NCBI GenBank assembly: GCA_045562675.1
Contig: JBJKVL010000010.1
Span: 22,284 to 86,283 of the forward strand
DNA: 64,000 nucleotides
Reading direction: 5' to 3'
Source: Dehalococcoidia bacterium
Lineage (GTDB): Bacteria; Chloroflexota; Dehalococcoidia; UBA2979
Shown: positions 1-64,000 of the stretch, piece after piece
Layout: every line of letters starts with the position of its first letter
Numbering within the stretch: the first letter of the stretch is position 1
The notes under the pieces: model-generated
Told to the model about the DNA's origin: nothing
Seen by the model: the letters and a program-made list of their open reading frames with translations, nothing else
Database searches by the model: none
Made by a program: the position numbers and the translations under genes

Positions 1-1163
1 TCATTCACCTCCGCTGGATCAAGTCCGGCAATTAATGCAAAATTTCCAAGAACCATAAGTCTTTGAATATGATGAGCATAAGCATTATTCTTTGTTTCAT
101 CAATGCACTGTTTCATGCAATTCATTTGGGTATTACCTGTCCAAAAAAAATCAGGAAGTTTTCTATTTGCATTCAAATAATTTTCCTGTTCGTAGGCAGG
201 CATTTTAAGCCAGTAAACTCCTCTTATAAATTCTCTCCATCCAAGGATCTGCCTTATAAATCCTTCAACTGAATTAATAGGAGCTTGTTTTTGAACATAC
301 GCATCTTGAGCACGTTCTACACACTCCATTGGCAGCAATAGCCCTGCATTAATATACATACTCAAATGACTATGAAACATCCATGGCTCCTGAGACACCA
401 TTGCATCTTGATAGTCACCAAACACATTCAAGCGCTCTTCAATAAATTTTTCTAAAGCATCTAATGCTTGATCTCTAGTTACAGCAAAATGAAATGGCTC
501 AGATTCACCAAAATGATCATTGAAAGTTTTATTGACTATTTCGATGACTTCTTTAGTAACTTTATCTGGTTTTGCGTCGTAGTTTTTTGGAATCGAATGC
601 TTAGATTTAAAAGATTCCCTATTTTTTGAATCGAAGTTCCAAGAACCTCCAGCTGGCTTACCGTCCTCCATTAAAATATTAAATTTTTTTCTCATGCTTC
701 TATAAAAATATTCCATTCTCAAATTTTTTCTGTCTGATGCCCAATTCATAAATTCATCTTTAGAACAATAAAATCTTGTATCAGAAATAATTTCTGTTTG
801 AATGTCTAAAATAATTTCCCAGTTTAAAACATCCTGAAGTAAATTATATTCTGTAGGTTCAGTAACAATAATTTTTTCTGGCACATAAATATTAATAACC
901 CTTTTCAATTCTTCATTAATTGACTGCAAATTTGATTCATCATCAATTTTTGAATAATGAACCTTATAACCTTGTTTTCGTAATGAATTGGCAAAGTGTC
1001 TCATGGCTGAAAACATAAAAATAAGTTTCTTTTTATGATGCTTAACAGACTTAGCTTGTTCAAATGTTTCTGTCAAAACGATTATATCTTCGTCCTTGAT
1101 AACATTATGTAAACTAGATACTTCCAAGTTTAATTGATCATTAAAAATATAAATGAGTTTCAC
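1..1163 (-). CDS. cryptochrome/photolyase-family protein, FeS-BCP / (6-4)-photolyase-like ('photolyase-related protein', COG3046 type); 3' end cut by window edge
   Basis: Absent from the ORF track because it runs off the window. I translated the minus strand from GTG 1163..1161 with no stops: [17 protein letters not shown]...[28 protein letters not shown]...[17 protein letters not shown]...[18 protein letters not shown]...[29 protein letters not shown]. The GGxWNFD, WREF and [13 protein letters not shown] blocks are typical of this family. An in-frame TAG lies 4 codons upstream of the GTG. Confidence 0.75.
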   Translation of the reverse strand, partial: [387 protein letters not shown]

Positions 1164-1175
1164 AGCATGCTTTTC

Positions 1176-2402
1176 CTATCGTCTCCTAGGCGGTCTAGGT
1201 GGTGGCCTATTACTAGCTGGAAGCCCCCCAGCTGGCCCCATGCCCTGGCCTTCAGAATAATTGGATTCATCCGGAATACCGTAATAGCAATAGACAAAAT
1301 ATGGGAATCCCATATCTCCTGATCCACTTTTAATTGTAGAATGATAATGGTAGATACCGTTTGGAAAATCAGGCGTGGCACCAAAATGTCCATTGCATTG
1401 ATCGAGATCGCCAAGCCCTTCTTCATATGTATAATCGTCACTACCATTATAGCCATTAGCACCGGCATTTAATCGGTAGCTACTTGTCATCTCACGAACA
1501 GTGCCATCAGTGTCAAAACCAAAAAAACCATAAATTGGATATCCGTCAAATGCAAAACCAATTACAGGAGAATGATTTTTACTATCTAATTTATCGATAC
1601 TGTAATCATTCATACTTTCACCTGCAGAGGCGTCAGGATGCCAATGAATACAATTTGCATCATAGTGATAATGATATTCACCGCCTGGACCAGAGTGACC
1701 TCCACAAATCCCGAGTTGAATAGGCTGACGATCTTCAATAAATTTACCGTAATGTAGTGCAACTGCATCACCGCCTGGTCCTTCTTCAGGGCCATAAATT
1801 GCTACACCATTCACTGCAACCGCAACAGGGCCTCTTTCTGGTGCTATGTTATAATTATCACCCGTTATTGCAACAGGATTTAACGGTAATGACCACTCTC
1901 TATTTTGTTCAGAAGCGCAACAGCCAAAACCAGACTCTAAATCATGATTTGGAATACCTGTGGTTTTGACAACCAATTTGTCACTATTAAATATAATACT
2001 CACAGAACACTTAATATTATCAGCATAAGAAGTGGTCAAATCTTGAACTAAAATTTCTTGTCCCTCTGTGCACTGCCAAGCATCAATTAAAATACCTGCA
2101 ATAGTATTTTGTGCGTAATTAGGAACAATCGTGTTGATTATTGGGTTGGTTACCGTTGATTCTTTTTTTGTTATAGTTTTTATCTCAGTTGGTTTGACTT
2201 GCTGATTTTTCGTAGGTGTAATCGTTGTTGCTGATGTTGGTTTGGCTTGCTGATTTTGCGTAGGTGTAATCGTTGTTGCTGATGTTGGTTTGGCTTGCTG
2301 ATTTTGCGTACAACTTAAAAAAATCATAGAGCATGCTAAAAATGTTAATGAATTAATCAATACAAGCTTATTTTTTCTTAAAAACATATATAAGATATTC
2401 AT
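1176..2402 (-). CDS. secreted/lipoprotein YHYH-domain protein with N-terminal tandem repeats and Pro/Arg-rich C-terminus
   Basis: Track ORF of 408 aa. Signal/lipobox-like N-terminus (LTFLACSMIFLSC). Two YHYH motifs (GGEYHYHYD, NGIYHYHST). Repeated QNQQAKPTSATTITPT units. Tail is NRPPPRPPRRR. Confidence 0.6.
   Translation of the reverse strand: MNILYMFLRKNKLVLINSLTFLACSMIFLSCTQNQQAKPTSATTITPTQNQQAKPTSATTITPTKNQQVKPTEIKTITKKESTVTNPIINTIVPNYAQNTIAGILIDAWQCTEGQEILVQDLTTSYADNIKCSVSIIFNSDKLVVKTTGIPNHDLESGFGCCASEQNREWSLPLNPVAITGDNYNIAPERGPVAVAVNGVAIYGPEEGPGGDAVALHYGKFIEDRQPIQLGICGGHSGPGGEYHYHYDANCIHWHPDASAGESMNDYSIDKLDSKNHSPVIGFAFDGYPIYGFFGFDTDGTVREMTSSYRLNAGANGYNGSDDYTYEEGLGDLDQCNGHFGATPDFPNGIYHYHSTIKSGSGDMGFPYFVYCYYGIPDESNYSEGQGMGPAGGLPASNRPPPRPPRRR
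2191..2310. repeat. 48-bp tandem repeat, about 2.5 copies, inside the YHYH gene
   Basis: The unit ggtttggcttgctgattttgcgtaggtgtaatcgttgttgctgatgtt occurs at 2191-2238 (2 mismatches) and 2239-2286, with a partial copy at 2287-2310. It encodes the QNQQAKPTSATTITPT repeats. Confidence 0.85.
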
Positions 2403-2491
2403 TGCATCTAATTTCTATTTCTATTCATTGATATACATTGATTCCTATATAATCAAGATAAGTTTACTAAGAATTTGATAAGAAAAAATAC

Positions 2492-4336
2492 ATGAATCAC
2501 AAACTGTCACGTCAAGTTGATCTAATGCCTGAGTCTTTTGGTGTATATATGATGAAAGATGCGAGTAAAGATATTATTTATGTTGGCAAGGCTAAAAATA
2601 TTCGTAAAAGAGTAAAATCATATTTTCGTAATTCGACTCAAAATGAAAATCATAAAATTCAGTTGTTAGTTAAGGAAATAGAAGATATTGATTATTTAGT
2701 CACTGAAAATGAATCCGAAGCACTCATCCTTGAAGCAAATTTAATTCGAGAAAAAAAACCAACTTATAATATCAGACTGAAAGATGATAAAAGTTTTCCA
2801 TATCTTAAAATTGATCTCCATAATGATTGGCCACGAGTTTCAATTACGCGTAATTTACAAAACGATGGCAGTAGATATTTTGGACCATATACTTCTCCGG
2901 GATCTGCACGTAAAAATCTTGAAACAATAAATAAAATTTTTCCATGGAGATCGTGTACAAAAAAGATTACAGGTAAAGATGAGCGTCCGTGCTTAGATTA
3001 TTTTATTAAAAGATGCATTGCTCCTTGCACATCATATTGTACAAAAAAAGAATACGATGAAGTGATTCAGCAGACTATGCTTTTTCTTGAGGGTAAAACT
3101 GATCATGTCACAAAACAATTAAATCAAGAAATGAACAATGCTTCAAAAAACTTTGATTATGAGAAAGCTGCCCGCATCAGAGATCAAATTCATTCAATAA
3201 AAAAATTAGAAAAGTATTCATCCACCGTTTCCTCAACAACAGACTTGAATGCAGATGTCATTGGATTTATAAACGACAAAGGCTCTACAATTTATAATGT
3301 ACTCCATTTTCGTGGTAAGCGATTAATTAGTAATGATAGCAATCAATTAAATAATGATTTAGCGCAAGATGATCAAGAAGTATTAAGTCATTTTTTATTA
3401 CAATATTATACAAAGAAAAATTTACCTCCTCAGTACGTTTTAACAAATATTATACCTAAGCAAAAAACATTAATTGAGCAACAACTTTCACAATTTGCAA
3501 ACAAAAAAATTTCAATCATCAAACCATCACGTGGATTCAAAAAAAGATTAGTACAGCTTGCTATAGAAAATGCCAATGAGTATTTATTAAAGAAAATTTC
3601 TAGCAACATATCTGTAAATAATAATCTTGAGCAAGGATTACAAATTATTACTGATGAATTAGAACTTATCGAAAAACCAAGTCGAATTGAATGTTATGAC
3701 ATTTCTCATATTCAAGGAACAGACATTGTTGGCTCCATGGTGGTATTTGAAAATGGTAAGCCAAATACGAAGAAATACCGGAGATTCAAATTAAAGTCTA
3801 TGAATTCGCAAGATGATTATTTAGCAATAAAAGAGATTTTTACAAGACGATTAAAACGAATGCAAGAAAAAAATACTGACGATAAAAATGATTGGCATTC
3901 TAAACCAAACTTAGTGGTAATAGATGGAGGTCGAGGACAGCTCAATGCTGCGCTTGAAGTACTATTACAAACAGGCATAAAAGACATTACAGTATGCGGG
4001 CTTGCAAAGAAAAATGAAGAGATTTATGTTGCAGACCTGAATGAACCAATTAGATTACAGGCTGGTACACCAGGAATTACGCTCCTGCAAAGAATTCGTG
4101 ATGAGGCGCATCGATTTGCTATTTCATACCATCGAAATTTGCGCAGTAAAAGACAAATAAAATCTATACTCGATGATATCGATGGCATTGGTCATTTGAA
4201 AAAAAAATTGCTAATTGATAAATTTGGCTCAATAGATAAAATCAAAAAGGCGAATAAGAAAGAGCTTGCTGCAATAAATGGCATCGGAGAAATACTAGCA
4301 TCTAAGATAAAACGATCATTAAATCCACTAAAATGA
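2492..4336 (+). CDS. uvrC: excinuclease ABC subunit C
   Basis: 614 aa. N-terminal GIY-YIG (GVYMMKD...IIYVGKAKNIRKRVKSYF), UVR-domain segment (YEKAARIRDQI) and C-terminal HhH (IDGIGHLKKKLL...INGIGEILA). TGA stop. Confidence 0.95.
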   Translation: MNHKLSRQVDLMPESFGVYMMKDASKDIIYVGKAKNIRKRVKSYFRNSTQNENHKIQLLVKEIEDIDYLVTENESEALILEANLIREKKPTYNIRLKDDKSFPYLKIDLHNDWPRVSITRNLQNDGSRYFGPYTSPGSARKNLETINKIFPWRSCTKKITGKDERPCLDYFIKRCIAPCTSYCTKKEYDEVIQQTMLFLEGKTDHVTKQLNQEMNNASKNFDYEKAARIRDQIHSIKKLEKYSSTVSSTTDLNADVIGFINDKGSTIYNVLHFRGKRLISNDSNQLNNDLAQDDQEVLSHFLLQYYTKKNLPPQYVLTNIIPKQKTLIEQQLSQFANKKISIIKPSRGFKKRLVQLAIENANEYLLKKISSNISVNNNLEQGLQIITDELELIEKPSRIECYDISHIQGTDIVGSMVVFENGKPNTKKYRRFKLKSMNSQDDYLAIKEIFTRRLKRMQEKNTDDKNDWHSKPNLVVIDGGRGQLNAALEVLLQTGIKDITVCGLAKKNEEIYVADLNEPIRLQAGTPGITLLQRIRDEAHRFAISYHRNLRSKRQIKSILDDIDGIGHLKKKLLIDKFGSIDKIKKANKKELAAINGIGEILASKIKRSLNPLK

Positions 4337-4436
4337 AAAAATTGCTTACTTCAATATTTTAGTTATTGTCTACTAAAGAATTGTGTTCTATGATTTTGAT
4401 TAATAAGGATATTATTTTGAAGTCTGAGGGACTACT

Positions 4437-6657
<2,221 letters not shown>

Positions 6658-6679
6658 TTGCAATAGTTTGAGGGATTAA

Positions 6680-7711
6680 ATGAAATTAAAAATCGGAATC
6701 AATGGTTTTGGAAGAGTTGGTAGGCTTCTTTTAAGAGCTTGGGCAGAGAATGGCATGTTAGATAGAGATGATTTTGAAATAGTAGCTATCAATGGGCGAA
6801 CTGACGCAAACATGCATGCACACCTATTAAAATATGATACTGACTATGGAAGATTTCCGTTTGCAATTGATGTGCAGGATCAAAAAATTATCATTGATAA
6901 TAAAGTACACATTGATGTTTTAAATAGCGATGAACCAGAAAAAATACCTTGGGATAAATCAGGCGTTGATGTAGTAATTGAAGCAACAGGTCAGTTTCGG
7001 AAAAGAGATACTGCCTTATTACATCAAAAAAATAATGCATCTGTAAAAAAAGTTATTATTACTGCGCCTGCACAAGATGAAGATATCACAATTATAATGG
7101 GTGTTAATGATTCAGATTATGATCCAAGCAACCATCACCTAATTTCGGCTGGTTCATGTACAACAAATTGCATTGTCCCAATGATTAAAGTTTTGCATGA
7201 TAACTTTGAAATACAAGATGGGATGATGACTACGATTCACTCTTATACCAGAGATCAAAACTTGGTTGATGCCAAACATAAAGATTTACGCAGATCACGA
7301 GCAGCAGCCAGTAATATAATTCCTACTTCAACAGGAGCAGCAAGTGCAATTTCAACAATAATTCCAGAATTAGAAAATAAATTAAATGGAATTGCCTTTA
7401 GGGTGCCAACTTCAACTGTGTCAGTTGTAGATCTGGTAACAAATTTAAAAAAATCTCCTACACTTGAAGAAATCAACGCAGCATTTAAAGATGCAAGTGA
7501 CGGACCAATGCAAGGGTACTTGTCATATGAGTCTGATGAGTTAGTTTCATCAGACTTTAAGAAACATGATGCTTCATGCATATATGACAGCAAAAGTACT
7601 CTAATAGTTAATCCTTCCTTAATAAAAACGGTTGGGTGGTATGATAACGAATGGGGCTATGCATGCCGTATCATGGATCTGTGCTCCTTAATTAGTCAAA
7701 AAGAAAAATAA
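6680..7711 (+). CDS. gap: type I glyceraldehyde-3-phosphate dehydrogenase
   Basis: 343 aa. INGFGRVGR Rossmann start, catalytic SCTTNC, and WYDNEWGY near the C-terminus. Confidence 0.95.
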   Translation: MKLKIGINGFGRVGRLLLRAWAENGMLDRDDFEIVAINGRTDANMHAHLLKYDTDYGRFPFAIDVQDQKIIIDNKVHIDVLNSDEPEKIPWDKSGVDVVIEATGQFRKRDTALLHQKNNASVKKVIITAPAQDEDITIIMGVNDSDYDPSNHHLISAGSCTTNCIVPMIKVLHDNFEIQDGMMTTIHSYTRDQNLVDAKHKDLRRSRAAASNIIPTSTGAASAISTIIPELENKLNGIAFRVPTSTVSVVDLVTNLKKSPTLEEINAAFKDASDGPMQGYLSYESDELVSSDFKKHDASCIYDSKSTLIVNPSLIKTVGWYDNEWGYACRIMDLCSLISQKEK

Positions 7712-7717
7712 GTAATT

Positions 7718-8122
7718 ATGTTTGATAAATTCAAAAAAAAAGCAATCGAAAAAGCTGCAATGAAAATGATCAAAGAAGATTTCACTCTAGATGATTTTTT
7801 AAACCAGTTAAATAAACTCGGGAAAATTGGTAATTTATCAAAAGTAATGCCTGGCCTTGGAGGAACAGCGAGCAAAATGGCAATGAGTCAGATTAACGAT
7901 AAATTTATTGATAAGTGTAAATTAATTATTGAAGCAATGAATGAAGATGAAAGACGAGATCCAAAATCTATATCAAGCGAGAGAAAAAAGAGTATAGCCA
8001 CAGAAGCAAATGTCAATGTAGAAGAAGTCGATGGACTAATTAAACAATTTGAACAAGCTAAAAGAATGATGTCAATGTTGCGTAATCAAAGTACAAAAAT
8101 AAATAATAAACGAAAATTTTAA
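7718..8122 (+). CDS. stand-alone SRP54/Ffh M-domain-like protein (no NG GTPase domain)
   Basis: 134 aa, collinear with the Ffh M domain. FTLDDFLNQLNKLGKIGNLSKVMPGLGG corresponds to the FDLNDFLEQLRQMKNMGG...LPGMG type. IIEAMNEDERRDPKSISSERKKSIATEANVNVEEVDGLIKQFEQAKRMM corresponds to the AIINSMTxKER..P.II.GSRKRRIAAGSG..V..VN.LLKQF..M..MM type. It begins 7 nt after the gap stop, so there is no room for an NG domain. Confidence 0.7.
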   Translation: MFDKFKKKAIEKAAMKMIKEDFTLDDFLNQLNKLGKIGNLSKVMPGLGGTASKMAMSQINDKFIDKCKLIIEAMNEDERRDPKSISSERKKSIATEANVNVEEVDGLIKQFEQAKRMMSMLRNQSTKINNKRKF

Positions 8123-8191
8123 TATTTTTTTGTTGAACTCAGTCGCCATCGATGAAATCATGATTGCTACGTAAATTTACTGGAGAAATAT

Positions 8192-8920
8192 TTGTTAAAA
8201 ATAAGATTAAGAAGAGTTGGAAGAAGCAAACAGCCTTTGTACAGAGTTGTAATTGCAGAACATACCGCACCAAGAGATGGTAGGTTTGTAGAGATAGTTG
8301 GACAATACGATCCTGCATCAAAAGATAAGAATCTCAATTTAAATGAAGAAAGAATAAAATATTGGATATCTGTAGGTGCACAGCCTACTGAGACTGTTCA
8401 TAGAATTCTATTTAAACAAGGATTGTATGATATTGATCCTCCAAAAAGAATTACAGTTGAAAAAAAACCTGAGGCTGAAGCTGAGGCAGCACCTGAGGCT
8501 GAAGCTGAGGCAGCACCTGAGGCAGCACCTGAGGCAGCACCTGAGACTGAAACTGAGGCAGCACCTGAGACTGAAACTGAGGCAGCACCTGAGGCTGAAG
8601 CTGAGGCAGCACCTGAGGCAGCACCTGAGGCAGCACCTGAGACTGAAACTGAGGCAGCACCTGAGGCTGAAGCTGAGGCAGCACCTGAGGCAGCACCTGA
8701 GACTGAAACTGAGGCAGCACCTGAGGCTGAAGCTGAGGCAGCACCTGAGGCAGAACCTGAGACTGAAACTGAGGCAGCACCTGAGGCTGAAACTGAGGCT
8801 GAAACTGAGGCAGCACCTGAGGCTGAAGCTGAGGCAGCACCTGAGGCTGAAGCTGAGGCAGCACCTGAGGCTGAAGCTGAGGCAGCACCTGAGACTGAAG
8901 CTGAGACTGAGGAGAAATAA
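8192..8920 (+). CDS. rpsP: 30S ribosomal protein S16 with long acidic repetitive C-terminal extension
   Basis: TTG start 6 nt after GGAG. N-terminal ~85 aa is canonical S16 (MLKIRLRRVGRSKQPLYRVVIAEHTAPRDGRFVEIVGQYDP...YWISVGAQPTETV). It is followed by ~150 aa of PEAEAEAA / PETETEAA / PEAA units. Confidence 0.9.
   Translation: MLKIRLRRVGRSKQPLYRVVIAEHTAPRDGRFVEIVGQYDPASKDKNLNLNEERIKYWISVGAQPTETVHRILFKQGLYDIDPPKRITVEKKPEAEAEAAPEAEAEAAPEAAPEAAPETETEAAPETETEAAPEAEAEAAPEAAPEAAPETETEAAPEAEAEAAPEAAPETETEAAPEAEAEAAPEAEPETETEAAPEAETEAETEAAPEAEAEAAPEAEAEAAPEAEAEAAPETEAETEEK
8468..8914. repeat. coding tandem repeat array (12- and 24-bp units) in the rpsP 3' part
   Basis: Units are cctgaggctgaagctgaggcagca, cctgagactgaaactgaggcagca and cctgaggcagca. 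They are iterated about 20 times with essentially invariant codon choice. Confidence 0.9.
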
Positions 8921-8922
8921 CC

Positions 8923-9150
8923 TTGAAGGACTTCGTTAATTATATTGCAAAATCTTTGGTTGATAACCCTGATGAAGTTGAAGTAGAAGAAGAAGTTGTC
9001 GGTAATCGTCTAATTATTCACTTAACTGTTTCGGATGATGACAAAGGAAAAGTCATTGGTAGGAATGGTATGATTGCAAACTCTATTCGTTCATTACTAG
9101 ATATCGCTGGTAAAAAAGCTGGGGTTAGAGTTTCACTGTCTATTGAATAA
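8923..9150 (+). CDS. KH-domain RNA-binding protein (YlqC/UPF0109 family)
   Basis: 75 aa. KGKVIGRNGMIANSIRSLL is a GxxG KH motif. The conserved position between rpsP and rimM supports the call. Confidence 0.8.
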   Translation: MKDFVNYIAKSLVDNPDEVEVEEEVVGNRLIIHLTVSDDDKGKVIGRNGMIANSIRSLLDIAGKKAGVRVSLSIE

Positions 9151-9152
9151 TT

Positions 9153-9641
9153 GTGAAAAAACAAAATCTCATCGTAGTTGGTAAAATTAATGGTCCTTGG
9201 GGAATTAAAGGATTCGTAAAATTTACACCAAGTGTAAATGAACCAGGGTTATACGAAAAAAATAATATATTTTATTTAGACAATCAACAAACAGAATTGA
9301 CAGAGATAATGATCCAAAACAAGAAAAAATATTTACGATTTGAATCTATAGAAAATCGCAATGATGCAGAAAGCCTTGCAGGTAAAACGCTTGCTGTTAA
9401 TTCTCATGACTTCAAAAATATTAATTTGATTGAAAAGAAAGAAACTAGAATAGGAATGCAGGTGATTTCAAACAATTCTATTCTAGGGATGATCGAGCAA
9501 GTTATTCAAACTGGCGCAAATGATGTTTTTGTGGTGCGTACCCCTTCTGGTGAACTACTTGTACCAGATATTGCTGATTTCATTGTTTCTGTTGACGAAG
9601 AAAATAATTTGATGACAATAAAAAACGAAGATGGATTATAA
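9153..9641 (+). CDS. rimM: 16S rRNA processing protein RimM
   Basis: 162 aa with GTG start. VGKINGPWGIKGFVKF N-terminal barrel and C-terminal PRC-like segment (ANDVFVVRTPSGELLVP). Sits in the rpsP-KH-rimM order. Confidence 0.85.
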   Translation: MKKQNLIVVGKINGPWGIKGFVKFTPSVNEPGLYEKNNIFYLDNQQTELTEIMIQNKKKYLRFESIENRNDAESLAGKTLAVNSHDFKNINLIEKKETRIGMQVISNNSILGMIEQVIQTGANDVFVVRTPSGELLVPDIADFIVSVDEENNLMTIKNEDGL

Positions 9642-9701
9642 TTTTAATCTATATTGAAATAAATACTTGCGCATAGTAATAAAAACCCATACTTTAGGTC
9701 C

Positions 9702-10232
9702 ATGGAATTAGATATTAATAATCTCTTTGTAACTGATACTCAAAACAAAAGCCAATCGCTTGCTTCTATAATGTCTAAAAATATAGTTCTAATATGTATG
9801 CTTCGTCATTTTGGCTGAATTTTTTGTAAAGAACAAGCAGCTCAGTTGAGCTCTATAAAAAATGAAATAAACCAAATAGATATTGAACTAATCTTTATTG
9901 GCAGTGGTTCACCTGAACAAGCAAGATTCTTTCAAGAAGACTATAAGATAGATGCAAAAGTTTTCAGTGATCAGGAATTAATAATTTACAAAGCTCTAGG
10001 TGCAAAAAATAGCTTAATATCAAATATTACACCTGGAGTTTGGATCGCAGGCCTTAGAGCATTTTTAAATGGATTCATGCAATCAAAAACACAAGGTACC
10101 TATACGCAACAAGGTGGTGTTGCCTTGCTTACAAAAAATGGTGAAGTAGCATATTTATATCTTAGTAAATATGCAGGCGACCATATAGAACCTAGGATTC
10201 TGTTACAAAAAATAAAAAAAATAATGAGTTAA
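9702..10232 (+). CDS. peroxiredoxin-like (AhpC/TSA_2, PRXL2/SelU-type) thioredoxin-fold protein with in-frame TGA at 9816-9818 (candidate selenocysteine, UxxC)
   Basis: ATG 9702, TGA 9816 and track ORF start 9846 share one frame (offsets 114 and 30). Read-through gives MELDINNLFVTDTQNKSQSLASIMSKNIVLICMLRHFG-U-IFCKEQAAQLSSIK...TQQGGVALLTKNGEVAYLYLSKYAGDH. The RHFG(C/U)xFC motif and the later QxGG...D block are family hallmarks. Confidence 0.6.
9839..9852 (+). other. hairpin downstream of the in-frame UGA (candidate bacterial SECIS apical stem-loop)
   Basis: AGCUC-AGUU-GAGCU is a 5-bp perfect stem with a tetraloop containing G, starting 21 nt after the UGA. Flanking UUUUUGUA (9821-9828) and UAUAAAAA (9854-9861) could form a lower stem. 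Confidence 0.35.
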
Positions 10233-10316
10233 ATTATTATTTATTTTTATTTACTAATGATAGGTGTATATTAGAGATGATTAATTAGCAACATGCTGCA
10301 TTTTAGGAGGGTTTAA

Positions 10317-11339
10317 ATGTTAGAAATAATACCAGTACTCATCATATTAATTGTTGGAATATTTTTATTAACTTTTTTTACCGTTAGCCAACAAACAGTA
10401 GTAATCATTGAACGGTTTGGTAAATATAATAGAATGTGTAATCCAGGATTACATTTTAAAATTCCTCTCATCGAAAGAAAGTCAGGCACCTTAAATATGC
10501 GAATTAGACAACTTGATGTGCCTGTTGAAACAAAAACTGAAGATAACGTCTTTGTATCTGTAAGTATTTCTGTGCAATATTTTGTTTTGGAATCTAAAGA
10601 ATATGAAGCATTTTATAAACTTCAAAATGCTGAATCTCAAATCACTTCATACGTATTCGATGTGGTTCGAGCTCGTGTACCAAAAATGATCTTAGATCGT
10701 CTTTTTGATAAGAAAGATGAAATCGCTGATGCAGTTGGAGCAGAATTAACAGATATTATGGAACAGTTTGGATATGGTATTGTCAAAGCATTAGTGACAG
10801 ATATTGACCCTGATGCAAAAGTCAAAGCTGCAATGAACGAGATTAATGAAGCAGAGAGGCTTCGAGTAGCAGCAACTGAACGAGGTGAAGCAGAAAAAAT
10901 CTTAATTGTTAAAGAAGCAGAAGGAAAAGCACAAAGTAATGCATTGCGTGGTAGAGGAATTGCTGACGAACGACAAGCTATTATTGAAGGACTCAAAGAA
11001 TCTATAGATGATTTCCAAAAAAGCATTGCAGGAACAGGACCGATGGAAGTAATGAATTTAGTGCTTCTAACACAATATTTCGACAGCTTGAAAGAAATTG
11101 GTACTTCAGAAAATAGTAACAGTATTTTTATGCCTCATACTCCAAATGCATTATCTGACATGACTGCACAAATGCGTGATGCTCTTGTGCAAGCAAGCCC
11201 AGTTACAAATCAGCCTCAATCAGCTATGACTGCCCAAGAGGTAGAGCCAAAAAATAATGACATAAAGGAAACTGTAGAAGAAAAGATTGAAAAGTCAGAT
11301 GATAAACCGGCTGGTTATTTTAATCCAGAAAATGCGTGA
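10317..11339 (+). CDS. SPFH/band-7 (stomatin/prohibitin-like) membrane protein
   Basis: 340 aa with an N-terminal TM helix. Core reads VVIIERFGKYNRMCNPGLHFKIPLIE...DNVFVSVSISVQY, followed by a coiled Ala/Glu-rich region (AERLRVAATERGEAEKILIVKEAEGKA). TGA stop. Confidence 0.85.
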   Translation: MLEIIPVLIILIVGIFLLTFFTVSQQTVVIIERFGKYNRMCNPGLHFKIPLIERKSGTLNMRIRQLDVPVETKTEDNVFVSVSISVQYFVLESKEYEAFYKLQNAESQITSYVFDVVRARVPKMILDRLFDKKDEIADAVGAELTDIMEQFGYGIVKALVTDIDPDAKVKAAMNEINEAERLRVAATERGEAEKILIVKEAEGKAQSNALRGRGIADERQAIIEGLKESIDDFQKSIAGTGPMEVMNLVLLTQYFDSLKEIGTSENSNSIFMPHTPNALSDMTAQMRDALVQASPVTNQPQSAMTAQEVEPKNNDIKETVEEKIEKSDDKPAGYFNPENA

Positions 11340-11437
11340 TTGCTGAGTATAAATTATGAAAGGGTTCATAGAAGATATTGGCGGTCGTGCAACAATTATT
11401 ACGATCATTATTATTATACTTCTTGCAATCATGTAAG

Positions 11438-11514
11438 CGGGGCGTAGCGCAGTCTGGCAGCGCATTCGGCTGGGGGTCGAAAGGTCGCTGGTTCAAATCC
11501 AGCCGTCCCGACCA
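11438..11514 (+). tRNA. tRNA-Pro (anticodon GGG)
   Basis: Hand-folded cloverleaf. Acceptor is CGGGGCG/CGTCCCG with one G-T pair. D stem is GCGC/GCGC and the anticodon stem is TTCGG/TCGAA. Loop CTGGGGG has G37. T arm is GCTGG-TTCAAAT-CCAGC, followed by discriminator A and an encoded CCA. Confidence 0.9.
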
Positions 11515-11641
11515 TAAATTTATATTATCAAAACTTTAAAGAAAATAAGATCCTTATGTCTACTAAATCGATCAAAAACATTAACAAATTATTGACAAAA
11601 GGAAACGTATAGATTAACCCAATATGTAGAGGCAAATTATT

Positions 11642-12103
11642 ATGTTAAATAAGATATTTTCTTTTCCGAATCCAGTTAATGAAAATGCAGCTAGAATCGT
11701 TGCATGTTGTGTGGTTGTGCTTTCCTTTTTGGGTTTAGCGACTAATTCAATTTATATTTTAACATTTTTATTATATGGGTTTGTTGCAAGAGTATTGACT
11801 GGGCCTACCCTAAGTCCAATTGGTCAATTTGCTACAAGAATTGTTGCACCGAATCTACCGAAAAAAAATGTTGCTGGTCCACCAAAACGTTTCGCACAAA
11901 TGATTGGGTTGGTTTGCTCATCACTAACACTCTATTTTTTTATTATTGATCAATATCTAATTAGCGATTTAATTCTTGGACTATTATTAGTTTTCGCCTG
12001 CCTTGAAGCTTTTGTCGGATTTTGTGCAGGTTGCTACATATTCAATAAATTAATGAAAATAGGATTGGTGCCTGAATCAATATGTGAGCAATGTCAAATA
12101 TAA
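11642..12103 (+). CDS. DUF4395-family membrane protein
   Basis: 153 aa. Reads FPNPVNENAARIVA, then TM segments, then a C-terminal FVGFCAGCYIFNK motif typical of this family as I recall it. Confidence 0.5.
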   Translation: MLNKIFSFPNPVNENAARIVACCVVVLSFLGLATNSIYILTFLLYGFVARVLTGPTLSPIGQFATRIVAPNLPKKNVAGPPKRFAQMIGLVCSSLTLYFFIIDQYLISDLILGLLLVFACLEAFVGFCAGCYIFNKLMKIGLVPESICEQCQI

Positions 12104-12172
12104 GAATTGCTTATATGTATCCATATCAAAAGCCCTTTTTTCTGAAAAAATTTACTATACAATAAATGAGTT

Positions 12173-12247
12173 ACCCCTGTAGCTCAGTGGATAGAGCATT
12201 GGTTTCCTAAACCATGCGCGCAAGTTCGATTCTTGCCAGGGGTACCA
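12173..12247 (+). tRNA. tRNA-Arg (anticodon CCT)
   Basis: Hand-folded. Acceptor ACCCCTG/CAGGGGT, D arm GCTC-AGTGGATA-GAGC, anticodon arm TTGGT-TTCCTAA-ACCAT with a 27:43 T-T mismatch. T arm GCAAG-TTCGATT-CTTGC, then A-CCA. Confidence 0.85.
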
Positions 12248-12418
12248 GACTTCTAACAGAGTAAAAAACAGGATAACCCTTTTTTATATATATTTATTTA
12301 ATCCAATTGCCTGCAGGCGCTGTTGCAACAATCGTAGCATCTACTAATGTTTTTATGTAAAATAGTGTAAATTAATATGAATTAAGTAATACTAGAATTG
12401 TATAAAATATATTATTAA

Positions 12419-13108
12419 TTATGAATATTTATATAAACGCTTTGTAATAATTAACAGACCAAAAATTATGCCAATTATAAATGCTCCACCATGAACATGT
12501 TCCATGAAACCATAAGTATCTGGCCCAAACCCCCAAAGAACATCCACTAAATTCTCCTTAAAAAGTCCGTGACTTATGAATGTTCCTGCTATACAAATCG
12601 AAATAGGAGGAGCATACAATAACCTAGATCTAATACTTGAGCTAAGCAAATCTTTCTTATTGGCAATCGAATATACTAGAAGAGCGCCAATCAGCCCCCA
12701 AATAGAACCGCTTGCTCCAAATACGGAGTTACCGGGCCCTATATCACATTTATTAACATCAATCAGTAAATCCACCCCACAAAATACGGCATGGTCATAA
12801 GTTTGCGCTAATAATCCAGATATAATATAAACCAGAATATAATTTCTCTTACCGAAATACCTCTCGGACAAAGTCCCAAAAGCCAAAATTGCTAATGCAT
12901 TACCTAATATATGGATAAATTCTATATGGACAAATATACCTGTAACGTGTTTCCAATATGCACCATGAAATGCTTGTGAATCAAATCCAACATACGCTTT
13001 AACAAAATCATCGATTTCTATACCATTCCAAGCAAGAATATTAAGGACTATATATACAGATATATTTATTGATAGTAATACGCTTGTAATTGGATAATTA
13101 TTCCTCAT
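12419..13108 (-). CDS. rhomboid-family intramembrane serine protease
   Basis: 229 aa, polytopic. HIEFIHILGN (HxxxN) and GASGSIWGLIGA (GxSG) catalytic motifs, with a later H in FMEHVHGGAF. Confidence 0.85.
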   Translation of the reverse strand: MRNNYPITSVLLSINISVYIVLNILAWNGIEIDDFVKAYVGFDSQAFHGAYWKHVTGIFVHIEFIHILGNALAILAFGTLSERYFGKRNYILVYIISGLLAQTYDHAVFCGVDLLIDVNKCDIGPGNSVFGASGSIWGLIGALLVYSIANKKDLLSSSIRSRLLYAPPISICIAGTFISHGLFKENLVDVLWGFGPDTYGFMEHVHGGAFIIGIIFGLLIITKRLYKYS

Positions 13109-13277
13109 AACTTAATTATAACCATTAAGTCAAAAAATTAATTCGTATTATTTCGTAACGTTGTGCATAAATAAAAAGCGCAAGTTAAAGCGCAATCTTA
13201 GTTACTCATATAACATGCAATTTAAAGGAGATAACAGTACAATATAGATGGCTAGGATACGGTTTACTGCCCTTCCG

Positions 13278-13343
13278 AAACCATGTGCGCAAGTTCGATT
13301 CTTGTCAGGGGTATCAGGCTTCTAATAGTATAAAAAATAGAGG
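13278..13343 (+). repeat. degenerate direct copy of the tRNA-Arg(CCT) 3' half plus ~25 nt of its 3' flank (tRNA relic / att-like scar)
   Basis: 12209-12273 (aaaccatgcgcgcaagttcgattcttgccaggggtaccagacttctaacagagtaaaaaacagga) aligns with 13278-13343 (aaaccatgtgcgcaagttcgattcttgtcaggggtatcaggcttctaatagtataaaaaatagagga). There are about 8 substitutions, mostly C->T, and one short indel. The 5' half of the tRNA is not recognisable. Confidence 0.8.
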
Positions 13344-13348
13344 AATCT

Positions 13349-14143
13349 ATGGAATGGTCTAAATACGAAAGCTATGAATGGACGACATCTAACTATGCAG
13401 ATGATCATCCATCAGACAATGTAGAGCACAACTGGTATATCCAACCGTTTGATGCTCCAACAGTAGGTTTTCATCAAGATCATCCAACGGAACTTATCCA
13501 TTTTGAGCTGGAGAAAGATACCTTTAATGCAAGCGCAGAACTGGCACGAATCTATGAAATAATATTGGATATTACAGGAAATCCACCTGAGTCATATGCT
13601 GTGATGTGTGCTAAAAAAATGTTTATTGCAGGACCTAAAGATCTCTCAGACGCTAAAAAGATGCATAATGCGATTCATGAGGCAATGAAACAATATTTTA
13701 AAGGCTGGATTACTCATTGGGGAGAATTAGAAAAAGGTAATGGTCAATTGTATTTACATCATTACTGGCAACTTGCTCAGAAGTTTTACAAATTCTACGA
13801 AGGCATAAAAGAACCAACCGATGAGCAACTAAAAGAGATTAGTGCAGAAGTTCGACTGCATTGTGAAGTTGGATTACAAACAGATGATGATGGCTTTCAT
13901 CCAATCTTTGATATAACACCTAAAAATTTACGAGGTTTTCTATGGAAATCGCTTGCAGAAGATTATGAAAACCATTGGAACTCTATCCCAATAATTCATT
14001 GTGCTAGACGTGACTGCGAACGTGTCTTTGGGCACAAGCTACGACCTGAACAAAAAACATGCAGCAGTACGTGTCAAACTGCCTTATCTAGAGAGCCAGA
14101 TGCTATAGCAAAGCCATCCATCTTTGAGAAGCGAAAAGTATAA
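13349..14143 (+). CDS. hypothetical protein with C-terminal Cys4 (FCS-like) zinc-finger motif
   Basis: 264 aa. No family recognised except the C-terminal HCARRDCERVFGHKLRPEQKTCSSTCQTALSRE (C-x4-C...C-x3-C). Confidence 0.5.
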   Translation: MEWSKYESYEWTTSNYADDHPSDNVEHNWYIQPFDAPTVGFHQDHPTELIHFELEKDTFNASAELARIYEIILDITGNPPESYAVMCAKKMFIAGPKDLSDAKKMHNAIHEAMKQYFKGWITHWGELEKGNGQLYLHHYWQLAQKFYKFYEGIKEPTDEQLKEISAEVRLHCEVGLQTDDDGFHPIFDITPKNLRGFLWKSLAEDYENHWNSIPIIHCARRDCERVFGHKLRPEQKTCSSTCQTALSREPDAIAKPSIFEKRKV

Positions 14144-14345
14144 ATAGCAAATCGAAGGGATGCTGAATTGAGATGAAAAATCCATATCAATGGGCAAGAG
14201 AACATAAATTGATAACTATGGTTATAGTGTTAATAATTTATAGCGTGATATTTAATTAGATCTTTTTAATTCTTAACATTGCACAAAATAAAGACCTTAG
14301 TGTAAATCGCAAATGATTCTATTACAAAATTAGTAAATTCTCAAA

Positions 14346-14438
14346 TTATTTTCTTTTAGCTCTTTTATCTGCTCGTTTTTCTTTTAAGCTTTTACCTTGC
14401 TTCTTAACATTTTTTCTTTTATCTAGTCCCTTAGCCAT
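14346..14438 (-). CDS. possible 30-aa highly basic mini-protein
   Basis: My translation is MAKGLDKRKNVKKQGKSLKEKRADKRAKRK*. An AAGG lies ~8 nt upstream of the ATG. It is below the track's size cut-off and there is no homology evidence. Confidence 0.2.
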   Translation of the reverse strand: MAKGLDKRKNVKKQGKSLKEKRADKRAKRK

Positions 14439-14563
14439 GCTATAACCTTTAATTGATTCAATAATTACCTAATTATATAAATATTTTTTATAATAATGCA
14501 AATAAAAAAAGCGCATAAGTCTAATTCTTGCAACAGATTCAAAAAATATATAGAATATTATTT

Positions 14564-14734
14564 ATGTCACTCATATACTGTCCAGATTGTAATACTAAAA
14601 TGCCAGATGCTTCTGAAGAATGTTCAATATGTGGTCATCAAGATCAAATTAATGAATCTGTTGGTTCATCTGCAATAGTTTCAATGTTCATTTTTTTAAT
14701 AATAATTATTATCGCTGTTGCCAGAACTTCATAG
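14564..14734 (+). CDS. small zinc-ribbon protein with C-terminal TM helix
   Basis: MSLIYCPDCNTKMPDASEECSICGHQ (CxxC...CxxC) followed by the hydrophobic MFIFLIIIIIAVA. The track ORF begins at 14528, and the internal ATG 14564 is preferred. Confidence 0.4.
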   Translation: MSLIYCPDCNTKMPDASEECSICGHQDQINESVGSSAIVSMFIFLIIIIIAVARTS

Positions 14735-14880
14735 GATTAATTATATTTTCTTAAAAAATTTGCACTTAGATATGTAAAAAAATTCATTGTATATTTATTT
14801 CATTATATGTTTTAATTGAACGAAAAGAGGGATATGTATTTAGTTGGTACAATTATGTCCTTTTAAAGAAAGGAAGTAAA

Positions 14881-15525
14881 ATGACAACAATGGATGTCAA
14901 AAAAATGGGTGGCTACTGCATGATAGTTGGCCCGATAATAGCACTAACCAGCTATTTTATTCAACCTGGAGGCGTACTTGGAATTGGTGGTACAATTGAC
15001 GGATATGATGCTGCAGGTGTTATCAGTATTCTAGCTGCAAATGCAGGATTAGGAATTATTACGGCATTATTAATTCCAGTGGGGCTATTGTTGATTTTAG
15101 CCGGAATAATCATTTGGGTACAGAGTTGGAATGGTTCAAATGGATATGCGCTAGGAACAATAGCTATTCCTATGGCAACTGCAGCAATAATTGTATGGAC
15201 AGTAGGAAGCGGCTTAGGTATTGTTCTAGCATCTGGAATCGCATCAGATACTGCTGTCGCTGAGATATTTTTTGGATTAAACATTATTGGCACATTTGTA
15301 TTTGGAGCAGGAGCCACCTTGCTTGCAATAGGAGCAGCTTCAAGGAGTGAAGTAAATAGCAATCTTGCTAATGTTGCAGCATTATCTGGTGCAGTCGTCG
15401 CTATAGCTTCAGCAATAGCTCCATTTGCTACAGAAGCAGCAACTACAGTTCAGATGGTCTCTGGGCTATGTTTTGTTGTATATTCAATCTGGTTTATTTC
15501 ATTAGGCAGAGGATTAACTAAGTAA
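14881..15525 (+). CDS. polytopic Gly/Ala-rich membrane protein, function unknown
   Basis: 214 aa with about 6 predicted hydrophobic spans. Good RBS (AAAGGAAG) upstream. Followed by a strong terminator. Confidence 0.55.
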   Translation: MTTMDVKKMGGYCMIVGPIIALTSYFIQPGGVLGIGGTIDGYDAAGVISILAANAGLGIITALLIPVGLLLILAGIIIWVQSWNGSNGYALGTIAIPMATAAIIVWTVGSGLGIVLASGIASDTAVAEIFFGLNIIGTFVFGAGATLLAIGAASRSEVNSNLANVAALSGAVVAIASAIAPFATEAATTVQMVSGLCFVVYSIWFISLGRGLTK

Positions 15526-15535
15526 TCACAAAAAT

Positions 15536-15571
15536 AAAAGAGTTCTTGCAAAGATTGCAAGAACTCTTTTA
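15536..15571 (+). terminator. rho-independent terminator
   Basis: Perfect hairpin aaaagagttcttgcaa-aga-ttgcaagaactctttt, ending in a T-run. Confidence 0.8.
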
Positions 15572-15588
15572 TTAAATTGATAAAATAT

Positions 15589-16494
15589 ATGAATAAGAAA
15601 CCACTGACAATTAATACGTTTACAAAATCTTATGGTTCTCTAATTGCAGTTGATCAATTATCATTAGAGATCAATTCTGGAGAAGTATTTGGCTTCCTTG
15701 GGCCTAATGGTGCTGGGAAAAGTACAACTATCCGTACTATGATGAATTTTATTGCCCCCAGTGCTGGTGAAATTAAAATTTTTGGATTAGACAGTGTTCG
15801 AGATAGAGTCAAATTAAAGGAACATGTTGGGTATCTTGCGGGTGACATAGCATTATATGGCAACATGACCGGACATCAGATCCTCAATTATCTTGCTAAT
15901 TTAAGAAAGGATAGTGACTGGGCATACGTCAAGGATCTTATACGCAGGTTAGATGCGCCTATGGATAGATCTATCAATACATTATCAAAAGGAAACAAAC
16001 AAAAAATAGGATTATTGCAAGCATTCATGCATAAACCCGACTTGCTCATTCTCGATGAGCCAACTAGTGGGCTTGATCCGTTAATGAAGCAAGTGTTTTA
16101 TGACATGGTTTTAGAGATGAAAGATGCAGGCAAAGCAGCATTTATTTCATCTCATGATTTAACAGAAGTACAAAAAATCTGTGATAGGGCTGGTTTTATT
16201 CGAGATGGCACACTCATTGCAATTGAAAACTTGCATGATAAAAATGCTATGAATTATAAAAAATATCAGGTTCGATTTGAAAAGACCCCAGCGATAGAGG
16301 AGCTTACTGTAAGTAGCAATATTAAGATAGTCGCTAATGATAATAACATCATCACTTTCGCAGTCACTGGTAATATAGATTCTTTCATAAAGACAATTGC
16401 ACAATATGAGGTCCTTGATCTTGATGAGCAAGAGACAAGCCTTGAAGATGTCTTTATGCAATATTACGAAAGAGATAAAAACAATGTTGAATAA
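15589..16494 (+). CDS. ABC-2-type transporter ATP-binding protein
   Basis: Walker A GPNGAGKST, signature LSKGNKQK, Walker B LLILDEPTSGLD, H-loop SSHD. ATG 15589 is preferred over the track's TTG 15577. Confidence 0.9.
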   Translation: MNKKPLTINTFTKSYGSLIAVDQLSLEINSGEVFGFLGPNGAGKSTTIRTMMNFIAPSAGEIKIFGLDSVRDRVKLKEHVGYLAGDIALYGNMTGHQILNYLANLRKDSDWAYVKDLIRRLDAPMDRSINTLSKGNKQKIGLLQAFMHKPDLLILDEPTSGLDPLMKQVFYDMVLEMKDAGKAAFISSHDLTEVQKICDRAGFIRDGTLIAIENLHDKNAMNYKKYQVRFEKTPAIEELTVSSNIKIVANDNNIITFAVTGNIDSFIKTIAQYEVLDLDEQETSLEDVFMQYYERDKNNVE

Positions 16495-17278
16495 AAACTC
16501 TATTTATTTTCGCAATATTTGGGATAGAAGAAAAAGTTTAACTATCTGGACCATCGTATTGAGTTTACTCGCAATGCTAATTATTTCTATGTATGATTCT
16601 GTAGGAAGAGAAGCTGCGAAGCTATTTGAAAATAGTAATAACTTTACTGCATTTTTTGGTGGAGATGTAGATACTAGCTCTCCAGCAGGCTGGCTTGGTT
16701 TTGAGCTATATGCAATATTTTTACCTATATGTTTGGCAATTATTACAATTGGTATAGGGGCTAGCACTATTGGTTCTGAGGAAGAATCAGGCACATTAGA
16801 GTTACTGCTTGCAAGTCCAATTAATCGATCTCGTATAATTATTGAGAAAGCAATGATGCTTGTCACCGTTGCTGTAATTATCCCTGTGATTATATTTTTA
16901 ACAGTTTGTTTATCAAACTCATTATTCATTTTCGGCATTGATCTCATAAATGTTTTTTTCTGCACAATCGCATTGTCTCTCTTTGGAATATATTTTGGTT
17001 TTTTTGCTTTAGCAATGCAATCGCTAACAAAAAGAAGAGGTTTAGGTATGAGCATAACAGGATTTTACGTTGGTGCATCATATTTTATGAATACACTATA
17101 TACAATATGGGATTCGATTGAGCCAATGAAATTTCTCTCACCATTCTACTATTATGATGGCAATATGCTCCTGCAAGGTTCAGTGGAGCCAATAAATATC
17201 ATGATCTTAACAGGAGGAGTATTATTATTTTTTCTTGCTGCATATTTTAGTTTTATGAATAGAGATACTGGAATATAG
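16484..17278 (+). CDS. ABC-2 family transporter permease
   Basis: MLNKNSIYFRNIWDRRKSLTIWT... with about 6 TM spans. The start overlaps the ATPase stop by 11 nt. The track's longer 16397 start lies inside the ATPase gene. Confidence 0.75.
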   Translation: MLNKNSIYFRNIWDRRKSLTIWTIVLSLLAMLIISMYDSVGREAAKLFENSNNFTAFFGGDVDTSSPAGWLGFELYAIFLPICLAIITIGIGASTIGSEEESGTLELLLASPINRSRIIIEKAMMLVTVAVIIPVIIFLTVCLSNSLFIFGIDLINVFFCTIALSLFGIYFGFFALAMQSLTKRRGLGMSITGFYVGASYFMNTLYTIWDSIEPMKFLSPFYYYDGNMLLQGSVEPINIMILTGGVLLFFLAAYFSFMNRDTGI

Positions 17279-17282
17279 TTTC

Positions 17283-17909
17283 GTGCTAAATAATAATATT
17301 CTCAATAATGAAACCTGGACAATTGGAGTAAATCAACTAATCGAAAAAGATCCTGTTCTTGCTAAGATTATTTCAAAATTTCCACATGAAAAATTTTCTC
17401 GTAACCCTGATAGTTTTTTAACTTTAGCACAATCAATTGTAGGCCAACAAATATCAGTTAAGGCAGCTGCGACAATTTGGCAGAGGTTACAAAAATTGTG
17501 CAAAGACAATATTGCAATAAATTCACTCAGTAAGGTTTCAGAACAAGAATTGAAAAAAATCGGTCTTTCGCGACAAAAGATTGCTTATTTGCAAGAATTA
17601 TGTCTTTTTAACCCAAGTAAAATAAACTGGTCAAAATTATCAAATGATGAAGTTGTTAATGAGGTCACGGCAATTAAAGGAATTGGCCTATGGACTGCAG
17701 AAATGTTTTTAATCTTCCATTTAGGTCGAAGGAATATATTGCCTAAAACTGACATTGGCTTGTTAAAAGCCATAGAATTAAACTATCAATTAAATGTTAG
17801 ACAGGATCCTGAATTAATTAAAGGTATTTCAGAAAAGTGGAGGCCATGGCAAACAATAGCAACGTGGTATTTGTGGAAAAGCATTGATCCTATTGCTGTA
17901 GCATATTGA
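17283..17909 (+). CDS. DNA-3-methyladenine glycosylase II-like (HhH-GPD superfamily)
   Basis: 208 aa with GTG start. LAQSIVGQQISVKAAATIW, HhH IKGIGLWTAEMFLIF, and a catalytic-Asp region PKTDIGLLKA. Confidence 0.8.
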   Translation: MLNNNILNNETWTIGVNQLIEKDPVLAKIISKFPHEKFSRNPDSFLTLAQSIVGQQISVKAAATIWQRLQKLCKDNIAINSLSKVSEQELKKIGLSRQKIAYLQELCLFNPSKINWSKLSNDEVVNEVTAIKGIGLWTAEMFLIFHLGRRNILPKTDIGLLKAIELNYQLNVRQDPELIKGISEKWRPWQTIATWYLWKSIDPIAVAY

Positions 17910-17962
17910 ATATAAAAATAAAGCCTTACTTAAAGAACGGAAATATTGGTGAATAAACAATA

Positions 17963-18787
17963 ATGACAAAAAGTGCAAATGAATTTCAGTGGAATTCTAA
18001 AACCTTCATTATGGGTGTTATAAATATAACACCTGATTCATTCTCTGGAGATGGTATCGCTTCTGATTTAACAGCCGTTGCAAAACAGGCACTTTCATTT
18101 AAAAAATATGGTGCAGATATAATAGATGTTGGCGGAGAGTCGAGCCGACCTTCAAGTATATATGGGAATGTACAAAAAGTTTCTATTCAAGATGAAATGG
18201 ATCGCGTAATACCTGCAATTGATATTATTAAGAAAAATGTGAATCTGCCAATTAGTATTGATTCCAGAAATAGCACAATTGTAGAAGAAGCAATTTGCCA
18301 TGGAGCTTCGATGATCAATGATATATCTATGTTAAATCATGACAAAAAAATGATTGCTTTAGTTGCAAAGTCCAATTTGCCATACATACTCATGCATAAC
18401 CAAAAAATAGCTAAAGATAAAAATGTAATTAAGCAAATCAAAATTGACCTACAAATGAAAATAGATATATTAATTAACAAAGGATTTAATCTAAAAAATC
18501 TAATTATCGATCCTGGAATAGGATTCAATAAAAACACAACGCAAAATATTCAAATCATTGGTAATTTAGATAAATTAAAATTTGGTTTTCCAATATTAAT
18601 TGGTACTTCAAGAAAAAAGCACATAGGTGATATATTGAGCACGGATGTTCATGACAGAATTGAAGGTACTGCAGCAACATCAGCTATTGCTATCGCTAAT
18701 GGAGCAGATATTATTCGCGTACATGATGTAAAAGAAATGGCTCGTGTTGCAAAAATGTCAGATGCGATTATTAGGCAGCTGCATTAA
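17963..18787 (+). CDS. folP: dihydropteroate synthase
   Basis: 274 aa. MGVINITPDSFSGDG, DVGGESSRP, DPGIGFNK, GTSRKKHIG and IIRVHDV motifs. Confidence 0.9.
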   Translation: MTKSANEFQWNSKTFIMGVINITPDSFSGDGIASDLTAVAKQALSFKKYGADIIDVGGESSRPSSIYGNVQKVSIQDEMDRVIPAIDIIKKNVNLPISIDSRNSTIVEEAICHGASMINDISMLNHDKKMIALVAKSNLPYILMHNQKIAKDKNVIKQIKIDLQMKIDILINKGFNLKNLIIDPGIGFNKNTTQNIQIIGNLDKLKFGFPILIGTSRKKHIGDILSTDVHDRIEGTAATSAIAIANGADIIRVHDVKEMARVAKMSDAIIRQLH

Positions 18788-18874
18788 TAAATCGAAATAA
18801 TTTAAACTAAGTTACAATTACAAATCAAACTACATATACTATGTGACTATATACAAATAGGAGATATAAAAATT

Positions 18875-19783
18875 ATGAGCCAATATTTAAAGTTATTTCT
18901 AAAAAAAAGAGTCTTGATTCCAATAAGCATAATTCTTGTCATTTATTTTGGTTTATCGTTTTATGTAACAGTGCTTTCTTTTCAATCAATAATTAACGTC
19001 CACGAGGAAAATCCAGCTGATTATAAATTACAATTTGAAGAGGTACAATTTAATGCTTCAGATAATTCAGATATTACATTGCAAGCATGGTGGCTTCCAA
19101 ATAAAAATGAAAAACAAGCAATTATTTTCGCTCATGGCATTGATGCAAATCGCTCAATTAGACTAAAAATGTTTTCAGAGATACATGATCTTGGCTACCC
19201 TGCATTGCTATTTGATATTAGAGGGCATGGTGAATCAACGAAAACAAAAGTTGGCTTAACTGTGAAAGATATTGGTGATATTAATGGCGCAATAGCATAT
19301 CTTAAATCTGAAAAAAATATTGAAGAGGTTTTATTATTTGGTACAAGTTATGGAGCATCGCTTGTTTTGCAATCAGCCTATACAAATGATGCAGTTCAAG
19401 GTGTCGTTGCTGATGCACCATTTAATAATCTAGTAGAACTACTTGCTGGAGAAGTTGCTCGTCGCACACCAATTCCTCCGTTCATTGCTACCCAGCTAAG
19501 GCATGGTATCATCTGGTCAGCAGAATTATATGAAGGCATTGACCTCAGAGATATCAATCCAGAGAAAAATGCAAGTAAACTAAATTATCCAATTATGCTA
19601 ATTCAGTGTTCAGATGATGACAGAATACCAGTTGATCATGTAGATGAGATCTACGCAAAAGCACCTACTAACTCAACATACCTCAGATATGATAATTGCG
19701 GTGGTCACGATCTAGCATATACAGAATATACGAGTAATTACATTAAAGAAATAAAGAAGTATATCTCAGCACAATTGAACTAA
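18875..19783 (+). CDS. membrane-anchored alpha/beta hydrolase (serine nucleophile)
   Basis: 302 aa with an N-terminal TM helix. AHGIDANR, nucleophile elbow GTSYGAS, and a late D/H (SDDDRIPV ... GGHD). Confidence 0.7.
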   Translation: MSQYLKLFLKKRVLIPISIILVIYFGLSFYVTVLSFQSIINVHEENPADYKLQFEEVQFNASDNSDITLQAWWLPNKNEKQAIIFAHGIDANRSIRLKMFSEIHDLGYPALLFDIRGHGESTKTKVGLTVKDIGDINGAIAYLKSEKNIEEVLLFGTSYGASLVLQSAYTNDAVQGVVADAPFNNLVELLAGEVARRTPIPPFIATQLRHGIIWSAELYEGIDLRDINPEKNASKLNYPIMLIQCSDDDRIPVDHVDEIYAKAPTNSTYLRYDNCGGHDLAYTEYTSNYIKEIKKYISAQLN

Positions 19784-20373
19784 TAATAATTATTTATCTC
19801 TTCCAAAAATAGTTGCACATGTTGATAGCCAGACCATTCAAGAAGCTTTGTATCTCCATATATAGGATCGTTAACAGACGTCAATTTTAATACACCTGCT
19901 GGTAGCGCTTGGCTTAATAAAGCTCTAGTTATGTTCTTAAGAATTTCTGTATAACTTTTAAAAGATACAATATGGAAATTTTTTTTGTATTCATTTCTAT
20001 AATCTAAGATTGTGTTCAATGCTTCTTTTTTTGAATTAAAATTAAGTTGATGCGATGCAAAAGAAAAAGAGTTCCAATTTTTAAAACTATTTAGTTTTGT
20101 GAGCTCAGAGCTATCCAAAGGTTTAAAATCAATAGCCCAATCAGACCAATATTCATTTAATTTTATAAATTCCTGCTTACCATTTATAAGGTGTGCTTCA
20201 CCAGTGGTGAGAGAAATATGATTATCTAAAGTGTTTTTAATATGCAAGCATGTAATACAAATAGTTAATTCAAAATTTTTGCTGTTTTTAATACATAAAT
20301 CACCAGGAATAGCTAATGTTTTGGACAAAGCGGTTTTACATTTACAAATTATACAATTTTCATTCTGGCTCAT
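19780..20373 (-). CDS. hypothetical Cys-rich protein
   Basis: MSQNENCIICKCKTALSK...CIKN...CITCLH at the N-terminus, with no family recognised. ATG 20373 is preferred over the track start 20418. Confidence 0.4.
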   Translation of the reverse strand: MSQNENCIICKCKTALSKTLAIPGDLCIKNSKNFELTICITCLHIKNTLDNHISLTTGEAHLINGKQEFIKLNEYWSDWAIDFKPLDSSELTKLNSFKNWNSFSFASHQLNFNSKKEALNTILDYRNEYKKNFHIVSFKSYTEILKNITRALLSQALPAGVLKLTSVNDPIYGDTKLLEWSGYQHVQLFLEEINNYY

Positions 20374-20481
20374 AATAAAAAAACTCCAAAAACATATCAA
20401 GAAACCTACCTGCAGCATTGTTTTTTTACATTGTATAGCATAACGTTAATTCTATACACCCTATCCTAATGTGAAGGGAAA

Positions 20482-20997
20482 ATGAATCATAGTATGAATA
20501 TTTCAACAGAACAGTTAATATCTGAAGAAGCAGGATCATGTGATTGTGGAGACTCCTGCGCTTGTGGACAGCCGGAGTCAGTCTCTTGGACAGATCAATC
20601 TACATGGAAAAAAGCGTCTATCAATACACTTTGGTGCTTATTAGGATGTTCTATTGGAGACTTCGGAACTATATTTTTCTTTCAGATAACTGAAATTGCA
20701 TTTCCTATGATGGGGATTATGACTTTGGCTATCATTAACGGATTAACCACTTCAGTTATGCTCGAAACATATATTTTATCTAGACAAATGGATCTCAATC
20801 ATGCCTTTAGAACAGCAATGGGCATGTCATTTATTTCAATGGTTGCTATGGAAATTGCTATGAATACGGTTGATGTAGTTTTTGCTGGTGGAGTTTTAAT
20901 GTGGTCTGTCATACCTTTTATGTTACTCGCTGGATTTCTCACTCCCTTACCTTACAATTACTTTAGGCTAAAAAAATATGACGAGTCATGTCATTAG
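20482..20997 (+). CDS. DUF4396-family membrane protein with Cys-rich N-terminal segment
   Basis: 171 aa. GSCDCGDSCACG, then NTLWCLLGCSIGDFG and three or four TM spans. Confidence 0.5.
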   Translation: MNHSMNISTEQLISEEAGSCDCGDSCACGQPESVSWTDQSTWKKASINTLWCLLGCSIGDFGTIFFFQITEIAFPMMGIMTLAIINGLTTSVMLETYILSRQMDLNHAFRTAMGMSFISMVAMEIAMNTVDVVFAGGVLMWSVIPFMLLAGFLTPLPYNYFRLKKYDESCH

Positions 20998-21022
20998 TTA
21001 ATGAGAATAATGAAATCTTGAG

Positions 21023-22291
21023 ATGTTTGCAGAAAATAGAAAACAATTCATCAAGTCATTAAATGGTTGTGCTGCAATAATAATTGGAGGGCAACAGATC
21101 ATCAGAAATGGCGATGTCCATTATGATTTTCGCCAATCATCAAATTTTTATTATCTTACAGGTTTTGATATACCTAATGCTATTGTTGTCGTATTACCAA
21201 AAAGCTCTAAACCATTTGTAATATTTACAGAAGTGAGAACTAGCAATAAGACTCTATGGGATGGACCATCGCCAAGCCCAAAAGCAATTATGAAAAAATA
21301 TGGAGCAAATGCAGTTTATGACATAAGTCAATTTCAAAATAAAATAAAACATTTGCTCAAAGGCGAACAGGTGATTTATTGTAACAAGGATCAACTGCTT
21401 CCTGAGAATAAAACTATTAGAAGTGTATTTAATAACATAAATTTACAGAAAATTAAAATCATAGATCCTAGTAAAATATTCACAAGATTACGCACATACA
21501 AATCAAAAAAAGAAATTGATACTTTACAAAAAGCCACATCAATTACAAGTCGCGCATTATTAAAAACGGTTCGATCTATGCAGGCAGGAATGAACGAATT
21601 TCAATTACAAGCAATTTATGAAGGAGAATCAAAGTTTTTAGGAGCCGAACGACAAGGATTCCCTCCAATTATTGCAAGCGGCGCTAATGCATGCACTTTG
21701 CATTACATTGCTAACAATGCAAATATAAAAAAGAGTGATTTAATCCTTTTTGATATTGGTGCTGAACATGAATATTACACAGCAGATATTAGTAGAACAA
21801 TTCCAGTTAATGGAAAATTTACTAAAACTCAAGCACAAATTTATCAAATTGTTCTTGATGCGCAAAACAAGGCAATTGATGCTGCTCAAACTGGTAATAC
21901 GTTAGGCGATGTGCATCTAGCTGCTGTTTCTGAAATATATAATGGCCTCAAAAAATTAAAAATTATCAAAAGACACTTCAGTGATATATCAAAACAATAC
22001 AATGCTGTAAAAAAGTTTTTTCCGCATGCAACATCACATTGGTTAGGCCTAGATGTACATGACGATGGCTTGTATAGCAAAAATAAATATGAAACTATCT
22101 TGATGCCAGGAATGGTAATTACGGTTGAGCCTGGCCTATATTTTCAAACAAACTTCAATATAGATAAAAAATATAAAGGTATTGGAGTGCGCATTGAAGA
22201 TGACATCCTTATCACACAAACAGGCAACAGGAATTTATCTGCACAATTCCCTAGAGAAATAGAAGAAATTGAAAAAATTTTACAAAAATAA
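21023..22291 (+). CDS. pepP: Xaa-Pro aminopeptidase (M24B)
   Basis: 422 aa. Metal-ligand blocks DIGAEHEYYTADISRT, HATSHWLGLDVHD, VITVEPGLY and GVRIEDD. Confidence 0.85.
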   Translation: MFAENRKQFIKSLNGCAAIIIGGQQIIRNGDVHYDFRQSSNFYYLTGFDIPNAIVVVLPKSSKPFVIFTEVRTSNKTLWDGPSPSPKAIMKKYGANAVYDISQFQNKIKHLLKGEQVIYCNKDQLLPENKTIRSVFNNINLQKIKIIDPSKIFTRLRTYKSKKEIDTLQKATSITSRALLKTVRSMQAGMNEFQLQAIYEGESKFLGAERQGFPPIIASGANACTLHYIANNANIKKSDLILFDIGAEHEYYTADISRTIPVNGKFTKTQAQIYQIVLDAQNKAIDAAQTGNTLGDVHLAAVSEIYNGLKKLKIIKRHFSDISKQYNAVKKFFPHATSHWLGLDVHDDGLYSKNKYETILMPGMVITVEPGLYFQTNFNIDKKYKGIGVRIEDDILITQTGNRNLSAQFPREIEEIEKILQK

Positions 22292-22517
22292 GCAAGAAAA
22301 TAAAATTGCCTAACCTGTTAAGACAAAAAAACAATTGCTAAAGTGAATTAGCCCTTAAATACTTTACCATAACTAGTTGCATATTCAAAAAGTCAATATA
22401 TATTAGATATTACCCTCTAAAAACTGAATAAATGATTATTCTATAAAAAATAATTAAAAAAGATAATCTTTTACTCATCAAACAACTAAAAAGGGTAATT
22501 CGAGGTTGGAGAAAAAT

Positions 22518-25500
22518 ATGAAAATTAAAAGACATTTTACAAATCAAAACAATGATCCATATAGCAGTATAAAATTTGATAAAAGGCAATCAAAAATTGT
22601 TAATCCAGATGGCTCAGTCGTTTTTGAAGCAAATGATGTGATGGTTCCTGAAGATTGGTCGCAAGTAGCAACAGATATTGTTGCCCAAAAATATTTTCGT
22701 AAAGCTGGCGTTCCTACTAAAAAAACTAAAGTGAAAGAAAGTGGTGTGCCCTCCTGGCTACAAAAATCTAAACCATCAAAAAATACAAAAATGGTTGGTG
22801 AAACTGACTCAAGGCAAACCTTTGATCGTTTAGCAGGAACATGGACATATTGGGGATGGAAAAATAATTATTTTAATTCTGAAAATGATGCAAAGGCATT
22901 TTATGATGAAATGCGTTATATGCTTGCAAAACAAATTGCAGCTCCAAACTCACCTCAATGGTTTAACACTGGTCTCCATTGGGCATACGGTATTGCTGGA
23001 CCTGCACAAGGACATCATTACGTAGATCAAGATTCAAAAAAATTATCTAAGTCAACAAGCGCATATGAACGACCACAACCGCATGCCTGCTTCATACAAT
23101 CTGTGAAAGATGATCTTGTAAATGAAGGCGGCATAATGAATTTGTGGACAAGAGAAGCACGAATCTTTAAATATGGTTCAGGGACAGGATCTAACTTTTC
23201 TAATCTACGTGGTGCAGATGAACCATTGTCAGGTGGTGGTAAGTCATCAGGCTTAATGTCATTCTTACAAATAGGTGATCGTGCAGCTGGCGCAGTAAAA
23301 TCAGGAGGCACAACAAGACGTGCAGCAAAAATGGTCATTGTCAATGACGACCACCCTGATGTTGAGCAATTTATTGAATGGAAGGTTAGAGAAGAACAGA
23401 AAGTCGCTGCATTAGTCGCTGGTTCAGCAGCACTGAAAAGACATACTGCAAGAATTTATGATGCAATTAATGCATCTGTAGAAAAAAATGAATTAAACAC
23501 ACTAATTAAAAGAGCAAGAAGAGATAGTGTGCCTGAAATATTAATACAGCGTGCAATTAATCTTGCTGAATCAGGGAAAGTATTAGATATTCAAGAATTT
23601 GATACAGACTGGCAAGGCGAAGCATATCAAACTGTTTCTGGACAAAATTCAAATAATTCAGTCAGAGTAACAGAGGAATTCTTATCAGCCGTACGTAATA
23701 ACAAGGAATGGGACTTAACTAGACGCATAGATGGCAGTGTGCATAAAACAATTCAAGCAAAAGACTTGTGGGAGAAGATTGCTATTGCTTCATGGCAAAG
23801 CGCAGATCCAGGTCTACAATTTGATACTACAATCAACGAATGGCACACTTCACCTCAGGGGGGTCGTATTAATGGATCGAACCCATGCTCAGAATATATG
23901 TTTTTAGATGATACTGCATGCAATCTTGCTTCAATTAATTTAATGAAATTTTTTGTAGAGTCGAATAACTCATTTGACATTGAAGGATACGAACATGCAA
24001 TCAGGCTTTGGACTGTTGTCTTAGAAATATCTGTTTTAATGGCACAATTCCCAAGTAAAGATATTGCACAATTATCATATGACTATCGAACTTTAGGGCT
24101 TGGTTATGCAAATCTCGGTGCATTATTAATGCGCTTTGGTATACCATATGATTCTGAAGAGGCATTCAGTTGGACTGCATGCCTAACGGCATTAATGACA
24201 GGAAAGTCATATGAAGTGTCAGCGGAAATGGCAAAAGAACTTGGAGCATTCCCTGCTTATGAAGAAAATAAGGAAGATATGCTACGTGTTATCCGGAACC
24301 ACAATAGAGCAGTCAACTCTGCAAAAAATGCAGAATATGAAGGATTGTCAGTATTTCCTATGCAAGTTGATTATACTCTGATGCCAAATGAGTTACATGT
24401 TGCTGCAAAAAATGCTTTTCAAAATGCCCTATCAATTGGAGAGCAATATGGTTATCGTAACGCTCAAACAACACTCATTGCTCCGACAGGAACAATAGGC
24501 TTGGTTATGGATTGTGATACAACTGGCGTAGAGCCTGATTTTGCACTTGTAAAATTTAAAAAATTAGCTGGCGGTGGATACTTTAGAATTATCAATGAGT
24601 CCATTCCTGACGCGCTCCAAAACTTGGGTTACACACTAGAGCAAACTAAAGATATAACAGATTACTGTGCAGGCATTGGTTCATTAACTAATGCTACGGC
24701 TATTAATGCAGACACCTTAATAGAAAAAGGGTTTAATAATGAAACTATTGATAAAATCAATGATTCTTTAAAAACAGCATTTCATATTTCTTTTGCATTT
24801 AATCAATATGTAATAGGTAAAGAATTTTGTATAAGCGAGCTAGGATTTTCAGAGGATCAGTTAAATAATCCACTTTTTAATATGCTTAATGAATTAGGTT
24901 TTTCAAATAAGGAAATTGAATTTGCAAATGATGCTATTTTAGGCAGAATGACAATTGAAGGGGCACCTCATCTTTTGGAAGAACACTATAATGTTTTTGA
25001 CTGTGCAAATAAGTGTGGCCAATATGGTACAAGATATATTGCCCCAATGGCACACATAAAAATAATGGGTGCTGCACAACCATTCCTATCAGGAGCAATT
25101 AGTAAAACAATCAATATGCCAAGTGATGCTACTATTGAGAATGTTGAAGAAGTACATATGGAAGCTGCAAATCATATGATTAAAGCGGTTGCTCTATATC
25201 GAGATGGTTCAAAATTATCACAGCCACTTTCCGCTGCACTAATTGATGATTTTGATGAAGATGAGACTGAAGATATAGTGAGTGAAGCGGTTAACGGTAG
25301 CCAAGCTGAAAAAATTGTTGCTACTGCTGCGCATATGGCTCATGAAGCAACTAATAGTCAGCTTTCTGAACGTGGTAGTAGAGAAAAATTACCATCAAGA
25401 AGACAAGGCTATGCTCAAAAAGCCCGCGTTGGTGGACATTCGATATATATACATACTGGTGAATTTGAACAACGAGATGAAAATGGCAACCCAAGGCTAG

Positions 25501-26093
25501 GTGAAATATTTGTTGATATGGCTAAAGATGGCGCAGCATTTAGATCGCTAATGAACTGCTTTGCAATTGCAGTATCAATTGGTTTACAGCATGGAGTGCC
25601 ACTAGATGCGTATGTTGATTCATTCGTGTTTACAAAATTTGAGCCAAATGGTATTGTGAGCGGTCATGATAGAATACAAATGGCGACATCAATTATTGAC
25701 TACCTTTTCAGAGAATTGGGTGTATCATACTTAGGCAGAGATGACCTTGCGCATGTGAGTAGTATAGATGATGCAACCGAAACTGCAGATATAGAAGCTG
25801 AAAATCAGCAACTAAAAGCAGGCATTCCTGCTGAAAATGTTACAGTTCAAAAAGAGCCGCCTGTTACTGCTGAAGAACAAACACCACAAATTATTAATAT
25901 TTCAGATATTAGTACAAATAACACTCAAACAACTAGCACTGCAACTGCAACAATTACAAAAGATGACGTTGCAATTGCAAAGTCTAGAGGATTTGAAGGT
26001 GATCCGTGTGATGAATGCGGTCAAATGATGATGGTAAGAAATGGTACTTGTTTAAAATGTGTTGCGTGCGGCACAACGACCGGATGTAGTTAA
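22518..26093 (+). CDS. nrdJ: class II (adenosylcobalamin-dependent) ribonucleotide reductase
   Basis: ATG 22518 lies 8 nt after GGAG (track TTG is at 22506). Active-site block SNPCSEYMFLDDTACNLASINL. C-terminal Cys finger CDECGQMMMVRNGTCLKCVACG. About 1190 aa. Confidence 0.9.
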   Translation: MKIKRHFTNQNNDPYSSIKFDKRQSKIVNPDGSVVFEANDVMVPEDWSQVATDIVAQKYFRKAGVPTKKTKVKESGVPSWLQKSKPSKNTKMVGETDSRQTFDRLAGTWTYWGWKNNYFNSENDAKAFYDEMRYMLAKQIAAPNSPQWFNTGLHWAYGIAGPAQGHHYVDQDSKKLSKSTSAYERPQPHACFIQSVKDDLVNEGGIMNLWTREARIFKYGSGTGSNFSNLRGADEPLSGGGKSSGLMSFLQIGDRAAGAVKSGGTTRRAAKMVIVNDDHPDVEQFIEWKVREEQKVAALVAGSAALKRHTARIYDAINASVEKNELNTLIKRARRDSVPEILIQRAINLAESGKVLDIQEFDTDWQGEAYQTVSGQNSNNSVRVTEEFLSAVRNNKEWDLTRRIDGSVHKTIQAKDLWEKIAIASWQSADPGLQFDTTINEWHTSPQGGRINGSNPCSEYMFLDDTACNLASINLMKFFVESNNSFDIEGYEHAIRLWTVVLEISVLMAQFPSKDIAQLSYDYRTLGLGYANLGALLMRFGIPYDSEEAFSWTACLTALMTGKSYEVSAEMAKELGAFPAYEENKEDMLRVIRNHNRAVNSAKNAEYEGLSVFPMQVDYTLMPNELHVAAKNAFQNALSIGEQYGYRNAQTTLIAPTGTIGLVMDCDTTGVEPDFALVKFKKLAGGGYFRIINESIPDALQNLGYTLEQTKDITDYCAGIGSLTNATAINADTLIEKGFNNETIDKINDSLKTAFHISFAFNQYVIGKEFCISELGFSEDQLNNPLFNMLNELGFSNKEIEFANDAILGRMTIEGAPHLLEEHYNVFDCANKCGQYGTRYIAPMAHIKIMGAAQPFLSGAISKTINMPSDATIENVEEVHMEAANHMIKAVALYRDGSKLSQPLSAALIDDFDEDETEDIVSEAVNGSQAEKIVATAAHMAHEATNSQLSERGSREKLPSRRQGYAQKARVGGHSIYIHTGEFEQRDENGNPRLGEIFVDMAKDGAAFRSLMNCFAIAVSIGLQHGVPLDAYVDSFVFTKFEPNGIVSGHDRIQMATSIIDYLFRELGVSYLGRDDLAHVSSIDDATETADIEAENQQLKAGIPAENVTVQKEPPVTAEEQTPQIINISDISTNNTQTTSTATATITKDDVAIAKSRGFEGDPCDECGQMMMVRNGTCLKCVACGTTTGCS

Positions 26094-26108
26094 AAATAAG
26101 GCTTACTA

Positions 26109-26435
26109 ATGCAGATTTATAATTTGTTAAAAACAAGAGATATTTCAGAATATACTTTAATTGACATACATGATGATAATGGAAAAAATATTTGTTTGCT
26201 AAAAATTAAAGAAATTAATAATAAGCTACCATTAGCAGAATTTAAAAAAGATGATGGATTATTCTGGGCATCAGGACAACCTGACGCATTTAGCAATATC
26301 ATTGGTGGTACATTTTCCTTGCAAGATGGTAGAAAATATAAAATTGCATGGGTAAAACCATTAGTTGATGAAATTAATTTTGCTCCTACAATGGATTTAT
26401 TTACATCAATGTTACTTGTCCGACGTTTGTCCTAA
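26109..26435 (+). CDS. hypothetical protein
   Basis: 108-aa track ORF between nrdJ and the ABC genes. No motif recognised. Confidence 0.4.
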   Translation: MQIYNLLKTRDISEYTLIDIHDDNGKNICLLKIKEINNKLPLAEFKKDDGLFWASGQPDAFSNIIGGTFSLQDGRKYKIAWVKPLVDEINFAPTMDLFTSMLLVRRLS

Positions 26436-26544
26436 TTTTACTTTAGCAAATAATGGTTTCTTTAGATAAATAATCTAGTAATTCCTTCCATGTAATTTGA
26501 AATGGGTTTATGCTCATTTCGTAATGAAAACCGTGGGAGCAAAA

Positions 26545-27237
26545 ATGAACGAATCAATCGTACAAGCACAAAATCTTGAAATGACCTATAGGAGCGGCGG
26601 AGTAGAAACGCATGCATTACGCGGTGTTAATATAGACATACCAAAGGGCGAAATGGTAGCTGTAATGGGTCCTTCAGGATGTGGTAAAACAACTCTATTA
26701 AATTGTTTGTCAGGAATTGATCAAGCGACAGGTGGTCAAATTACAATTGAAGGCACAAACCTCATTGATATGAGTGATAACCAAAAGACAAAATATCGGG
26801 CAGAAAATATGGGATTTATTTTTCAAACTTTTAATTTATTACCTGTTTTAACAAGTATTGAGAACGTTGAGCTTCCTCTTTTAGTATCAGGAACAGGTAC
26901 AAAAGATGCTCGTCAAAAAGCTCAAAAAGCTTTAGAATCTGTAGGTCTTGGTGAATACGGACATCATAAACCAGCACAATTATCGGGAGGGCAACGACAA
27001 CGTGTCACAGTTGCACGATCGCTAGTAAATGAACCATATATTGTATGGGCAGATGAACCAACTGGATCACTAGATTCTGAAACAGCGAACGAAGTTATGG
27101 AACTTCTGACAAATCTGAATCGTAATGATGGATTAACTATACTCCTTGTAACGCACAACAGAGAGGTCGCTGAATTAAGTAATCGAATTATTCATATGAA
27201 AGATGGAATTATCAGCTCGGAAGAAAAGATAAATTAA
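26545..27237 (+). CDS. ABC transporter ATP-binding protein (MacB/LolD-like)
   Basis: ATG 26545 lies 5 nt after GGGAG. Walker [11 protein letters not shown]-loop, signature LSGGQRQR, Walker [13 protein letters not shown]. Confidence 0.9.
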
Positions 27238-30200
27238 TGGACGAGCTATTTAATGTTTCAATTAATACAATTGCACTTTATCTAAGTATTGCTTTTGGAT
27301 TTGTAATTTTGACAAGCGTAGTCATATTTCTTAGAAATCGCATTATTTTTATGATGGGCATCAGAAATATTGGCAGACGGAAATCGCAGACTGTACTTAT
27401 TTTATTAGGCCTGATGCTCTCGACGCTTATCATTTCAGCTGCACTCGGGACAGGCGATACAGTTGCTAATTCCATTACAAATATCTCTTATAATCAATTT
27501 CGTGATGTTGATGTCATTACCAGTAAAGTGAACAAAGAAGATATTCAGGATATTGAAAAAATTGATGGCGTAGCAAATATTGCATCGTATTATGTCCCAG
27601 TTATTAACCTAGAAAAACAACTCTCTGAGCCTATTGTTGCCCTTTCAATTACTGAAACTGACAGCAATCAATTTCCTACAATCAAAACAATCGATAAAGA
27701 AATAATTACAGCTAATGATTTGAAGCCGCTCGAAGCCATTGTTACAACAAAGCTTATTGAAGCATTAGATGCTAATATCGGTGACGAATTATCGTTTACC
27801 TTTAATGAAAACATCTACAATATTACTGTCGCTTATATCACGACAGAAAGTATCTTGGCATCATCTTCGACAGAGGATAATGAATACCTTCAAGGAAGAG
27901 TTATTCAAGTAGGTGGCGGTATTATTTTAAGTGATAATAGTTATGCATTATTTGCTCCTGAAGATGCAAAACAATTTCAAGTAGGCACATTCGGCATTAT
28001 ATCAGTAGATGGAGGAGTCAAAAATAATCTTGAGGACATAAAAGAAGTTAGCAAACAACTTAAAGAAAAAGATGTGACTGTTTTATTTACAAAATCTGAA
28101 CTTATAGAAATTGCTAATACAGTGGGATCTATATTTGTAACTTTTTTCCTAGCATTTGGTTTGTTTTCTATAGGTGCAGGCTTAATGCTTATATTCTTAA
28201 CATTCATCATGCTTGCAGCTGAACGTAACTCAGAAATGGGCATGGCTCGTGCAATAGGTATGAAACGAATTAATTTAACTGAATCTTTCATTGCTGAAGG
28301 CATTGGATACGATCTAGGCTCAGCGCTGATTGGAGCATTTTTAGGTCTCGGAGTTTCATATGGTTTAATCCAAGCTTTATCACAAGCTTTTTCCGATTTT
28401 GGTGTAACATTAGCATTTAATATGCAGCCGCAAAGTTTAATTATCGCTTACACCGCCGGAGCAGTATTAACATTCATTACTGTGGTTTTTGCTTCTTGGC
28501 GCGCTGCAAACTTAAATATTGTGCGTGCGATACGTAACATCCCTGAACCACAATTATTTAGTGAGTCTGCAAGTTCATTCAAGCGACTACTATTTGCAAC
28601 AATAGCAAGTTGCATAAGTATACTTCGTTTTCCACCAATCATTGGCCATGTCTTAGTCAGATTGCTTCGAATTGATAAATTTCGTAAACGATACAGTAGT
28701 TCAGTCGGATGGGCTGTATTAGGGATTATATTTGGCTTATATCTTATATATTGGGGAGGCTGGAGTAATAATCAATTATTTGCTTATACATCAGGTGCTT
28801 CTATAGTCTTGCTTGCATTACCTATTATTGGTGTATATTTTGGTCAGAGTCCTGCCCGATTATATACCTTGAGCAGTATAGTCTTACTGTGGTTTTGGTT
28901 ATTGCCGTTGCCATTTAATATTTTTATTGAAGAAGCAAATACTTGGAATGACCCAATTAATGCATTTTTTAATTTATTTGGCCTTGGGCATGAGCAGCTT
29001 GATGGTAGCATAGAAATGTTTTTTGTTAGCGGTATTTTCATGACAGCAGCAAGTACGATGTTTATCATTTTTAATGCTGATAAAATTGTTGGTCTTATTG
29101 GACTAGGCGGCAGATGGTTTAAAGAGCTAGTGCCTGCACTAAAAATTGCTGTTTCATTTCCACTTGCATCTAAATTTAGAACAGGCATGACAATTGCAAT
29201 GTTTACACTTGTAGTATTTGGCATTGTTGTTACAACGATCTTAAATGCAAACTTTACAAGATTGTTTTTAGGTGGAGAGACATCAACGGGTGGATTCCAA
29301 GTACTTGTTGAAACACCTCCTGGTATTAAGCCAATCAATAATCTAGCTTCTACGTTACAAGCTTCAGGTGGAGTAGATCTTAGTAGTATTACTCAATTTA
29401 GTCGACTCGATACCTGGGGAATAAATGTTGAAGCGCAAGACCATCCTGATATCGAACAAGTTGATGGAATGATTGAAGGGCAACTCAATATCTCAGGTGC
29501 CAATACGCCATTTTTAACTTCTAATACATTGAACATCAAGGGAATGGCTGAAGGATATGAATCATCTGAAGATATATTTACAGCTTTAGCATTAAACACA
29601 AACTATGCAGTTATTGGTGAGCGAGTTCTTCGGCCAAGAGGTCCTTTTAGTGATCCCAGCGCTGATAACATAGCGTTACCGGCATATGAAGAATTAAGAA
29701 ATACAAGCGGCTGGCAACCATTCACAATGATTATAGAACCTCGACTTCCTGAATACCTAGAGTCCTCAGATGCGTTAGAAGGATCTGGGTTAGAGCTAAC
29801 ATGGCCTGAGCAAGTTGAGAAAACACAAATCACAGTCATAGGAATCATAGATGCTGCAAGTGAAAGTTTCATTGCAGACTTTGGCAATATGATTGTCAGC
29901 GATCAAACATTAAGGCAAATATTTGATAATAGATTCGATAATGGAAAACAATTTTTTATGAAATCAACACATTATTTGCAATTGGAAGATTCTTCTGATA
30001 AAAATGCACTATCTGTAGCAGCTGACATTGAATCATCATTATTTGGAACGGGCATACAAGCAACCTCAATTGCAAAAGTGCAAAAAGATGAAACAAGTCA
30101 GTCGCAAAGCTTCCAAATTTTATTTGAAGCGTTTATGGGCCTCGGCTTACTTGTTGGTATAGCCGCATTAGGTGTTATTTCATTCAGAGCTGTAGTAGAA

Positions 30201-30518
30201 CGCAGGCAGCAAATCGGTATGTTGCGAGCCATAGGATTTACAAGAAAAATGACAGCAATTGCATTTTTTGTTGAAGCATCATTTATTGCATTTATTGGCA
30301 TAAGCCTAGGTATTGTGCTAGGAGTAGGTTTGTCATATAACCTAATAACCTCTCCGGATGCACTAGGAGGTGGTGCAAATGAATTTGAATTTTATGTACC
30401 TTGGTTGCGAGTTATATGGTTTCTAGCTCTTGCATATGTAGCAGTAATGCTTATGACTCTCATACCTGCACGAAAAGCATCCAAGGTTGCAGTTGCTGAA
30501 GCGTTAAGATACGAATAA
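27237..30518 (+). CDS. very large FtsX-family ABC permease (two FtsX modules, large extracytoplasmic regions)
   Basis: 1093 aa. The start overlaps the ATPase stop (TAATG). There are two 4-TM FtsX-type blocks: roughly residues 290-420 (ERNSEMGMARAIGMKR) and 960-1090 (ERRQQIGMLRAIGFTR). Confidence 0.8.
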   Translation: MDELFNVSINTIALYLSIAFGFVILTSVVIFLRNRIIFMMGIRNIGRRKSQTVLILLGLMLSTLIISAALGTGDTVANSITNISYNQFRDVDVITSKVNKEDIQDIEKIDGVANIASYYVPVINLEKQLSEPIVALSITETDSNQFPTIKTIDKEIITANDLKPLEAIVTTKLIEALDANIGDELSFTFNENIYNITVAYITTESILASSSTEDNEYLQGRVIQVGGGIILSDNSYALFAPEDAKQFQVGTFGIISVDGGVKNNLEDIKEVSKQLKEKDVTVLFTKSELIEIANTVGSIFVTFFLAFGLFSIGAGLMLIFLTFIMLAAERNSEMGMARAIGMKRINLTESFIAEGIGYDLGSALIGAFLGLGVSYGLIQALSQAFSDFGVTLAFNMQPQSLIIAYTAGAVLTFITVVFASWRAANLNIVRAIRNIPEPQLFSESASSFKRLLFATIASCISILRFPPIIGHVLVRLLRIDKFRKRYSSSVGWAVLGIIFGLYLIYWGGWSNNQLFAYTSGASIVLLALPIIGVYFGQSPARLYTLSSIVLLWFWLLPLPFNIFIEEANTWNDPINAFFNLFGLGHEQLDGSIEMFFVSGIFMTAASTMFIIFNADKIVGLIGLGGRWFKELVPALKIAVSFPLASKFRTGMTIAMFTLVVFGIVVTTILNANFTRLFLGGETSTGGFQVLVETPPGIKPINNLASTLQASGGVDLSSITQFSRLDTWGINVEAQDHPDIEQVDGMIEGQLNISGANTPFLTSNTLNIKGMAEGYESSEDIFTALALNTNYAVIGERVLRPRGPFSDPSADNIALPAYEELRNTSGWQPFTMIIEPRLPEYLESSDALEGSGLELTWPEQVEKTQITVIGIIDAASESFIADFGNMIVSDQTLRQIFDNRFDNGKQFFMKSTHYLQLEDSSDKNALSVAADIESSLFGTGIQATSIAKVQKDETSQSQSFQILFEAFMGLGLLVGIAALGVISFRAVVERRQQIGMLRAIGFTRKMTAIAFFVEASFIAFIGISLGIVLGVGLSYNLITSPDALGGGANEFEFYVPWLRVIWFLALAYVAVMLMTLIPARKASKVAVAEALRYE

Positions 30519-30530
30519 CTAGTGATAAGC

Positions 30531-31931
30531 ATGTTCAATAGAGAATACCAACTCAAAACAAATGATAATCCAAATGGAAACTGCGTAGTTTATCTTATGA
30601 GTCGGGATCAAAGAATCAAAGATAATCATGCATTAATAGCTGCACAAAATATCGCTCAACAAGAAAAATTACCATTAGCTGTATTATTTAATATTCATTT
30701 TAATGTTGGGTATCGCTCTCAAGAGCATTATAGATTCATGATTGATGGTTTAAAACAAATTGAGAGCGTCTGTCAGAAAAAAAATATTAAATTTATCGTT
30801 ACAATTGGTAATCCAAAAAATGAATTACTATCTACATTAAATTCATTAGATCCTAGAAATCTTATCCTAGATTTCAATCCATTAAATGGTCCAAAAAAAA
30901 TTCGAAAAATGCTGAAATCTAAGCTAGATTGTGAAATTACACTAGTTGATACACATAATATAATTCCTACATGGGTCTTGTCAGATAAGGAAGAATATGC
31001 CGCACATACAATCAGAAATAAAGTACATAAACAATTGAAGAATTGGCTCATTGAACCAGAAACAATAAACAAGCATCCATATAAATGGAGCAAAGAGACT
31101 CGTATCAATAATTGGAAAATAATACAATCTTCTCTACTGAAAGTTGCAAGTAATGGGAGCATCATTAAACAACAATCTGGTGAAGTTCATGCAATAGAAG
31201 CACTGAAAGATTTTGTAGATTATAGATTGAATAATTACGCAATATCTAGAAATGACCCAACAATAGATGGGCAGAGTAATATGAGTCTTTATCTGCACTA
31301 TGGACAAATTTCGTCATTAAGAATCATACTAGAGATTTTAAAAATTTGTGATGATGAACCCTTATTATTTAAGAAAGGTAAATTAGCTTCTTTTGAAGGT
31401 AAGCATACACAATTAGACAGTATTAATGCATTTTTTGAAGAATTAATAGTGAGAAAAGAGCTTGCAGATAATTTTTGCTTTTATAATGAAAATTATCAAT
31501 CAAAAAATGGTTTTAAGAAATGGGCTTATGATTCTTTAGAAGCACATAAAAAAGATTCTAGAGAATTTATTTATTCAGTAGATGAACTATCTGCAAAGCA
31601 AACACATGATAGAGCCTGGAATGCAGCCCAGTCAGAAATGATGCAAACAGGTAAAATGCATGGATATATGCGAATGTACTGGGCAAAAAAAATTCTTGAG
31701 TGGTCAACGACTGTTGATGAAGCATTAGAGAAGACTATTTATTTAAATGATCATTATGCTATAGATGGCGGAGATCCAAACGGTTATACCGGTATTATGT
31801 GGTCAATAGGCGGAGTCCATGACAGGCCATGGTTCGAGAGGCCTATTTTTGGTAAAATTCGATACATGAATGATCAAGGATTGAAAAGAAGGTTTAATGT
31901 TGAAAAATATATTTCAAATTGGCTAAACTAA
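30531..31931 (+). CDS. phr: class II CPD photolyase (deoxyribodipyrimidine photo-lyase)
   Basis: GKMHGYMRMYWAKKILEWS and DGGDPNGYTGIMWSIGGVHDRPWFERPIFGKIRYMN are class II signatures. The start could be ATG 30531 or GTG 30522. Confidence 0.85.
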   Translation: MFNREYQLKTNDNPNGNCVVYLMSRDQRIKDNHALIAAQNIAQQEKLPLAVLFNIHFNVGYRSQEHYRFMIDGLKQIESVCQKKNIKFIVTIGNPKNELLSTLNSLDPRNLILDFNPLNGPKKIRKMLKSKLDCEITLVDTHNIIPTWVLSDKEEYAAHTIRNKVHKQLKNWLIEPETINKHPYKWSKETRINNWKIIQSSLLKVASNGSIIKQQSGEVHAIEALKDFVDYRLNNYAISRNDPTIDGQSNMSLYLHYGQISSLRIILEILKICDDEPLLFKKGKLASFEGKHTQLDSINAFFEELIVRKELADNFCFYNENYQSKNGFKKWAYDSLEAHKKDSREFIYSVDELSAKQTHDRAWNAAQSEMMQTGKMHGYMRMYWAKKILEWSTTVDEALEKTIYLNDHYAIDGGDPNGYTGIMWSIGGVHDRPWFERPIFGKIRYMNDQGLKRRFNVEKYISNWLN

Positions 31932-31938
31932 ATCATAA

Positions 31939-34900
31939 TTAATGCATACGATGCAATTTTTTAAGATGCTTTCTAGCAATAACCATTGCACCATCCTCAG
32001 ATGCGGCGAACTTAGGAGCAACTTTCCAAAATTTTGGTAAGTATGTCTGCCAATCAGATAATATATTTTTTGCAATATCAGAGTCTGTAAATTCTGCATG
32101 TCTTTGGATAAGCTCTTTTAATAATTCAATATCCTCCTCAGTGCTGATTTGCTCTAATCCAACTAATTCTTCGTTGATCCGTGTTCTAAAATCACCTTTC
32201 TCGTCTAAAACAAATGCCATGCCATTTGACATGCCAGCACCAAAATTTCTACCGGTTTCACCAAGAATCACTATCACTCCATCTGTCATATATTCACAAC
32301 CATGATCACCGATGCCCTCAACAACTGCTCTAGCACCAGAATTTCTCACTGCAAATCGTTCTCCAACTAAGCCTCGAACAAAAAGATTGCCACCAGTAGC
32401 ACCATACAAAATCGTATTACCAGCCAACACAGGAGGATATAAATCATTATCCTTTTCTACAGGAGTAATAACAATCTCCCCACCACGCATTCCTTTTCCA
32501 ACATAATCATTTGCTTCTCCAATTAAAGTTAATCGCATACCTATAGATGCAAAGGCGCCAAAAGACTGTCCAGCTGAGCCGTTAAAAGTAAGATCCACAG
32601 TTCCATATGGTAAGCCTGCATCACCATATTTCTTAGCAATGTATCCTGAGATTCGTGCGCCTACAGTTCTATTCGTATTATTTATTTCATAAGTTTCTTC
32701 AGACTTTTTTGCTGAATCGATACTATTTTTAATCGAATCCAAAATTTGATCATCTAAGATAACATTATTTGGTCGCTCATTCTTTTCCAATTGCACTGAA
32801 TGTGGAAGAGTGTTTTCAGGATCGACGGCTGTAATAATTTTTGACAAATTAACATTTCTATATCTATCTGCCTCATACTCATTAATTTGTTGCAATAAAT
32901 CAGCTCTACCAATAATATCATCTATTGATTCATAGCCCAATGAAGCTAGAATTTCACGGACCTCTGTAGCAATATAATTTAGATAATTTACCAACATTTC
33001 TGGTGTGCCAATATACTTTTCACGTAAATCATCACGTTGAGTGGCAATACCAACAGGACAAGTGTTTAAATGACATTGACGAGCCATTTTGCATCCTAAA
33101 GCAATTAGTGCAGATGTACCAAATCCATACTGATCAGCACCTAACATAGCAGCAACTATAATGTCTCTACCTGTATGAATGCCGCCGTCAGTTCTTAAAG
33201 TGACCCGTCCTCTTAAATCATTCATCACCAAAACCTGCTGTGTTTCTGCTAAACCCAACTCAAATGGACTCCCTGCATATTTTATAGATGATAAAGGAGA
33301 AGCTCCTGTCCCTCCATCAGCACCAGAAATTTGAATGACGTCCGCATAACCTTTTGCAACTCCTGCAGCAATTGTACCTACTCCCTCTGCAGCCACTAAT
33401 TTAACGCAGACTTTAGCCTCAGGATTAATCATTTTCAAGTCATAAATTAATTGAGCAATGTCTTCAATTGAATAAATATCATGATGTGGAGGAGGTGATA
33501 TTAATGGTGTTCCTGGCATTACGTGTCGTAATTCTGCAATATATTTATCAACTTTAAAGCCAGGCAATTGTCCTCCTTCTCCAGGTTTAGAACCCTGAGA
33601 AATTTTAATTTCTAGTTCATTTGCTGCAACCAAATATGAAGGAGTTACGCCAAATCTACCACTTGCTACTTGTTTAACTTGTGAATTAGCATCTTTTTTT
33701 GTTCCATCAGGAAGATATCTTTGGGCATCCTCTCCTCCCTCACCCGTATTTGAACGACCTCCTAAAATATTCATACCTCTTGCTAAATCTTCATGTGCTT
33801 CAGGGCTTAACGCACCTAATGACATAGCTCCTGTTTGGAAACGTCTGACAATATCAGAAATCGGTTCAACATTTTTAATATCAATAGGTTTTTTATCAGA
33901 ATAAAATGCAAGTAAGTCTCGTAATTTAGTTGGTGGTCTCGAATATGCTAGCTCAGTAAACTCTTTATATTCTGCATAACCATTTTGAGCAGCACGTTGC
34001 AATGCACGCCAAACTTGTGGATTATAAGCATGATAATCACCATCTCTTCTAAATTTATACCAACCACCTGCATTCATCTTTGCATCCTCTAAAAAAGCGT
34101 TTGCAGATTTTTGTGCTATATCATTAGCTATATTGTCAAAACTTATTCCATCAATATTTGAATGTGATGTCCCACCAAGTATTTTATCAGTAACTTCATT
34201 CGCCAATCCAATAATTTCAAAAATTTGTCCGCCATGATAAGCTGCAACAGTGGAAATCCCCATTTTCGACATTATTTTTAAAATTCCTGTATCAACTGCC
34301 TGATTATAATTTCTGAGAACACTTGCTAAATCAATATCTTCAAAGCCATCATTAGTGAATAAATCTTCTAAAATCGTAAATACTAAATATGGATTTACTG
34401 CACTGGCACCGAAACCAATTAGTGCACTAAAGTGATGCACATCTCTTGCATCACCAGCTTCGGCAATCAGACTAACATTCATACGTAAATTCATTTTAAT
34501 TAAATAATGATGTACTGCTGCAATAGCCAAAATCATTGGAATAGGAGCTTCATTTTTTGCATATATTTTATCGCTGATAATTAGCACAGATGCACCATCA
34601 TTAACCGCTTCTATAGCTTTATTACAGAGCTCATCAATGGATTGTATTAAAGTCTTTTTATCAACATCAGCAGAAGTAATAGCCCTTAGTCTATTAATTC
34701 TAAAATTATCTTTATTTAAGCTTTCTAATTGCATTAGCTCATCATTTGTCAAAAGTGGGCTATTTAAATGTATGAGCTTAGCTGCCTCAGGATTAGATTC
34801 CAAAATTGATCTTCGAGGACCGAGATATGTATCCAAAGACATAACTACTTCTTCCCTAATGGAATCGATAGCTGGATTAGTAACTTGAGCAAATTTTTGC

Positions 34901-36486
34901 TTGAAGTATGAATACAAAAATCTTGGATCGTCTTGTAAGGTAGACAAAGGAGTATCGTCGCCCATAGACCCAACTGCTTCCTTTGCAGACTCTGACATTG
35001 GCTTGATCACAGTATCTATCTCTTCTCGTGAGTAACCAAAAATAATTTTTAACTGTTCTAGAGAAAGTTCAGATTCTAGAGAAAGTTCAGATGAATCTTT
35101 GTCTTTATCGGGAGTTTGATTTAAATCTGCAAGATGAATTAGATTTTCTTTTATCCAGTTTTCATAAGGTTTTCTACTCGCAACTTCTGATTTAATTTCA
35201 TCATTATGCAAGAATTTTTTCCTAATGTTGTCGACGGCAATCATTTGACCGGGGCCAAGTCTCCCAGACTCTACGACATTTTCTAAGCCAATATTTATTA
35301 AACCAACCTCTGAAGCAACTATGACAACTCCATCATTCGTAACTTGATACCTGGCTGGACGTAATCCATTTCTATCCATAATTGCAGCTGTTACCGTACC
35401 ATTTGTTGCAACAACAGCAGCAGGACCATCCCATGGTTCAGTTAAGCAAGCATGATATTCATAGAAAGAATGTAAAGCTGGATTTAGATTTGGCATATTC
35501 TCCCAGGCTTCAGGAATCAACATCATGAGCGAATGCATCAGACTTCTTCCAGAATATGCCAGTAATTCAAAGGCTTCATCAAAAGAAGCAGTATCTGATC
35601 CTATTGGTTGAATAATTGGCAAGAGATCTTTTACATTTTCCTTCCATACAGCTGATGTAATTGTGGATTCTCTTGCATTCATCCAATTCCTATTTCCTAA
35701 TAAAGTATTAAATTCACCATTATGAGCAACTACTCGGAAAGGCTGAGCTAATTCCCAATTGGGCAATGTATTAGTTGCAAATCTCTGATGAAGAAGTGCT
35801 GTTGAAGATTGAGTATTTTCATCTTTTAAATCTAAATAAAATTCTTGAAGTTGATCTGCAACCATTAATCCTTTATAGACAACAGTTCTCGCAGACATTG
35901 AAACAATATAGGCATTAATTGCTTCATTTTGATACATTGATTCAGCTCGTTTTCGTGCAAGATATAAAGCTCGATCAAAAGCTGCACCTTGGCTAACTAA
36001 TAAGTCTTTGGTTATTATTGCTTGCAAAATTTTTGGAGCAGATTCCTTGGCAGTCCCACCAAGTACTTCTTGATTTACCGGAACAACTCGCCAATCAATA
36101 AACGTAAGTGCAGTATCACGGATGGCCTGTTCAAAAATCTTCTTTGCCTTTTTTAAATCAGCTTCATTATCTGGCATAAAACACATTGCTAGACCAATAT
36201 CACCATCTTCGATATTTTTCAAAGATGAAATTTCATTCTTTAAAAGTAGACTTGGTATTTGAATTGTTATGCCTGCTCCATCTCCAGACTTAGAATCAGC
36301 AGAAACTGCGCCTCGGTGAGTTAGGTTGACTACACCCTCAATAGCTAACTGAACAATTTTATGACTTTTTTTGCCGTCAATAGACGCAACAAAACCCATA
36401 CCACATGCATCATGCTCATGAGCTTGTTTGTAAAGAAGCTTTTCATTTCTAACATCATCAATTGATGCAGTCCTTCTCACTGGCAT
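31939..36486 (-). CDS. gltB: glutamate synthase large subunit
   Basis: 1515 aa. N-terminal amidotransferase Cys (HDACGMGFVA), central and FMN domains (GEGGED, SQGSKPGEGGQLPG, ISPPPHHDIYSIEDL), and a C-terminal GXGXG domain. No gltD is adjacent. Confidence 0.95.
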   Translation of the reverse strand: MPVRRTASIDDVRNEKLLYKQAHEHDACGMGFVASIDGKKSHKIVQLAIEGVVNLTHRGAVSADSKSGDGAGITIQIPSLLLKNEISSLKNIEDGDIGLAMCFMPDNEADLKKAKKIFEQAIRDTALTFIDWRVVPVNQEVLGGTAKESAPKILQAIITKDLLVSQGAAFDRALYLARKRAESMYQNEAINAYIVSMSARTVVYKGLMVADQLQEFYLDLKDENTQSSTALLHQRFATNTLPNWELAQPFRVVAHNGEFNTLLGNRNWMNARESTITSAVWKENVKDLLPIIQPIGSDTASFDEAFELLAYSGRSLMHSLMMLIPEAWENMPNLNPALHSFYEYHACLTEPWDGPAAVVATNGTVTAAIMDRNGLRPARYQVTNDGVVIVASEVGLINIGLENVVESGRLGPGQMIAVDNIRKKFLHNDEIKSEVASRKPYENWIKENLIHLADLNQTPDKDKDSSELSLESELSLEQLKIIFGYSREEIDTVIKPMSESAKEAVGSMGDDTPLSTLQDDPRFLYSYFKQKFAQVTNPAIDSIREEVVMSLDTYLGPRRSILESNPEAAKLIHLNSPLLTNDELMQLESLNKDNFRINRLRAITSADVDKKTLIQSIDELCNKAIEAVNDGASVLIISDKIYAKNEAPIPMILAIAAVHHYLIKMNLRMNVSLIAEAGDARDVHHFSALIGFGASAVNPYLVFTILEDLFTNDGFEDIDLASVLRNYNQAVDTGILKIMSKMGISTVAAYHGGQIFEIIGLANEVTDKILGGTSHSNIDGISFDNIANDIAQKSANAFLEDAKMNAGGWYKFRRDGDYHAYNPQVWRALQRAAQNGYAEYKEFTELAYSRPPTKLRDLLAFYSDKKPIDIKNVEPISDIVRRFQTGAMSLGALSPEAHEDLARGMNILGGRSNTGEGGEDAQRYLPDGTKKDANSQVKQVASGRFGVTPSYLVAANELEIKISQGSKPGEGGQLPGFKVDKYIAELRHVMPGTPLISPPPHHDIYSIEDIAQLIYDLKMINPEAKVCVKLVAAEGVGTIAAGVAKGYADVIQISGADGGTGASPLSSIKYAGSPFELGLAETQQVLVMNDLRGRVTLRTDGGIHTGRDIIVAAMLGADQYGFGTSALIALGCKMARQCHLNTCPVGIATQRDDLREKYIGTPEMLVNYLNYIATEVREILASLGYESIDDIIGRADLLQQINEYEADRYRNVNLSKIITAVDPENTLPHSVQLEKNERPNNVILDDQILDSIKNSIDSAKKSEETYEINNTNRTVGARISGYIAKKYGDAGLPYGTVDLTFNGSAGQSFGAFASIGMRLTLIGEANDYVGKGMRGGEIVITPVEKDNDLYPPVLAGNTILYGATGGNLFVRGLVGERFAVRNSGARAVVEGIGDHGCEYMTDGVIVILGETGRNFGAGMSNGMAFVLDEKGDFRTRINEELVGLEQISTEEDIELLKELIQRHAEFTDSDIAKNILSDWQTYLPKFWKVAPKFAASEDGAMVIARKHLKKLHRMH

Positions 36487-36525
36487 CTATAACCTTTCAA
36501 TAAATATATTGCATTCTTATCAGTG

Positions 36526-36546
36526 TTTGTGTATTAAGTACACAAA
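36526..36546. promoter_or_regulatory. perfect inverted repeat TTTGTGTA-N5-TACACAAA upstream of gltB (candidate operator)
   Basis: 8-bp arms at 36526-36533 and 36539-36546, lying 40-60 nt upstream of the gltB start at 36486. Confidence 0.3.
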
Positions 36547-36623
36547 GTACTTTATTAGTATCAAATAATATTGATTATCGTGCAAGCCTCACAGAAAAAA
36601 CATCCTGCGAGTTTAATATTATA

Positions 36624-37853
36624 CTATTCTAAATCAGGTTCTGCTCGTTTATCCCAAACAATATTTTTTTCGATTAACTCATTAATCGCTTCTTGGCTTA
36701 AACCTAACAGTGATTCAAGAACTTCATTAGTATGCTGACCCATGTCTGGTGCTGTTCCTTGAATTTTTGCAGGTGTTCGAGATAGTTTAATTGGGCTATT
36801 TACTAATCTGACATTGCCTAATGTCTTGTGATCAACTTCTACAAACATCTCTCGTGCGTTTGCCTGATCGGATTCACTGACTTCCTTAATTGAATTTACC
36901 GGACCACATGGTATATGCATTGGTAACAACATTTCTATCCATTCGTCTGTTGTTTTTATTTTGAATGCTTCATTCAGTATTGGCTCCAGTTCAGCATGAT
37001 TATCTGTTCTTTTTTCGGCAGTTGCAAATCGATCATCCAAAATCATAGAATCTAGTCCAAGGACTGAACATAGTAAATTCCATTGTTCTGGAACACCCCA
37101 AGATAACGCAACAACTATCCAGCCATTTGAAGTTGGGAATGCTTGAAATGGGACTGCGGTAGGATGACGAGTGCCGAGTTTTTTTGGCTCTTCATTTGTT
37201 AAATGCCAACGCATAAAAGCATTCTCTTGAATTGCAATTTGACAATCCATCATAGAAATATCAATATATTGACCTTTGCCAGATCGATTTCTTTCAATAA
37301 CTGCAGAAAGCACTCCGATTACACAATATATCCCCCCTCCTATATCTCCTAACGAAGTTCCGGGCCTAATTGGCGGACCTCCATCTACACCGGTAACAGA
37401 GAGTATCCCGCCTGAGCCTTGGGCAATAACATCCAAAGCTGGGCGATCTTTCCATGGCCCCGTTTGTCCATATCCTGAAATAGCAGCATATATTATTTTT
37501 TCATTTACAGCACTAATCTCTTGATAAGATAAGCCTATTTTATCCATCACACCTGGAGTAAAATTTTCTACAATGACATCAAATTCTTTCACTAAATCAA
37601 GAAAAATTTGTTTGCCTTCTGTAGTTTTTAAATCTATTGATATAGATTTTTTACCCCTATTAACAGAAAAGAAATAACCTGATTCTCCGTCAATGATTGG
37701 TCGAGTAGTTCTGCCGAGATCGCCATAAGGTGGGCGCTCAACTTTCACAACAGTTGCGCCTAGATCAGATAGTGTCATAGTTGCAAATGGTCCAGACAAA
37801 ATCCAACTTAAGTCTAAAACCTTAATACCATCTAATGGTCCTTTAGTCGCCAT
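36624..37853 (-). CDS. family III CoA-transferase (CaiB/BaiF type)
   Basis: 409 aa. PLDGIKVLDLSWILSGPFATMTLSDLGATVVKVERP N-terminus and GTSLGDIGGG mid-region. Confidence 0.85.
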   Translation of the reverse strand: MATKGPLDGIKVLDLSWILSGPFATMTLSDLGATVVKVERPPYGDLGRTTRPIIDGESGYFFSVNRGKKSISIDLKTTEGKQIFLDLVKEFDVIVENFTPGVMDKIGLSYQEISAVNEKIIYAAISGYGQTGPWKDRPALDVIAQGSGGILSVTGVDGGPPIRPGTSLGDIGGGIYCVIGVLSAVIERNRSGKGQYIDISMMDCQIAIQENAFMRWHLTNEEPKKLGTRHPTAVPFQAFPTSNGWIVVALSWGVPEQWNLLCSVLGLDSMILDDRFATAEKRTDNHAELEPILNEAFKIKTTDEWIEMLLPMHIPCGPVNSIKEVSESDQANAREMFVEVDHKTLGNVRLVNSPIKLSRTPAKIQGTAPDMGQHTNEVLESLLGLSQEAINELIEKNIVWDKRAEPDLE

Positions 37854-37862
37854 AAATACCTC

Positions 37863-38468
37863 TCATTGAATAACGCCACTTTGTTTCAGCAATACAACTT
37901 GATTCCGTACCCTTTCCGGGCTTATAGGACCAGTCCATTTGTAATACACCTTATCATTATAAATCAAAAAAGTAACTGGAATGCCTCTTACATTATATTT
38001 TGAAGATAAAGCATTATCTTGATCTAAAACAATTTCAAAAGTTGAACTTACTGCTTTAACAAATTTTTCTACATCATTTATTTCTTCGGCTACATTAACT
38101 CCAACTATGACTAAATCATCCTCTTTCCACAACAATTCTAGTTCATCAAATTCAGCTCTACAAGGCCCGCACCAGGTAGCCCAAAAATTTAACAAATATG
38201 GCTTGTTTACTAAATCTTTAGATGCTAATAATTTTTTTTGATCATTGAATAAAGTCCCCGAACTTAGTCTAGATAAGTTAAATTGATGAAATTCAATGCC
38301 AATATCATCAGATAAATATCCTTGAGATTTTAAATTCTCTATATCATTAGAAGTATTTTCTTCACTTAAAAAAACCATTACCCCGAAAAGAATCGTTAAA
38401 ATTAGGCATATCACGATTAATATTTTTATAAAAAAATTTGATTTAATATAAGAAAATATTTTGTTCAT
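37863..38468 (-). CDS. membrane-anchored TlpA/ResA-like thiol-disulfide oxidoreductase
   Basis: MNKIFSYIKSNFFIKILIVICLILTILFGV TM anchor and FWATWCGPCRAEF (WCGPC). ATG 38468 is preferred because the track's 38684 start would overlap the divergent neighbour. Confidence 0.8.
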   Translation of the reverse strand: MNKIFSYIKSNFFIKILIVICLILTILFGVMVFLSEENTSNDIENLKSQGYLSDDIGIEFHQFNLSRLSSGTLFNDQKKLLASKDLVNKPYLLNFWATWCGPCRAEFDELELLWKEDDLVIVGVNVAEEINDVEKFVKAVSSTFEIVLDQDNALSSKYNVRGIPVTFLIYNDKVYYKWTGPISPERVRNQVVLLKQSGVIQ

Positions 38469-38554
38469 TTTTTCAGTTCTTACTATGCTCTGGTCTATAC
38501 TACTAAACATGTTTACAATATGTATTCTAATAATAAAATGATTTCGGATAAAAA

Positions 38555-39481
38555 ATGAATGGACTATTTGCAGGAACAAATCATGGCCTTTACTTTGTTG
38601 AACCAGAGAAAGAACCAATTTGCGAGATTGAATTAGAATCAATTGAATATATAGATAGCAATGAAAGTGGTTTAGCAGCTGCAATTGTTAAAAATAAAGG
38701 CCTATTTGTTCGCTCAGATGTCGGAAAATGGATACTGAAATGGCCAGGGGATATAATTTCATTAAAAATTACTCAAAATAATGAAATTATTGCTGGTGTG
38801 CTGCCAACAAAACTAATCATTTCTAAAGATAACGGAAATTCTTGGCAGGAATCTAAGGGAATCCAAAGCTATATTGGGAGTAGTTCTATAGAGACTTTTA
38901 CATCTAAAAAAAACACTCAAAAAATTCAATCGATCAAAGAAATAGGTGGCAGTATACTGATTTCTATTGATCAAGTAGGAATTTTAGTTTCACATAATCT
39001 CGGGAGCAGTTGGGTCAGAAGCTCAGATGGCATTGATGAAAATGTTAACCTCATCTTAAATCTAAATAAAGAGAACGAAATAATTTATGCAATGAGTAAA
39101 AATGACATTTATAAAACTGAAGATTTTGCTTTAAGCTGGAGAAAGCTGATTCATAAAAGCAATCAATATAATATAATTGATGCTATTGTTTTTAACAATA
39201 ATACTGATGGTATATTGTTCCTTGGAATAACAAATCAAAATAATCATCCAAGAAATCAGCTAATGACTTTAACAGAATCAAATGCTTTAGATTATGATTT
39301 AAATATTAAGTCTGAAAAAGAATATGATAGTCAAATTTGTATTATCAAACTACCTAATAGTGAAGACACTGCTTTTCTTGGATATGATAAAAAGATTTGG
39401 GCATCACATAATCAAGGAAAAGACTGGTTGCAGATTAAGGAATTACAATACAATATACTATCTATGGCAGTTTGTTTTTAA
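38555..39481 (+). CDS. BNR/Asp-box repeat beta-propeller-like protein
   Basis: 308 aa with repeated Asp-box-like motifs: SKDNGNSWQES, SHNLGSSWVRS, TEDFALSWRKL, SHNQGKDWLQI. Confidence 0.6.
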   Translation: MNGLFAGTNHGLYFVEPEKEPICEIELESIEYIDSNESGLAAAIVKNKGLFVRSDVGKWILKWPGDIISLKITQNNEIIAGVLPTKLIISKDNGNSWQESKGIQSYIGSSSIETFTSKKNTQKIQSIKEIGGSILISIDQVGILVSHNLGSSWVRSSDGIDENVNLILNLNKENEIIYAMSKNDIYKTEDFALSWRKLIHKSNQYNIIDAIVFNNNTDGILFLGITNQNNHPRNQLMTLTESNALDYDLNIKSEKEYDSQICIIKLPNSEDTAFLGYDKKIWASHNQGKDWLQIKELQYNILSMAVCF

Positions 39482-39605
39482 TCATAATAAGATTCGATGC
39501 AATATTACCTTAGACATAGGAACTGAGAAGTGCTAGCATAATCATTGTATTTATATAATTTTTAATTTATTGAAATGAAAATAAGCAATTTAAGGTAGGT
39601 AACGA

Positions 39606-40481
39606 ATGGTTGTAACTGATAAAGCAAAAGAGGAATTATTAGATATAAATGGTCTAAGTATTAATTGCAGGAGTTGGGGAAACAGAAAAGCAAAATCTGC
39701 AATAATCATGCTTCATGGTTATGCCGAAACTTCACGAATCTGGGATGATTCTGCGCAAGATTTATCAAGAGATTATCATGTTATCGCCATTGATCAAAGA
39801 GGTTATGGAGGAAGTAGTTATTCAAAAGACTTAGACTATGGTAGAGCTGCTCAAGTAGACGATTTAAATAAGTTAATTCAAGAAAAAAAACTGACAAGTA
39901 TTTCTCTAGTTGGTCACGATATGGGTGCTGCAAATGCAATTACCTATGCAGCTGACAATCCTGAGATTATTACGGCCATGGTTCTTGTTGAAGCTGCCCC
40001 AGATGTACTTAGAAAAGGTGTTGAAAATATAAGAAAATTAGTCTCTATTGGTGATAAATTTGCCTCAGTAGAAAGTGCTATGGCCCTTTTTAAAGATTAT
40101 TTCCCTTATGCAAATAACGACCAACTGCGTAGACGAGTTCAGTCAATATTGAAAATGGATGATAAAGATCAATTTTTTTATTGGGATTTTGATCCTGAAT
40201 TCAAAAATCCTACTGCTAGGCCATTAGATGGAGCAATTCAAAAAAAAGGAGCTGATCTATGGGAAATGATTGATAGAATTCAATGCCCAACCATGTTCAT
40301 TAGAGGGACTCATTCAGACCTTATTACGCCACAAGTTATGCAAAGAATGCATCGTAGAATGCCTGGCTCCAGAATATCTCTTATTGAAGAGGCTGGACAT
40401 GCTGTGCCAACTGATCAACCTGGACAGTTAGCATTGAATATCAGAGAATTTTTACAAAACCTTTCAAATAACGTATTTTAG
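39606..40481 (+). CDS. alpha/beta hydrolase with Asp nucleophile (epoxide hydrolase / haloalkane dehalogenase-like)
   Basis: 291 aa. MLHGYAETSRIWD, nucleophile elbow VGHDMGAA (Asp where serine hydrolases have Ser), and C-terminal EEAGHAVP. Confidence 0.7.
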   Translation: MVVTDKAKEELLDINGLSINCRSWGNRKAKSAIIMLHGYAETSRIWDDSAQDLSRDYHVIAIDQRGYGGSSYSKDLDYGRAAQVDDLNKLIQEKKLTSISLVGHDMGAANAITYAADNPEIITAMVLVEAAPDVLRKGVENIRKLVSIGDKFASVESAMALFKDYFPYANNDQLRRRVQSILKMDDKDQFFYWDFDPEFKNPTARPLDGAIQKKGADLWEMIDRIQCPTMFIRGTHSDLITPQVMQRMHRRMPGSRISLIEEAGHAVPTDQPGQLALNIREFLQNLSNNVF

Positions 40482-40488
40482 GCAACGC

Positions 40489-41739
40489 ATGGTTATAAGT
40501 AATAATTCTAATGATAAAGTATTAATCACTGGAATAGGCACAGTTAATCCTATTGGCAATAATCCAAATGAATTTTGGAATAATCTTTCAAATGGCACTA
40601 ATGGAATTGACAAAGTTAAATCACTTGAAGTTGATGATTTACCAGTTAGAATTGCCGGTGAAGTTAAAGAGTTTTCCCCAGAAAAATATTTAGATAAGAA
40701 AGTAGCAAGACGAACTGGCAGATTTGCACAGTTAGGTTTTGCGGCTGCTGCTCAAGCAATAGAAGATAGTAATATTATAATCAATGATAGTAATAGAGAT
40801 AATATTGGCGTGATCATAGCTACATCTGGTGATGCATTTAATATGGGTCCAGAATGGGACAAATTAACATTACAGGGAGCAAACCGTGTTGATCCATTTA
40901 TTATAACTAGAATGGGTCAACATATGGCTGCAGCCAGAATTGGTAGGGAATTTGGTATTAGAGGACCAAACACAACCATTAATACTGCATGTGCATCGGG
41001 GACTGATGTTTTTGGTCATGCATACAATATCATTAAAAATGGTCAAGCATCTGCAATGCTCGTAGGAGGTGCTGAGGCAATGATTTCACGATTATCTTTG
41101 GCATCAATGGGTCGATTAGGTGCATTATCGAAAAATTATCAAAATCCAACAAAGGCTTCAAGGCCATTTGATATAAATCGCGATGGCTTTATTTTGGGTG
41201 AAGGTGCAGGAATTGTCCTTCTTGAGTCAGAATCATCTGCAAAGAATAGAGATGCTAAAGTTTATGCTGAACTTTTAGGTATGGGTTGGTCATTTGATGC
41301 AGTCGATGACACAGCTCCAGATGCAAATGGCCAAGCGCTAGCAATAACTAGAGCCTTGCAACATTCCAACTTAAATCCAAATGATATTGATTATATCAAT
41401 GCTCATGGCACAAGTACTCAATTTAATGATAAGACAGAAACACAAGCAATCAAAATTGCTCTTGGAGAAAAAAAAGCATACTCAACGCCAATATCCTCAA
41501 CAAAGTCAATGATTGGTCATTTAGCTGCTGGTGCAGGAGGAGTTGAAATTATTGCAACTATTTTATCTATGCAAAATAACTTCATGCCTCCAACAATAAA
41601 CTATGAAAATCCAGATCCAGAATGCGATCTCGATGTTGTGCCAGTTAATGGTCGAGAAAAAGAAATAAATATAGCATTATCAAATTCATTTGGTTTAGGT
41701 GGACAAAATGCATGCTTAGCGTTACAAAAAGTAAAGTAA
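40489..41739 (+). CDS. fabF: beta-ketoacyl-ACP synthase II
   Basis: 416 aa. Active-site Cys in NTACASGT, INAHGTSTQFND and SMIGHLAAGAGG His motifs, and a NSFGLGGQNACL tail. Confidence 0.9.
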   Translation: MVISNNSNDKVLITGIGTVNPIGNNPNEFWNNLSNGTNGIDKVKSLEVDDLPVRIAGEVKEFSPEKYLDKKVARRTGRFAQLGFAAAAQAIEDSNIIINDSNRDNIGVIIATSGDAFNMGPEWDKLTLQGANRVDPFIITRMGQHMAAARIGREFGIRGPNTTINTACASGTDVFGHAYNIIKNGQASAMLVGGAEAMISRLSLASMGRLGALSKNYQNPTKASRPFDINRDGFILGEGAGIVLLESESSAKNRDAKVYAELLGMGWSFDAVDDTAPDANGQALAITRALQHSNLNPNDIDYINAHGTSTQFNDKTETQAIKIALGEKKAYSTPISSTKSMIGHLAAGAGGVEIIATILSMQNNFMPPTINYENPDPECDLDVVPVNGREKEINIALSNSFGLGGQNACLALQKVK

Positions 41740-41762
41740 GTTAATTACGGTTTGAGAAAAGA

Positions 41763-42710
41763 ATGACTAAAGAAGATAATTTAACACAAGAACAATTGGA
41801 TGAGATTACTGAGCTTAGAGAGAAAAAAAGTTCTACCTTACGAGCTGTTTCTCCAGAAGTTGAAAAAGTTTTATACACTCCTTTTAACGTTTTAGATCAT
41901 GGCTTTGTGAGAGTCATTGATTATATGGGAGATGATGCAGCAATTGTTCAGGCTGCACGAGTGTCTTATGGAAAAGGAACAAAGAAAGTTTCTGAAGATT
42001 CAGGTTTAATCAAATATCTTATGCGACATTCTCATTCAACACCTTTTGAAATGTGTGAGATCAAATTACATGTCAAGCTACCAATTTTTATAGCAAGGCA
42101 ATGGGTCAGGCATCGTACAGCAAATATAAATGAATATTCTGCAAGATATTCAATACTAGATAATGAATTTTATGTACCAGATATTAAGAATCTAGGCGCA
42201 CAGTCACAAAGTAACAGGCAAGGGCGTGATGAAGTATTAACTGGAGATGAAGCTGATGAAGTTTTAGAGATATTAAAAAATGACGCATTAAATCTATACG
42301 GCAACTATGAAAAAATGATGAATGTAGATAGTCAAGGAGATCAAATAGATCCTGAACGTCAAGGACTTGCTAGAGAGCTTGCAAGAATGAATCTGTCACT
42401 GAATTATTACACACAATGGTATTGGAAAATTGACTTACATAACCTGCTTCATTTTTTACGACTGCGCGCAGATTCACATGCTCAATTAGAGATTAGAGAA
42501 TATGCGGATGTAATATTAAATGTTGTTGAGAAATGGGTGCCTGAAACATATAAAGCTTTTGTTGAATACCAAATGAATGGTGTTAAGCTATCAGCAACTG
42601 CATGGTCCGCAGTAAAAAACATGATAAACGGTGAATTACCTAGTCATAAAGAGTTAAATATGTCAAAAAGAGAGTGGGATGAGTTAAAGGATATGATAAG
42701 TGGAGAATAA
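41763..42710 (+). CDS. thyX: FAD-dependent thymidylate synthase
   Basis: 315 aa. ThyX motif [17 protein letters not shown], plus HSTPFEM. Confidence 0.9.
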
Positions 42711-43995
42711 TGCACCATTAAATGATATCAATGTATTAGATGCCTCAGGTGCAATTGGGCATTATGCAGGTAAACTGCTGGCTGATCTAGGAGCAAATGT
42801 AATTAAAATTGAACCTATTCAAGGAGATTCCACAAGAAATTTTGCTCCATATTTGCCAAATGTTGAAAGTCCAGAAAACAGCCTGCAATTCATACTGTTA
42901 AATACAAACAAGCAAAGCATAGCAATAGATATAGAATCCGAAGAAGGCTTGAAGATATTTTATAAATTAATCGAAAATTCAGACATACTGATAGAATCTT
43001 GGTCTAATGAAGAGAAAAGAAAAATTGACATCACTCACAAAAAATTAATTGAAATAAATCCAGAATTAATTCATACATCTATAACAGGTTGGGGTACATA
43101 TGGCGATAAAGCAGACTGGGCATATGCAGACATAACAGGCGTGGCTATGTCAGGCGTTATGAATTTAGCTGGATTTTTAGATGGACCTCCGGAAAATCTT
43201 CCAGATCAGCAAGGATATCATTGTGCTTCAATGCATGGTGCAGCTGGTGCATTAACTGCACTATACAGTAAAGAGTTCAACAGTACAGGTGGACAACTTG
43301 TTGAAGTTTCAATGCAAGAGTCACTGTCAATCGCACAAGAAATTGCAATGCAAAATTGGGATATCAGAGAATTTATACCGCAAAGGACTGGCGAAAGCAG
43401 TCAAGTAAACCCGATGAATCTCCCTGGATTTGGTCTATATGAATGTAAAGAAGGCATGGTTTATATGATGACCACTGGAACTGCTGGAGCAGGTTTTGCA
43501 GGGTTAGTTGAAATGATGGATGAGCATGATATGGCAGGCGATCTTAAAGAAGAACCTAACTGGACATTTATGCAAACTCAAATGAATGGTGCGAACTTAA
43601 GAAATTTATTAACCGATGAAGAGACAAAAGATAAAACAAGAGAATTTTTGGATCATATTGAAAGCTTAGTAACAAGTTTCATGAAGTCTTACTCTTCAAA
43701 ATACATCTATGAATATGGTCAATCAAATCGAGTACTAGTCGGAATAATTAGTACCCCAGAAGATATTTCAAATGATGAGCATTTAAAACAACGTAGCTGG
43801 TTCCAAGAAATCAACGACACAAAACGTAATGTATCATTACGATATCCTGGATTCCCTTATCAATTGAGCAATAACCCTCCTTCATTAAGGATCCCTGCGC
43901 CATTATTAGGTGAACATACTGACACAATATTATCTCAATTAAACTATACAGATGACAAAATTACTGAACTAAGAAAAAAGGAAATAATAAAATGA
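42700..43995 (+). CDS. family III CoA-transferase (CaiB/BaiF type)
   Basis: 431 aa. [34 protein letters not shown]. The start overlaps the thyX stop by 11 nt. Confidence 0.8.
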
Positions 43996-45218
43996 CAAAC
44001 AAACCTCTTACAGGCATCAATGTTTTAGATATGTCTTGGTTCGGTGCAGGGCCAATTGCTGGAAGGGCATTAGCAAATGCTGGTGCAAGAGTCATTAAGC
44101 TTGAAACAGAAAAAAGAATAGACGGATTAAGAGCAATGGCACCACGACCAAAAGGAGCACGGGGATATAACTTGTCTGGATATTTCAATAATTATAATTC
44201 AGATAAAGAATCTGTCACAATTGACCTGACAAGTGAAAAGGGATATGAGCTAGGATTAAAGCTTGTTCAATGGGCTGATGTACTGCTTACCAATATGACA
44301 AATCGAGCGACTGATCAAATAAAAGTAGACTGGGAAACAATTAAAAAAGTTAATCCAAAAATTGTAGCAGCATACATGCCCATGATGGGTGCAACTGGAC
44401 CTTATAAAGATTTTCAAGGATTTGGTGCTATGTTAACGGCAATTTGCGGCATGAATTATTTATCCGGATTCGAAAAAAATAGACCAGTTGGCGTAGGCAC
44501 AAACTATCCAGATTATGTTGTTAACCCAATGCATGCATACATTGCCATTCTTAGTGCTCTCAGGATAGCCAAAAAAACAAATAAGGGTCAAAAAGTTGAG
44601 CTGTCTCAAAATGAATCATCTATTGCATCTATGTCTCTGCCTTTATTCGCATACGATAATGCAAAAATTAAACATCAGAGACTGGGTAATAGGGTAGCCT
44701 TCGCTGCTCCACATGGAGTATATCGATGTAAAGACGATGAAAATGGTAATGAAAAATGGATTACAATTGCTTGCATTGATGAAAGTCATTGGCAAACATT
44801 AACAAAAATTATTGACAACGAACAATTAACTAAACAAGAATTTAATAATTTAGAATCTAGAAAAAAAGCAGAAGATCAAATTGATAAAATAATTTCTGAA
44901 TGGACATTTGGACTAGATCATTTGCAAGCACAAGCTACCTTACAAGATGCTAAAATACCTGCAGGTGTAGTACAAAATGCACAAGAAGTAACAGAAGATT
45001 CACATTTAAGTCAAAGAGGTTATTTCGTCAACTTAGATCATGTAGAAGCTGGTGCAAGGATCTATGATGGTACTGGCTGGAAAATGTCACAAACTCCAAT
45101 TGGCATGGAAAAAGCAGCTCCACTATTGGGTGAGCATACTTTTGATGTATGTACAACGATTCTTGAACTGCCTCCCGAAGAAATTGCTGAACTTGTTGCA
45201 GAACAAGTATTGTTTTAA
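43992..45218 (+). CDS. family III CoA-transferase (CaiB/BaiF type)
   Basis: 408 aa. PLTGINVLDMSWFGAGPIAGRALANAGARVIKLE. ATGA overlap with the preceding paralog. Confidence 0.8.
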   Translation: MTNKPLTGINVLDMSWFGAGPIAGRALANAGARVIKLETEKRIDGLRAMAPRPKGARGYNLSGYFNNYNSDKESVTIDLTSEKGYELGLKLVQWADVLLTNMTNRATDQIKVDWETIKKVNPKIVAAYMPMMGATGPYKDFQGFGAMLTAICGMNYLSGFEKNRPVGVGTNYPDYVVNPMHAYIAILSALRIAKKTNKGQKVELSQNESSIASMSLPLFAYDNAKIKHQRLGNRVAFAAPHGVYRCKDDENGNEKWITIACIDESHWQTLTKIIDNEQLTKQEFNNLESRKKAEDQIDKIISEWTFGLDHLQAQATLQDAKIPAGVVQNAQEVTEDSHLSQRGYFVNLDHVEAGARIYDGTGWKMSQTPIGMEKAAPLLGEHTFDVCTTILELPPEEIAELVAEQVLF

Positions 45219-45231
45219 TTGATGGTGTCAT

Positions 45232-45537
45232 ATGGAAGATAAAATTCTTGAAGAATGCGCAAATTGGATTGCTGAACAGGCAAGTGATCAATTAGGAGGA
45301 TTTATTCCTGCTGAGCTCCTAGATCTTATGTTTGAACTAGAGACTAAGATTCGAGAAGAAAATAATGATCCAACTATGAGTCATAAAGAAATGTCAAATT
45401 TTTTGCTTGAAGAATTACGAAAAGAAGAAGTTCCAATTGAAAAAACAGGTCTCAATGAAAATATTCTTGAAGAGTTGTTACATTGGGAAGATGAATGTCT
45501 AAGTCTATCAGGTCATCCTAGAGAAATTCGTAATTAA
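45232..45537 (+). CDS. hypothetical acidic protein
   Basis: 101-aa track ORF, last gene of the co-directional array. No motif recognised. Confidence 0.4.
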   Translation: MEDKILEECANWIAEQASDQLGGFIPAELLDLMFELETKIREENNDPTMSHKEMSNFLLEELRKEEVPIEKTGLNENILEELLHWEDECLSLSGHPREIRN

Positions 45538-45543
45538 ATCAAC

Positions 45544-46407
45544 TTATAATAAATTTTTTAACCTTTGTACATTTTCTAAATCTGGACCTTTGCTTTTCTT
45601 GTCTTCACTAGGAAAACCTGGTACTTCTAAAATAAAGCTTAAATTTTTAAAATTCTTATTATTCAATAAATGCTTGAATCCTTTGACTCCAATATGTCCT
45701 TCGCCAATATTGTCATGCCTGTCTTTTTGGCTACCAAGCTCCATTAAAGAATCATTTGCATGGAAAACAAATAATTTTTCTATAGAAATTGACTGTGAAA
45801 AATCTTGAACAATTTTTGCAATTATATCTTTTTTTCTAAGATCGTATCCAGCAGCAAATGCATGGCAAGTATCTAAGCAGACACCTAATCTTTGATCATT
45901 GATGCGATCAATTAAATAAAAAAGTTCCTCAAAATCACTGCCTATCGAACCTCCTTGGCCTGCAGCATTTTCTAAGGCTAATTTTGTATCTTTAGGAGCA
46001 TCTTTTAAAACATTCTTGATTGAACTAATTACCTTACGTTGCACCTTATTAAATCCTTTGCCTTTATGCGAGCCGGTATGTAAAACTACTCCTTCTGCAC
46101 CAATCTTACTTGCTAAAATAAGTGCATCTTTAACTGAATTGATTGATTTTTCTAAATGCTCATCTCCATCTGCAGCCATATTTGCTAAGTATATGTTATG
46201 AATCCAAATTTCGTTTATTGCACTCTGCGCTCTTAACTTAATAAAATCATCAATTGCTTCATTCGTATATTGTGTATGACGCCACATTTGTGGTGGTCCG
46301 GGAAAAATTTGAAATGAATCCGCTTCAATTAATTTTGCATTCTTTATCGCATTAATTAAACCGCCACTTGATGAAACGTGAGCACCTATCGAAGGCTGAT
46401 TGGACAA
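45544..46407 (-). CDS. nfo: endonuclease IV (deoxyribonuclease IV)
   Basis: 287 aa. IGAHVS, VLHTGSH, CLDTCHAFAAGYD, HANDS and ILEVP blocks. Confidence 0.9.
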   Translation of the reverse strand: MSNQPSIGAHVSSSGGLINAIKNAKLIEADSFQIFPGPPQMWRHTQYTNEAIDDFIKLRAQSAINEIWIHNIYLANMAADGDEHLEKSINSVKDALILASKIGAEGVVLHTGSHKGKGFNKVQRKVISSIKNVLKDAPKDTKLALENAAGQGGSIGSDFEELFYLIDRINDQRLGVCLDTCHAFAAGYDLRKKDIIAKIVQDFSQSISIEKLFVFHANDSLMELGSQKDRHDNIGEGHIGVKGFKHLLNNKNFKNLSFILEVPGFPSEDKKSKGPDLENVQRLKNLL

Positions 46408-46553
46408 TTAAAACTCCATTCATAAAAAAAATAATTTCTAACTTTATTTAATAATCAATTTTAATTTATAATTAATTTATGGTTAATCTATTTATGATTA
46501 TACTCATATAAGATAATTTTAACATAAATAATACTCTTCTTTGAAAGGGAAAA

Positions 46554-47057
46554 ATGGCTTACTCAATTGTAGAAAACTGTATTGGTTGTACTGCATGTAC
46601 AAAAAAGTGTCCAGTTGAAGCTATAACTGGACTCAGAAACGAATTGCATATTATTGATGCAGAGTTATGTATTGATTGCGGTGCATGTGGTGCCGTATGC
46701 CCTCCAGAAGCTATCTTAGATGAGTTTGGTGATCTTGCAAGAACTTTTCCGAGAAAAGAATTGCCATTAGCACATGTTATTTCTGATAATTGCATCGGTT
46801 CTGGTTGTGAATTATGTATGAACATATGCCCCTTTGAAGCACTTACCTTGACTGATACACCCAACAGCACCAAAGACTATTTTGGAATTGCTGAAGTAGA
46901 GCCGAAAAAATGTGTTGGATGTAGATTATGTGAGCAAGTTTGTGGATGGGGTGCAATATATATTGACCCGCCTCGCGAAATGTTAAAGAGGGAGATTTAT
47001 CCTATAGAGGTTTTAACCCCAAAATCAGGTAAAGGGTTGGAAAAAACTTCCTCATAA
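46554..47057 (+). CDS. 4Fe-4S ferredoxin-domain protein with four cluster-binding motifs
   Basis: 167 aa. Motifs CIGCTACTKKCP, CIDCGACGAVCP, CIGSGCELCMNICP and CVGCRLCEQVCG. Confidence 0.8.
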   Translation: MAYSIVENCIGCTACTKKCPVEAITGLRNELHIIDAELCIDCGACGAVCPPEAILDEFGDLARTFPRKELPLAHVISDNCIGSGCELCMNICPFEALTLTDTPNSTKDYFGIAEVEPKKCVGCRLCEQVCGWGAIYIDPPREMLKREIYPIEVLTPKSGKGLEKTSS

Positions 47058-47095
47058 TCGAAAGCCTACAATAATATAAAAAAAGTATCACCAAT

Positions 47096-47533
47096 ATGCA
47101 AAACAAAATTGACATAGTAAAAATACGTGAAAATGCATCAATTCCTGTTCGGCAATCTAATCTTGCGACAGGATATGATTTATGTGCGTGTTTAGAGTCA
47201 CAATCCATCTTAGTTGATGAGACCCCGCAATTAATCCCTACAGGCATTAGCCTGTCAATACCTGAAGGTCTCGATGTACAAATTCGACCACGCTCAGGAT
47301 TAACTCTGAAGGGGCTTATTGCTGGATTTGGAACTATTGATGCTGACTATAGAGGTGAAATATTTGTAACGCTATTTTGCTTGTCTACATTAGGAAGTTA
47401 TGAAATAAAACATGGTGAAAGAATAGCACAATTAGTTGTTTCAAAAAATCAACCATTTACCTGGAATGAAGTTACTAAGCTGGATAATACAAAGCGAGGT
47501 ATCGATGGACATGGCTCAACGGGCAAAAGATAA
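47096..47533 (+). CDS. dut: dUTP diphosphatase
   Basis: 145 aa. ATGYDL, RPRSGL, GTIDADYRGEI and C-terminal RGIDGHGSTGKR motifs. Confidence 0.9.
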   Translation: MQNKIDIVKIRENASIPVRQSNLATGYDLCACLESQSILVDETPQLIPTGISLSIPEGLDVQIRPRSGLTLKGLIAGFGTIDADYRGEIFVTLFCLSTLGSYEIKHGERIAQLVVSKNQPFTWNEVTKLDNTKRGIDGHGSTGKR

Positions 47534-47569
47534 ATAAAAAAACGAGAGGATGACCTAAGCCATCCTCTC
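47534..47569 (-). terminator. rho-independent terminator for the minus-strand aquaporin gene (also a hairpin after dut)
   Basis: GAGAGGATG-acctaagc-CATCCTCTC at 47544-47569. On the minus strand it is followed by a T-run (the A-run at 47534-47542). Confidence 0.7.
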
Positions 47570-47637
47570 TAACTAATATCTACCATGCGGCGGGGGTTTC
47601 AAATGCAGCAGACATTAGTTTCTAAATGTACCCCCAG

Positions 47638-48312
47638 TTATTTCTTATCAAGCACATATTTATGTGCTAAAGCAGCAACAACTGCTCCTAGGATTGGGCC
47701 AACCCAATAAACAATATGATTGTCCCAATTCCCTTCCAATAAAGCTGGACCGAATGCACGAGCTGGATTCATTGCAGCTCCAGTTAATGCACCGCCAGCA
47801 AAAATATCCATTGCGATAACAAGACCAATAATTAAGCCTGCAATCTGAGATGGCCCATTCTCATCAATAACAGAAAGAATCACAATCATTAGAAAGAAAG
47901 TTAAGATTGCTTCGATAAATACTCCTTCAACCATAGAAAGAGCATCATTAAGTGCAGGAACTGCTAAGTTTGCCATGGAAGCCTCTCTTAAAAGCAACAT
48001 TTTCACTGCCAAAAAACCAACAATTGCACCACTTAATTGTGAAACAATATATTTAATTGACTTTAACCCATCAAGTTTTCCTATGGACCATAATGCAATC
48101 GTTAGCGCAGGATTAAATACTGCTCCAGAAATATAGCCAAAAGCTGCAACCATTGTGGCGATAGCAAGTCCATGTGCTAATGCTACTCCAACAATATTTG
48201 CACCACCTGACACAACCACAAAACCAGCACCGACAAATAACAAAGTGAAAGCACCTAAAAATTCAGCAAGTGATTCAGAGTCACAATATTTTTTCACTAA
48301 TGATCCAATCAA
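47638..48312 (-). CDS. MIP-family channel (aquaporin/AqpZ-like)
   Basis: 224 aa with six TM spans and two NPA boxes (VFNPALT, AMNPARAFGP). Confidence 0.85.
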   Translation of the reverse strand: MIGSLVKKYCDSESLAEFLGAFTLLFVGAGFVVVSGGANIVGVALAHGLAIATMVAAFGYISGAVFNPALTIALWSIGKLDGLKSIKYIVSQLSGAIVGFLAVKMLLLREASMANLAVPALNDALSMVEGVFIEAILTFFLMIVILSVIDENGPSQIAGLIIGLVIAMDIFAGGALTGAAMNPARAFGPALLEGNWDNHIVYWVGPILGAVVAALAHKYVLDKK

Positions 48313-48419
48313 TCAAAATTACCTTATTTGGGAATATAATCAAATAATTGCTAAAGTGTCAATACATTTAAGCATTTATTAATATTTTTATATATTTCGT
48401 GAATAATAAGAGATTCAAT

Positions 48420-49670
48420 CTATCTTTTTGGATATCGTGCTAAACCAAAAGAAATTGCAGCAACTATGAATAAGATTGAATATAAAGTAAATGGATCAGT
48501 AAAAGAAGATGTTTGGTCATACCAAAGACCTCCTAAAAATGGTCCCAAAGCATTCATAGATAATTGTACAGGCCTGCTCCACCCCTGAATGGCGCCAATT
48601 TCTCTTCTGCCAAAATAATCTGCATAAATAGACTGAAGCATAGTAAAATTAGAACCAAAAAATGTACCATACACTAATCCATAAATAATGCCGTCTAAAA
48701 AACTATTTGCATTAATCAACAGTAAAATTCCAAAACTCATCCCTAACATGGAAAAAGCTTGGACCCAACGCATTCTAATCTTGCTACTTAACACTCCAGC
48801 AAAAATACCTCCAACAGAAGCAGTTATTGAAAAAACACTGACCACTACAGTCGATTGAGTTAGTGATAAGCCACGATCTATTAAATGAGGTATTTGTAAA
48901 AAATTTACAGAACCTTGGCCAAATAAACCTAGGCCAACTCCTAACCCAATAAACCAAAATGCTCGTGTTCGTAAAGCTTGCTTAACTGAAAAATCCATCT
49001 CTAATGAAAACTCTTCATTATGATTTTCAGATTGATCATTGCTATCTAATCCATCAGGCAGTAACCCCATGTCTTCAGGTCGTTTTCGTATAAATAATAG
49101 TGATGGGACAATACCTAAAAAAACAACTAACACAGCAAGGCTGTACCAGCCTATCCTCCAAGATCCGCTAATACCAATAATTAGTGCAAGCAGTATTGGT
49201 ATAGTCCCCATTGCTACTCTCGTTCCAGCAGCAACAATACCCACTGTAAGGCCACGTTTTTTTATAAACCAATTATTTACGGCAATATACGCACCAGATG
49301 TCATGCCAAATGTAAGAGAACGACCGATAGCATAAAAAACATAAAGTTGCCATAAGTGATTTAATGAGGCAAGAAAAATTAAACAAAAAAACATGATTAT
49401 TGATGAACCAGCAATTACCCAGCGTCCGCCCCACTTGTCTAATGCAATCCCAGTTATTGGAGCAAGGATAGCTGCTCCAATACTACCAATAGTAATTGCT
49501 AAAGCAATTTCTGACATTTTCCATTGGAATTCATCTTGAAAAATATTTACAAAAACTCCAAGAATAGGATTATAAAAAACAACTGCAGAGTATGCAGCTG
49601 TCGTACATGCAGCTACTATTACCCAACCATAAAAATTAAAATGTTGAGTCATGAGACCAAGGATTTTCAT
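48420..49670 (-). CDS. MFS transporter
   Basis: 416 aa with about 12 TM spans. MFS motif A-like GIALDKWGGRW. Confidence 0.8.
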   Translation of the reverse strand: MKILGLMTQHFNFYGWVIVAACTTAAYSAVVFYNPILGVFVNIFQDEFQWKMSEIALAITIGSIGAAILAPITGIALDKWGGRWVIAGSSIIMFFCLIFLASLNHLWQLYVFYAIGRSLTFGMTSGAYIAVNNWFIKKRGLTVGIVAAGTRVAMGTIPILLALIIGISGSWRIGWYSLAVLVVFLGIVPSLLFIRKRPEDMGLLPDGLDSNDQSENHNEEFSLEMDFSVKQALRTRAFWFIGLGVGLGLFGQGSVNFLQIPHLIDRGLSLTQSTVVVSVFSITASVGGIFAGVLSSKIRMRWVQAFSMLGMSFGILLLINANSFLDGIIYGLVYGTFFGSNFTMLQSIYADYFGRREIGAIQGWSRPVQLSMNALGPFLGGLWYDQTSSFTDPFTLYSILFIVAAISFGLARYPKR

Positions 49671-49760
49671 GAGAAAAACTTAATTTATTTGATATGTCAA
49701 ACATATTATTATTATTTAGTAATATGATGCTACAATAAAATTACCACATAAAGGGGAATT

Positions 49761-50351
49761 ATGGATTTATTGTTGATATTAGCAATCTGTTTTTTTCTGG
49801 GTTCATTCCCAACAGCTTATATACTAGTAAAAAGAATATTTCAAAAAGATATTCGAAGAATTGGTAGTGGCAATCCAGGCATGATGAATGTCTTAGATAA
49901 TTTTGGTAAACGATATGCTTATTTTGTAGGCACCATTGATATATTAAAAGGAATTATAGCTGTTTCAATAGCTAAGTTATACTCCCCTAACGAAACGTTA
50001 GCAGTGCTTGCTGGCTTAACTGCTATAGCTGGTCATGATTTTACTCCATTTTTAAAATTTAAAGGTGGCAATGGCGTAGCAACTGCCGGAGGGGCAGTGT
50101 TAGCCCTCATGCCATTCGCTTCCGGTATTGCATGCATGACAGGATTGATTACAGCAATTGTAGTAAAATCACGACGATTTGGTGGCAATATAGCAGTAAT
50201 ATTAGTCCCAATAATGGGCTTCTATATGAACGAATCAGATATATTTGTTTTTGGAAGCGCTTTAATTATGCTATCAATAGTATTAAAAGTAATATTCTTT
50301 GAAGGTTTTTCTTTATATCATCAAAAAAATAAAAAAGTAAATATGGATTAG
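49761..50351 (+). CDS. plsY: glycerol-3-phosphate acyltransferase PlsY
   Basis: 196 aa. GSFPTAYIL, GSGNPGMMNV and KGGNGVATAGG motifs. Confidence 0.85.
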   Translation: MDLLLILAICFFLGSFPTAYILVKRIFQKDIRRIGSGNPGMMNVLDNFGKRYAYFVGTIDILKGIIAVSIAKLYSPNETLAVLAGLTAIAGHDFTPFLKFKGGNGVATAGGAVLALMPFASGIACMTGLITAIVVKSRRFGGNIAVILVPIMGFYMNESDIFVFGSALIMLSIVLKVIFFEGFSLYHQKNKKVNMD

Positions 50352-50355
50352 ATAA

Positions 50356-51501
50356 ATGTCACAACTTGCGTTTGATACTCCAATAACAAAGGTTATTAAA
50401 AAGCTTATTGAATCTAATAAAGGAAAAATCAATTTTGCTAATTTTATGTCAACTTGCATGACAAATGAAAATTTTGGATACTACTCTTCTAAACATCTTT
50501 CTTGGGATCAAAAAGGCGACTACCAAACTTCACCAGAAGTGCACCCTGTTTTTGGTTATTTATGGGCAAAGCAAATAAATGAATGTTGGGGAAAAATGAA
50601 TAAACCAAAAAAAATTCAAATCATTGAAATTGGTGCTGGCTCTGCTATATTTATGGCAAATATATGTACATGGATAAAAAGTCAAAATAACGAGCTTTAT
50701 GATGCCGCTGAAATAATACTATTAGATGTAAGTCAAAAAAGATTAGACCAGCAAAAAAAAATATTAGATACTTATGAAATTAATGCTAGTTTTTCAACGT
50801 TAAGTGAATTTTTAAACAAAAAAACAAAAAGTGATGCAATAGTCATTTCTAACGAATTCTTTGATTGTCTACCTTTTCATTTAATTAAAAAGCATAAAAA
50901 AAATATCTATGAAATCTTTGTATCATTATCAGATAACAATGAGTTGATTTTCAAAGAAGAAATTTTGAGTGATAAAAAAATAATTGATTTTATAAACAAC
51001 ATGGAAATTACTTTATTTGAAGGCTGCATTGTTGAGATTACACCGCAAGCATATGAAGCTTCTCAAAAAATTGCAGAATTATTGAATTCTGGCTATATTA
51101 TTACTATTGATTACGGTGATTTAGCTGAAAATTTATTACAAGAATGGAATAAAGAAGGCACTTTCAAGGCAATTACAAATCATATGTTAACTCATCCACT
51201 CGATGATCCAGGTAATGTTGATATAACAGCTGATGTAAATTTTACAATACTAAAAAAAGGCTTGGAAGAAAAACAATTTAAGGTCAATGCATTGACGTCT
51301 CAATGGCAAAGTCTAATCAATTTAGGTATTTTTGAATTGATAAAAAAAGAAGACAAAATCGATTTTAATAATTCAGCACGTTATTTTAAAACTAATCAAG
51401 CGCTTTCAAAATTACTAGAACCCGAACAACTAGGTAAAATGAAAGTTCAAATTGCAGGTAAAAATGTTCCTACGAACAATCTACTTTATATGAAAGGTTA
51501 G
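50356..51501 (+). CDS. SAM-dependent methyltransferase, DUF185 (MidA/NDUFAF7) family
   Basis: 381 aa. FANFMSTCMTNENFGYYSS...GDYQTSPEVHPVFG...IIEIGAGSA, and later ITIDYGD. Confidence 0.75.
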   Translation: MSQLAFDTPITKVIKKLIESNKGKINFANFMSTCMTNENFGYYSSKHLSWDQKGDYQTSPEVHPVFGYLWAKQINECWGKMNKPKKIQIIEIGAGSAIFMANICTWIKSQNNELYDAAEIILLDVSQKRLDQQKKILDTYEINASFSTLSEFLNKKTKSDAIVISNEFFDCLPFHLIKKHKKNIYEIFVSLSDNNELIFKEEILSDKKIIDFINNMEITLFEGCIVEITPQAYEASQKIAELLNSGYIITIDYGDLAENLLQEWNKEGTFKAITNHMLTHPLDDPGNVDITADVNFTILKKGLEEKQFKVNALTSQWQSLINLGIFELIKKEDKIDFNNSARYFKTNQALSKLLEPEQLGKMKVQIAGKNVPTNNLLYMKG

Positions 51502-51507
51502 CTAAGA

Positions 51508-51951
51508 ATGAAATTTGGCAATCTAACAACTCTACATGGGGAAATGACTCTAGAAGAACTTACAAAAACAAGCAATGTATTACTAATTTATTTTTCTGAA
51601 TACAATACTCCATTGTGCACTAAGCAGCTTTTATCATTCAAAGAAGACTTTAAAAATATTAATGAATTTGATATTGTCACATACGCAGTATCTACGGATT
51701 CTATTAAAGATATTTCGAAGTTTGCAAAACAATTAAATGGTCTTCCATTTGAAGTTGCTAGTGATGACGGGGGTGTAATTGCAAAAGAATTAAATATTTA
51801 CAACGATGAACAAAAAAGAGCAAACAGAAGTATTATCATTTTCAATAAGCAATGTGAAATAATTTACTCAAATCTTTTTTATCAACCAGATAATATCAAT
51901 GATTTTATTAACGTATTTGAATATATCAGCAACAATATAGAATTAAGGTAA
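51508..51951 (+). CDS. AhpC/TSA (redoxin/BCP-like) thioredoxin-fold protein
   Basis: 147 aa. VLLIYFSEYNTPLCTKQLLSF (T-P-x-C peroxidatic-Cys context). Confidence 0.6.
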   Translation: MKFGNLTTLHGEMTLEELTKTSNVLLIYFSEYNTPLCTKQLLSFKEDFKNINEFDIVTYAVSTDSIKDISKFAKQLNGLPFEVASDDGGVIAKELNIYNDEQKRANRSIIIFNKQCEIIYSNLFYQPDNINDFINVFEYISNNIELR

Positions 51952-51957
51952 ATACTC

Positions 51958-52329
51958 ATGGAAGAGTCTTATAGTAAAACGTTCATGAAATATTTTCATC
52001 AACGAGAGCATACGGGAATCATTGAATCAGCAGATTTGAAATCTGAAGTATCAAATCCGGTATGCGGAGACGAATTACAGCTCTTTATTAGTATTGATAA
52101 AAATAATATCATTGTTGATGCAAAGTTTTTAACAAGTGGATGTGCCTCCACTATTGCAATTGCCTCATATGGTACTGAGCATATAATTGGAAAACCGATG
52201 AATGAAATTAAAATCATTAACTCATCAGAATTACAAGAAGGAGTTGGCGGCTTGCCGGCTAATAAAAATCATGCATCTGCTTTATTCATAGAAGCAATCA
52301 AAAATCTCCAAATTGCGAAGATAAAATGA
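51958..52329 (+). CDS. IscU/SufU/NifU-N-like Fe-S cluster scaffold
   Basis: 123 aa. NPVCGDELQLFI, SGCASTIAIAS, and a late H (NKNHAS). Confidence 0.8.
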   Translation: MEESYSKTFMKYFHQREHTGIIESADLKSEVSNPVCGDELQLFISIDKNNIIVDAKFLTSGCASTIAIASYGTEHIIGKPMNEIKIINSSELQEGVGGLPANKNHASALFIEAIKNLQIAKIK

Positions 52330-52931
52330 TAACTGCAGGATTAATTTTAGCAGCTGGTCAATCTTCAAGAATGAAACAACAAAAGGCACTTTTGCCTTGG
52401 AAAGAGAAAACACTTATTGAATGGGAAATTGAATGCTTCAATAGTGCTGGTATAAAAAAAATTTTTGTCATCGTTGGGAGCCAATATTCCAATATTGCAG
52501 AAAAAATTAAAGATTCAGGCGTCAATATCATTATTAATCATGACTGGGAAAAAGGCAGAAGCACATCTATATTATGTGGAATTCAGGCAATTTTATCTGA
52601 AAACAAAAAAACACCAATAGATAACTTTTTAATACAAAATGTCGACCAACCTATTACTGAAAAAATTCTTATTGATATGATGAATTTTGCTCATACGCAA
52701 AAAAACTTTGAAGTTATCCAGCCTTTTTTTGAAAATAAAAATCGTCATCCAATCATTTTACATATTGATCAAGCGAGTAAATTTCTCGATATACAAAATG
52801 ACAATACAAGTCTTAGAGATATAATTAAAAATCTTGATGTTAAAACTATTGAAGTGAATTCCCCGTTACTAAATATTAATTTAAATAATATATCAGATTA
52901 TCGAAATGCTATGAAACAATTTAAAAGTTGA
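52326..52931 (+). CDS. MobA-like nucleotidyltransferase (molybdenum cofactor cytidylyl/guanylyltransferase, MocA type)
   Basis: 201 aa. GLILAAGQSSRMKQQKALLPW N-terminus and a QNVDQP block. ATGA overlap with the scaffold gene. Confidence 0.7.
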   Translation: MITAGLILAAGQSSRMKQQKALLPWKEKTLIEWEIECFNSAGIKKIFVIVGSQYSNIAEKIKDSGVNIIINHDWEKGRSTSILCGIQAILSENKKTPIDNFLIQNVDQPITEKILIDMMNFAHTQKNFEVIQPFFENKNRHPIILHIDQASKFLDIQNDNTSLRDIIKNLDVKTIEVNSPLLNINLNNISDYRNAMKQFKS

Positions 52932-53014
52932 AAGAAAAAAATATATTATTATAATTTAAATTTTTCAACACAATTATATGCTAGAATTTTTTTAGTCATT
53001 GATTAGGAAATTAT

Positions 53015-53566
53015 ATGATTTATGGCACTGGCATACTAAGATCAATGTTAGTTACTCTTAAGCATTTATTCAGACCGCCTATTACAGTTGAATATCCTGA
53101 GCAAAGCAGAAATGTCCCTACTAGAGCGCGTACAAATTTACTATGGTTTGAAGAAAGATGCACTGGTTGTTCAACATGCGCACAAGCATGTCCAGATGGA
53201 TGTATTTTAGTCGAAACTTCACCTCGAGATGACGGCACATTAAACATAGATAGATATGAAATAGATTTTAGAATTTGTATGTACTGCGGATTATGTACGG
53301 AAGCATGCCCTTATCAAGCAATTCAGTCAGGCGGTAGATACAATGATGCTGTTTTCACGTTTGAAGAAATGTACAGAAATAAAGAATCTCTTGCAAAGGA
53401 ATCTAGAGAATATTTAGTAGAAACGAATGGACTTTATCCTAATGGTCAAGATCAAGAAAGCATTGACCCGCCTATCACTAATATTCCCACTGCTCGATCA
53501 AGAGTCAATCCTGCTGGTAAAAATGGACCCATAGGTCCTCACCACTTACCGATAAAAAAAAGTTAG
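53015..53566 (+). CDS. nuoI: NADH-quinone oxidoreductase subunit I
   Basis: 183 aa. LKHLFRPPITVEYPE, CTGCSTCAQACP, YEIDFRICMYCGLCTEACP. Confidence 0.85.
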   Translation: MIYGTGILRSMLVTLKHLFRPPITVEYPEQSRNVPTRARTNLLWFEERCTGCSTCAQACPDGCILVETSPRDDGTLNIDRYEIDFRICMYCGLCTEACPYQAIQSGGRYNDAVFTFEEMYRNKESLAKESREYLVETNGLYPNGQDQESIDPPITNIPTARSRVNPAGKNGPIGPHHLPIKKS

Positions 53567-53579
53567 TGGAGTAAATTCA

Positions 53580-56156
53580 TTGGTAAATATAACTGTTAAT
53601 GGTACAAATATTGATGCTGAGGCAGGAAAACCCCTTGTTGAAGTATTAAAAGAAAATGGTTTCCCAATCACAAATCTATGTTATATCGATGGCCTGGATC
53701 CCTATGCTGGATGCAGAACTTGTGTAGTCGAAATTAAAGATGCTAAACCAACCTCAATGCAATTATCCTGTACAACATCAATTGCAGAAGGCATGGTAGT
53801 TAATACAGAATCATCGCAAGCAAAAGAAATTAGACAATCAGTTATGTCTTTCATTACAACTAATCATCCAGATAGATGCTTAACTTGTCATAGGAGGGTT
53901 CACTGTCAACCAGGAGAAATTTGCCTTCGAGATGATGTAGTAACACATCGATGTTTAACCTGTGCAAAAAACTACAGATGTGAATTACAAACAGCTACAG
54001 AACTTGTTGATTTAGGTGAATGGCAAGAACCATGGGTTGGAGAAGATCGATCTTATTATGAAACACCCCCACCAAAACCAGACAGGGCTAACCCATTTTT
54101 AGAATTTGATCCACAAATGTGTATTCTTTGTACAAGATGTGTAAGGGCTTGCGCAGATATAAGACACACTGGAGCAATTTCTTTAGCAGGAAAAGGTTTT
54201 GAGACACAAATAGCATTTGGTGCAGGTGGAGCAGTTCACGAATCTAATTGTGACTTTTGTGGTGCATGCATAGATGTATGCCCTACTGCAACGTTAATGG
54301 AAAAGCCCAATAAATGGAGTGGTCTGGCAACTGATTGGTCGAATTCAGTTTGTAATGGCTGTGCGATGAATTGTACTATTTCTTATGGTATCGCTGATAA
54401 AGGAGAACCTGTCATAGTTCGACCTGTTGAAATCAATAAAACAAGTCAAAATCAAATTTGCGTTAGAGGTAGATTTGGCTACTCGGAAATAAACATAAAA
54501 GATAGATTAGCCAATCCCATGAAAAAACAAAAAGGTACTTTTCACACTCGTAATTTTGAGGAAATCATTGATGAGGTATCAAGGGATTTATCTTCAACTA
54601 TAACAAATTATGGACCTAACTCTATCGGAATAGCTGCCTCACCATTTTCGACAAATGAAGATGCAGCACTATTAAATTTTCTTGCTAACAAGATAATAGG
54701 TACAAATAATTTAGATTATATTGATGGAGAAAATTATAGAGCAGTTATAGAAACATGGGAAAAGGTATCCAAAGTTCGAAAATTGAGTTCTGATACAAAG
54801 AATATTACCAATTCAAAATTAATCATTGCAATAGCTACCGATCTTGAGGAATCTCATCAAATTACATCATTGCGAATTAAAGACGCAGTTGTTGATAACA
54901 ATGCAAATTTAATTGTAATCTCTCCTAAATGGAATGAATTAGTGCCATTTGCAAAGAGCTGGATACAAATTAAATCAGGAGAAGAAGCTGCATTAATTGA
55001 AAAAGTCAATAATGCAATTAAAATGCAAAATGGAATTAACTCTTTAGATGATTTAAGTCACATTGATCAAAAAGAATTTAATAAAGCTATAGAATTAATT
55101 AAATTATATATATCAGATCAAAATGACTCAGATGAAGCATCAATCATTTACGCACATCCAAATTATTACATGAGTAATACAAAAAATATTTTAATTGATC
55201 AAGCAAAAAGAATTGGTAACTTAGCAAGTATAATCTGCGGTGAACAAGCTTCGCAATCATTATATTATCTTCCAAATGAAGCTAATATTGTTGGACTTGA
55301 TGATATGAAAATAAAACCACAAAAAGGAGGCAAAACTTTTTATGAAATGATTGATGCAATTATCAATCAAGAGATAAAATGTTTAATTATTCATGCAGAT
55401 AATCCATTAATACGAGCAGCAGATCAACAGAAATTAAAAAAAGCATTACCAATGTTAGAAAATCTTATAGTGATTGATTCCGTACAATCAAGTTTAAGTG
55501 AATATGCAACATACCTGATTCCTGACAAACCCTTCTACATGAAGTCTGGATCAACAACAAATGTCAGCAGTTATTTTTTTAAACACAACTTTAATCAAGA
55601 AGATTTATTCGAAACAAAAAATACTGATAAAAATTTATATGATTTTATCAATAGTCTAAGCAATAAAATCTCTAATAAAGATCAAAAAATTAATCTAGAA
55701 GAATATATTAGGAGTTTAAATAAAAATTATGCAAAATATCCAAATATGATTTCAGGTATTTCTAAAACGATTGGAGAACAAGATTTAACTACAAGGCTTC
55801 ACTCAAAAGAAACCAAGAAAGAAACAATTCCATCAGGAATGACTATATTGGCTGGCAAAACTCTATTTACATCACGTGAATTAACATCAATCAATGCATT
55901 AAATGCTGATCCAATGGAACGAGAGCAGAAAGCTATGATTAATTTACAAGATGCCGAAAGAATTGGATTAAGTAACGAATCGAAAATTATAATTAATCAA
56001 GACAACGCTCAGCTAAAAATTGAGATAGATCTTACAGATAGAATTGCTCCAGGCACAATTTTTATTCCTCAATATTATGACCAAGCTGCGGTTTTAGAAT
56101 TTTTAAATCAAGAACATGACGAAAAAAATGAACTGCAACTAAATTCTAGTAGCTGA
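53580..56156 (+). CDS. nuoG: NADH-quinone oxidoreductase subunit G-like (2Fe-2S / 4Fe-4S / molybdopterin-oxidoreductase-fold protein)
   Basis: 858 aa with TTG start. N-terminal 2Fe-2S ferredoxin-like segment (INGTNIDAEAGKPL...CYIDGLDPYAGCRTCVVE), HPDRCLTCH, CILCTRCVRAC, CDFCGACIDVCP, then CNGCAMNCTISYG...CVRGRFG. Confidence 0.8.
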   Translation: MVNITVNGTNIDAEAGKPLVEVLKENGFPITNLCYIDGLDPYAGCRTCVVEIKDAKPTSMQLSCTTSIAEGMVVNTESSQAKEIRQSVMSFITTNHPDRCLTCHRRVHCQPGEICLRDDVVTHRCLTCAKNYRCELQTATELVDLGEWQEPWVGEDRSYYETPPPKPDRANPFLEFDPQMCILCTRCVRACADIRHTGAISLAGKGFETQIAFGAGGAVHESNCDFCGACIDVCPTATLMEKPNKWSGLATDWSNSVCNGCAMNCTISYGIADKGEPVIVRPVEINKTSQNQICVRGRFGYSEINIKDRLANPMKKQKGTFHTRNFEEIIDEVSRDLSSTITNYGPNSIGIAASPFSTNEDAALLNFLANKIIGTNNLDYIDGENYRAVIETWEKVSKVRKLSSDTKNITNSKLIIAIATDLEESHQITSLRIKDAVVDNNANLIVISPKWNELVPFAKSWIQIKSGEEAALIEKVNNAIKMQNGINSLDDLSHIDQKEFNKAIELIKLYISDQNDSDEASIIYAHPNYYMSNTKNILIDQAKRIGNLASIICGEQASQSLYYLPNEANIVGLDDMKIKPQKGGKTFYEMIDAIINQEIKCLIIHADNPLIRAADQQKLKKALPMLENLIVIDSVQSSLSEYATYLIPDKPFYMKSGSTTNVSSYFFKHNFNQEDLFETKNTDKNLYDFINSLSNKISNKDQKINLEEYIRSLNKNYAKYPNMISGISKTIGEQDLTTRLHSKETKKETIPSGMTILAGKTLFTSRELTSINALNADPMEREQKAMINLQDAERIGLSNESKIIINQDNAQLKIEIDLTDRIAPGTIFIPQYYDQAAVLEFLNQEHDEKNELQLNSSS

Positions 56157-56173
56157 AAACTTCAAGGCATAAT

Positions 56174-56828
56174 ATGACCACTCTAAGGCTTTTCCCGTTA
56201 TCAACAGTTTTATTTCCAAAGATGACTCTTCCATTGCAAATCTTTGAGGAACGATATATGCAGTTGATTCAATGAATGTATTGATAATAATGAGCATTTT
56301 GGAGTTGTATCGATAAAATCTGGAAATGAAGTAGGCGAAGTACTACCAGAAATATATAGAATTGGTACAACTGCAAAAATAAATAAAACTCTTTTTGATA
56401 GAACAGGAATGATTTTAGTAGAGACAATTGGCATTCAGAGATTTGAAATATTAGATATCATTTCTGAAGAACCTTATCTTACCGCAAATATTAAATTATT
56501 GGATGAGGTAAATTCTTTTGATGAAAGTATTTTTTTAGACATTTCCAAAGCATATAAAGAGTTTGTGCAATTTAGCGAAATTGCTAGTGGCAGTTTTGCT
56601 ATTGATAAAACGATACCTACGCAACCTGGAGAGCTAGCTGATAGTATTGCAGTTAAAGCCATTACGTTTTGGGACAAAAAAAAATTACAAAAAATTCTCG
56701 AGGAGTTAGATTCAATGAATCGACTAAATGCAGTGAAACCAATAATGAAAACTATACTTTCCTATGCAGAAAAAGAAGCTAAGGAAAAAATTAGAAAACT
56801 AAAATCAGAGTCTTCGAATCTAAATTAA
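56174..56828 (+). pseudogene. LON N-terminal (substrate-binding) domain protein interrupted by a 1-nt frameshift at 56273
   Basis: Frame A, ATG 56174 to TGA 56273-56275, gives MTTLRLFPLSTVLFPKMTLPLQIFEERYMQLIQ*. The +1 frame from 56274 gives ECIDNNEHFGVVSIKSGNEVGEVLPEIYRIGTTAKI... and continues without stops into track ORF 56409..56828. Joined, it is a typical ~217-aa LON-domain protein. Confidence 0.7.
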
Positions 56829-56830
56829 CA

Positions 56831-57163
56831 TTAGCTCATTGGGTAACCAGATTCTTCCCAAGCATCATGGCCGCCATCGACATTATATAAATCATTGGTA
56901 AGCCCTGCCGCAAAAGCAAACTCTGCAGCTACTGCAGAACGTTGACCTGCTTTACAAATGAATAAAACAGGCTTATCAGTATCAATCTCTGAAATTCTAT
57001 TGAACGTTTCCATGTGTGGAATATTTATGGAATCAGGAACATGTCCTGATTCATGTTCATCGACTTCCCTGCTATCAATAATTTGTACATCCTGAGTATC
57101 AATCATAGACTTTGCTTCATGTACGTCAATTACTTTAAATACATTATTTTCTTGATCTGTCAT
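56831..57163 (-). CDS. single-domain rhodanese (sulfurtransferase)
   Basis: 110 aa. Active-site loop CKAGQRS. GHVPDSINIP. Confidence 0.85.
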   Translation of the reverse strand: MTDQENNVFKVIDVHEAKSMIDTQDVQIIDSREVDEHESGHVPDSINIPHMETFNRISEIDTDKPVLFICKAGQRSAVAAEFAFAAGLTNDLYNVDGGHDAWEESGYPMS

Positions 57164-57251
57164 AATTATGATCCCTTAATTTAATTAGTATGTTGAAATT
57201 CTAGGATATTTAAATAAAAATAAAAAGTAAAGAAAAAGGAATTATTTTTTT

Positions 57252-58203
57252 ATGAACAAAATTTTTGTTACAAGGCAGCTTCCTAATGAAGAGTTAGTCA
57301 AAAAACTTGAAAAGTTTTTTATTGTTGATATTTGGAAAGGAAAAAATCCTCCTTCAAAAGAAAATTTTAAAAGCACGAGCTCAAGGTTGCTGGGGTTTAT
57401 TGACTATGCTTACAGAAACAATAGACTCAGATATAATATCTGATAATCCTTCTCTTAAAATTATTGCAAATATGGCAGTAGGATATGACAATATTGACAT
57501 TCAAGCAGCAAATAGATCCTCAGTCAAAGTTACAAATACTCCTGATGTTTTAACAAAATCTACTGCAGAACTAACAATAGCATTAATTTTTATGATGGCT
57601 AAACGATTACAAGAAGGAAATCTGGCGATTAGAAATAACGAATGGGGGCCATGGCATCCTAGCTGGATGCTAGGAAAAGATTTAGATAATTCAACGCTTG
57701 GTATCATTGGCCCAGGTAAAATAGGACGCGAAGTGGCAAAAATTGCTAAGAGTTTAAATATGCAAGTTATTTATTATGGCAAAAAAACTAAAAAAAATTT
57801 TCCTGGAAATTTTGTTAATTTAGAAAATTTATTAATAAATGCAGACTTTATTTCAATTCATTTGTCACTCAATAAAGAAACAAAAAAAATTTTAAATATG
57901 GATCACTTTACGATGATGAAAAATGATGCTGTGTTAATCAATACATCAAGAGGGCAAATAATTAATCAATTGGATCTTGAGAATGCAATTAAAAGAAAAA
58001 TCATCGGTGGAGCAGCATTAGATGTAACAGATCCAGAACCTCTGCCTGCTACATCAGAATTATTAAAAATGCAAAATGTTTTCATTTCACCGCATCTTGG
58101 TAGCGCTACCAAAAAAACTAGATTAGCAATGGCTTCACTAGCTATAAAAAATCTTATTGAATTGAACGCAGGACGCAAACCGCCCAATATGGTTAATGAA
58201 TAA
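57252..58203 (+). pseudogene. D-2-hydroxyacid dehydrogenase (glyoxylate/hydroxypyruvate reductase-like) with a 1-nt frameshift in an A-run near 57361-57364
   Basis: The 57252 frame gives MNKIFVTRQLPNEELVKKLEKFFIVDIWKGKNPPSKE... The 57307 frame continues ...ILKARAQGCWGLLTMLTETIDSDIISDNPSLKIIANMAVGYDNID, GIIGPGKIGREVA, and a RGQ...D...H catalytic region. Skipping one A restores PPSKEILKARAQG, which is collinear with the family. Confidence 0.7.
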
Positions 58204-58214
58204 AGGAAATAATC

Positions 58215-58868
58215 ATGAAGCAAGAAAGCGATCAAGGAAAGTTATGGTTAGTAGATTTGTTATGGGACTTAGGTGCAATTGAATTAGGTATATTTAATTT
58301 GGGAAATACGGTAGTTAATTCACCAATATATATAAATACAAAAATACCACTATTACGCCCAGGGCCATTAAAGAAAATTGTCAATCTTTTAAATAATGAA
58401 ATCGAGCTTATTAAGTCACGCAGAGACGAGAGCATAGATAATTTTGATATTATTGCTGGTGTACCAGTAGGAGGACTTATTCTCGCTACTGCACTAGGTC
58501 TAGAAAAAGGACAATCTACAATTTATGTAAGAAAAAATCTTAATACAAGTGTTGAAGATGTTCAACAAATAGAAGGAAGTTACTTGCCTGGGCAAACTGT
58601 TCTAATAATTGACGATCTAGCAACAGGAGGAAATTCAGTAAATAATTGTATTGAAACTTTAAGATATAATGGCCTATATGTTAAAAATGCGATTACTCTT
58701 ATTGATAGAGCAGAAGGCTCTTCGAAGCTATTAAGTTCAAGTGGCGTCAAAATGCATTCGATTATTAACCTAGAAACGATTGCTATGTATTTAAAGGAAA
58801 CTCAAAAAATATCTAATAAAGAATACGGACAATTGCAGGACTACATTGAAAAAAGCAAGCAAGACTAA
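58215..58868 (+). CDS. pyrE: orotate phosphoribosyltransferase
   Basis: 217 aa. PRPP-binding loop VLIIDDLATGGNS and IAGVPVGGLILA. Confidence 0.75.
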   Translation: MKQESDQGKLWLVDLLWDLGAIELGIFNLGNTVVNSPIYINTKIPLLRPGPLKKIVNLLNNEIELIKSRRDESIDNFDIIAGVPVGGLILATALGLEKGQSTIYVRKNLNTSVEDVQQIEGSYLPGQTVLIIDDLATGGNSVNNCIETLRYNGLYVKNAITLIDRAEGSSKLLSSSGVKMHSIINLETIAMYLKETQKISNKEYGQLQDYIEKSKQD

Positions 58869-58872
58869 AGAA

Positions 58873-59088
58873 CTATAATAAAGTTCCTAGATGTTTCCTG
58901 CCAGGCCTTGGATCATAATTAGATTTAAAAATTGCTAACTTATCACGCTTAATTAAATATTTCCCTGCAAACATAGTTGCTGGAATACGATTTTTTTTAA
59001 TTAAACGTCGAAGACTTTGCGGATGAATTCCAATTTCTCGTGAAGCTTGCACAAGATCAAGGTAGTCATCAAAAGCTTGTTCTGCCAT
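58873..59088 (-). CDS. small helix-turn-helix DNA-binding protein (excisionase/MerR-like HTH_17 type)
   Basis: MAEQAFDDYLDLVQASREIGIHPQSLRRLIKKNRIPATMFAGKYLIKRDKLAIF. ATG 59088 is preferred over the track start 59175. Confidence 0.55.
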   Translation of the reverse strand: MAEQAFDDYLDLVQASREIGIHPQSLRRLIKKNRIPATMFAGKYLIKRDKLAIFKSNYDPRPGRKHLGTLL

Positions 59089-59199
59089 AATTTTCGTCCA
59101 TCTAGTAATAAAACTATGTTTAGGATATACAAAAATATTTTTACAGGAAAGGCAATTGCTTATACAATATAACAATTATTTCTTGAAAAAACTTATATA

Positions 59200-60639
59200 T
59201 TAATGTGAGACTGAAAGCCTCATTGCTCTTGCTGCAGCATTGAAACTAGTAAAAACCGGTAAGCCCCTATCAACAGCAAGCTGAGTAACTTCTCGAGAAA
59301 CAGCTTCACGAGTAATATTTTCATTATCCGTCATCATAATAGTACTGGTTAAAGCATGTATGACAATTATAACTGGCATTTTATAAGTCGCTTTAAATTG
59401 ATTTAGTGCATCGAGAAATTGAATATATTGCTTTTTAGATTCTGTATATATTCTTGTGTTCATGTCTATAACTAAAGAACCAGTAATATTCTTATCTTTA
59501 CCAATAATCCTGAGAATTTTTTGCAAATTATCTACATCATTACCAATGGTAGAACCTGCATCAAATGGATTTCGATATGAACCACCAATAACATTAAAAA
59601 AATCAGACAATTTTTTGTAAGATTGTCTCGTAAGCTGAGGTATAACAAATCCTTGATCTTCAAAAGCATCTGTAATTGCAACTGACTGGCCACCAGTCAT
59701 TGTAATGAGCGCTAAAGATTCTCCAATCTTATATTTTTTATAATTTAATAACATTGCCACATTTGTTAATTCATCTAAAGAAGTTACGTTAATGCCTCCA
59801 GCATCTTCTATCAATTTTTGCCAGATAACATAGTTAGATGCCATGGAAGCAGTATGAGATGCCACAGCTCGCGCACCAGCATTATTTCTCCCACCCTTCC
59901 ATATTAAAACTGGCTTGTTAGATTTTTTAATTAGATTAATAAACCTTGCCCCATCTTTAACGCCTTCTAAATAAAAGGCAATGATGTCTGTCTGTTTATC
60001 TGTTATTAAATACTCTAGCAAATCACATTCATTGACAAATAATGCATTGCCAAATGATATTGCTCGAGCAACATTAATGCCATTTCTTTGAGCACCAACC
60101 GTTACATTCACTCCATGCGTACCACTTTGTGATAAAAAAGATAGATTATGATTTGTTATATTTGGTTTATTTTCAGCTATATTTTGCGCTGGGTGAAATC
60201 TTAATGAAATATTCTTATTATATATGCCCATACAATTTGGTCCAATGACAGGAATATCAGTTTGATTCATAAGAGCAATTAGTTGTTTTTGTAAATCAAT
60301 ACCAATTTTTTCTTTTGTTTCTTCAAAGCCAGCAGTAAAAAAATGAATACCCTGCACGTTTCTCTTGATTGCTTGTTGAGCAATAAATGGAGCAATCTGC
60401 CGTGGTACTGCTACTATCAGTAAATCAATTTGGCCGGGAATATCATCTAATGATGAAAAATTTTTCACGCCTAATTTTTTTATTCCTGGGATTTCATTTT
60501 TATCAATTTGCACAGAATACAAATTTCCTTTGAAATCTAACTGGGAAGATAAAAATTGATAGTTTGGGCCTTTTTCACCGACTACAACAACCGTTTTTGG
60601 ATTTAGCATTCTTTTTAATTTTTTAGGATTGATTTTCAC
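59200..60639 (-). CDS. ADP-forming acyl-CoA synthetase, alpha-like subunit (CoA-binding + CoA-ligase domains)
   Basis: 479 aa. NPKTVVVVGEKGP, IGPNCMGIYN, and SQSGTHGVNV (phospho-His loop context). Confidence 0.75.
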   Translation of the reverse strand: MKINPKKLKRMLNPKTVVVVGEKGPNYQFLSSQLDFKGNLYSVQIDKNEIPGIKKLGVKNFSSLDDIPGQIDLLIVAVPRQIAPFIAQQAIKRNVQGIHFFTAGFEETKEKIGIDLQKQLIALMNQTDIPVIGPNCMGIYNKNISLRFHPAQNIAENKPNITNHNLSFLSQSGTHGVNVTVGAQRNGINVARAISFGNALFVNECDLLEYLITDKQTDIIAFYLEGVKDGARFINLIKKSNKPVLIWKGGRNNAGARAVASHTASMASNYVIWQKLIEDAGGINVTSLDELTNVAMLLNYKKYKIGESLALITMTGGQSVAITDAFEDQGFVIPQLTRQSYKKLSDFFNVIGGSYRNPFDAGSTIGNDVDNLQKILRIIGKDKNITGSLVIDMNTRIYTESKKQYIQFLDALNQFKATYKMPVIIVIHALTSTIMMTDNENITREAVSREVTQLAVDRGLPVFTSFNAAARAMRLSVSH

Positions 60640-61361
60640 TGTATTACCTGCTGCTTTAAAACAATACGCGCATCGACTGCAAGCATTTCTTTACTATTAG
60701 CAATGACTGGATTAAGATCAACTTCCTCAATCTCTGGGTTGTCTTGAACAAATTTTGATACATTCAAAATTAAATTCTGTAATTTAATTAAATCGATTTT
60801 TGGAAAACCTCTAGCCCCCATAAGTATGTCTTTTGATTGTATTTCAGACAAAATATTTTTTGCATCAATTTTTCTCAAAGGAATTAATTTAAATGATACA
60901 TCCTTCATGAATTCTACAAAGACTCCGCCTAATCCAAACATTAATACTGGTCCAAATTGTTTATCAGTAGTAACACCTATTACCAATTCAATACCATCAT
61001 TGACCATTGGCTGAACTGCAATACCTTGTATGACTGCATGTTTATTAATTTTTTTCACTGCTTTCATCATAGACTTATAATTACGATCTACTTCTTTCAA
61101 GTTACTTATATCTAAAACTACTCCACCAACATCGGATTTGTGAGAAATATCATTTGAAACAATTTTCATTACTAATGGAAATTTTAATTTAGAGGCAATT
61201 TCTCTTGCTTCTTTAGCACTAGTAGCTAATTTTGTTGATACAACAGGAATCTTATATGATTTGACCAAATTCTTTGACTCAATTTCATTTAATAAATATC
61301 TTTTTTCCTGAAGAGCTGTGTTGATAATTTTATGCAATTTATTTGTCCTTAATAAAAACAA
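60636..61361 (-). CDS. ADP-forming acyl-CoA synthetase, beta-like subunit (ATP-grasp domain)
   Basis: 241 aa. LLNEIESKNLVKSYKIPVV, FPLVMKIVSNDISHKSDVGGVVLDI, EVDLNPV. ATGA overlap with the downstream alpha-like gene. Confidence 0.75.
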   Translation of the reverse strand: MFLLRTNKLHKIINTALQEKRYLLNEIESKNLVKSYKIPVVSTKLATSAKEAREIASKLKFPLVMKIVSNDISHKSDVGGVVLDISNLKEVDRNYKSMMKAVKKINKHAVIQGIAVQPMVNDGIELVIGVTTDKQFGPVLMFGLGGVFVEFMKDVSFKLIPLRKIDAKNILSEIQSKDILMGARGFPKIDLIKLQNLILNVSKFVQDNPEIEEVDLNPVIANSKEMLAVDARIVLKQQVIQ

Positions 61362-61464
61362 TATTATGATACCAAGTAAATTAAACTATGCATATCGAAT
61401 TATTGGAAAAAGGTTTTTAATATGTAATGCCATCTATTTATTGAATTAACCTATAATCTTATTA

Positions 61465-62070
61465 ATGAAAAATAATAAAGATACATATGCAGTAATTGGC
61501 CTAGGTAACCCGGGGCCTGCTTATATTGATTCAAGGCATAACATCGGCCAAAAAATTGTCAGTATGTATGTTGACAAATATAATACAAAATTTAAAAAAC
61601 AAAATAATCTTTTAGTTGCATCAATGAAAATACAAGAGAGACAAATTTTTTGTTTACAATCTACGGAATTTCTTAACAATAGTGGGAAAAGCTATTATAA
61701 TCTCATCAATAAGGAAGGCATACAAAACGATAAAATCATTTTGATTGCAGATGATATTGATATTAATGCAGGCAAATTTTTAATTCAGAAAAGTAAAAGT
61801 CATGGTGGCAATAATGGAATCAAATCATTATTTAATTACTTAAATGATGAGTCGCTGATAAGAATTAGAATTGGAGTTGACAGGCCAAATATTAATGACA
61901 AGCCAAGTTTTGAACCAGAAGAAATATCAAAATGGGTTTTAAGTAAGCCTCCAAAAGAAGAAGAGGGAAATATAAATAAAATTCTAGATCAAGCGATTTT
62001 ATCAATCGATACAATTATTGAATTCGGAATTGATTTTGCAATGAATAAATATAACGGTTTAAATCAATAG
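61465..62070 (+). CDS. pth: peptidyl-tRNA hydrolase
   Basis: 201 aa. IGLGNPGPAYIDSRHNIG, DDIDINAGKF, GHNGIKS. Confidence 0.9.
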   Translation: MKNNKDTYAVIGLGNPGPAYIDSRHNIGQKIVSMYVDKYNTKFKKQNNLLVASMKIQERQIFCLQSTEFLNNSGKSYYNLINKEGIQNDKIILIADDIDINAGKFLIQKSKSHGGNNGIKSLFNYLNDESLIRIRIGVDRPNINDKPSFEPEEISKWVLSKPPKEEEGNINKILDQAILSIDTIIEFGIDFAMNKYNGLNQ

Positions 62071-62088
62071 AATTACAAGGTTGCTACT

Positions 62089-64000
62089 TTGAAACTGTAT
62101 GGTTTAGTAAAATTACTAGCAAAACAAAAATATTTTAAGACAATGGATCTGGATAGAGCCAGATACACTATTGGGACTCCAGATACAGGGAAAAATATCT
62201 TGTATCCTTTGTTAAATTTGCATTACAAAAAAAATATTGTAATTATTGTAAGTAATCAGAATATTGCTCAAGAAACCTATGAATCAATAAAATATTACTC
62301 CAATAAAGAGATCATTTTATGTTCAGAAAATACAAATTTAATTTTTGAACCAAACCAATTGTCCAATGAATTAGTATCAGAAAAATTAAAATCTATTGCT
62401 GAAATTAACATAAATAGTAAATCCGAAAAAATTATTATTTTGTCTTGTCAAAGTGCAGTGCAAAAAACAATCACCAAAAAAGAGCTTTCTATTCATATCA
62501 TTGATTTATCAGTCAATTTAGATATTGATATAATAGAATTAATTGAAAAATTAATTCTAGTTGGTTACTCTTCAACGAATATTGTAAATAATATTGGTCA
62601 ATTTACCAAAAGAGGTGGTGTAGTTGATGTATTCCCAATAAATCATAGAGAAGCACTGCGCATTGAATTTGATGAAAGTCAAATTAAGTCATTAAGAACT
62701 TTTGATATCAAGTCACAGAGAACAGTAAAACACATTGATGAAATAAGCATATATCCTGCTAAAGAATGGATTTTTTCAGAAGATACAATACAAGCTAAAA
62801 AAAATTACCGATATAAAAAATTGCTAACTGAGATACCGGAAATCTTAGGACCATCTTTTTCTGAAAGCACGATTCTAGATCACATTAATAAAGATTTTTT
62901 ACTAGTCATTAATGAGCCTGCAGAAATCATCAATCAAATTAATGAAAATGAAGTTAATATAGCTCATGCTATGGGCCAATCAAATTTTTTAAAGGAACAT
63001 AAAATTAAAATTGCCAATCCAAATATTTCATTAAAAGAATATAACAAAATAACTTCGCAGTTTAACAACCAAATATCTCTAGATAGATGGGCATTAGAAG
63101 GAAAAAATAAAAAAAGAATTGCCATACATGAACAAGATGTTTTTTTTGAAAATATGAATGAATTCGCTCAAAAGATATTGGCAAAAAGTTTTTCAAATGA
63201 AACTACTATCATTATTAGTCAGCAGGCTCAGAGACTTGCTGAAATTTTCTATGAACATGATTGCGAGTTAAAAGTTCGTACTGCATTAGAGACACAATTA
63301 AGCATAGAAAAAATAAATCTTATTCAGGGCGCGTTAAATGAAGGATATATTATTGAAACTGAAAAAGAAATAATTAATATATTCACTGATAAAGAAATAT
63401 TTGGCGTCAAGAAAGTACGCAGATTATCCCAAAAAAAACTGATCAATATTATAGAGTCATTTAAAGAAGGCGACTTTGTCGTGCATGAAGATTATGGCAT
63501 TGCAAGATATCAAGGCTTAGTAAAAAGGAAAGTCGATAATAAAAATGAAGAATATATATATCTTCAATTTGCAGAAAACGATAAGTTATATTTGCCTACA
63601 ATAAACACGAAAAAAATAACAAAATATATAGCATCTTCATCCTTTGCCCCTAAGCTTAGTTCGCTTAATTCAAATAGATGGATTAAGATAAAGAAAAAAG
63701 CATACAACTCAATTGATGTTCTGGCAAATCAATTAATTTATATCTATTCTTCAAGAAAGAAAGTTAAGGGTCATAAATTTTCTAAAGATAATGAATGGCA
63801 AAAGAATCTTGAATTATCTTTTGAATATGAAGAGACTGATGATCAGAAAAAAGCTATTGCTGATGTCAAAACAGACATGGAGTCAACAGCACCTATGGAT
63901 CGATTAATTTGTGGAGATGTGGGTTTTGGTAAAACAGAAGTTGCTCTTAGAGCTGCATTTAAAGCAATTCAAGACGGCTTTCAAGTAGCAATATTAGTCC
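62089..64000 (+). CDS. mfd: transcription-repair coupling factor (5' part; continues beyond window)
   Basis: Absent from the track because it is open at the window end. My translation from TTG 62089 (AAGG 8 nt upstream) shows QFTKRGGVVDVFP...RIEFDESQIKSLRTFD..SQR, the CarD/TRCF domain EGDFVVHEDYGIARYQGL, and helicase motif I CGDVGFGKTEVALRAAF. Confidence 0.9.
   Translation, partial: MKLYGLVKLLAKQKYFKTMDLDRARYTIGTPDTGKNILYPLLNLHYKKNIVIIVSNQNIAQETYESIKYYSNKEIILCSENTNLIFEPNQLSNELVSEKLKSIAEININSKSEKIIILSCQSAVQKTITKKELSIHIIDLSVNLDIDIIELIEKLILVGYSSTNIVNNIGQFTKRGGVVDVFPINHREALRIEFDESQIKSLRTFDIKSQRTVKHIDEISIYPAKEWIFSEDTIQAKKNYRYKKLLTEIPEILGPSFSESTILDHINKDFLLVINEPAEIINQINENEVNIAHAMGQSNFLKEHKIKIANPNISLKEYNKITSQFNNQISLDRWALEGKNKKRIAIHEQDVFFENMNEFAQKILAKSFSNETTIIISQQAQRLAEIFYEHDCELKVRTALETQLSIEKINLIQGALNEGYIIETEKEIINIFTDKEIFGVKKVRRLSQKKLINIIESFKEGDFVVHEDYGIARYQGLVKRKVDNKNEEYIYLQFAENDKLYLPTINTKKITKYIASSSFAPKLSSLNSNRWIKIKKKAYNSIDVLANQLIYIYSSRKKVKGHKFSKDNEWQKNLELSFEYEETDDQKKAIADVKTDMESTAPMDRLICGDVGFGKTEVALRAAFKAIQDGFQVAILV

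What the first reader, a model, noticed from the sequence alone, without database searches (positions are those of the whole stretch)
9702..10232. In-frame TGA at the redox-cysteine position of a peroxiredoxin-like protein: candidate UxxC selenoprotein
The track reports only a 128-aa ORF from TTG 9846. That frame stays open upstream to an ATG at 9702, apart from a single TGA at 9816-9818 (9816-9702=114 and 9846-9816=30, both multiples of 3). Read-through gives ...NIVLICMLRHFG-[TGA]-IFCKEQAAQL.... AhpC/TSA_2 (PRXL2/SelU-type) thioredoxin-fold proteins carry the first Cys of the RHFGCxxC redox motif at exactly this position, and the eukaryotic SelU branch of the fold includes known selenoproteins. 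TGA is a real stop for conserved genes here (uvrC 4334-4336, SPFH gene 11337-11339), so global TGA reassignment is unlikely. A 5-bp hairpin AGCUC-AGUU-GAGCU (9839-9852) places a G-containing apical loop about 25 nt after the UGA. U5 and A5 tracts on either side could extend the stem. This spacing is compatible with published descriptions of bacterial SECIS elements. No selA, selB, selD or tRNA-Sec lies in this window.
Basis: partly seen in the sequence, partly recalled or inferred. Interest (0 to 1): 0.75.

Follow-up and report, generated by a model that had tools for sequence, protein, structure and literature searches.

The report
Mis-annotated selenoprotein gene, marine Chloroflexota
The in-frame TGA is almost certainly a selenocysteine codon in the active site of a small thioredoxin-fold redox enzyme that gene callers cut short; it is a solid example of a known kind of gene rather than a new mechanism.

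Summary
Observation confirmed; interpretation supported. ATG 9702 to TAA 10232 is one 176-codon frame with a single TGA at 9816-9818. That TGA replaces the first Cys of the RHFG-C-x-x-C redox motif of an AhpC/TSA_2 (PRXL2-like) thioredoxin-fold protein. The same codon is TGA in every orthologue recovered: nine distinct low-GC marine DNA versions, MAGs of Chloroflexota, Dormiibacterota and Acidobacteriota, and 80 of 101 metagenome matches. Other homologues carry TGC or TGT there. The 38 codons upstream are under purifying selection (dN/dS 0.04-0.34), so this is neither a pseudogene nor an assembly error. TGA is an ordinary stop elsewhere in the window. A 5-bp hairpin with a C-AGUU-G top (9839-9852), 25 nt after the UGA, meets the published bacterial SECIS consensus. 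It shows compensatory changes, and is kept in 64 of 71 TGA-type genes but only 3 of 18 Cys-type genes. NCBIfam calls the family "SelL-related redox protein"; the window's protein scores 108 bits against a cutoff of 120. The organism is a low-GC marine Chloroflexota (Dehalococcoidia-like). Verdict: a genuine but unsurprising selenoprotein gene, mis-called in public databases.

The parts
9702..10232 (+). Full selenoprotein coding sequence: 176 codons (M1...U39...C42...S176) plus TAA stop. SelL-related / AhpC-TSA_2 (PRXL2-like) thioredoxin-fold redox protein.
   Evidence: Orthologues have the same length and frame with no indels. AF2 model of the 97%-identical P0001 has pLDDT 92.6.
9702..9815 (+). 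N-terminal 38 codons that gene callers omit (beta-strands 1-3 and the RHFG loop leading to the active site).
   Evidence: dN/dS is 0.04-0.34 while synonymous sites are near saturation, the same range as the downstream part. The ATG start is conserved in all orthologues.
9816..9818 (+). In-frame TGA, the proposed selenocysteine codon (U39). It sits at the position of the first, nucleophilic Cys of the CxxC motif.
   Evidence: TGA in all close orthologues and in MAGs of three phyla; TGC/TGT in other homologues. It aligns with Cys44 of PGFS 9us9. It lies at the N-cap of helix 40-50 in the model.
9825..9827 (+). TGT codon for Cys42, the resolving partner of the UxxC motif.
   Evidence: Invariant column C42 in alignments A1, A4 and A5.
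9839..9852 (+). Bacterial SECIS-type hairpin: 5-bp stem AGCUC/GAGCU with apical loop AGUU (9844-9847), 25 nt downstream of the UGA. The spurious TTG 'start' at 9846 lies inside the loop.
   Evidence: It fits all four published bSECIS criteria. Two of five pairs change on both sides, 0 of 500 shuffles reach the covariation score, and slid registers score far lower. It is kept in 64 of 71 TGA-type but only 3 of 18 Cys-type genes.
9819..9863 (+). Possible lower stem (U-run 9819-9827 with A-run about 9853-9863) enclosing the hairpin. Uncertain.
   Evidence: It pairs in the single-sequence MFE, but it is not in a conserved register in other lineages and is not in the RNAalifold consensus.
10317..11339 (+). 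Context only: SPFH/Band_7 (stomatin-like) gene immediately downstream. It is a recurrent neighbour of this family in two distant clades.
   Evidence: Pfam PF01145, E 1e-31. It lies downstream in low-GC marine clades and directly upstream in 11 loci of the RHYG-type soil clade.

Best explanation
Positions 9702-10232 encode one 176-residue selenoprotein. During translation the UGA at 9816-9818 is not read as stop. Instead, the hairpin 25 nt downstream (9839-9852, loop AGUU) acts as a bacterial SECIS element that recruits SelB carrying Sec-tRNA(Sec), and selenocysteine is inserted at position 39. The product is a thioredoxin-fold, PRXL2/SelL-related redox enzyme. Its active site is U39-I-F-C42 at the N-terminus of helix 1. 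The selenolate attacks an oxidised substrate (a peroxide, endoperoxide or disulfide), Cys42 resolves the intermediate into a selenenylsulfide, and a thioredoxin-type reductant regenerates the enzyme. Shown here: the continuous reading frame, Sec/Cys homology at the exact column, conservation of the TGA and of its upstream coding region, the conserved and covarying hairpin that tracks TGA and not Cys, and the fold. Inferred: actual Sec insertion (the machinery was not seen), the catalytic cycle (by analogy with CxxC/UxxC thioredoxin-fold enzymes) and the substrate.
For: 1. Frame and motif.
2. Family: Pfam PF13911 at 55 bits against a cutoff of 27. NCBIfam NF040769 'SelL-related redox protein' at 108 bits, matching positions 8-172 of 173.
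3. Cys in the TGA column of 10 distant homologues. The 'W' printed in close full-length database entries is a code-4 reading of TGA.
4. TGA at the same codon in 9 distinct marine DNA versions and in Chloroflexota, Dormiibacterota and Acidobacteriota MAGs, and in 80 of 101 metagenome matches to a pattern that accepted both TGA and TGY.
5. dN/dS upstream of the TGA is 0.04-0.34, with no indels or extra stops.
6. TGA is a normal stop for 13 of 59 long frames.
7. Hairpin: pair 36-49 occurs as AU/UA/CG/UG and pair 39-46 as UA/GC/UG/GU. No shuffle of 500 reaches the covariation score, and 81% of cells are paired against 20-56% in slid registers.
8. The hairpin meets the bSECIS consensus of PMC13188914.
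9. TGA-type genes keep C-AGUU-G in 63 of 71 cases, including 60-70% GC genomes where TTG is an unfavoured Leu codon. Cys-type genes keep it in 0 of 18. L036 encodes the same KEQAAQLR peptide with TGC and CAG-CTG.
10. A TGA subgroup lacking this hairpin has another G-loop hairpin, AAGGAGC-AGGUCA-GCUCCUU.
11. The AF2 model (pLDDT 92.6) puts residue 39 at the helix N-cap. The best structural and sequence match is human PGFS/PRXL2B, with the CxxC aligned.
12. Sec decoding is documented in Chloroflexota/Dehalococcoidia MAGs, with up to 49 selenoprotein genes in one (PMC13326102).
13. Internal control: the window's one real lesion, a 1-nt insertion in the Lon-N gene, is absent from near-identical contigs, unlike the TGA.
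Against: No selA, selB, selD or tRNA-Sec was found in the 64-kb window, in about 13 kb beyond its right end, or in any of the 135 held contigs. The organism's ability to decode Sec is therefore inferred, not shown. No second selenoprotein gene is visible in the window. The hairpin is short and not thermodynamically exceptional on its own (z = -1.7); some orthologues fold at only -7.3 to -7.4 kcal/mol, just short of the -7.5 consensus threshold. TGA-type sequences are related to one another, so part of the TGA-hairpin association could be shared ancestry. The window's protein scores below the NCBIfam trusted cutoff. There is no protein-level evidence.
Confidence: 0.9

Rival explanations
1. Nonsense-mutated pseudogene or sequencing/assembly error: the TGA is a lesion in a formerly Cys-coding gene, and nothing functional is made from the upstream part.
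For: Public gene callers report only the 118-137-aa downstream ORF. No Sec machinery is seen in the window.
Against: The TGA is at the identical codon in more than 25 independent assemblies, in lineages down to 46-58% identity and in other phyla. The upstream 38 codons are under purifying selection, with no indels or further stops despite saturated synonymous sites. The downstream ORF alone would lack the active site and three strands of the fold. A genuine lesion in this window (the Lon-N frameshift) is not shared by relatives.
Confidence: 0.02
2. UGA is recoded here, but to cysteine or another standard amino acid rather than selenocysteine. This could happen through a SelB/SECIS-dependent tRNA charged with Cys, as reported for some bacteria, or through stop-codon read-through by a near-cognate tRNA.
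For: The comparative signals (conserved TGA, conserved hairpin, Cys homologues) cannot tell Sec from Cys insertion by a SECIS-dependent route. No selA or selD was found to show that Sec can be made. The existence of tRNA-Sec-like tRNA-Cys systems rests on my own knowledge of the literature and was not checked here.
Against: Keeping a TGA plus a recoding hairpin merely to insert Cys has no obvious benefit, since many homologues simply use TGC. Sec at the nucleophilic position of UxxC redox motifs is the common pattern for bacterial selenoproteins (PMC13188914). Sec use is documented in Dehalococcoidia.
Confidence: 0.05
3. Lineage-wide reassignment of TGA to a sense codon (code 4 or 25), as the 'W' in database translations would suggest.
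For: Several ENA and Logan gene calls translate the codon as W (P0001, P0004-6).
Against: TGA terminates 13 of 59 long frames in the window, including uvrC and the SPFH gene. Long genes of up to 1515 codons are free of internal TGA. Homologues have Cys, not Trp or Gly, in this column. The W calls come from short low-GC contigs, where callers switch tables.
Confidence: 0.01
4. Two separate products: a 38-aa upstream peptide ending at the TGA, and an independently initiated downstream protein (TTG 9846 or a later start). On this view the conserved palindrome would serve another role, such as a transcription terminator or regulator.
For: TTG 9846 is invariant. The consensus scan flags the palindrome as terminator-like on the minus strand.
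Against: TTG is invariant because it forms the hairpin loop, and Cys-type genes change it to CTG. No minus-strand gene ends here, and GC-rich orthologues lack the T-run. A thioredoxin fold cannot be assembled without strands 1-3 and the UxxC loop. Exact alignment of the TGA with the catalytic Cys would be a coincidence under this model.
Confidence: 0.02

Closest known systems
NCBIfam NF040769 'SelL-related redox protein' (bacterial)
   Same: End-to-end match (profile positions 8-172 of 173, E 3e-31). TGA-type relatives from GC-rich lineages reach the trusted cutoff (L092 130.7 and L038 122.5 bits). They share the RH[FY]G-U/C-x-F-C-K motif.
   Different: The window's low-GC marine clade scores 103-111 bits, below the 120-bit cutoff, so it is a divergent branch. 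I could not read the model's curator text, and no paper in the library mentions NF040769.
PRXL2 / SelU family (Pfam PF13911 AhpC/TSA_2), in particular human prostamide/prostaglandin F synthase PRXL2B (PDB 9us9/9usa)
   Same: Best sequence match in the PDB (E 3e-11) with RRFG-C-VV-C-R aligned to RHFG-U-IF-C-K. Best structural match (TM 0.78/0.83, rmsd 2.5 A). Thioredoxin fold with the CxxC at the helix N-terminus. The eukaryotic SelU members include Sec forms (PMC2397514).
   Different: Only about 20% identity. This gene is bacterial, with a coding-region bSECIS rather than a 3'-UTR SECIS. The substrate (PGH2 for PGFS) cannot be assumed.
Eukaryotic/marine selenoprotein L (SelL)
   Same: Prx-like thioredoxin-fold selenoprotein of aquatic organisms, reported also from marine bacteria (PMC2397514; PMC2398784 calls it 'a Prx-like protein'). 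NCBI names the bacterial family after it.
   Different: SelL has two Sec residues in a UxxU motif forming a diselenide (PMC2397514, PMC3473315). This protein has one Sec and an invariant Cys (UxxC), so the bond would be a selenenylsulfide. No SelL sequence was available for direct comparison.
Prx-like UxxC selenoproteins of marine metagenomes (Sargasso/GOS 'Prx-like 1-3') and 'Prx-like thiol:disulfide oxidoreductase' of Deltaproteobacteria
   Same: Same class: thioredoxin-fold, Prx-related, UxxC, abundant in ocean metagenomes, with many Cys homologues (PMC2398784, PMC1794560, PMC13188914 Table 1).
   Different: The RHFGU/HFGU motif is absent from the held part of GOS Dataset S1, and GOS Prx-like 1 members shown there carry a different motif, GHWUPYC. 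This is probably a distinct family within the class, but the file was truncated.
Canonical E. coli fdhF-type bSECIS
   Same: A hairpin just downstream of the UGA in the coding region, with a small apical loop holding G followed by U. It fits the consensus of PMC13188914 (loop 3-9 nt, stem 4-16 bp, spacing 16-37 nt).
   Different: Much shorter (5 bp), no evident bulged U, and a family-specific invariant C-AGUU-G. A minority subgroup of the family uses a different hairpin with an AGGUCA loop.

Membership tests
Bacterial selenoprotein gene (Sec-UGA recoding) | In-frame UGA aligned with a conserved Cys in homologues (Sec/Cys pair) | tested here: met
   Cys in this column in P0010-P0019 and in 21 of 101 metagenome matches; TGA in the rest. 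It aligns with the first Cys of the CxxC of PGFS.
Bacterial selenoprotein gene (Sec-UGA recoding) | UGA and both coding flanks conserved in orthologues from other organisms | tested here: met
   Nine distinct marine versions plus MAGs of three phyla. dN/dS upstream is 0.04-0.34.
Bacterial selenoprotein gene (Sec-UGA recoding) | [quoted passage not shown] | tested here: met
   Loop AGUU, 5-bp stem, 25 nt spacing, -9.5 kcal/mol. Covariation at 2 of 5 pairs. The hairpin tracks TGA and not Cys. Caveat: two orthologue versions fold at -7.3 and -7.4 kcal/mol.
Bacterial selenoprotein gene (Sec-UGA recoding) | Genome encodes selA, selB, selD and tRNA-Sec | not testable with these tools
   Absent from the window, from about 13 kb of right flank and from 677 kb of held contigs. 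Sec use in Dehalococcoidia MAGs is reported in PMC13326102.
Bacterial selenoprotein gene (Sec-UGA recoding) | Selenium actually incorporated at the UGA position (75Se labelling or mass spectrometry) | not testable with these tools
   Needs experiment or metaproteome data.
NCBIfam NF040769 SelL-related redox protein | Whole-protein HMM score at or above the curated cutoff (120 bits) | tested here: not met
   108.4 bits with Cys substituted for Sec, although the match is end-to-end. Sister marine clades score 103-111. GC-rich TGA-type relatives score 119-131. This is a divergent branch of the same superfamily, not a trusted-cutoff member.
Pfam PF13911 AhpC/TSA_2 (PRXL2/SelU-type) | HMM score above the gathering threshold (27 bits) | tested here: met
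   55.2 bits, E 1.1e-14, profile positions 1-110 of 114.
Pfam PF13911 AhpC/TSA_2 (PRXL2/SelU-type) | Thioredoxin fold with a C/U-x-x-C motif at the N-terminus of the first helix | tested here: met
   AF2 pLDDT 92.6; strand 28-34, helix 40-50. Foldseek top hit is PGFS.
Selenoprotein L (SelL) proper | Two Sec residues in a UxxU motif (diselenide) | tested here: not met
   Position 42 is TGT (Cys) here and is invariant Cys in all relatives. The UxxU requirement comes from PMC2397514 and PMC3473315.
Typical peroxiredoxin (PF00578; BCP/PrxQ-like) | PxxxT/SxxC peroxidatic-Cys motif | tested here: not met
   PF00578 is matched (36.6 bits against a cutoff of 26). However, the residues before U39 read C-M-L-R-H-F-G, with no Pro at -7 and no Thr/Ser at -3 (direct reading). 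The motif definition is from general knowledge of peroxiredoxins.

The most novel reading that the evidence does not exclude
The RH[FY]G-U-x-F-C-K family may be a predominantly Sec-containing selenoprotein family of several bacterial phyla (marine and Caspian Chloroflexota, soil Dormiibacterota and Acidobacteriota) with its own near-invariant C-AGUU-G SECIS. It is modelled in NCBIfam but absent from the published catalogues I could check: the 2026 review table lacks NF040769, the motif is missing from the held part of the GOS dataset, and no paper mentions it. It may work together with an adjacent SPFH/stomatin membrane scaffold, for example as a membrane-proximal lipid-hydroperoxide or endoperoxide reductase analogous to PGFS. 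Its retention in a streamlined, aerobic surface-ocean Chloroflexota would then be a case of Sec being kept under oxic conditions, where selenoproteins are said to be rare.
Probability: 0.2. Interest if true: 0.55.

Novelty: new member of a known kind. Interest (0 to 1): 0.35.

Why it matters
The practical value is annotation. Every public gene call I saw for this gene is wrong, either truncated to 118-137 aa without the active site or translated with Trp at the catalytic position. The same will hold for hundreds of relatives in soil, freshwater and marine assemblies. Correcting it adds a selenoenzyme to a streamlined, oxic surface-ocean Chloroflexota lineage, and so implies a selenium requirement and Sec machinery there. 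The family also gives an unusually clean natural experiment on SECIS evolution: TGA-type genes hold an invariant C-AGUU-G hairpin even in 65-70% GC genomes, and Cys-type genes encoding the same peptide lose it. Otherwise it follows the textbook pattern for bacterial selenoproteins and opens no new question.

Tried and rejected
1. Organism and machinery through genome contigs. It returned Cys- and Sec-type relatives from other phyla but not this lineage, so no genome could be searched for sel genes.
2. Second selenoprotein gene in the window as indirect proof of Sec decoding. I scanned all TAA/TAG-open frames containing TGA. The candidates were adjacent separate genes (a TlpA-like thioredoxin followed by a CoA-transferase), a frame mistake of my own (45046-45537), or a 1-nt frameshift (the Lon-N gene).
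3. Sec machinery near the gene:
   - Pfam on 20 window ORFs found nothing.
   - ARAGORN and Rfam on the window found nothing.
   - ARAGORN on all 135 held sequences found nothing.
   - tblastn with E. coli SelA, SelB and SelD against everything held hit only the BipA GTPase domain.
   - The extension beyond the right end of the window found nothing.
   - The left-end protein is not on record.
5. The U-run/A-run lower stem is not conserved in register, so I did not count it as part of the element.
6. The original SelL paper (PMC1955791) is not held. The comparison with SelL rests on secondary descriptions.
7. A search of GOS Dataset S1 for the motif found nothing, but the file was truncated on storage, so this is inconclusive.
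8. I chose not to spend a further whole-database protein search on E. coli SelD, SelA or SelB. Hits carry no taxonomy and could not be tied to this organism.
Full report
**Observation.** An ATG at 9702 opens a frame that runs to TAA 10230-10232 and is interrupted only by TGA at 9816-9818. The mechanical ORF list reports just the 128-aa piece from TTG 9846. Read-through gives a 176-residue product containing ...CMLRHFG-[TGA]-IFCKEQAAQL... A palindrome, AGCUC-AGUU-GAGCU, occupies 9839-9852, with its loop starting 25 nt after the UGA. TGA is a normal stop in this window. It closes 13 of 59 long frames, including uvrC and the SPFH gene, and genes of up to 1515 codons contain no internal TGA.

**What the protein is.** With Cys substituted for the TGA, the product matches three profiles:
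- Pfam AhpC/TSA_2 (PF13911): 55 bits against a cutoff of 27.
- Pfam AhpC-TSA (PF00578): 36.6 bits.
- NCBIfam NF040769 'SelL-related redox protein': an end-to-end match (profile 8-172 of 173, E 3e-31) at 108 bits, below the curated cutoff of 120.

The closest solved structure by sequence is human prostamide/prostaglandin F synthase (PRXL2B, 9us9; E 3e-11). Its RRFG-C-VV-C-R aligns residue for residue with RHFG-[TGA]-IF-C-K. An AlphaFold model of P0001 (97% identical, full length) is confident (pLDDT 92.6, pTM 0.89). It shows strand 28-34 leading through the RHFG loop into helix 40-50, so residue 39 sits at the helix N-cap, the classic position of the nucleophilic Cys or Sec in thioredoxin-fold enzymes. 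Foldseek ranks PGFS first (TM 0.78/0.83, rmsd 2.5 A), followed by BCP/PrxQ peroxiredoxins and ResA-type oxidoreductases.

**Is the TGA a lesion or a codon?** A database search found three kinds of relatives:
- Distant full-length homologues with Cys in the TGA column (RHFGCIFC; P0010-P0019).
- Close full-length entries with 'W' there.
- Close entries truncated to 118-137 aa.

The DNA of the last two kinds shows TGA at the identical codon in all of them. The 'W' is a code-4 gene call, and the truncated entries are calls that start downstream of the TGA. There are nine distinct marine DNA versions from more than 25 independent assemblies (Tara Oceans, JGI, Logan). They share 57-97% amino-acid identity, the same 176-codon length, and the same synteny (rpsP-KH-rimM-[gene]-Band_7-DUF4395).

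Nei-Gojobori estimates give dN/dS of 0.04-0.34 for the 38 codons upstream of the TGA, against 0.10-0.31 downstream, with synonymous sites at or near saturation. The upstream segment is therefore translated in frame with the rest. TGA also occupies this codon in MAGs of Chloroflexota (Caspian Sea), Dormiibacterota and Acidobacteriota, while other Dormiibacterota and Polyangiaceae genomes have TGC. The window supplies its own negative control. The Lon-N-like gene at 56174-56828 is broken by a 1-nt insertion that near-identical contigs lack. That is how a real lesion or assembly error looks in this dataset, and the TGA at 9816 behaves in the opposite way.

**The recoding signal.** An ungapped alignment of 13 TGA-type sequences keeps the 5-bp stem and the C-AGUU-G top. 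RNAalifold predicts the hairpin. Two of its five pairs change on both sides: pair 36-49 occurs as AU, UA, CG and UG, and pair 39-46 as UA, GC, UG and GU. None of 500 column shuffles reaches the observed covariation score or fraction paired. Sliding the 3' arm by 1-3 columns drops pairing from 81% to 20-56%. The compensating change at pair 39-46 alters the encoded residue (Ser, Gly, Arg or Cys) while the partner is a synonymous Ala third position, which points to selection on the RNA.

The element satisfies each criterion of the published bacterial SECIS consensus (PMC13188914, read):

| Criterion | Required | This hairpin |
|---|---|---|
| Apical loop | 3-9 nt | 4 nt (AGUU) |
| G in first two loop positions | yes, usually followed by G or U | G at position 2, followed by U |
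| Upper stem | 4-16 bp | 5 bp |
| UGA-to-loop spacing | 16-37 nt | 25 nt |
| MFE | -7.5 kcal/mol or lower | -9.5 kcal/mol |

Taken alone the fold is not exceptional (z = -1.7), so the comparative evidence carries the argument.

**A direct test of the SECIS reading.** I scanned metagenome contigs with a degenerate pattern for H-[FY]-G-TGN-x-F-C-K-[EQ]-Q. It accepts both TGA and TGY and leaves the hairpin region free. Of 101 matching stretches, 80 carry TGA, 18 TGC and 3 TGT. Among the 89 distinct versions:

| Class | n | ≥4 of 5 stem pairs in fixed register | CAGTTG |
|---|---|---|---|
| TGA-type | 71 | 64 | 63 |
| Cys-type | 18 | 3 | 0 |

Most TGA-type genes come from 63-73% GC genomes, where TTG is an unfavoured Leu codon, yet they keep it. 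L036 has the same KEQAAQLR peptide as its TGA-type relatives but TGC in the Sec column, and its Leu codon is CTG. Five TGA-type sequences that lack this hairpin (KEQV[SR]SFLP) have another one, AAGGAGC-AGGUCA-GCUCCUU, also with a G-containing loop at consensus spacing. Shared ancestry inflates these counts to some degree, but the pattern is what a SECIS predicts and what a protein-only constraint does not.

**Family placement.** TGA-type relatives reach the NF040769 cutoff (L092 130.7, L038 122.5, L043 119.4 bits), while the low-GC marine clades score 103-111. The window's gene is therefore a divergent branch of a family that NCBI already models. SelL proper has two Sec residues in UxxU, forming a diselenide (PMC2397514, PMC3473315). 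This family has an invariant Cys at the second position, so it is SelL-related but not SelL. It also lacks the PxxxT/SxxC motif of typical peroxiredoxins (direct reading). Prx-like UxxC selenoproteins have been a recognised class in marine metagenomes since 2005-2008 (PMC2398784) and in Deltaproteobacteria (PMC1794560). The review table of 2026 lists several such families but not NF040769. No paper in the library mentions it. The HFGU motif is absent from the held, truncated part of the GOS sequence dataset.

**Organism and machinery.** GC content is 29-37%. Cluster-mates at 90% identity or more for several window proteins are annotated 'Chloroflexi bacterium' (MAX10987-MAX11009, one MAG) and 'Dehalococcoidaceae bacterium'. 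Samples are surface and DCM ocean metagenomes. I found no selA, selB, selD or tRNA-Sec in any of the following:
- the window;
- about 13 kb beyond its right end;
- the 677 kb of contigs fetched, using ARAGORN and tblastn with E. coli SelA, SelB and SelD.

Indirectly, Chloroflexota were already counted among Sec users in 2006 (PMC1794560). BSepDB lists Dehalococcoidia MAGs with 46-49 selenoprotein genes among the richest bacteria (PMC13326102).

**Mechanism proposed.** *Shown:* one continuous reading frame, a Sec/Cys pair at the catalytic position, a conserved recoding hairpin, and a thioredoxin fold. *Inferred:* SelB carrying Sec-tRNA(Sec) binds the hairpin as the ribosome reaches the UGA and inserts Sec39. 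The selenolate attacks an oxidised substrate, Cys42 resolves the intermediate to a selenenylsulfide, and a thioredoxin-type system reduces it. The substrate is unknown. The nearest characterised relative reduces an endoperoxide (PGFS).

An SPFH/stomatin gene lies next to this gene in two distant clades with opposite gene order. It is downstream in the low-GC marine Chloroflexota and directly upstream in 11 loci of the RHYG-type soil clade. One lineage fuses the domain to a short-chain dehydrogenase (L053). These observations hint at a membrane-associated redox role, but the evidence is weak.

**Rivals.**
- *Pseudogene or error:* excluded by conservation and purifying selection.
- *Global TGA reassignment:* excluded by stop-codon usage.
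- *Two separate products, or a minus-strand terminator:* does not explain why the TGA sits exactly on the catalytic Cys, nor why Cys-type genes lose the hairpin.
- *SECIS-dependent insertion of Cys instead of Sec:* cannot be excluded without the genome or a peptide, but is unlikely.

**Verdict.** This is a genuine, mis-annotated selenoprotein gene of a known class in a marine Chloroflexota. It is useful for annotation and as a clean SECIS example, but it is not surprising to a specialist.

Noticed in passing
window 56174-56828 (+), insertion near 56267: The LON substrate-binding-domain gene (217 aa in near-identical contigs L135-L137) is broken in the window by a single extra T (GTTGATTCAATG against ATTGA-TCAATG). 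The window's ORF therefore starts only at 56409. This is either a frameshift mutation or an assembly error, not recoding.
   Followed up: yes
window 8192-8920 (+); tandem repeat 8467-8893: The ribosomal protein S16 gene is 242 codons instead of the 110-120 seen in relatives (L019, L020). It carries a tail of about 150 residues of (PEAEAEAA)n, encoded by a 24-nt tandem repeat of about 18 copies. The tail length evidently varies between close relatives.
   Followed up: partly
window 7718-8122 (+): A stand-alone 134-aa gene consists only of the SRP54/Ffh M domain (PF02978, E 2e-21). It sits directly after GAPDH and before rpsP, and is conserved in L008, L019 and L020. No NG (GTPase) domain is attached. 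Whether a full ffh exists elsewhere in the genome is unknown.
   Followed up: partly
L039, L046, L066, L074, L102 (metagenome loci), about 12-31 nt after the TGA: A subgroup of TGA-type family members (peptide KEQV[SR]SFLP) lacks the C-AGUU-G hairpin. It has a different 7-bp hairpin, AAGGAGC-AGGUCA-GCUCCUU, closer to the UGA. The family therefore uses at least two SECIS versions.
   Followed up: partly
window 10317-11339; L014, L038, L055, L063, L070, L083, L088, L113, L124, L134 (about 1.1-1.8 kb upstream of the TGA): An SPFH/Band_7 (stomatin-like) gene is adjacent to the SelL-related gene in two distant clades with opposite order. It is downstream in low-GC marine Chloroflexota and upstream, together with an ABC1/UbiB-type kinase, in the RHYG-type soil clade. 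It is not adjacent in the other clades.
   Followed up: partly
L053 (JAAUYE010101095.1), 506-aa ORF: In one GC-rich lineage the TGA-type SelL-related domain is fused at its C-terminus to a short-chain dehydrogenase/reductase-like domain (TGANTGLG motif).
   Followed up: no
public protein entries P0001-P0009, P0022-P0036 (for example MAX11009.1): Every database version of this gene is mis-called. It is either truncated to 118-137 aa starting after the TGA, or full-length with Trp at the Sec position because the caller used genetic code 4 on short low-GC contigs.
   Followed up: yes
window 37863-38684 (-) and 36624-37853 (-): A TlpA/ResA-like membrane thioredoxin (WCGPC motif) ends in TGA, and a CoA-transferase family III gene starts three codons later in the same frame. 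It looks like a TGA-joined frame but is two separate genes. The window holds three CoA-transferase III paralogues (also 42700-43995 and 43992-45218).
   Followed up: yes
window 53580-56156 (+): An 858-aa 2Fe-2S/4Fe-4S/molybdopterin oxidoreductase (FdsA- or NuoG-like, formate-dehydrogenase-type architecture) has no in-frame TGA. If it is a formate dehydrogenase, it is not the Sec form. The residue at the Sec/Cys position was not examined.
   Followed up: no
window 22292-22505, upstream of the class II (B12-dependent) ribonucleotide reductase 22506-26093: A 214-nt gap precedes a B12-dependent RNR, but no Rfam family, cobalamin riboswitch included, reached its gathering score in the window-wide scan. 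I did not rescan the gap at a lower threshold.
   Followed up: no
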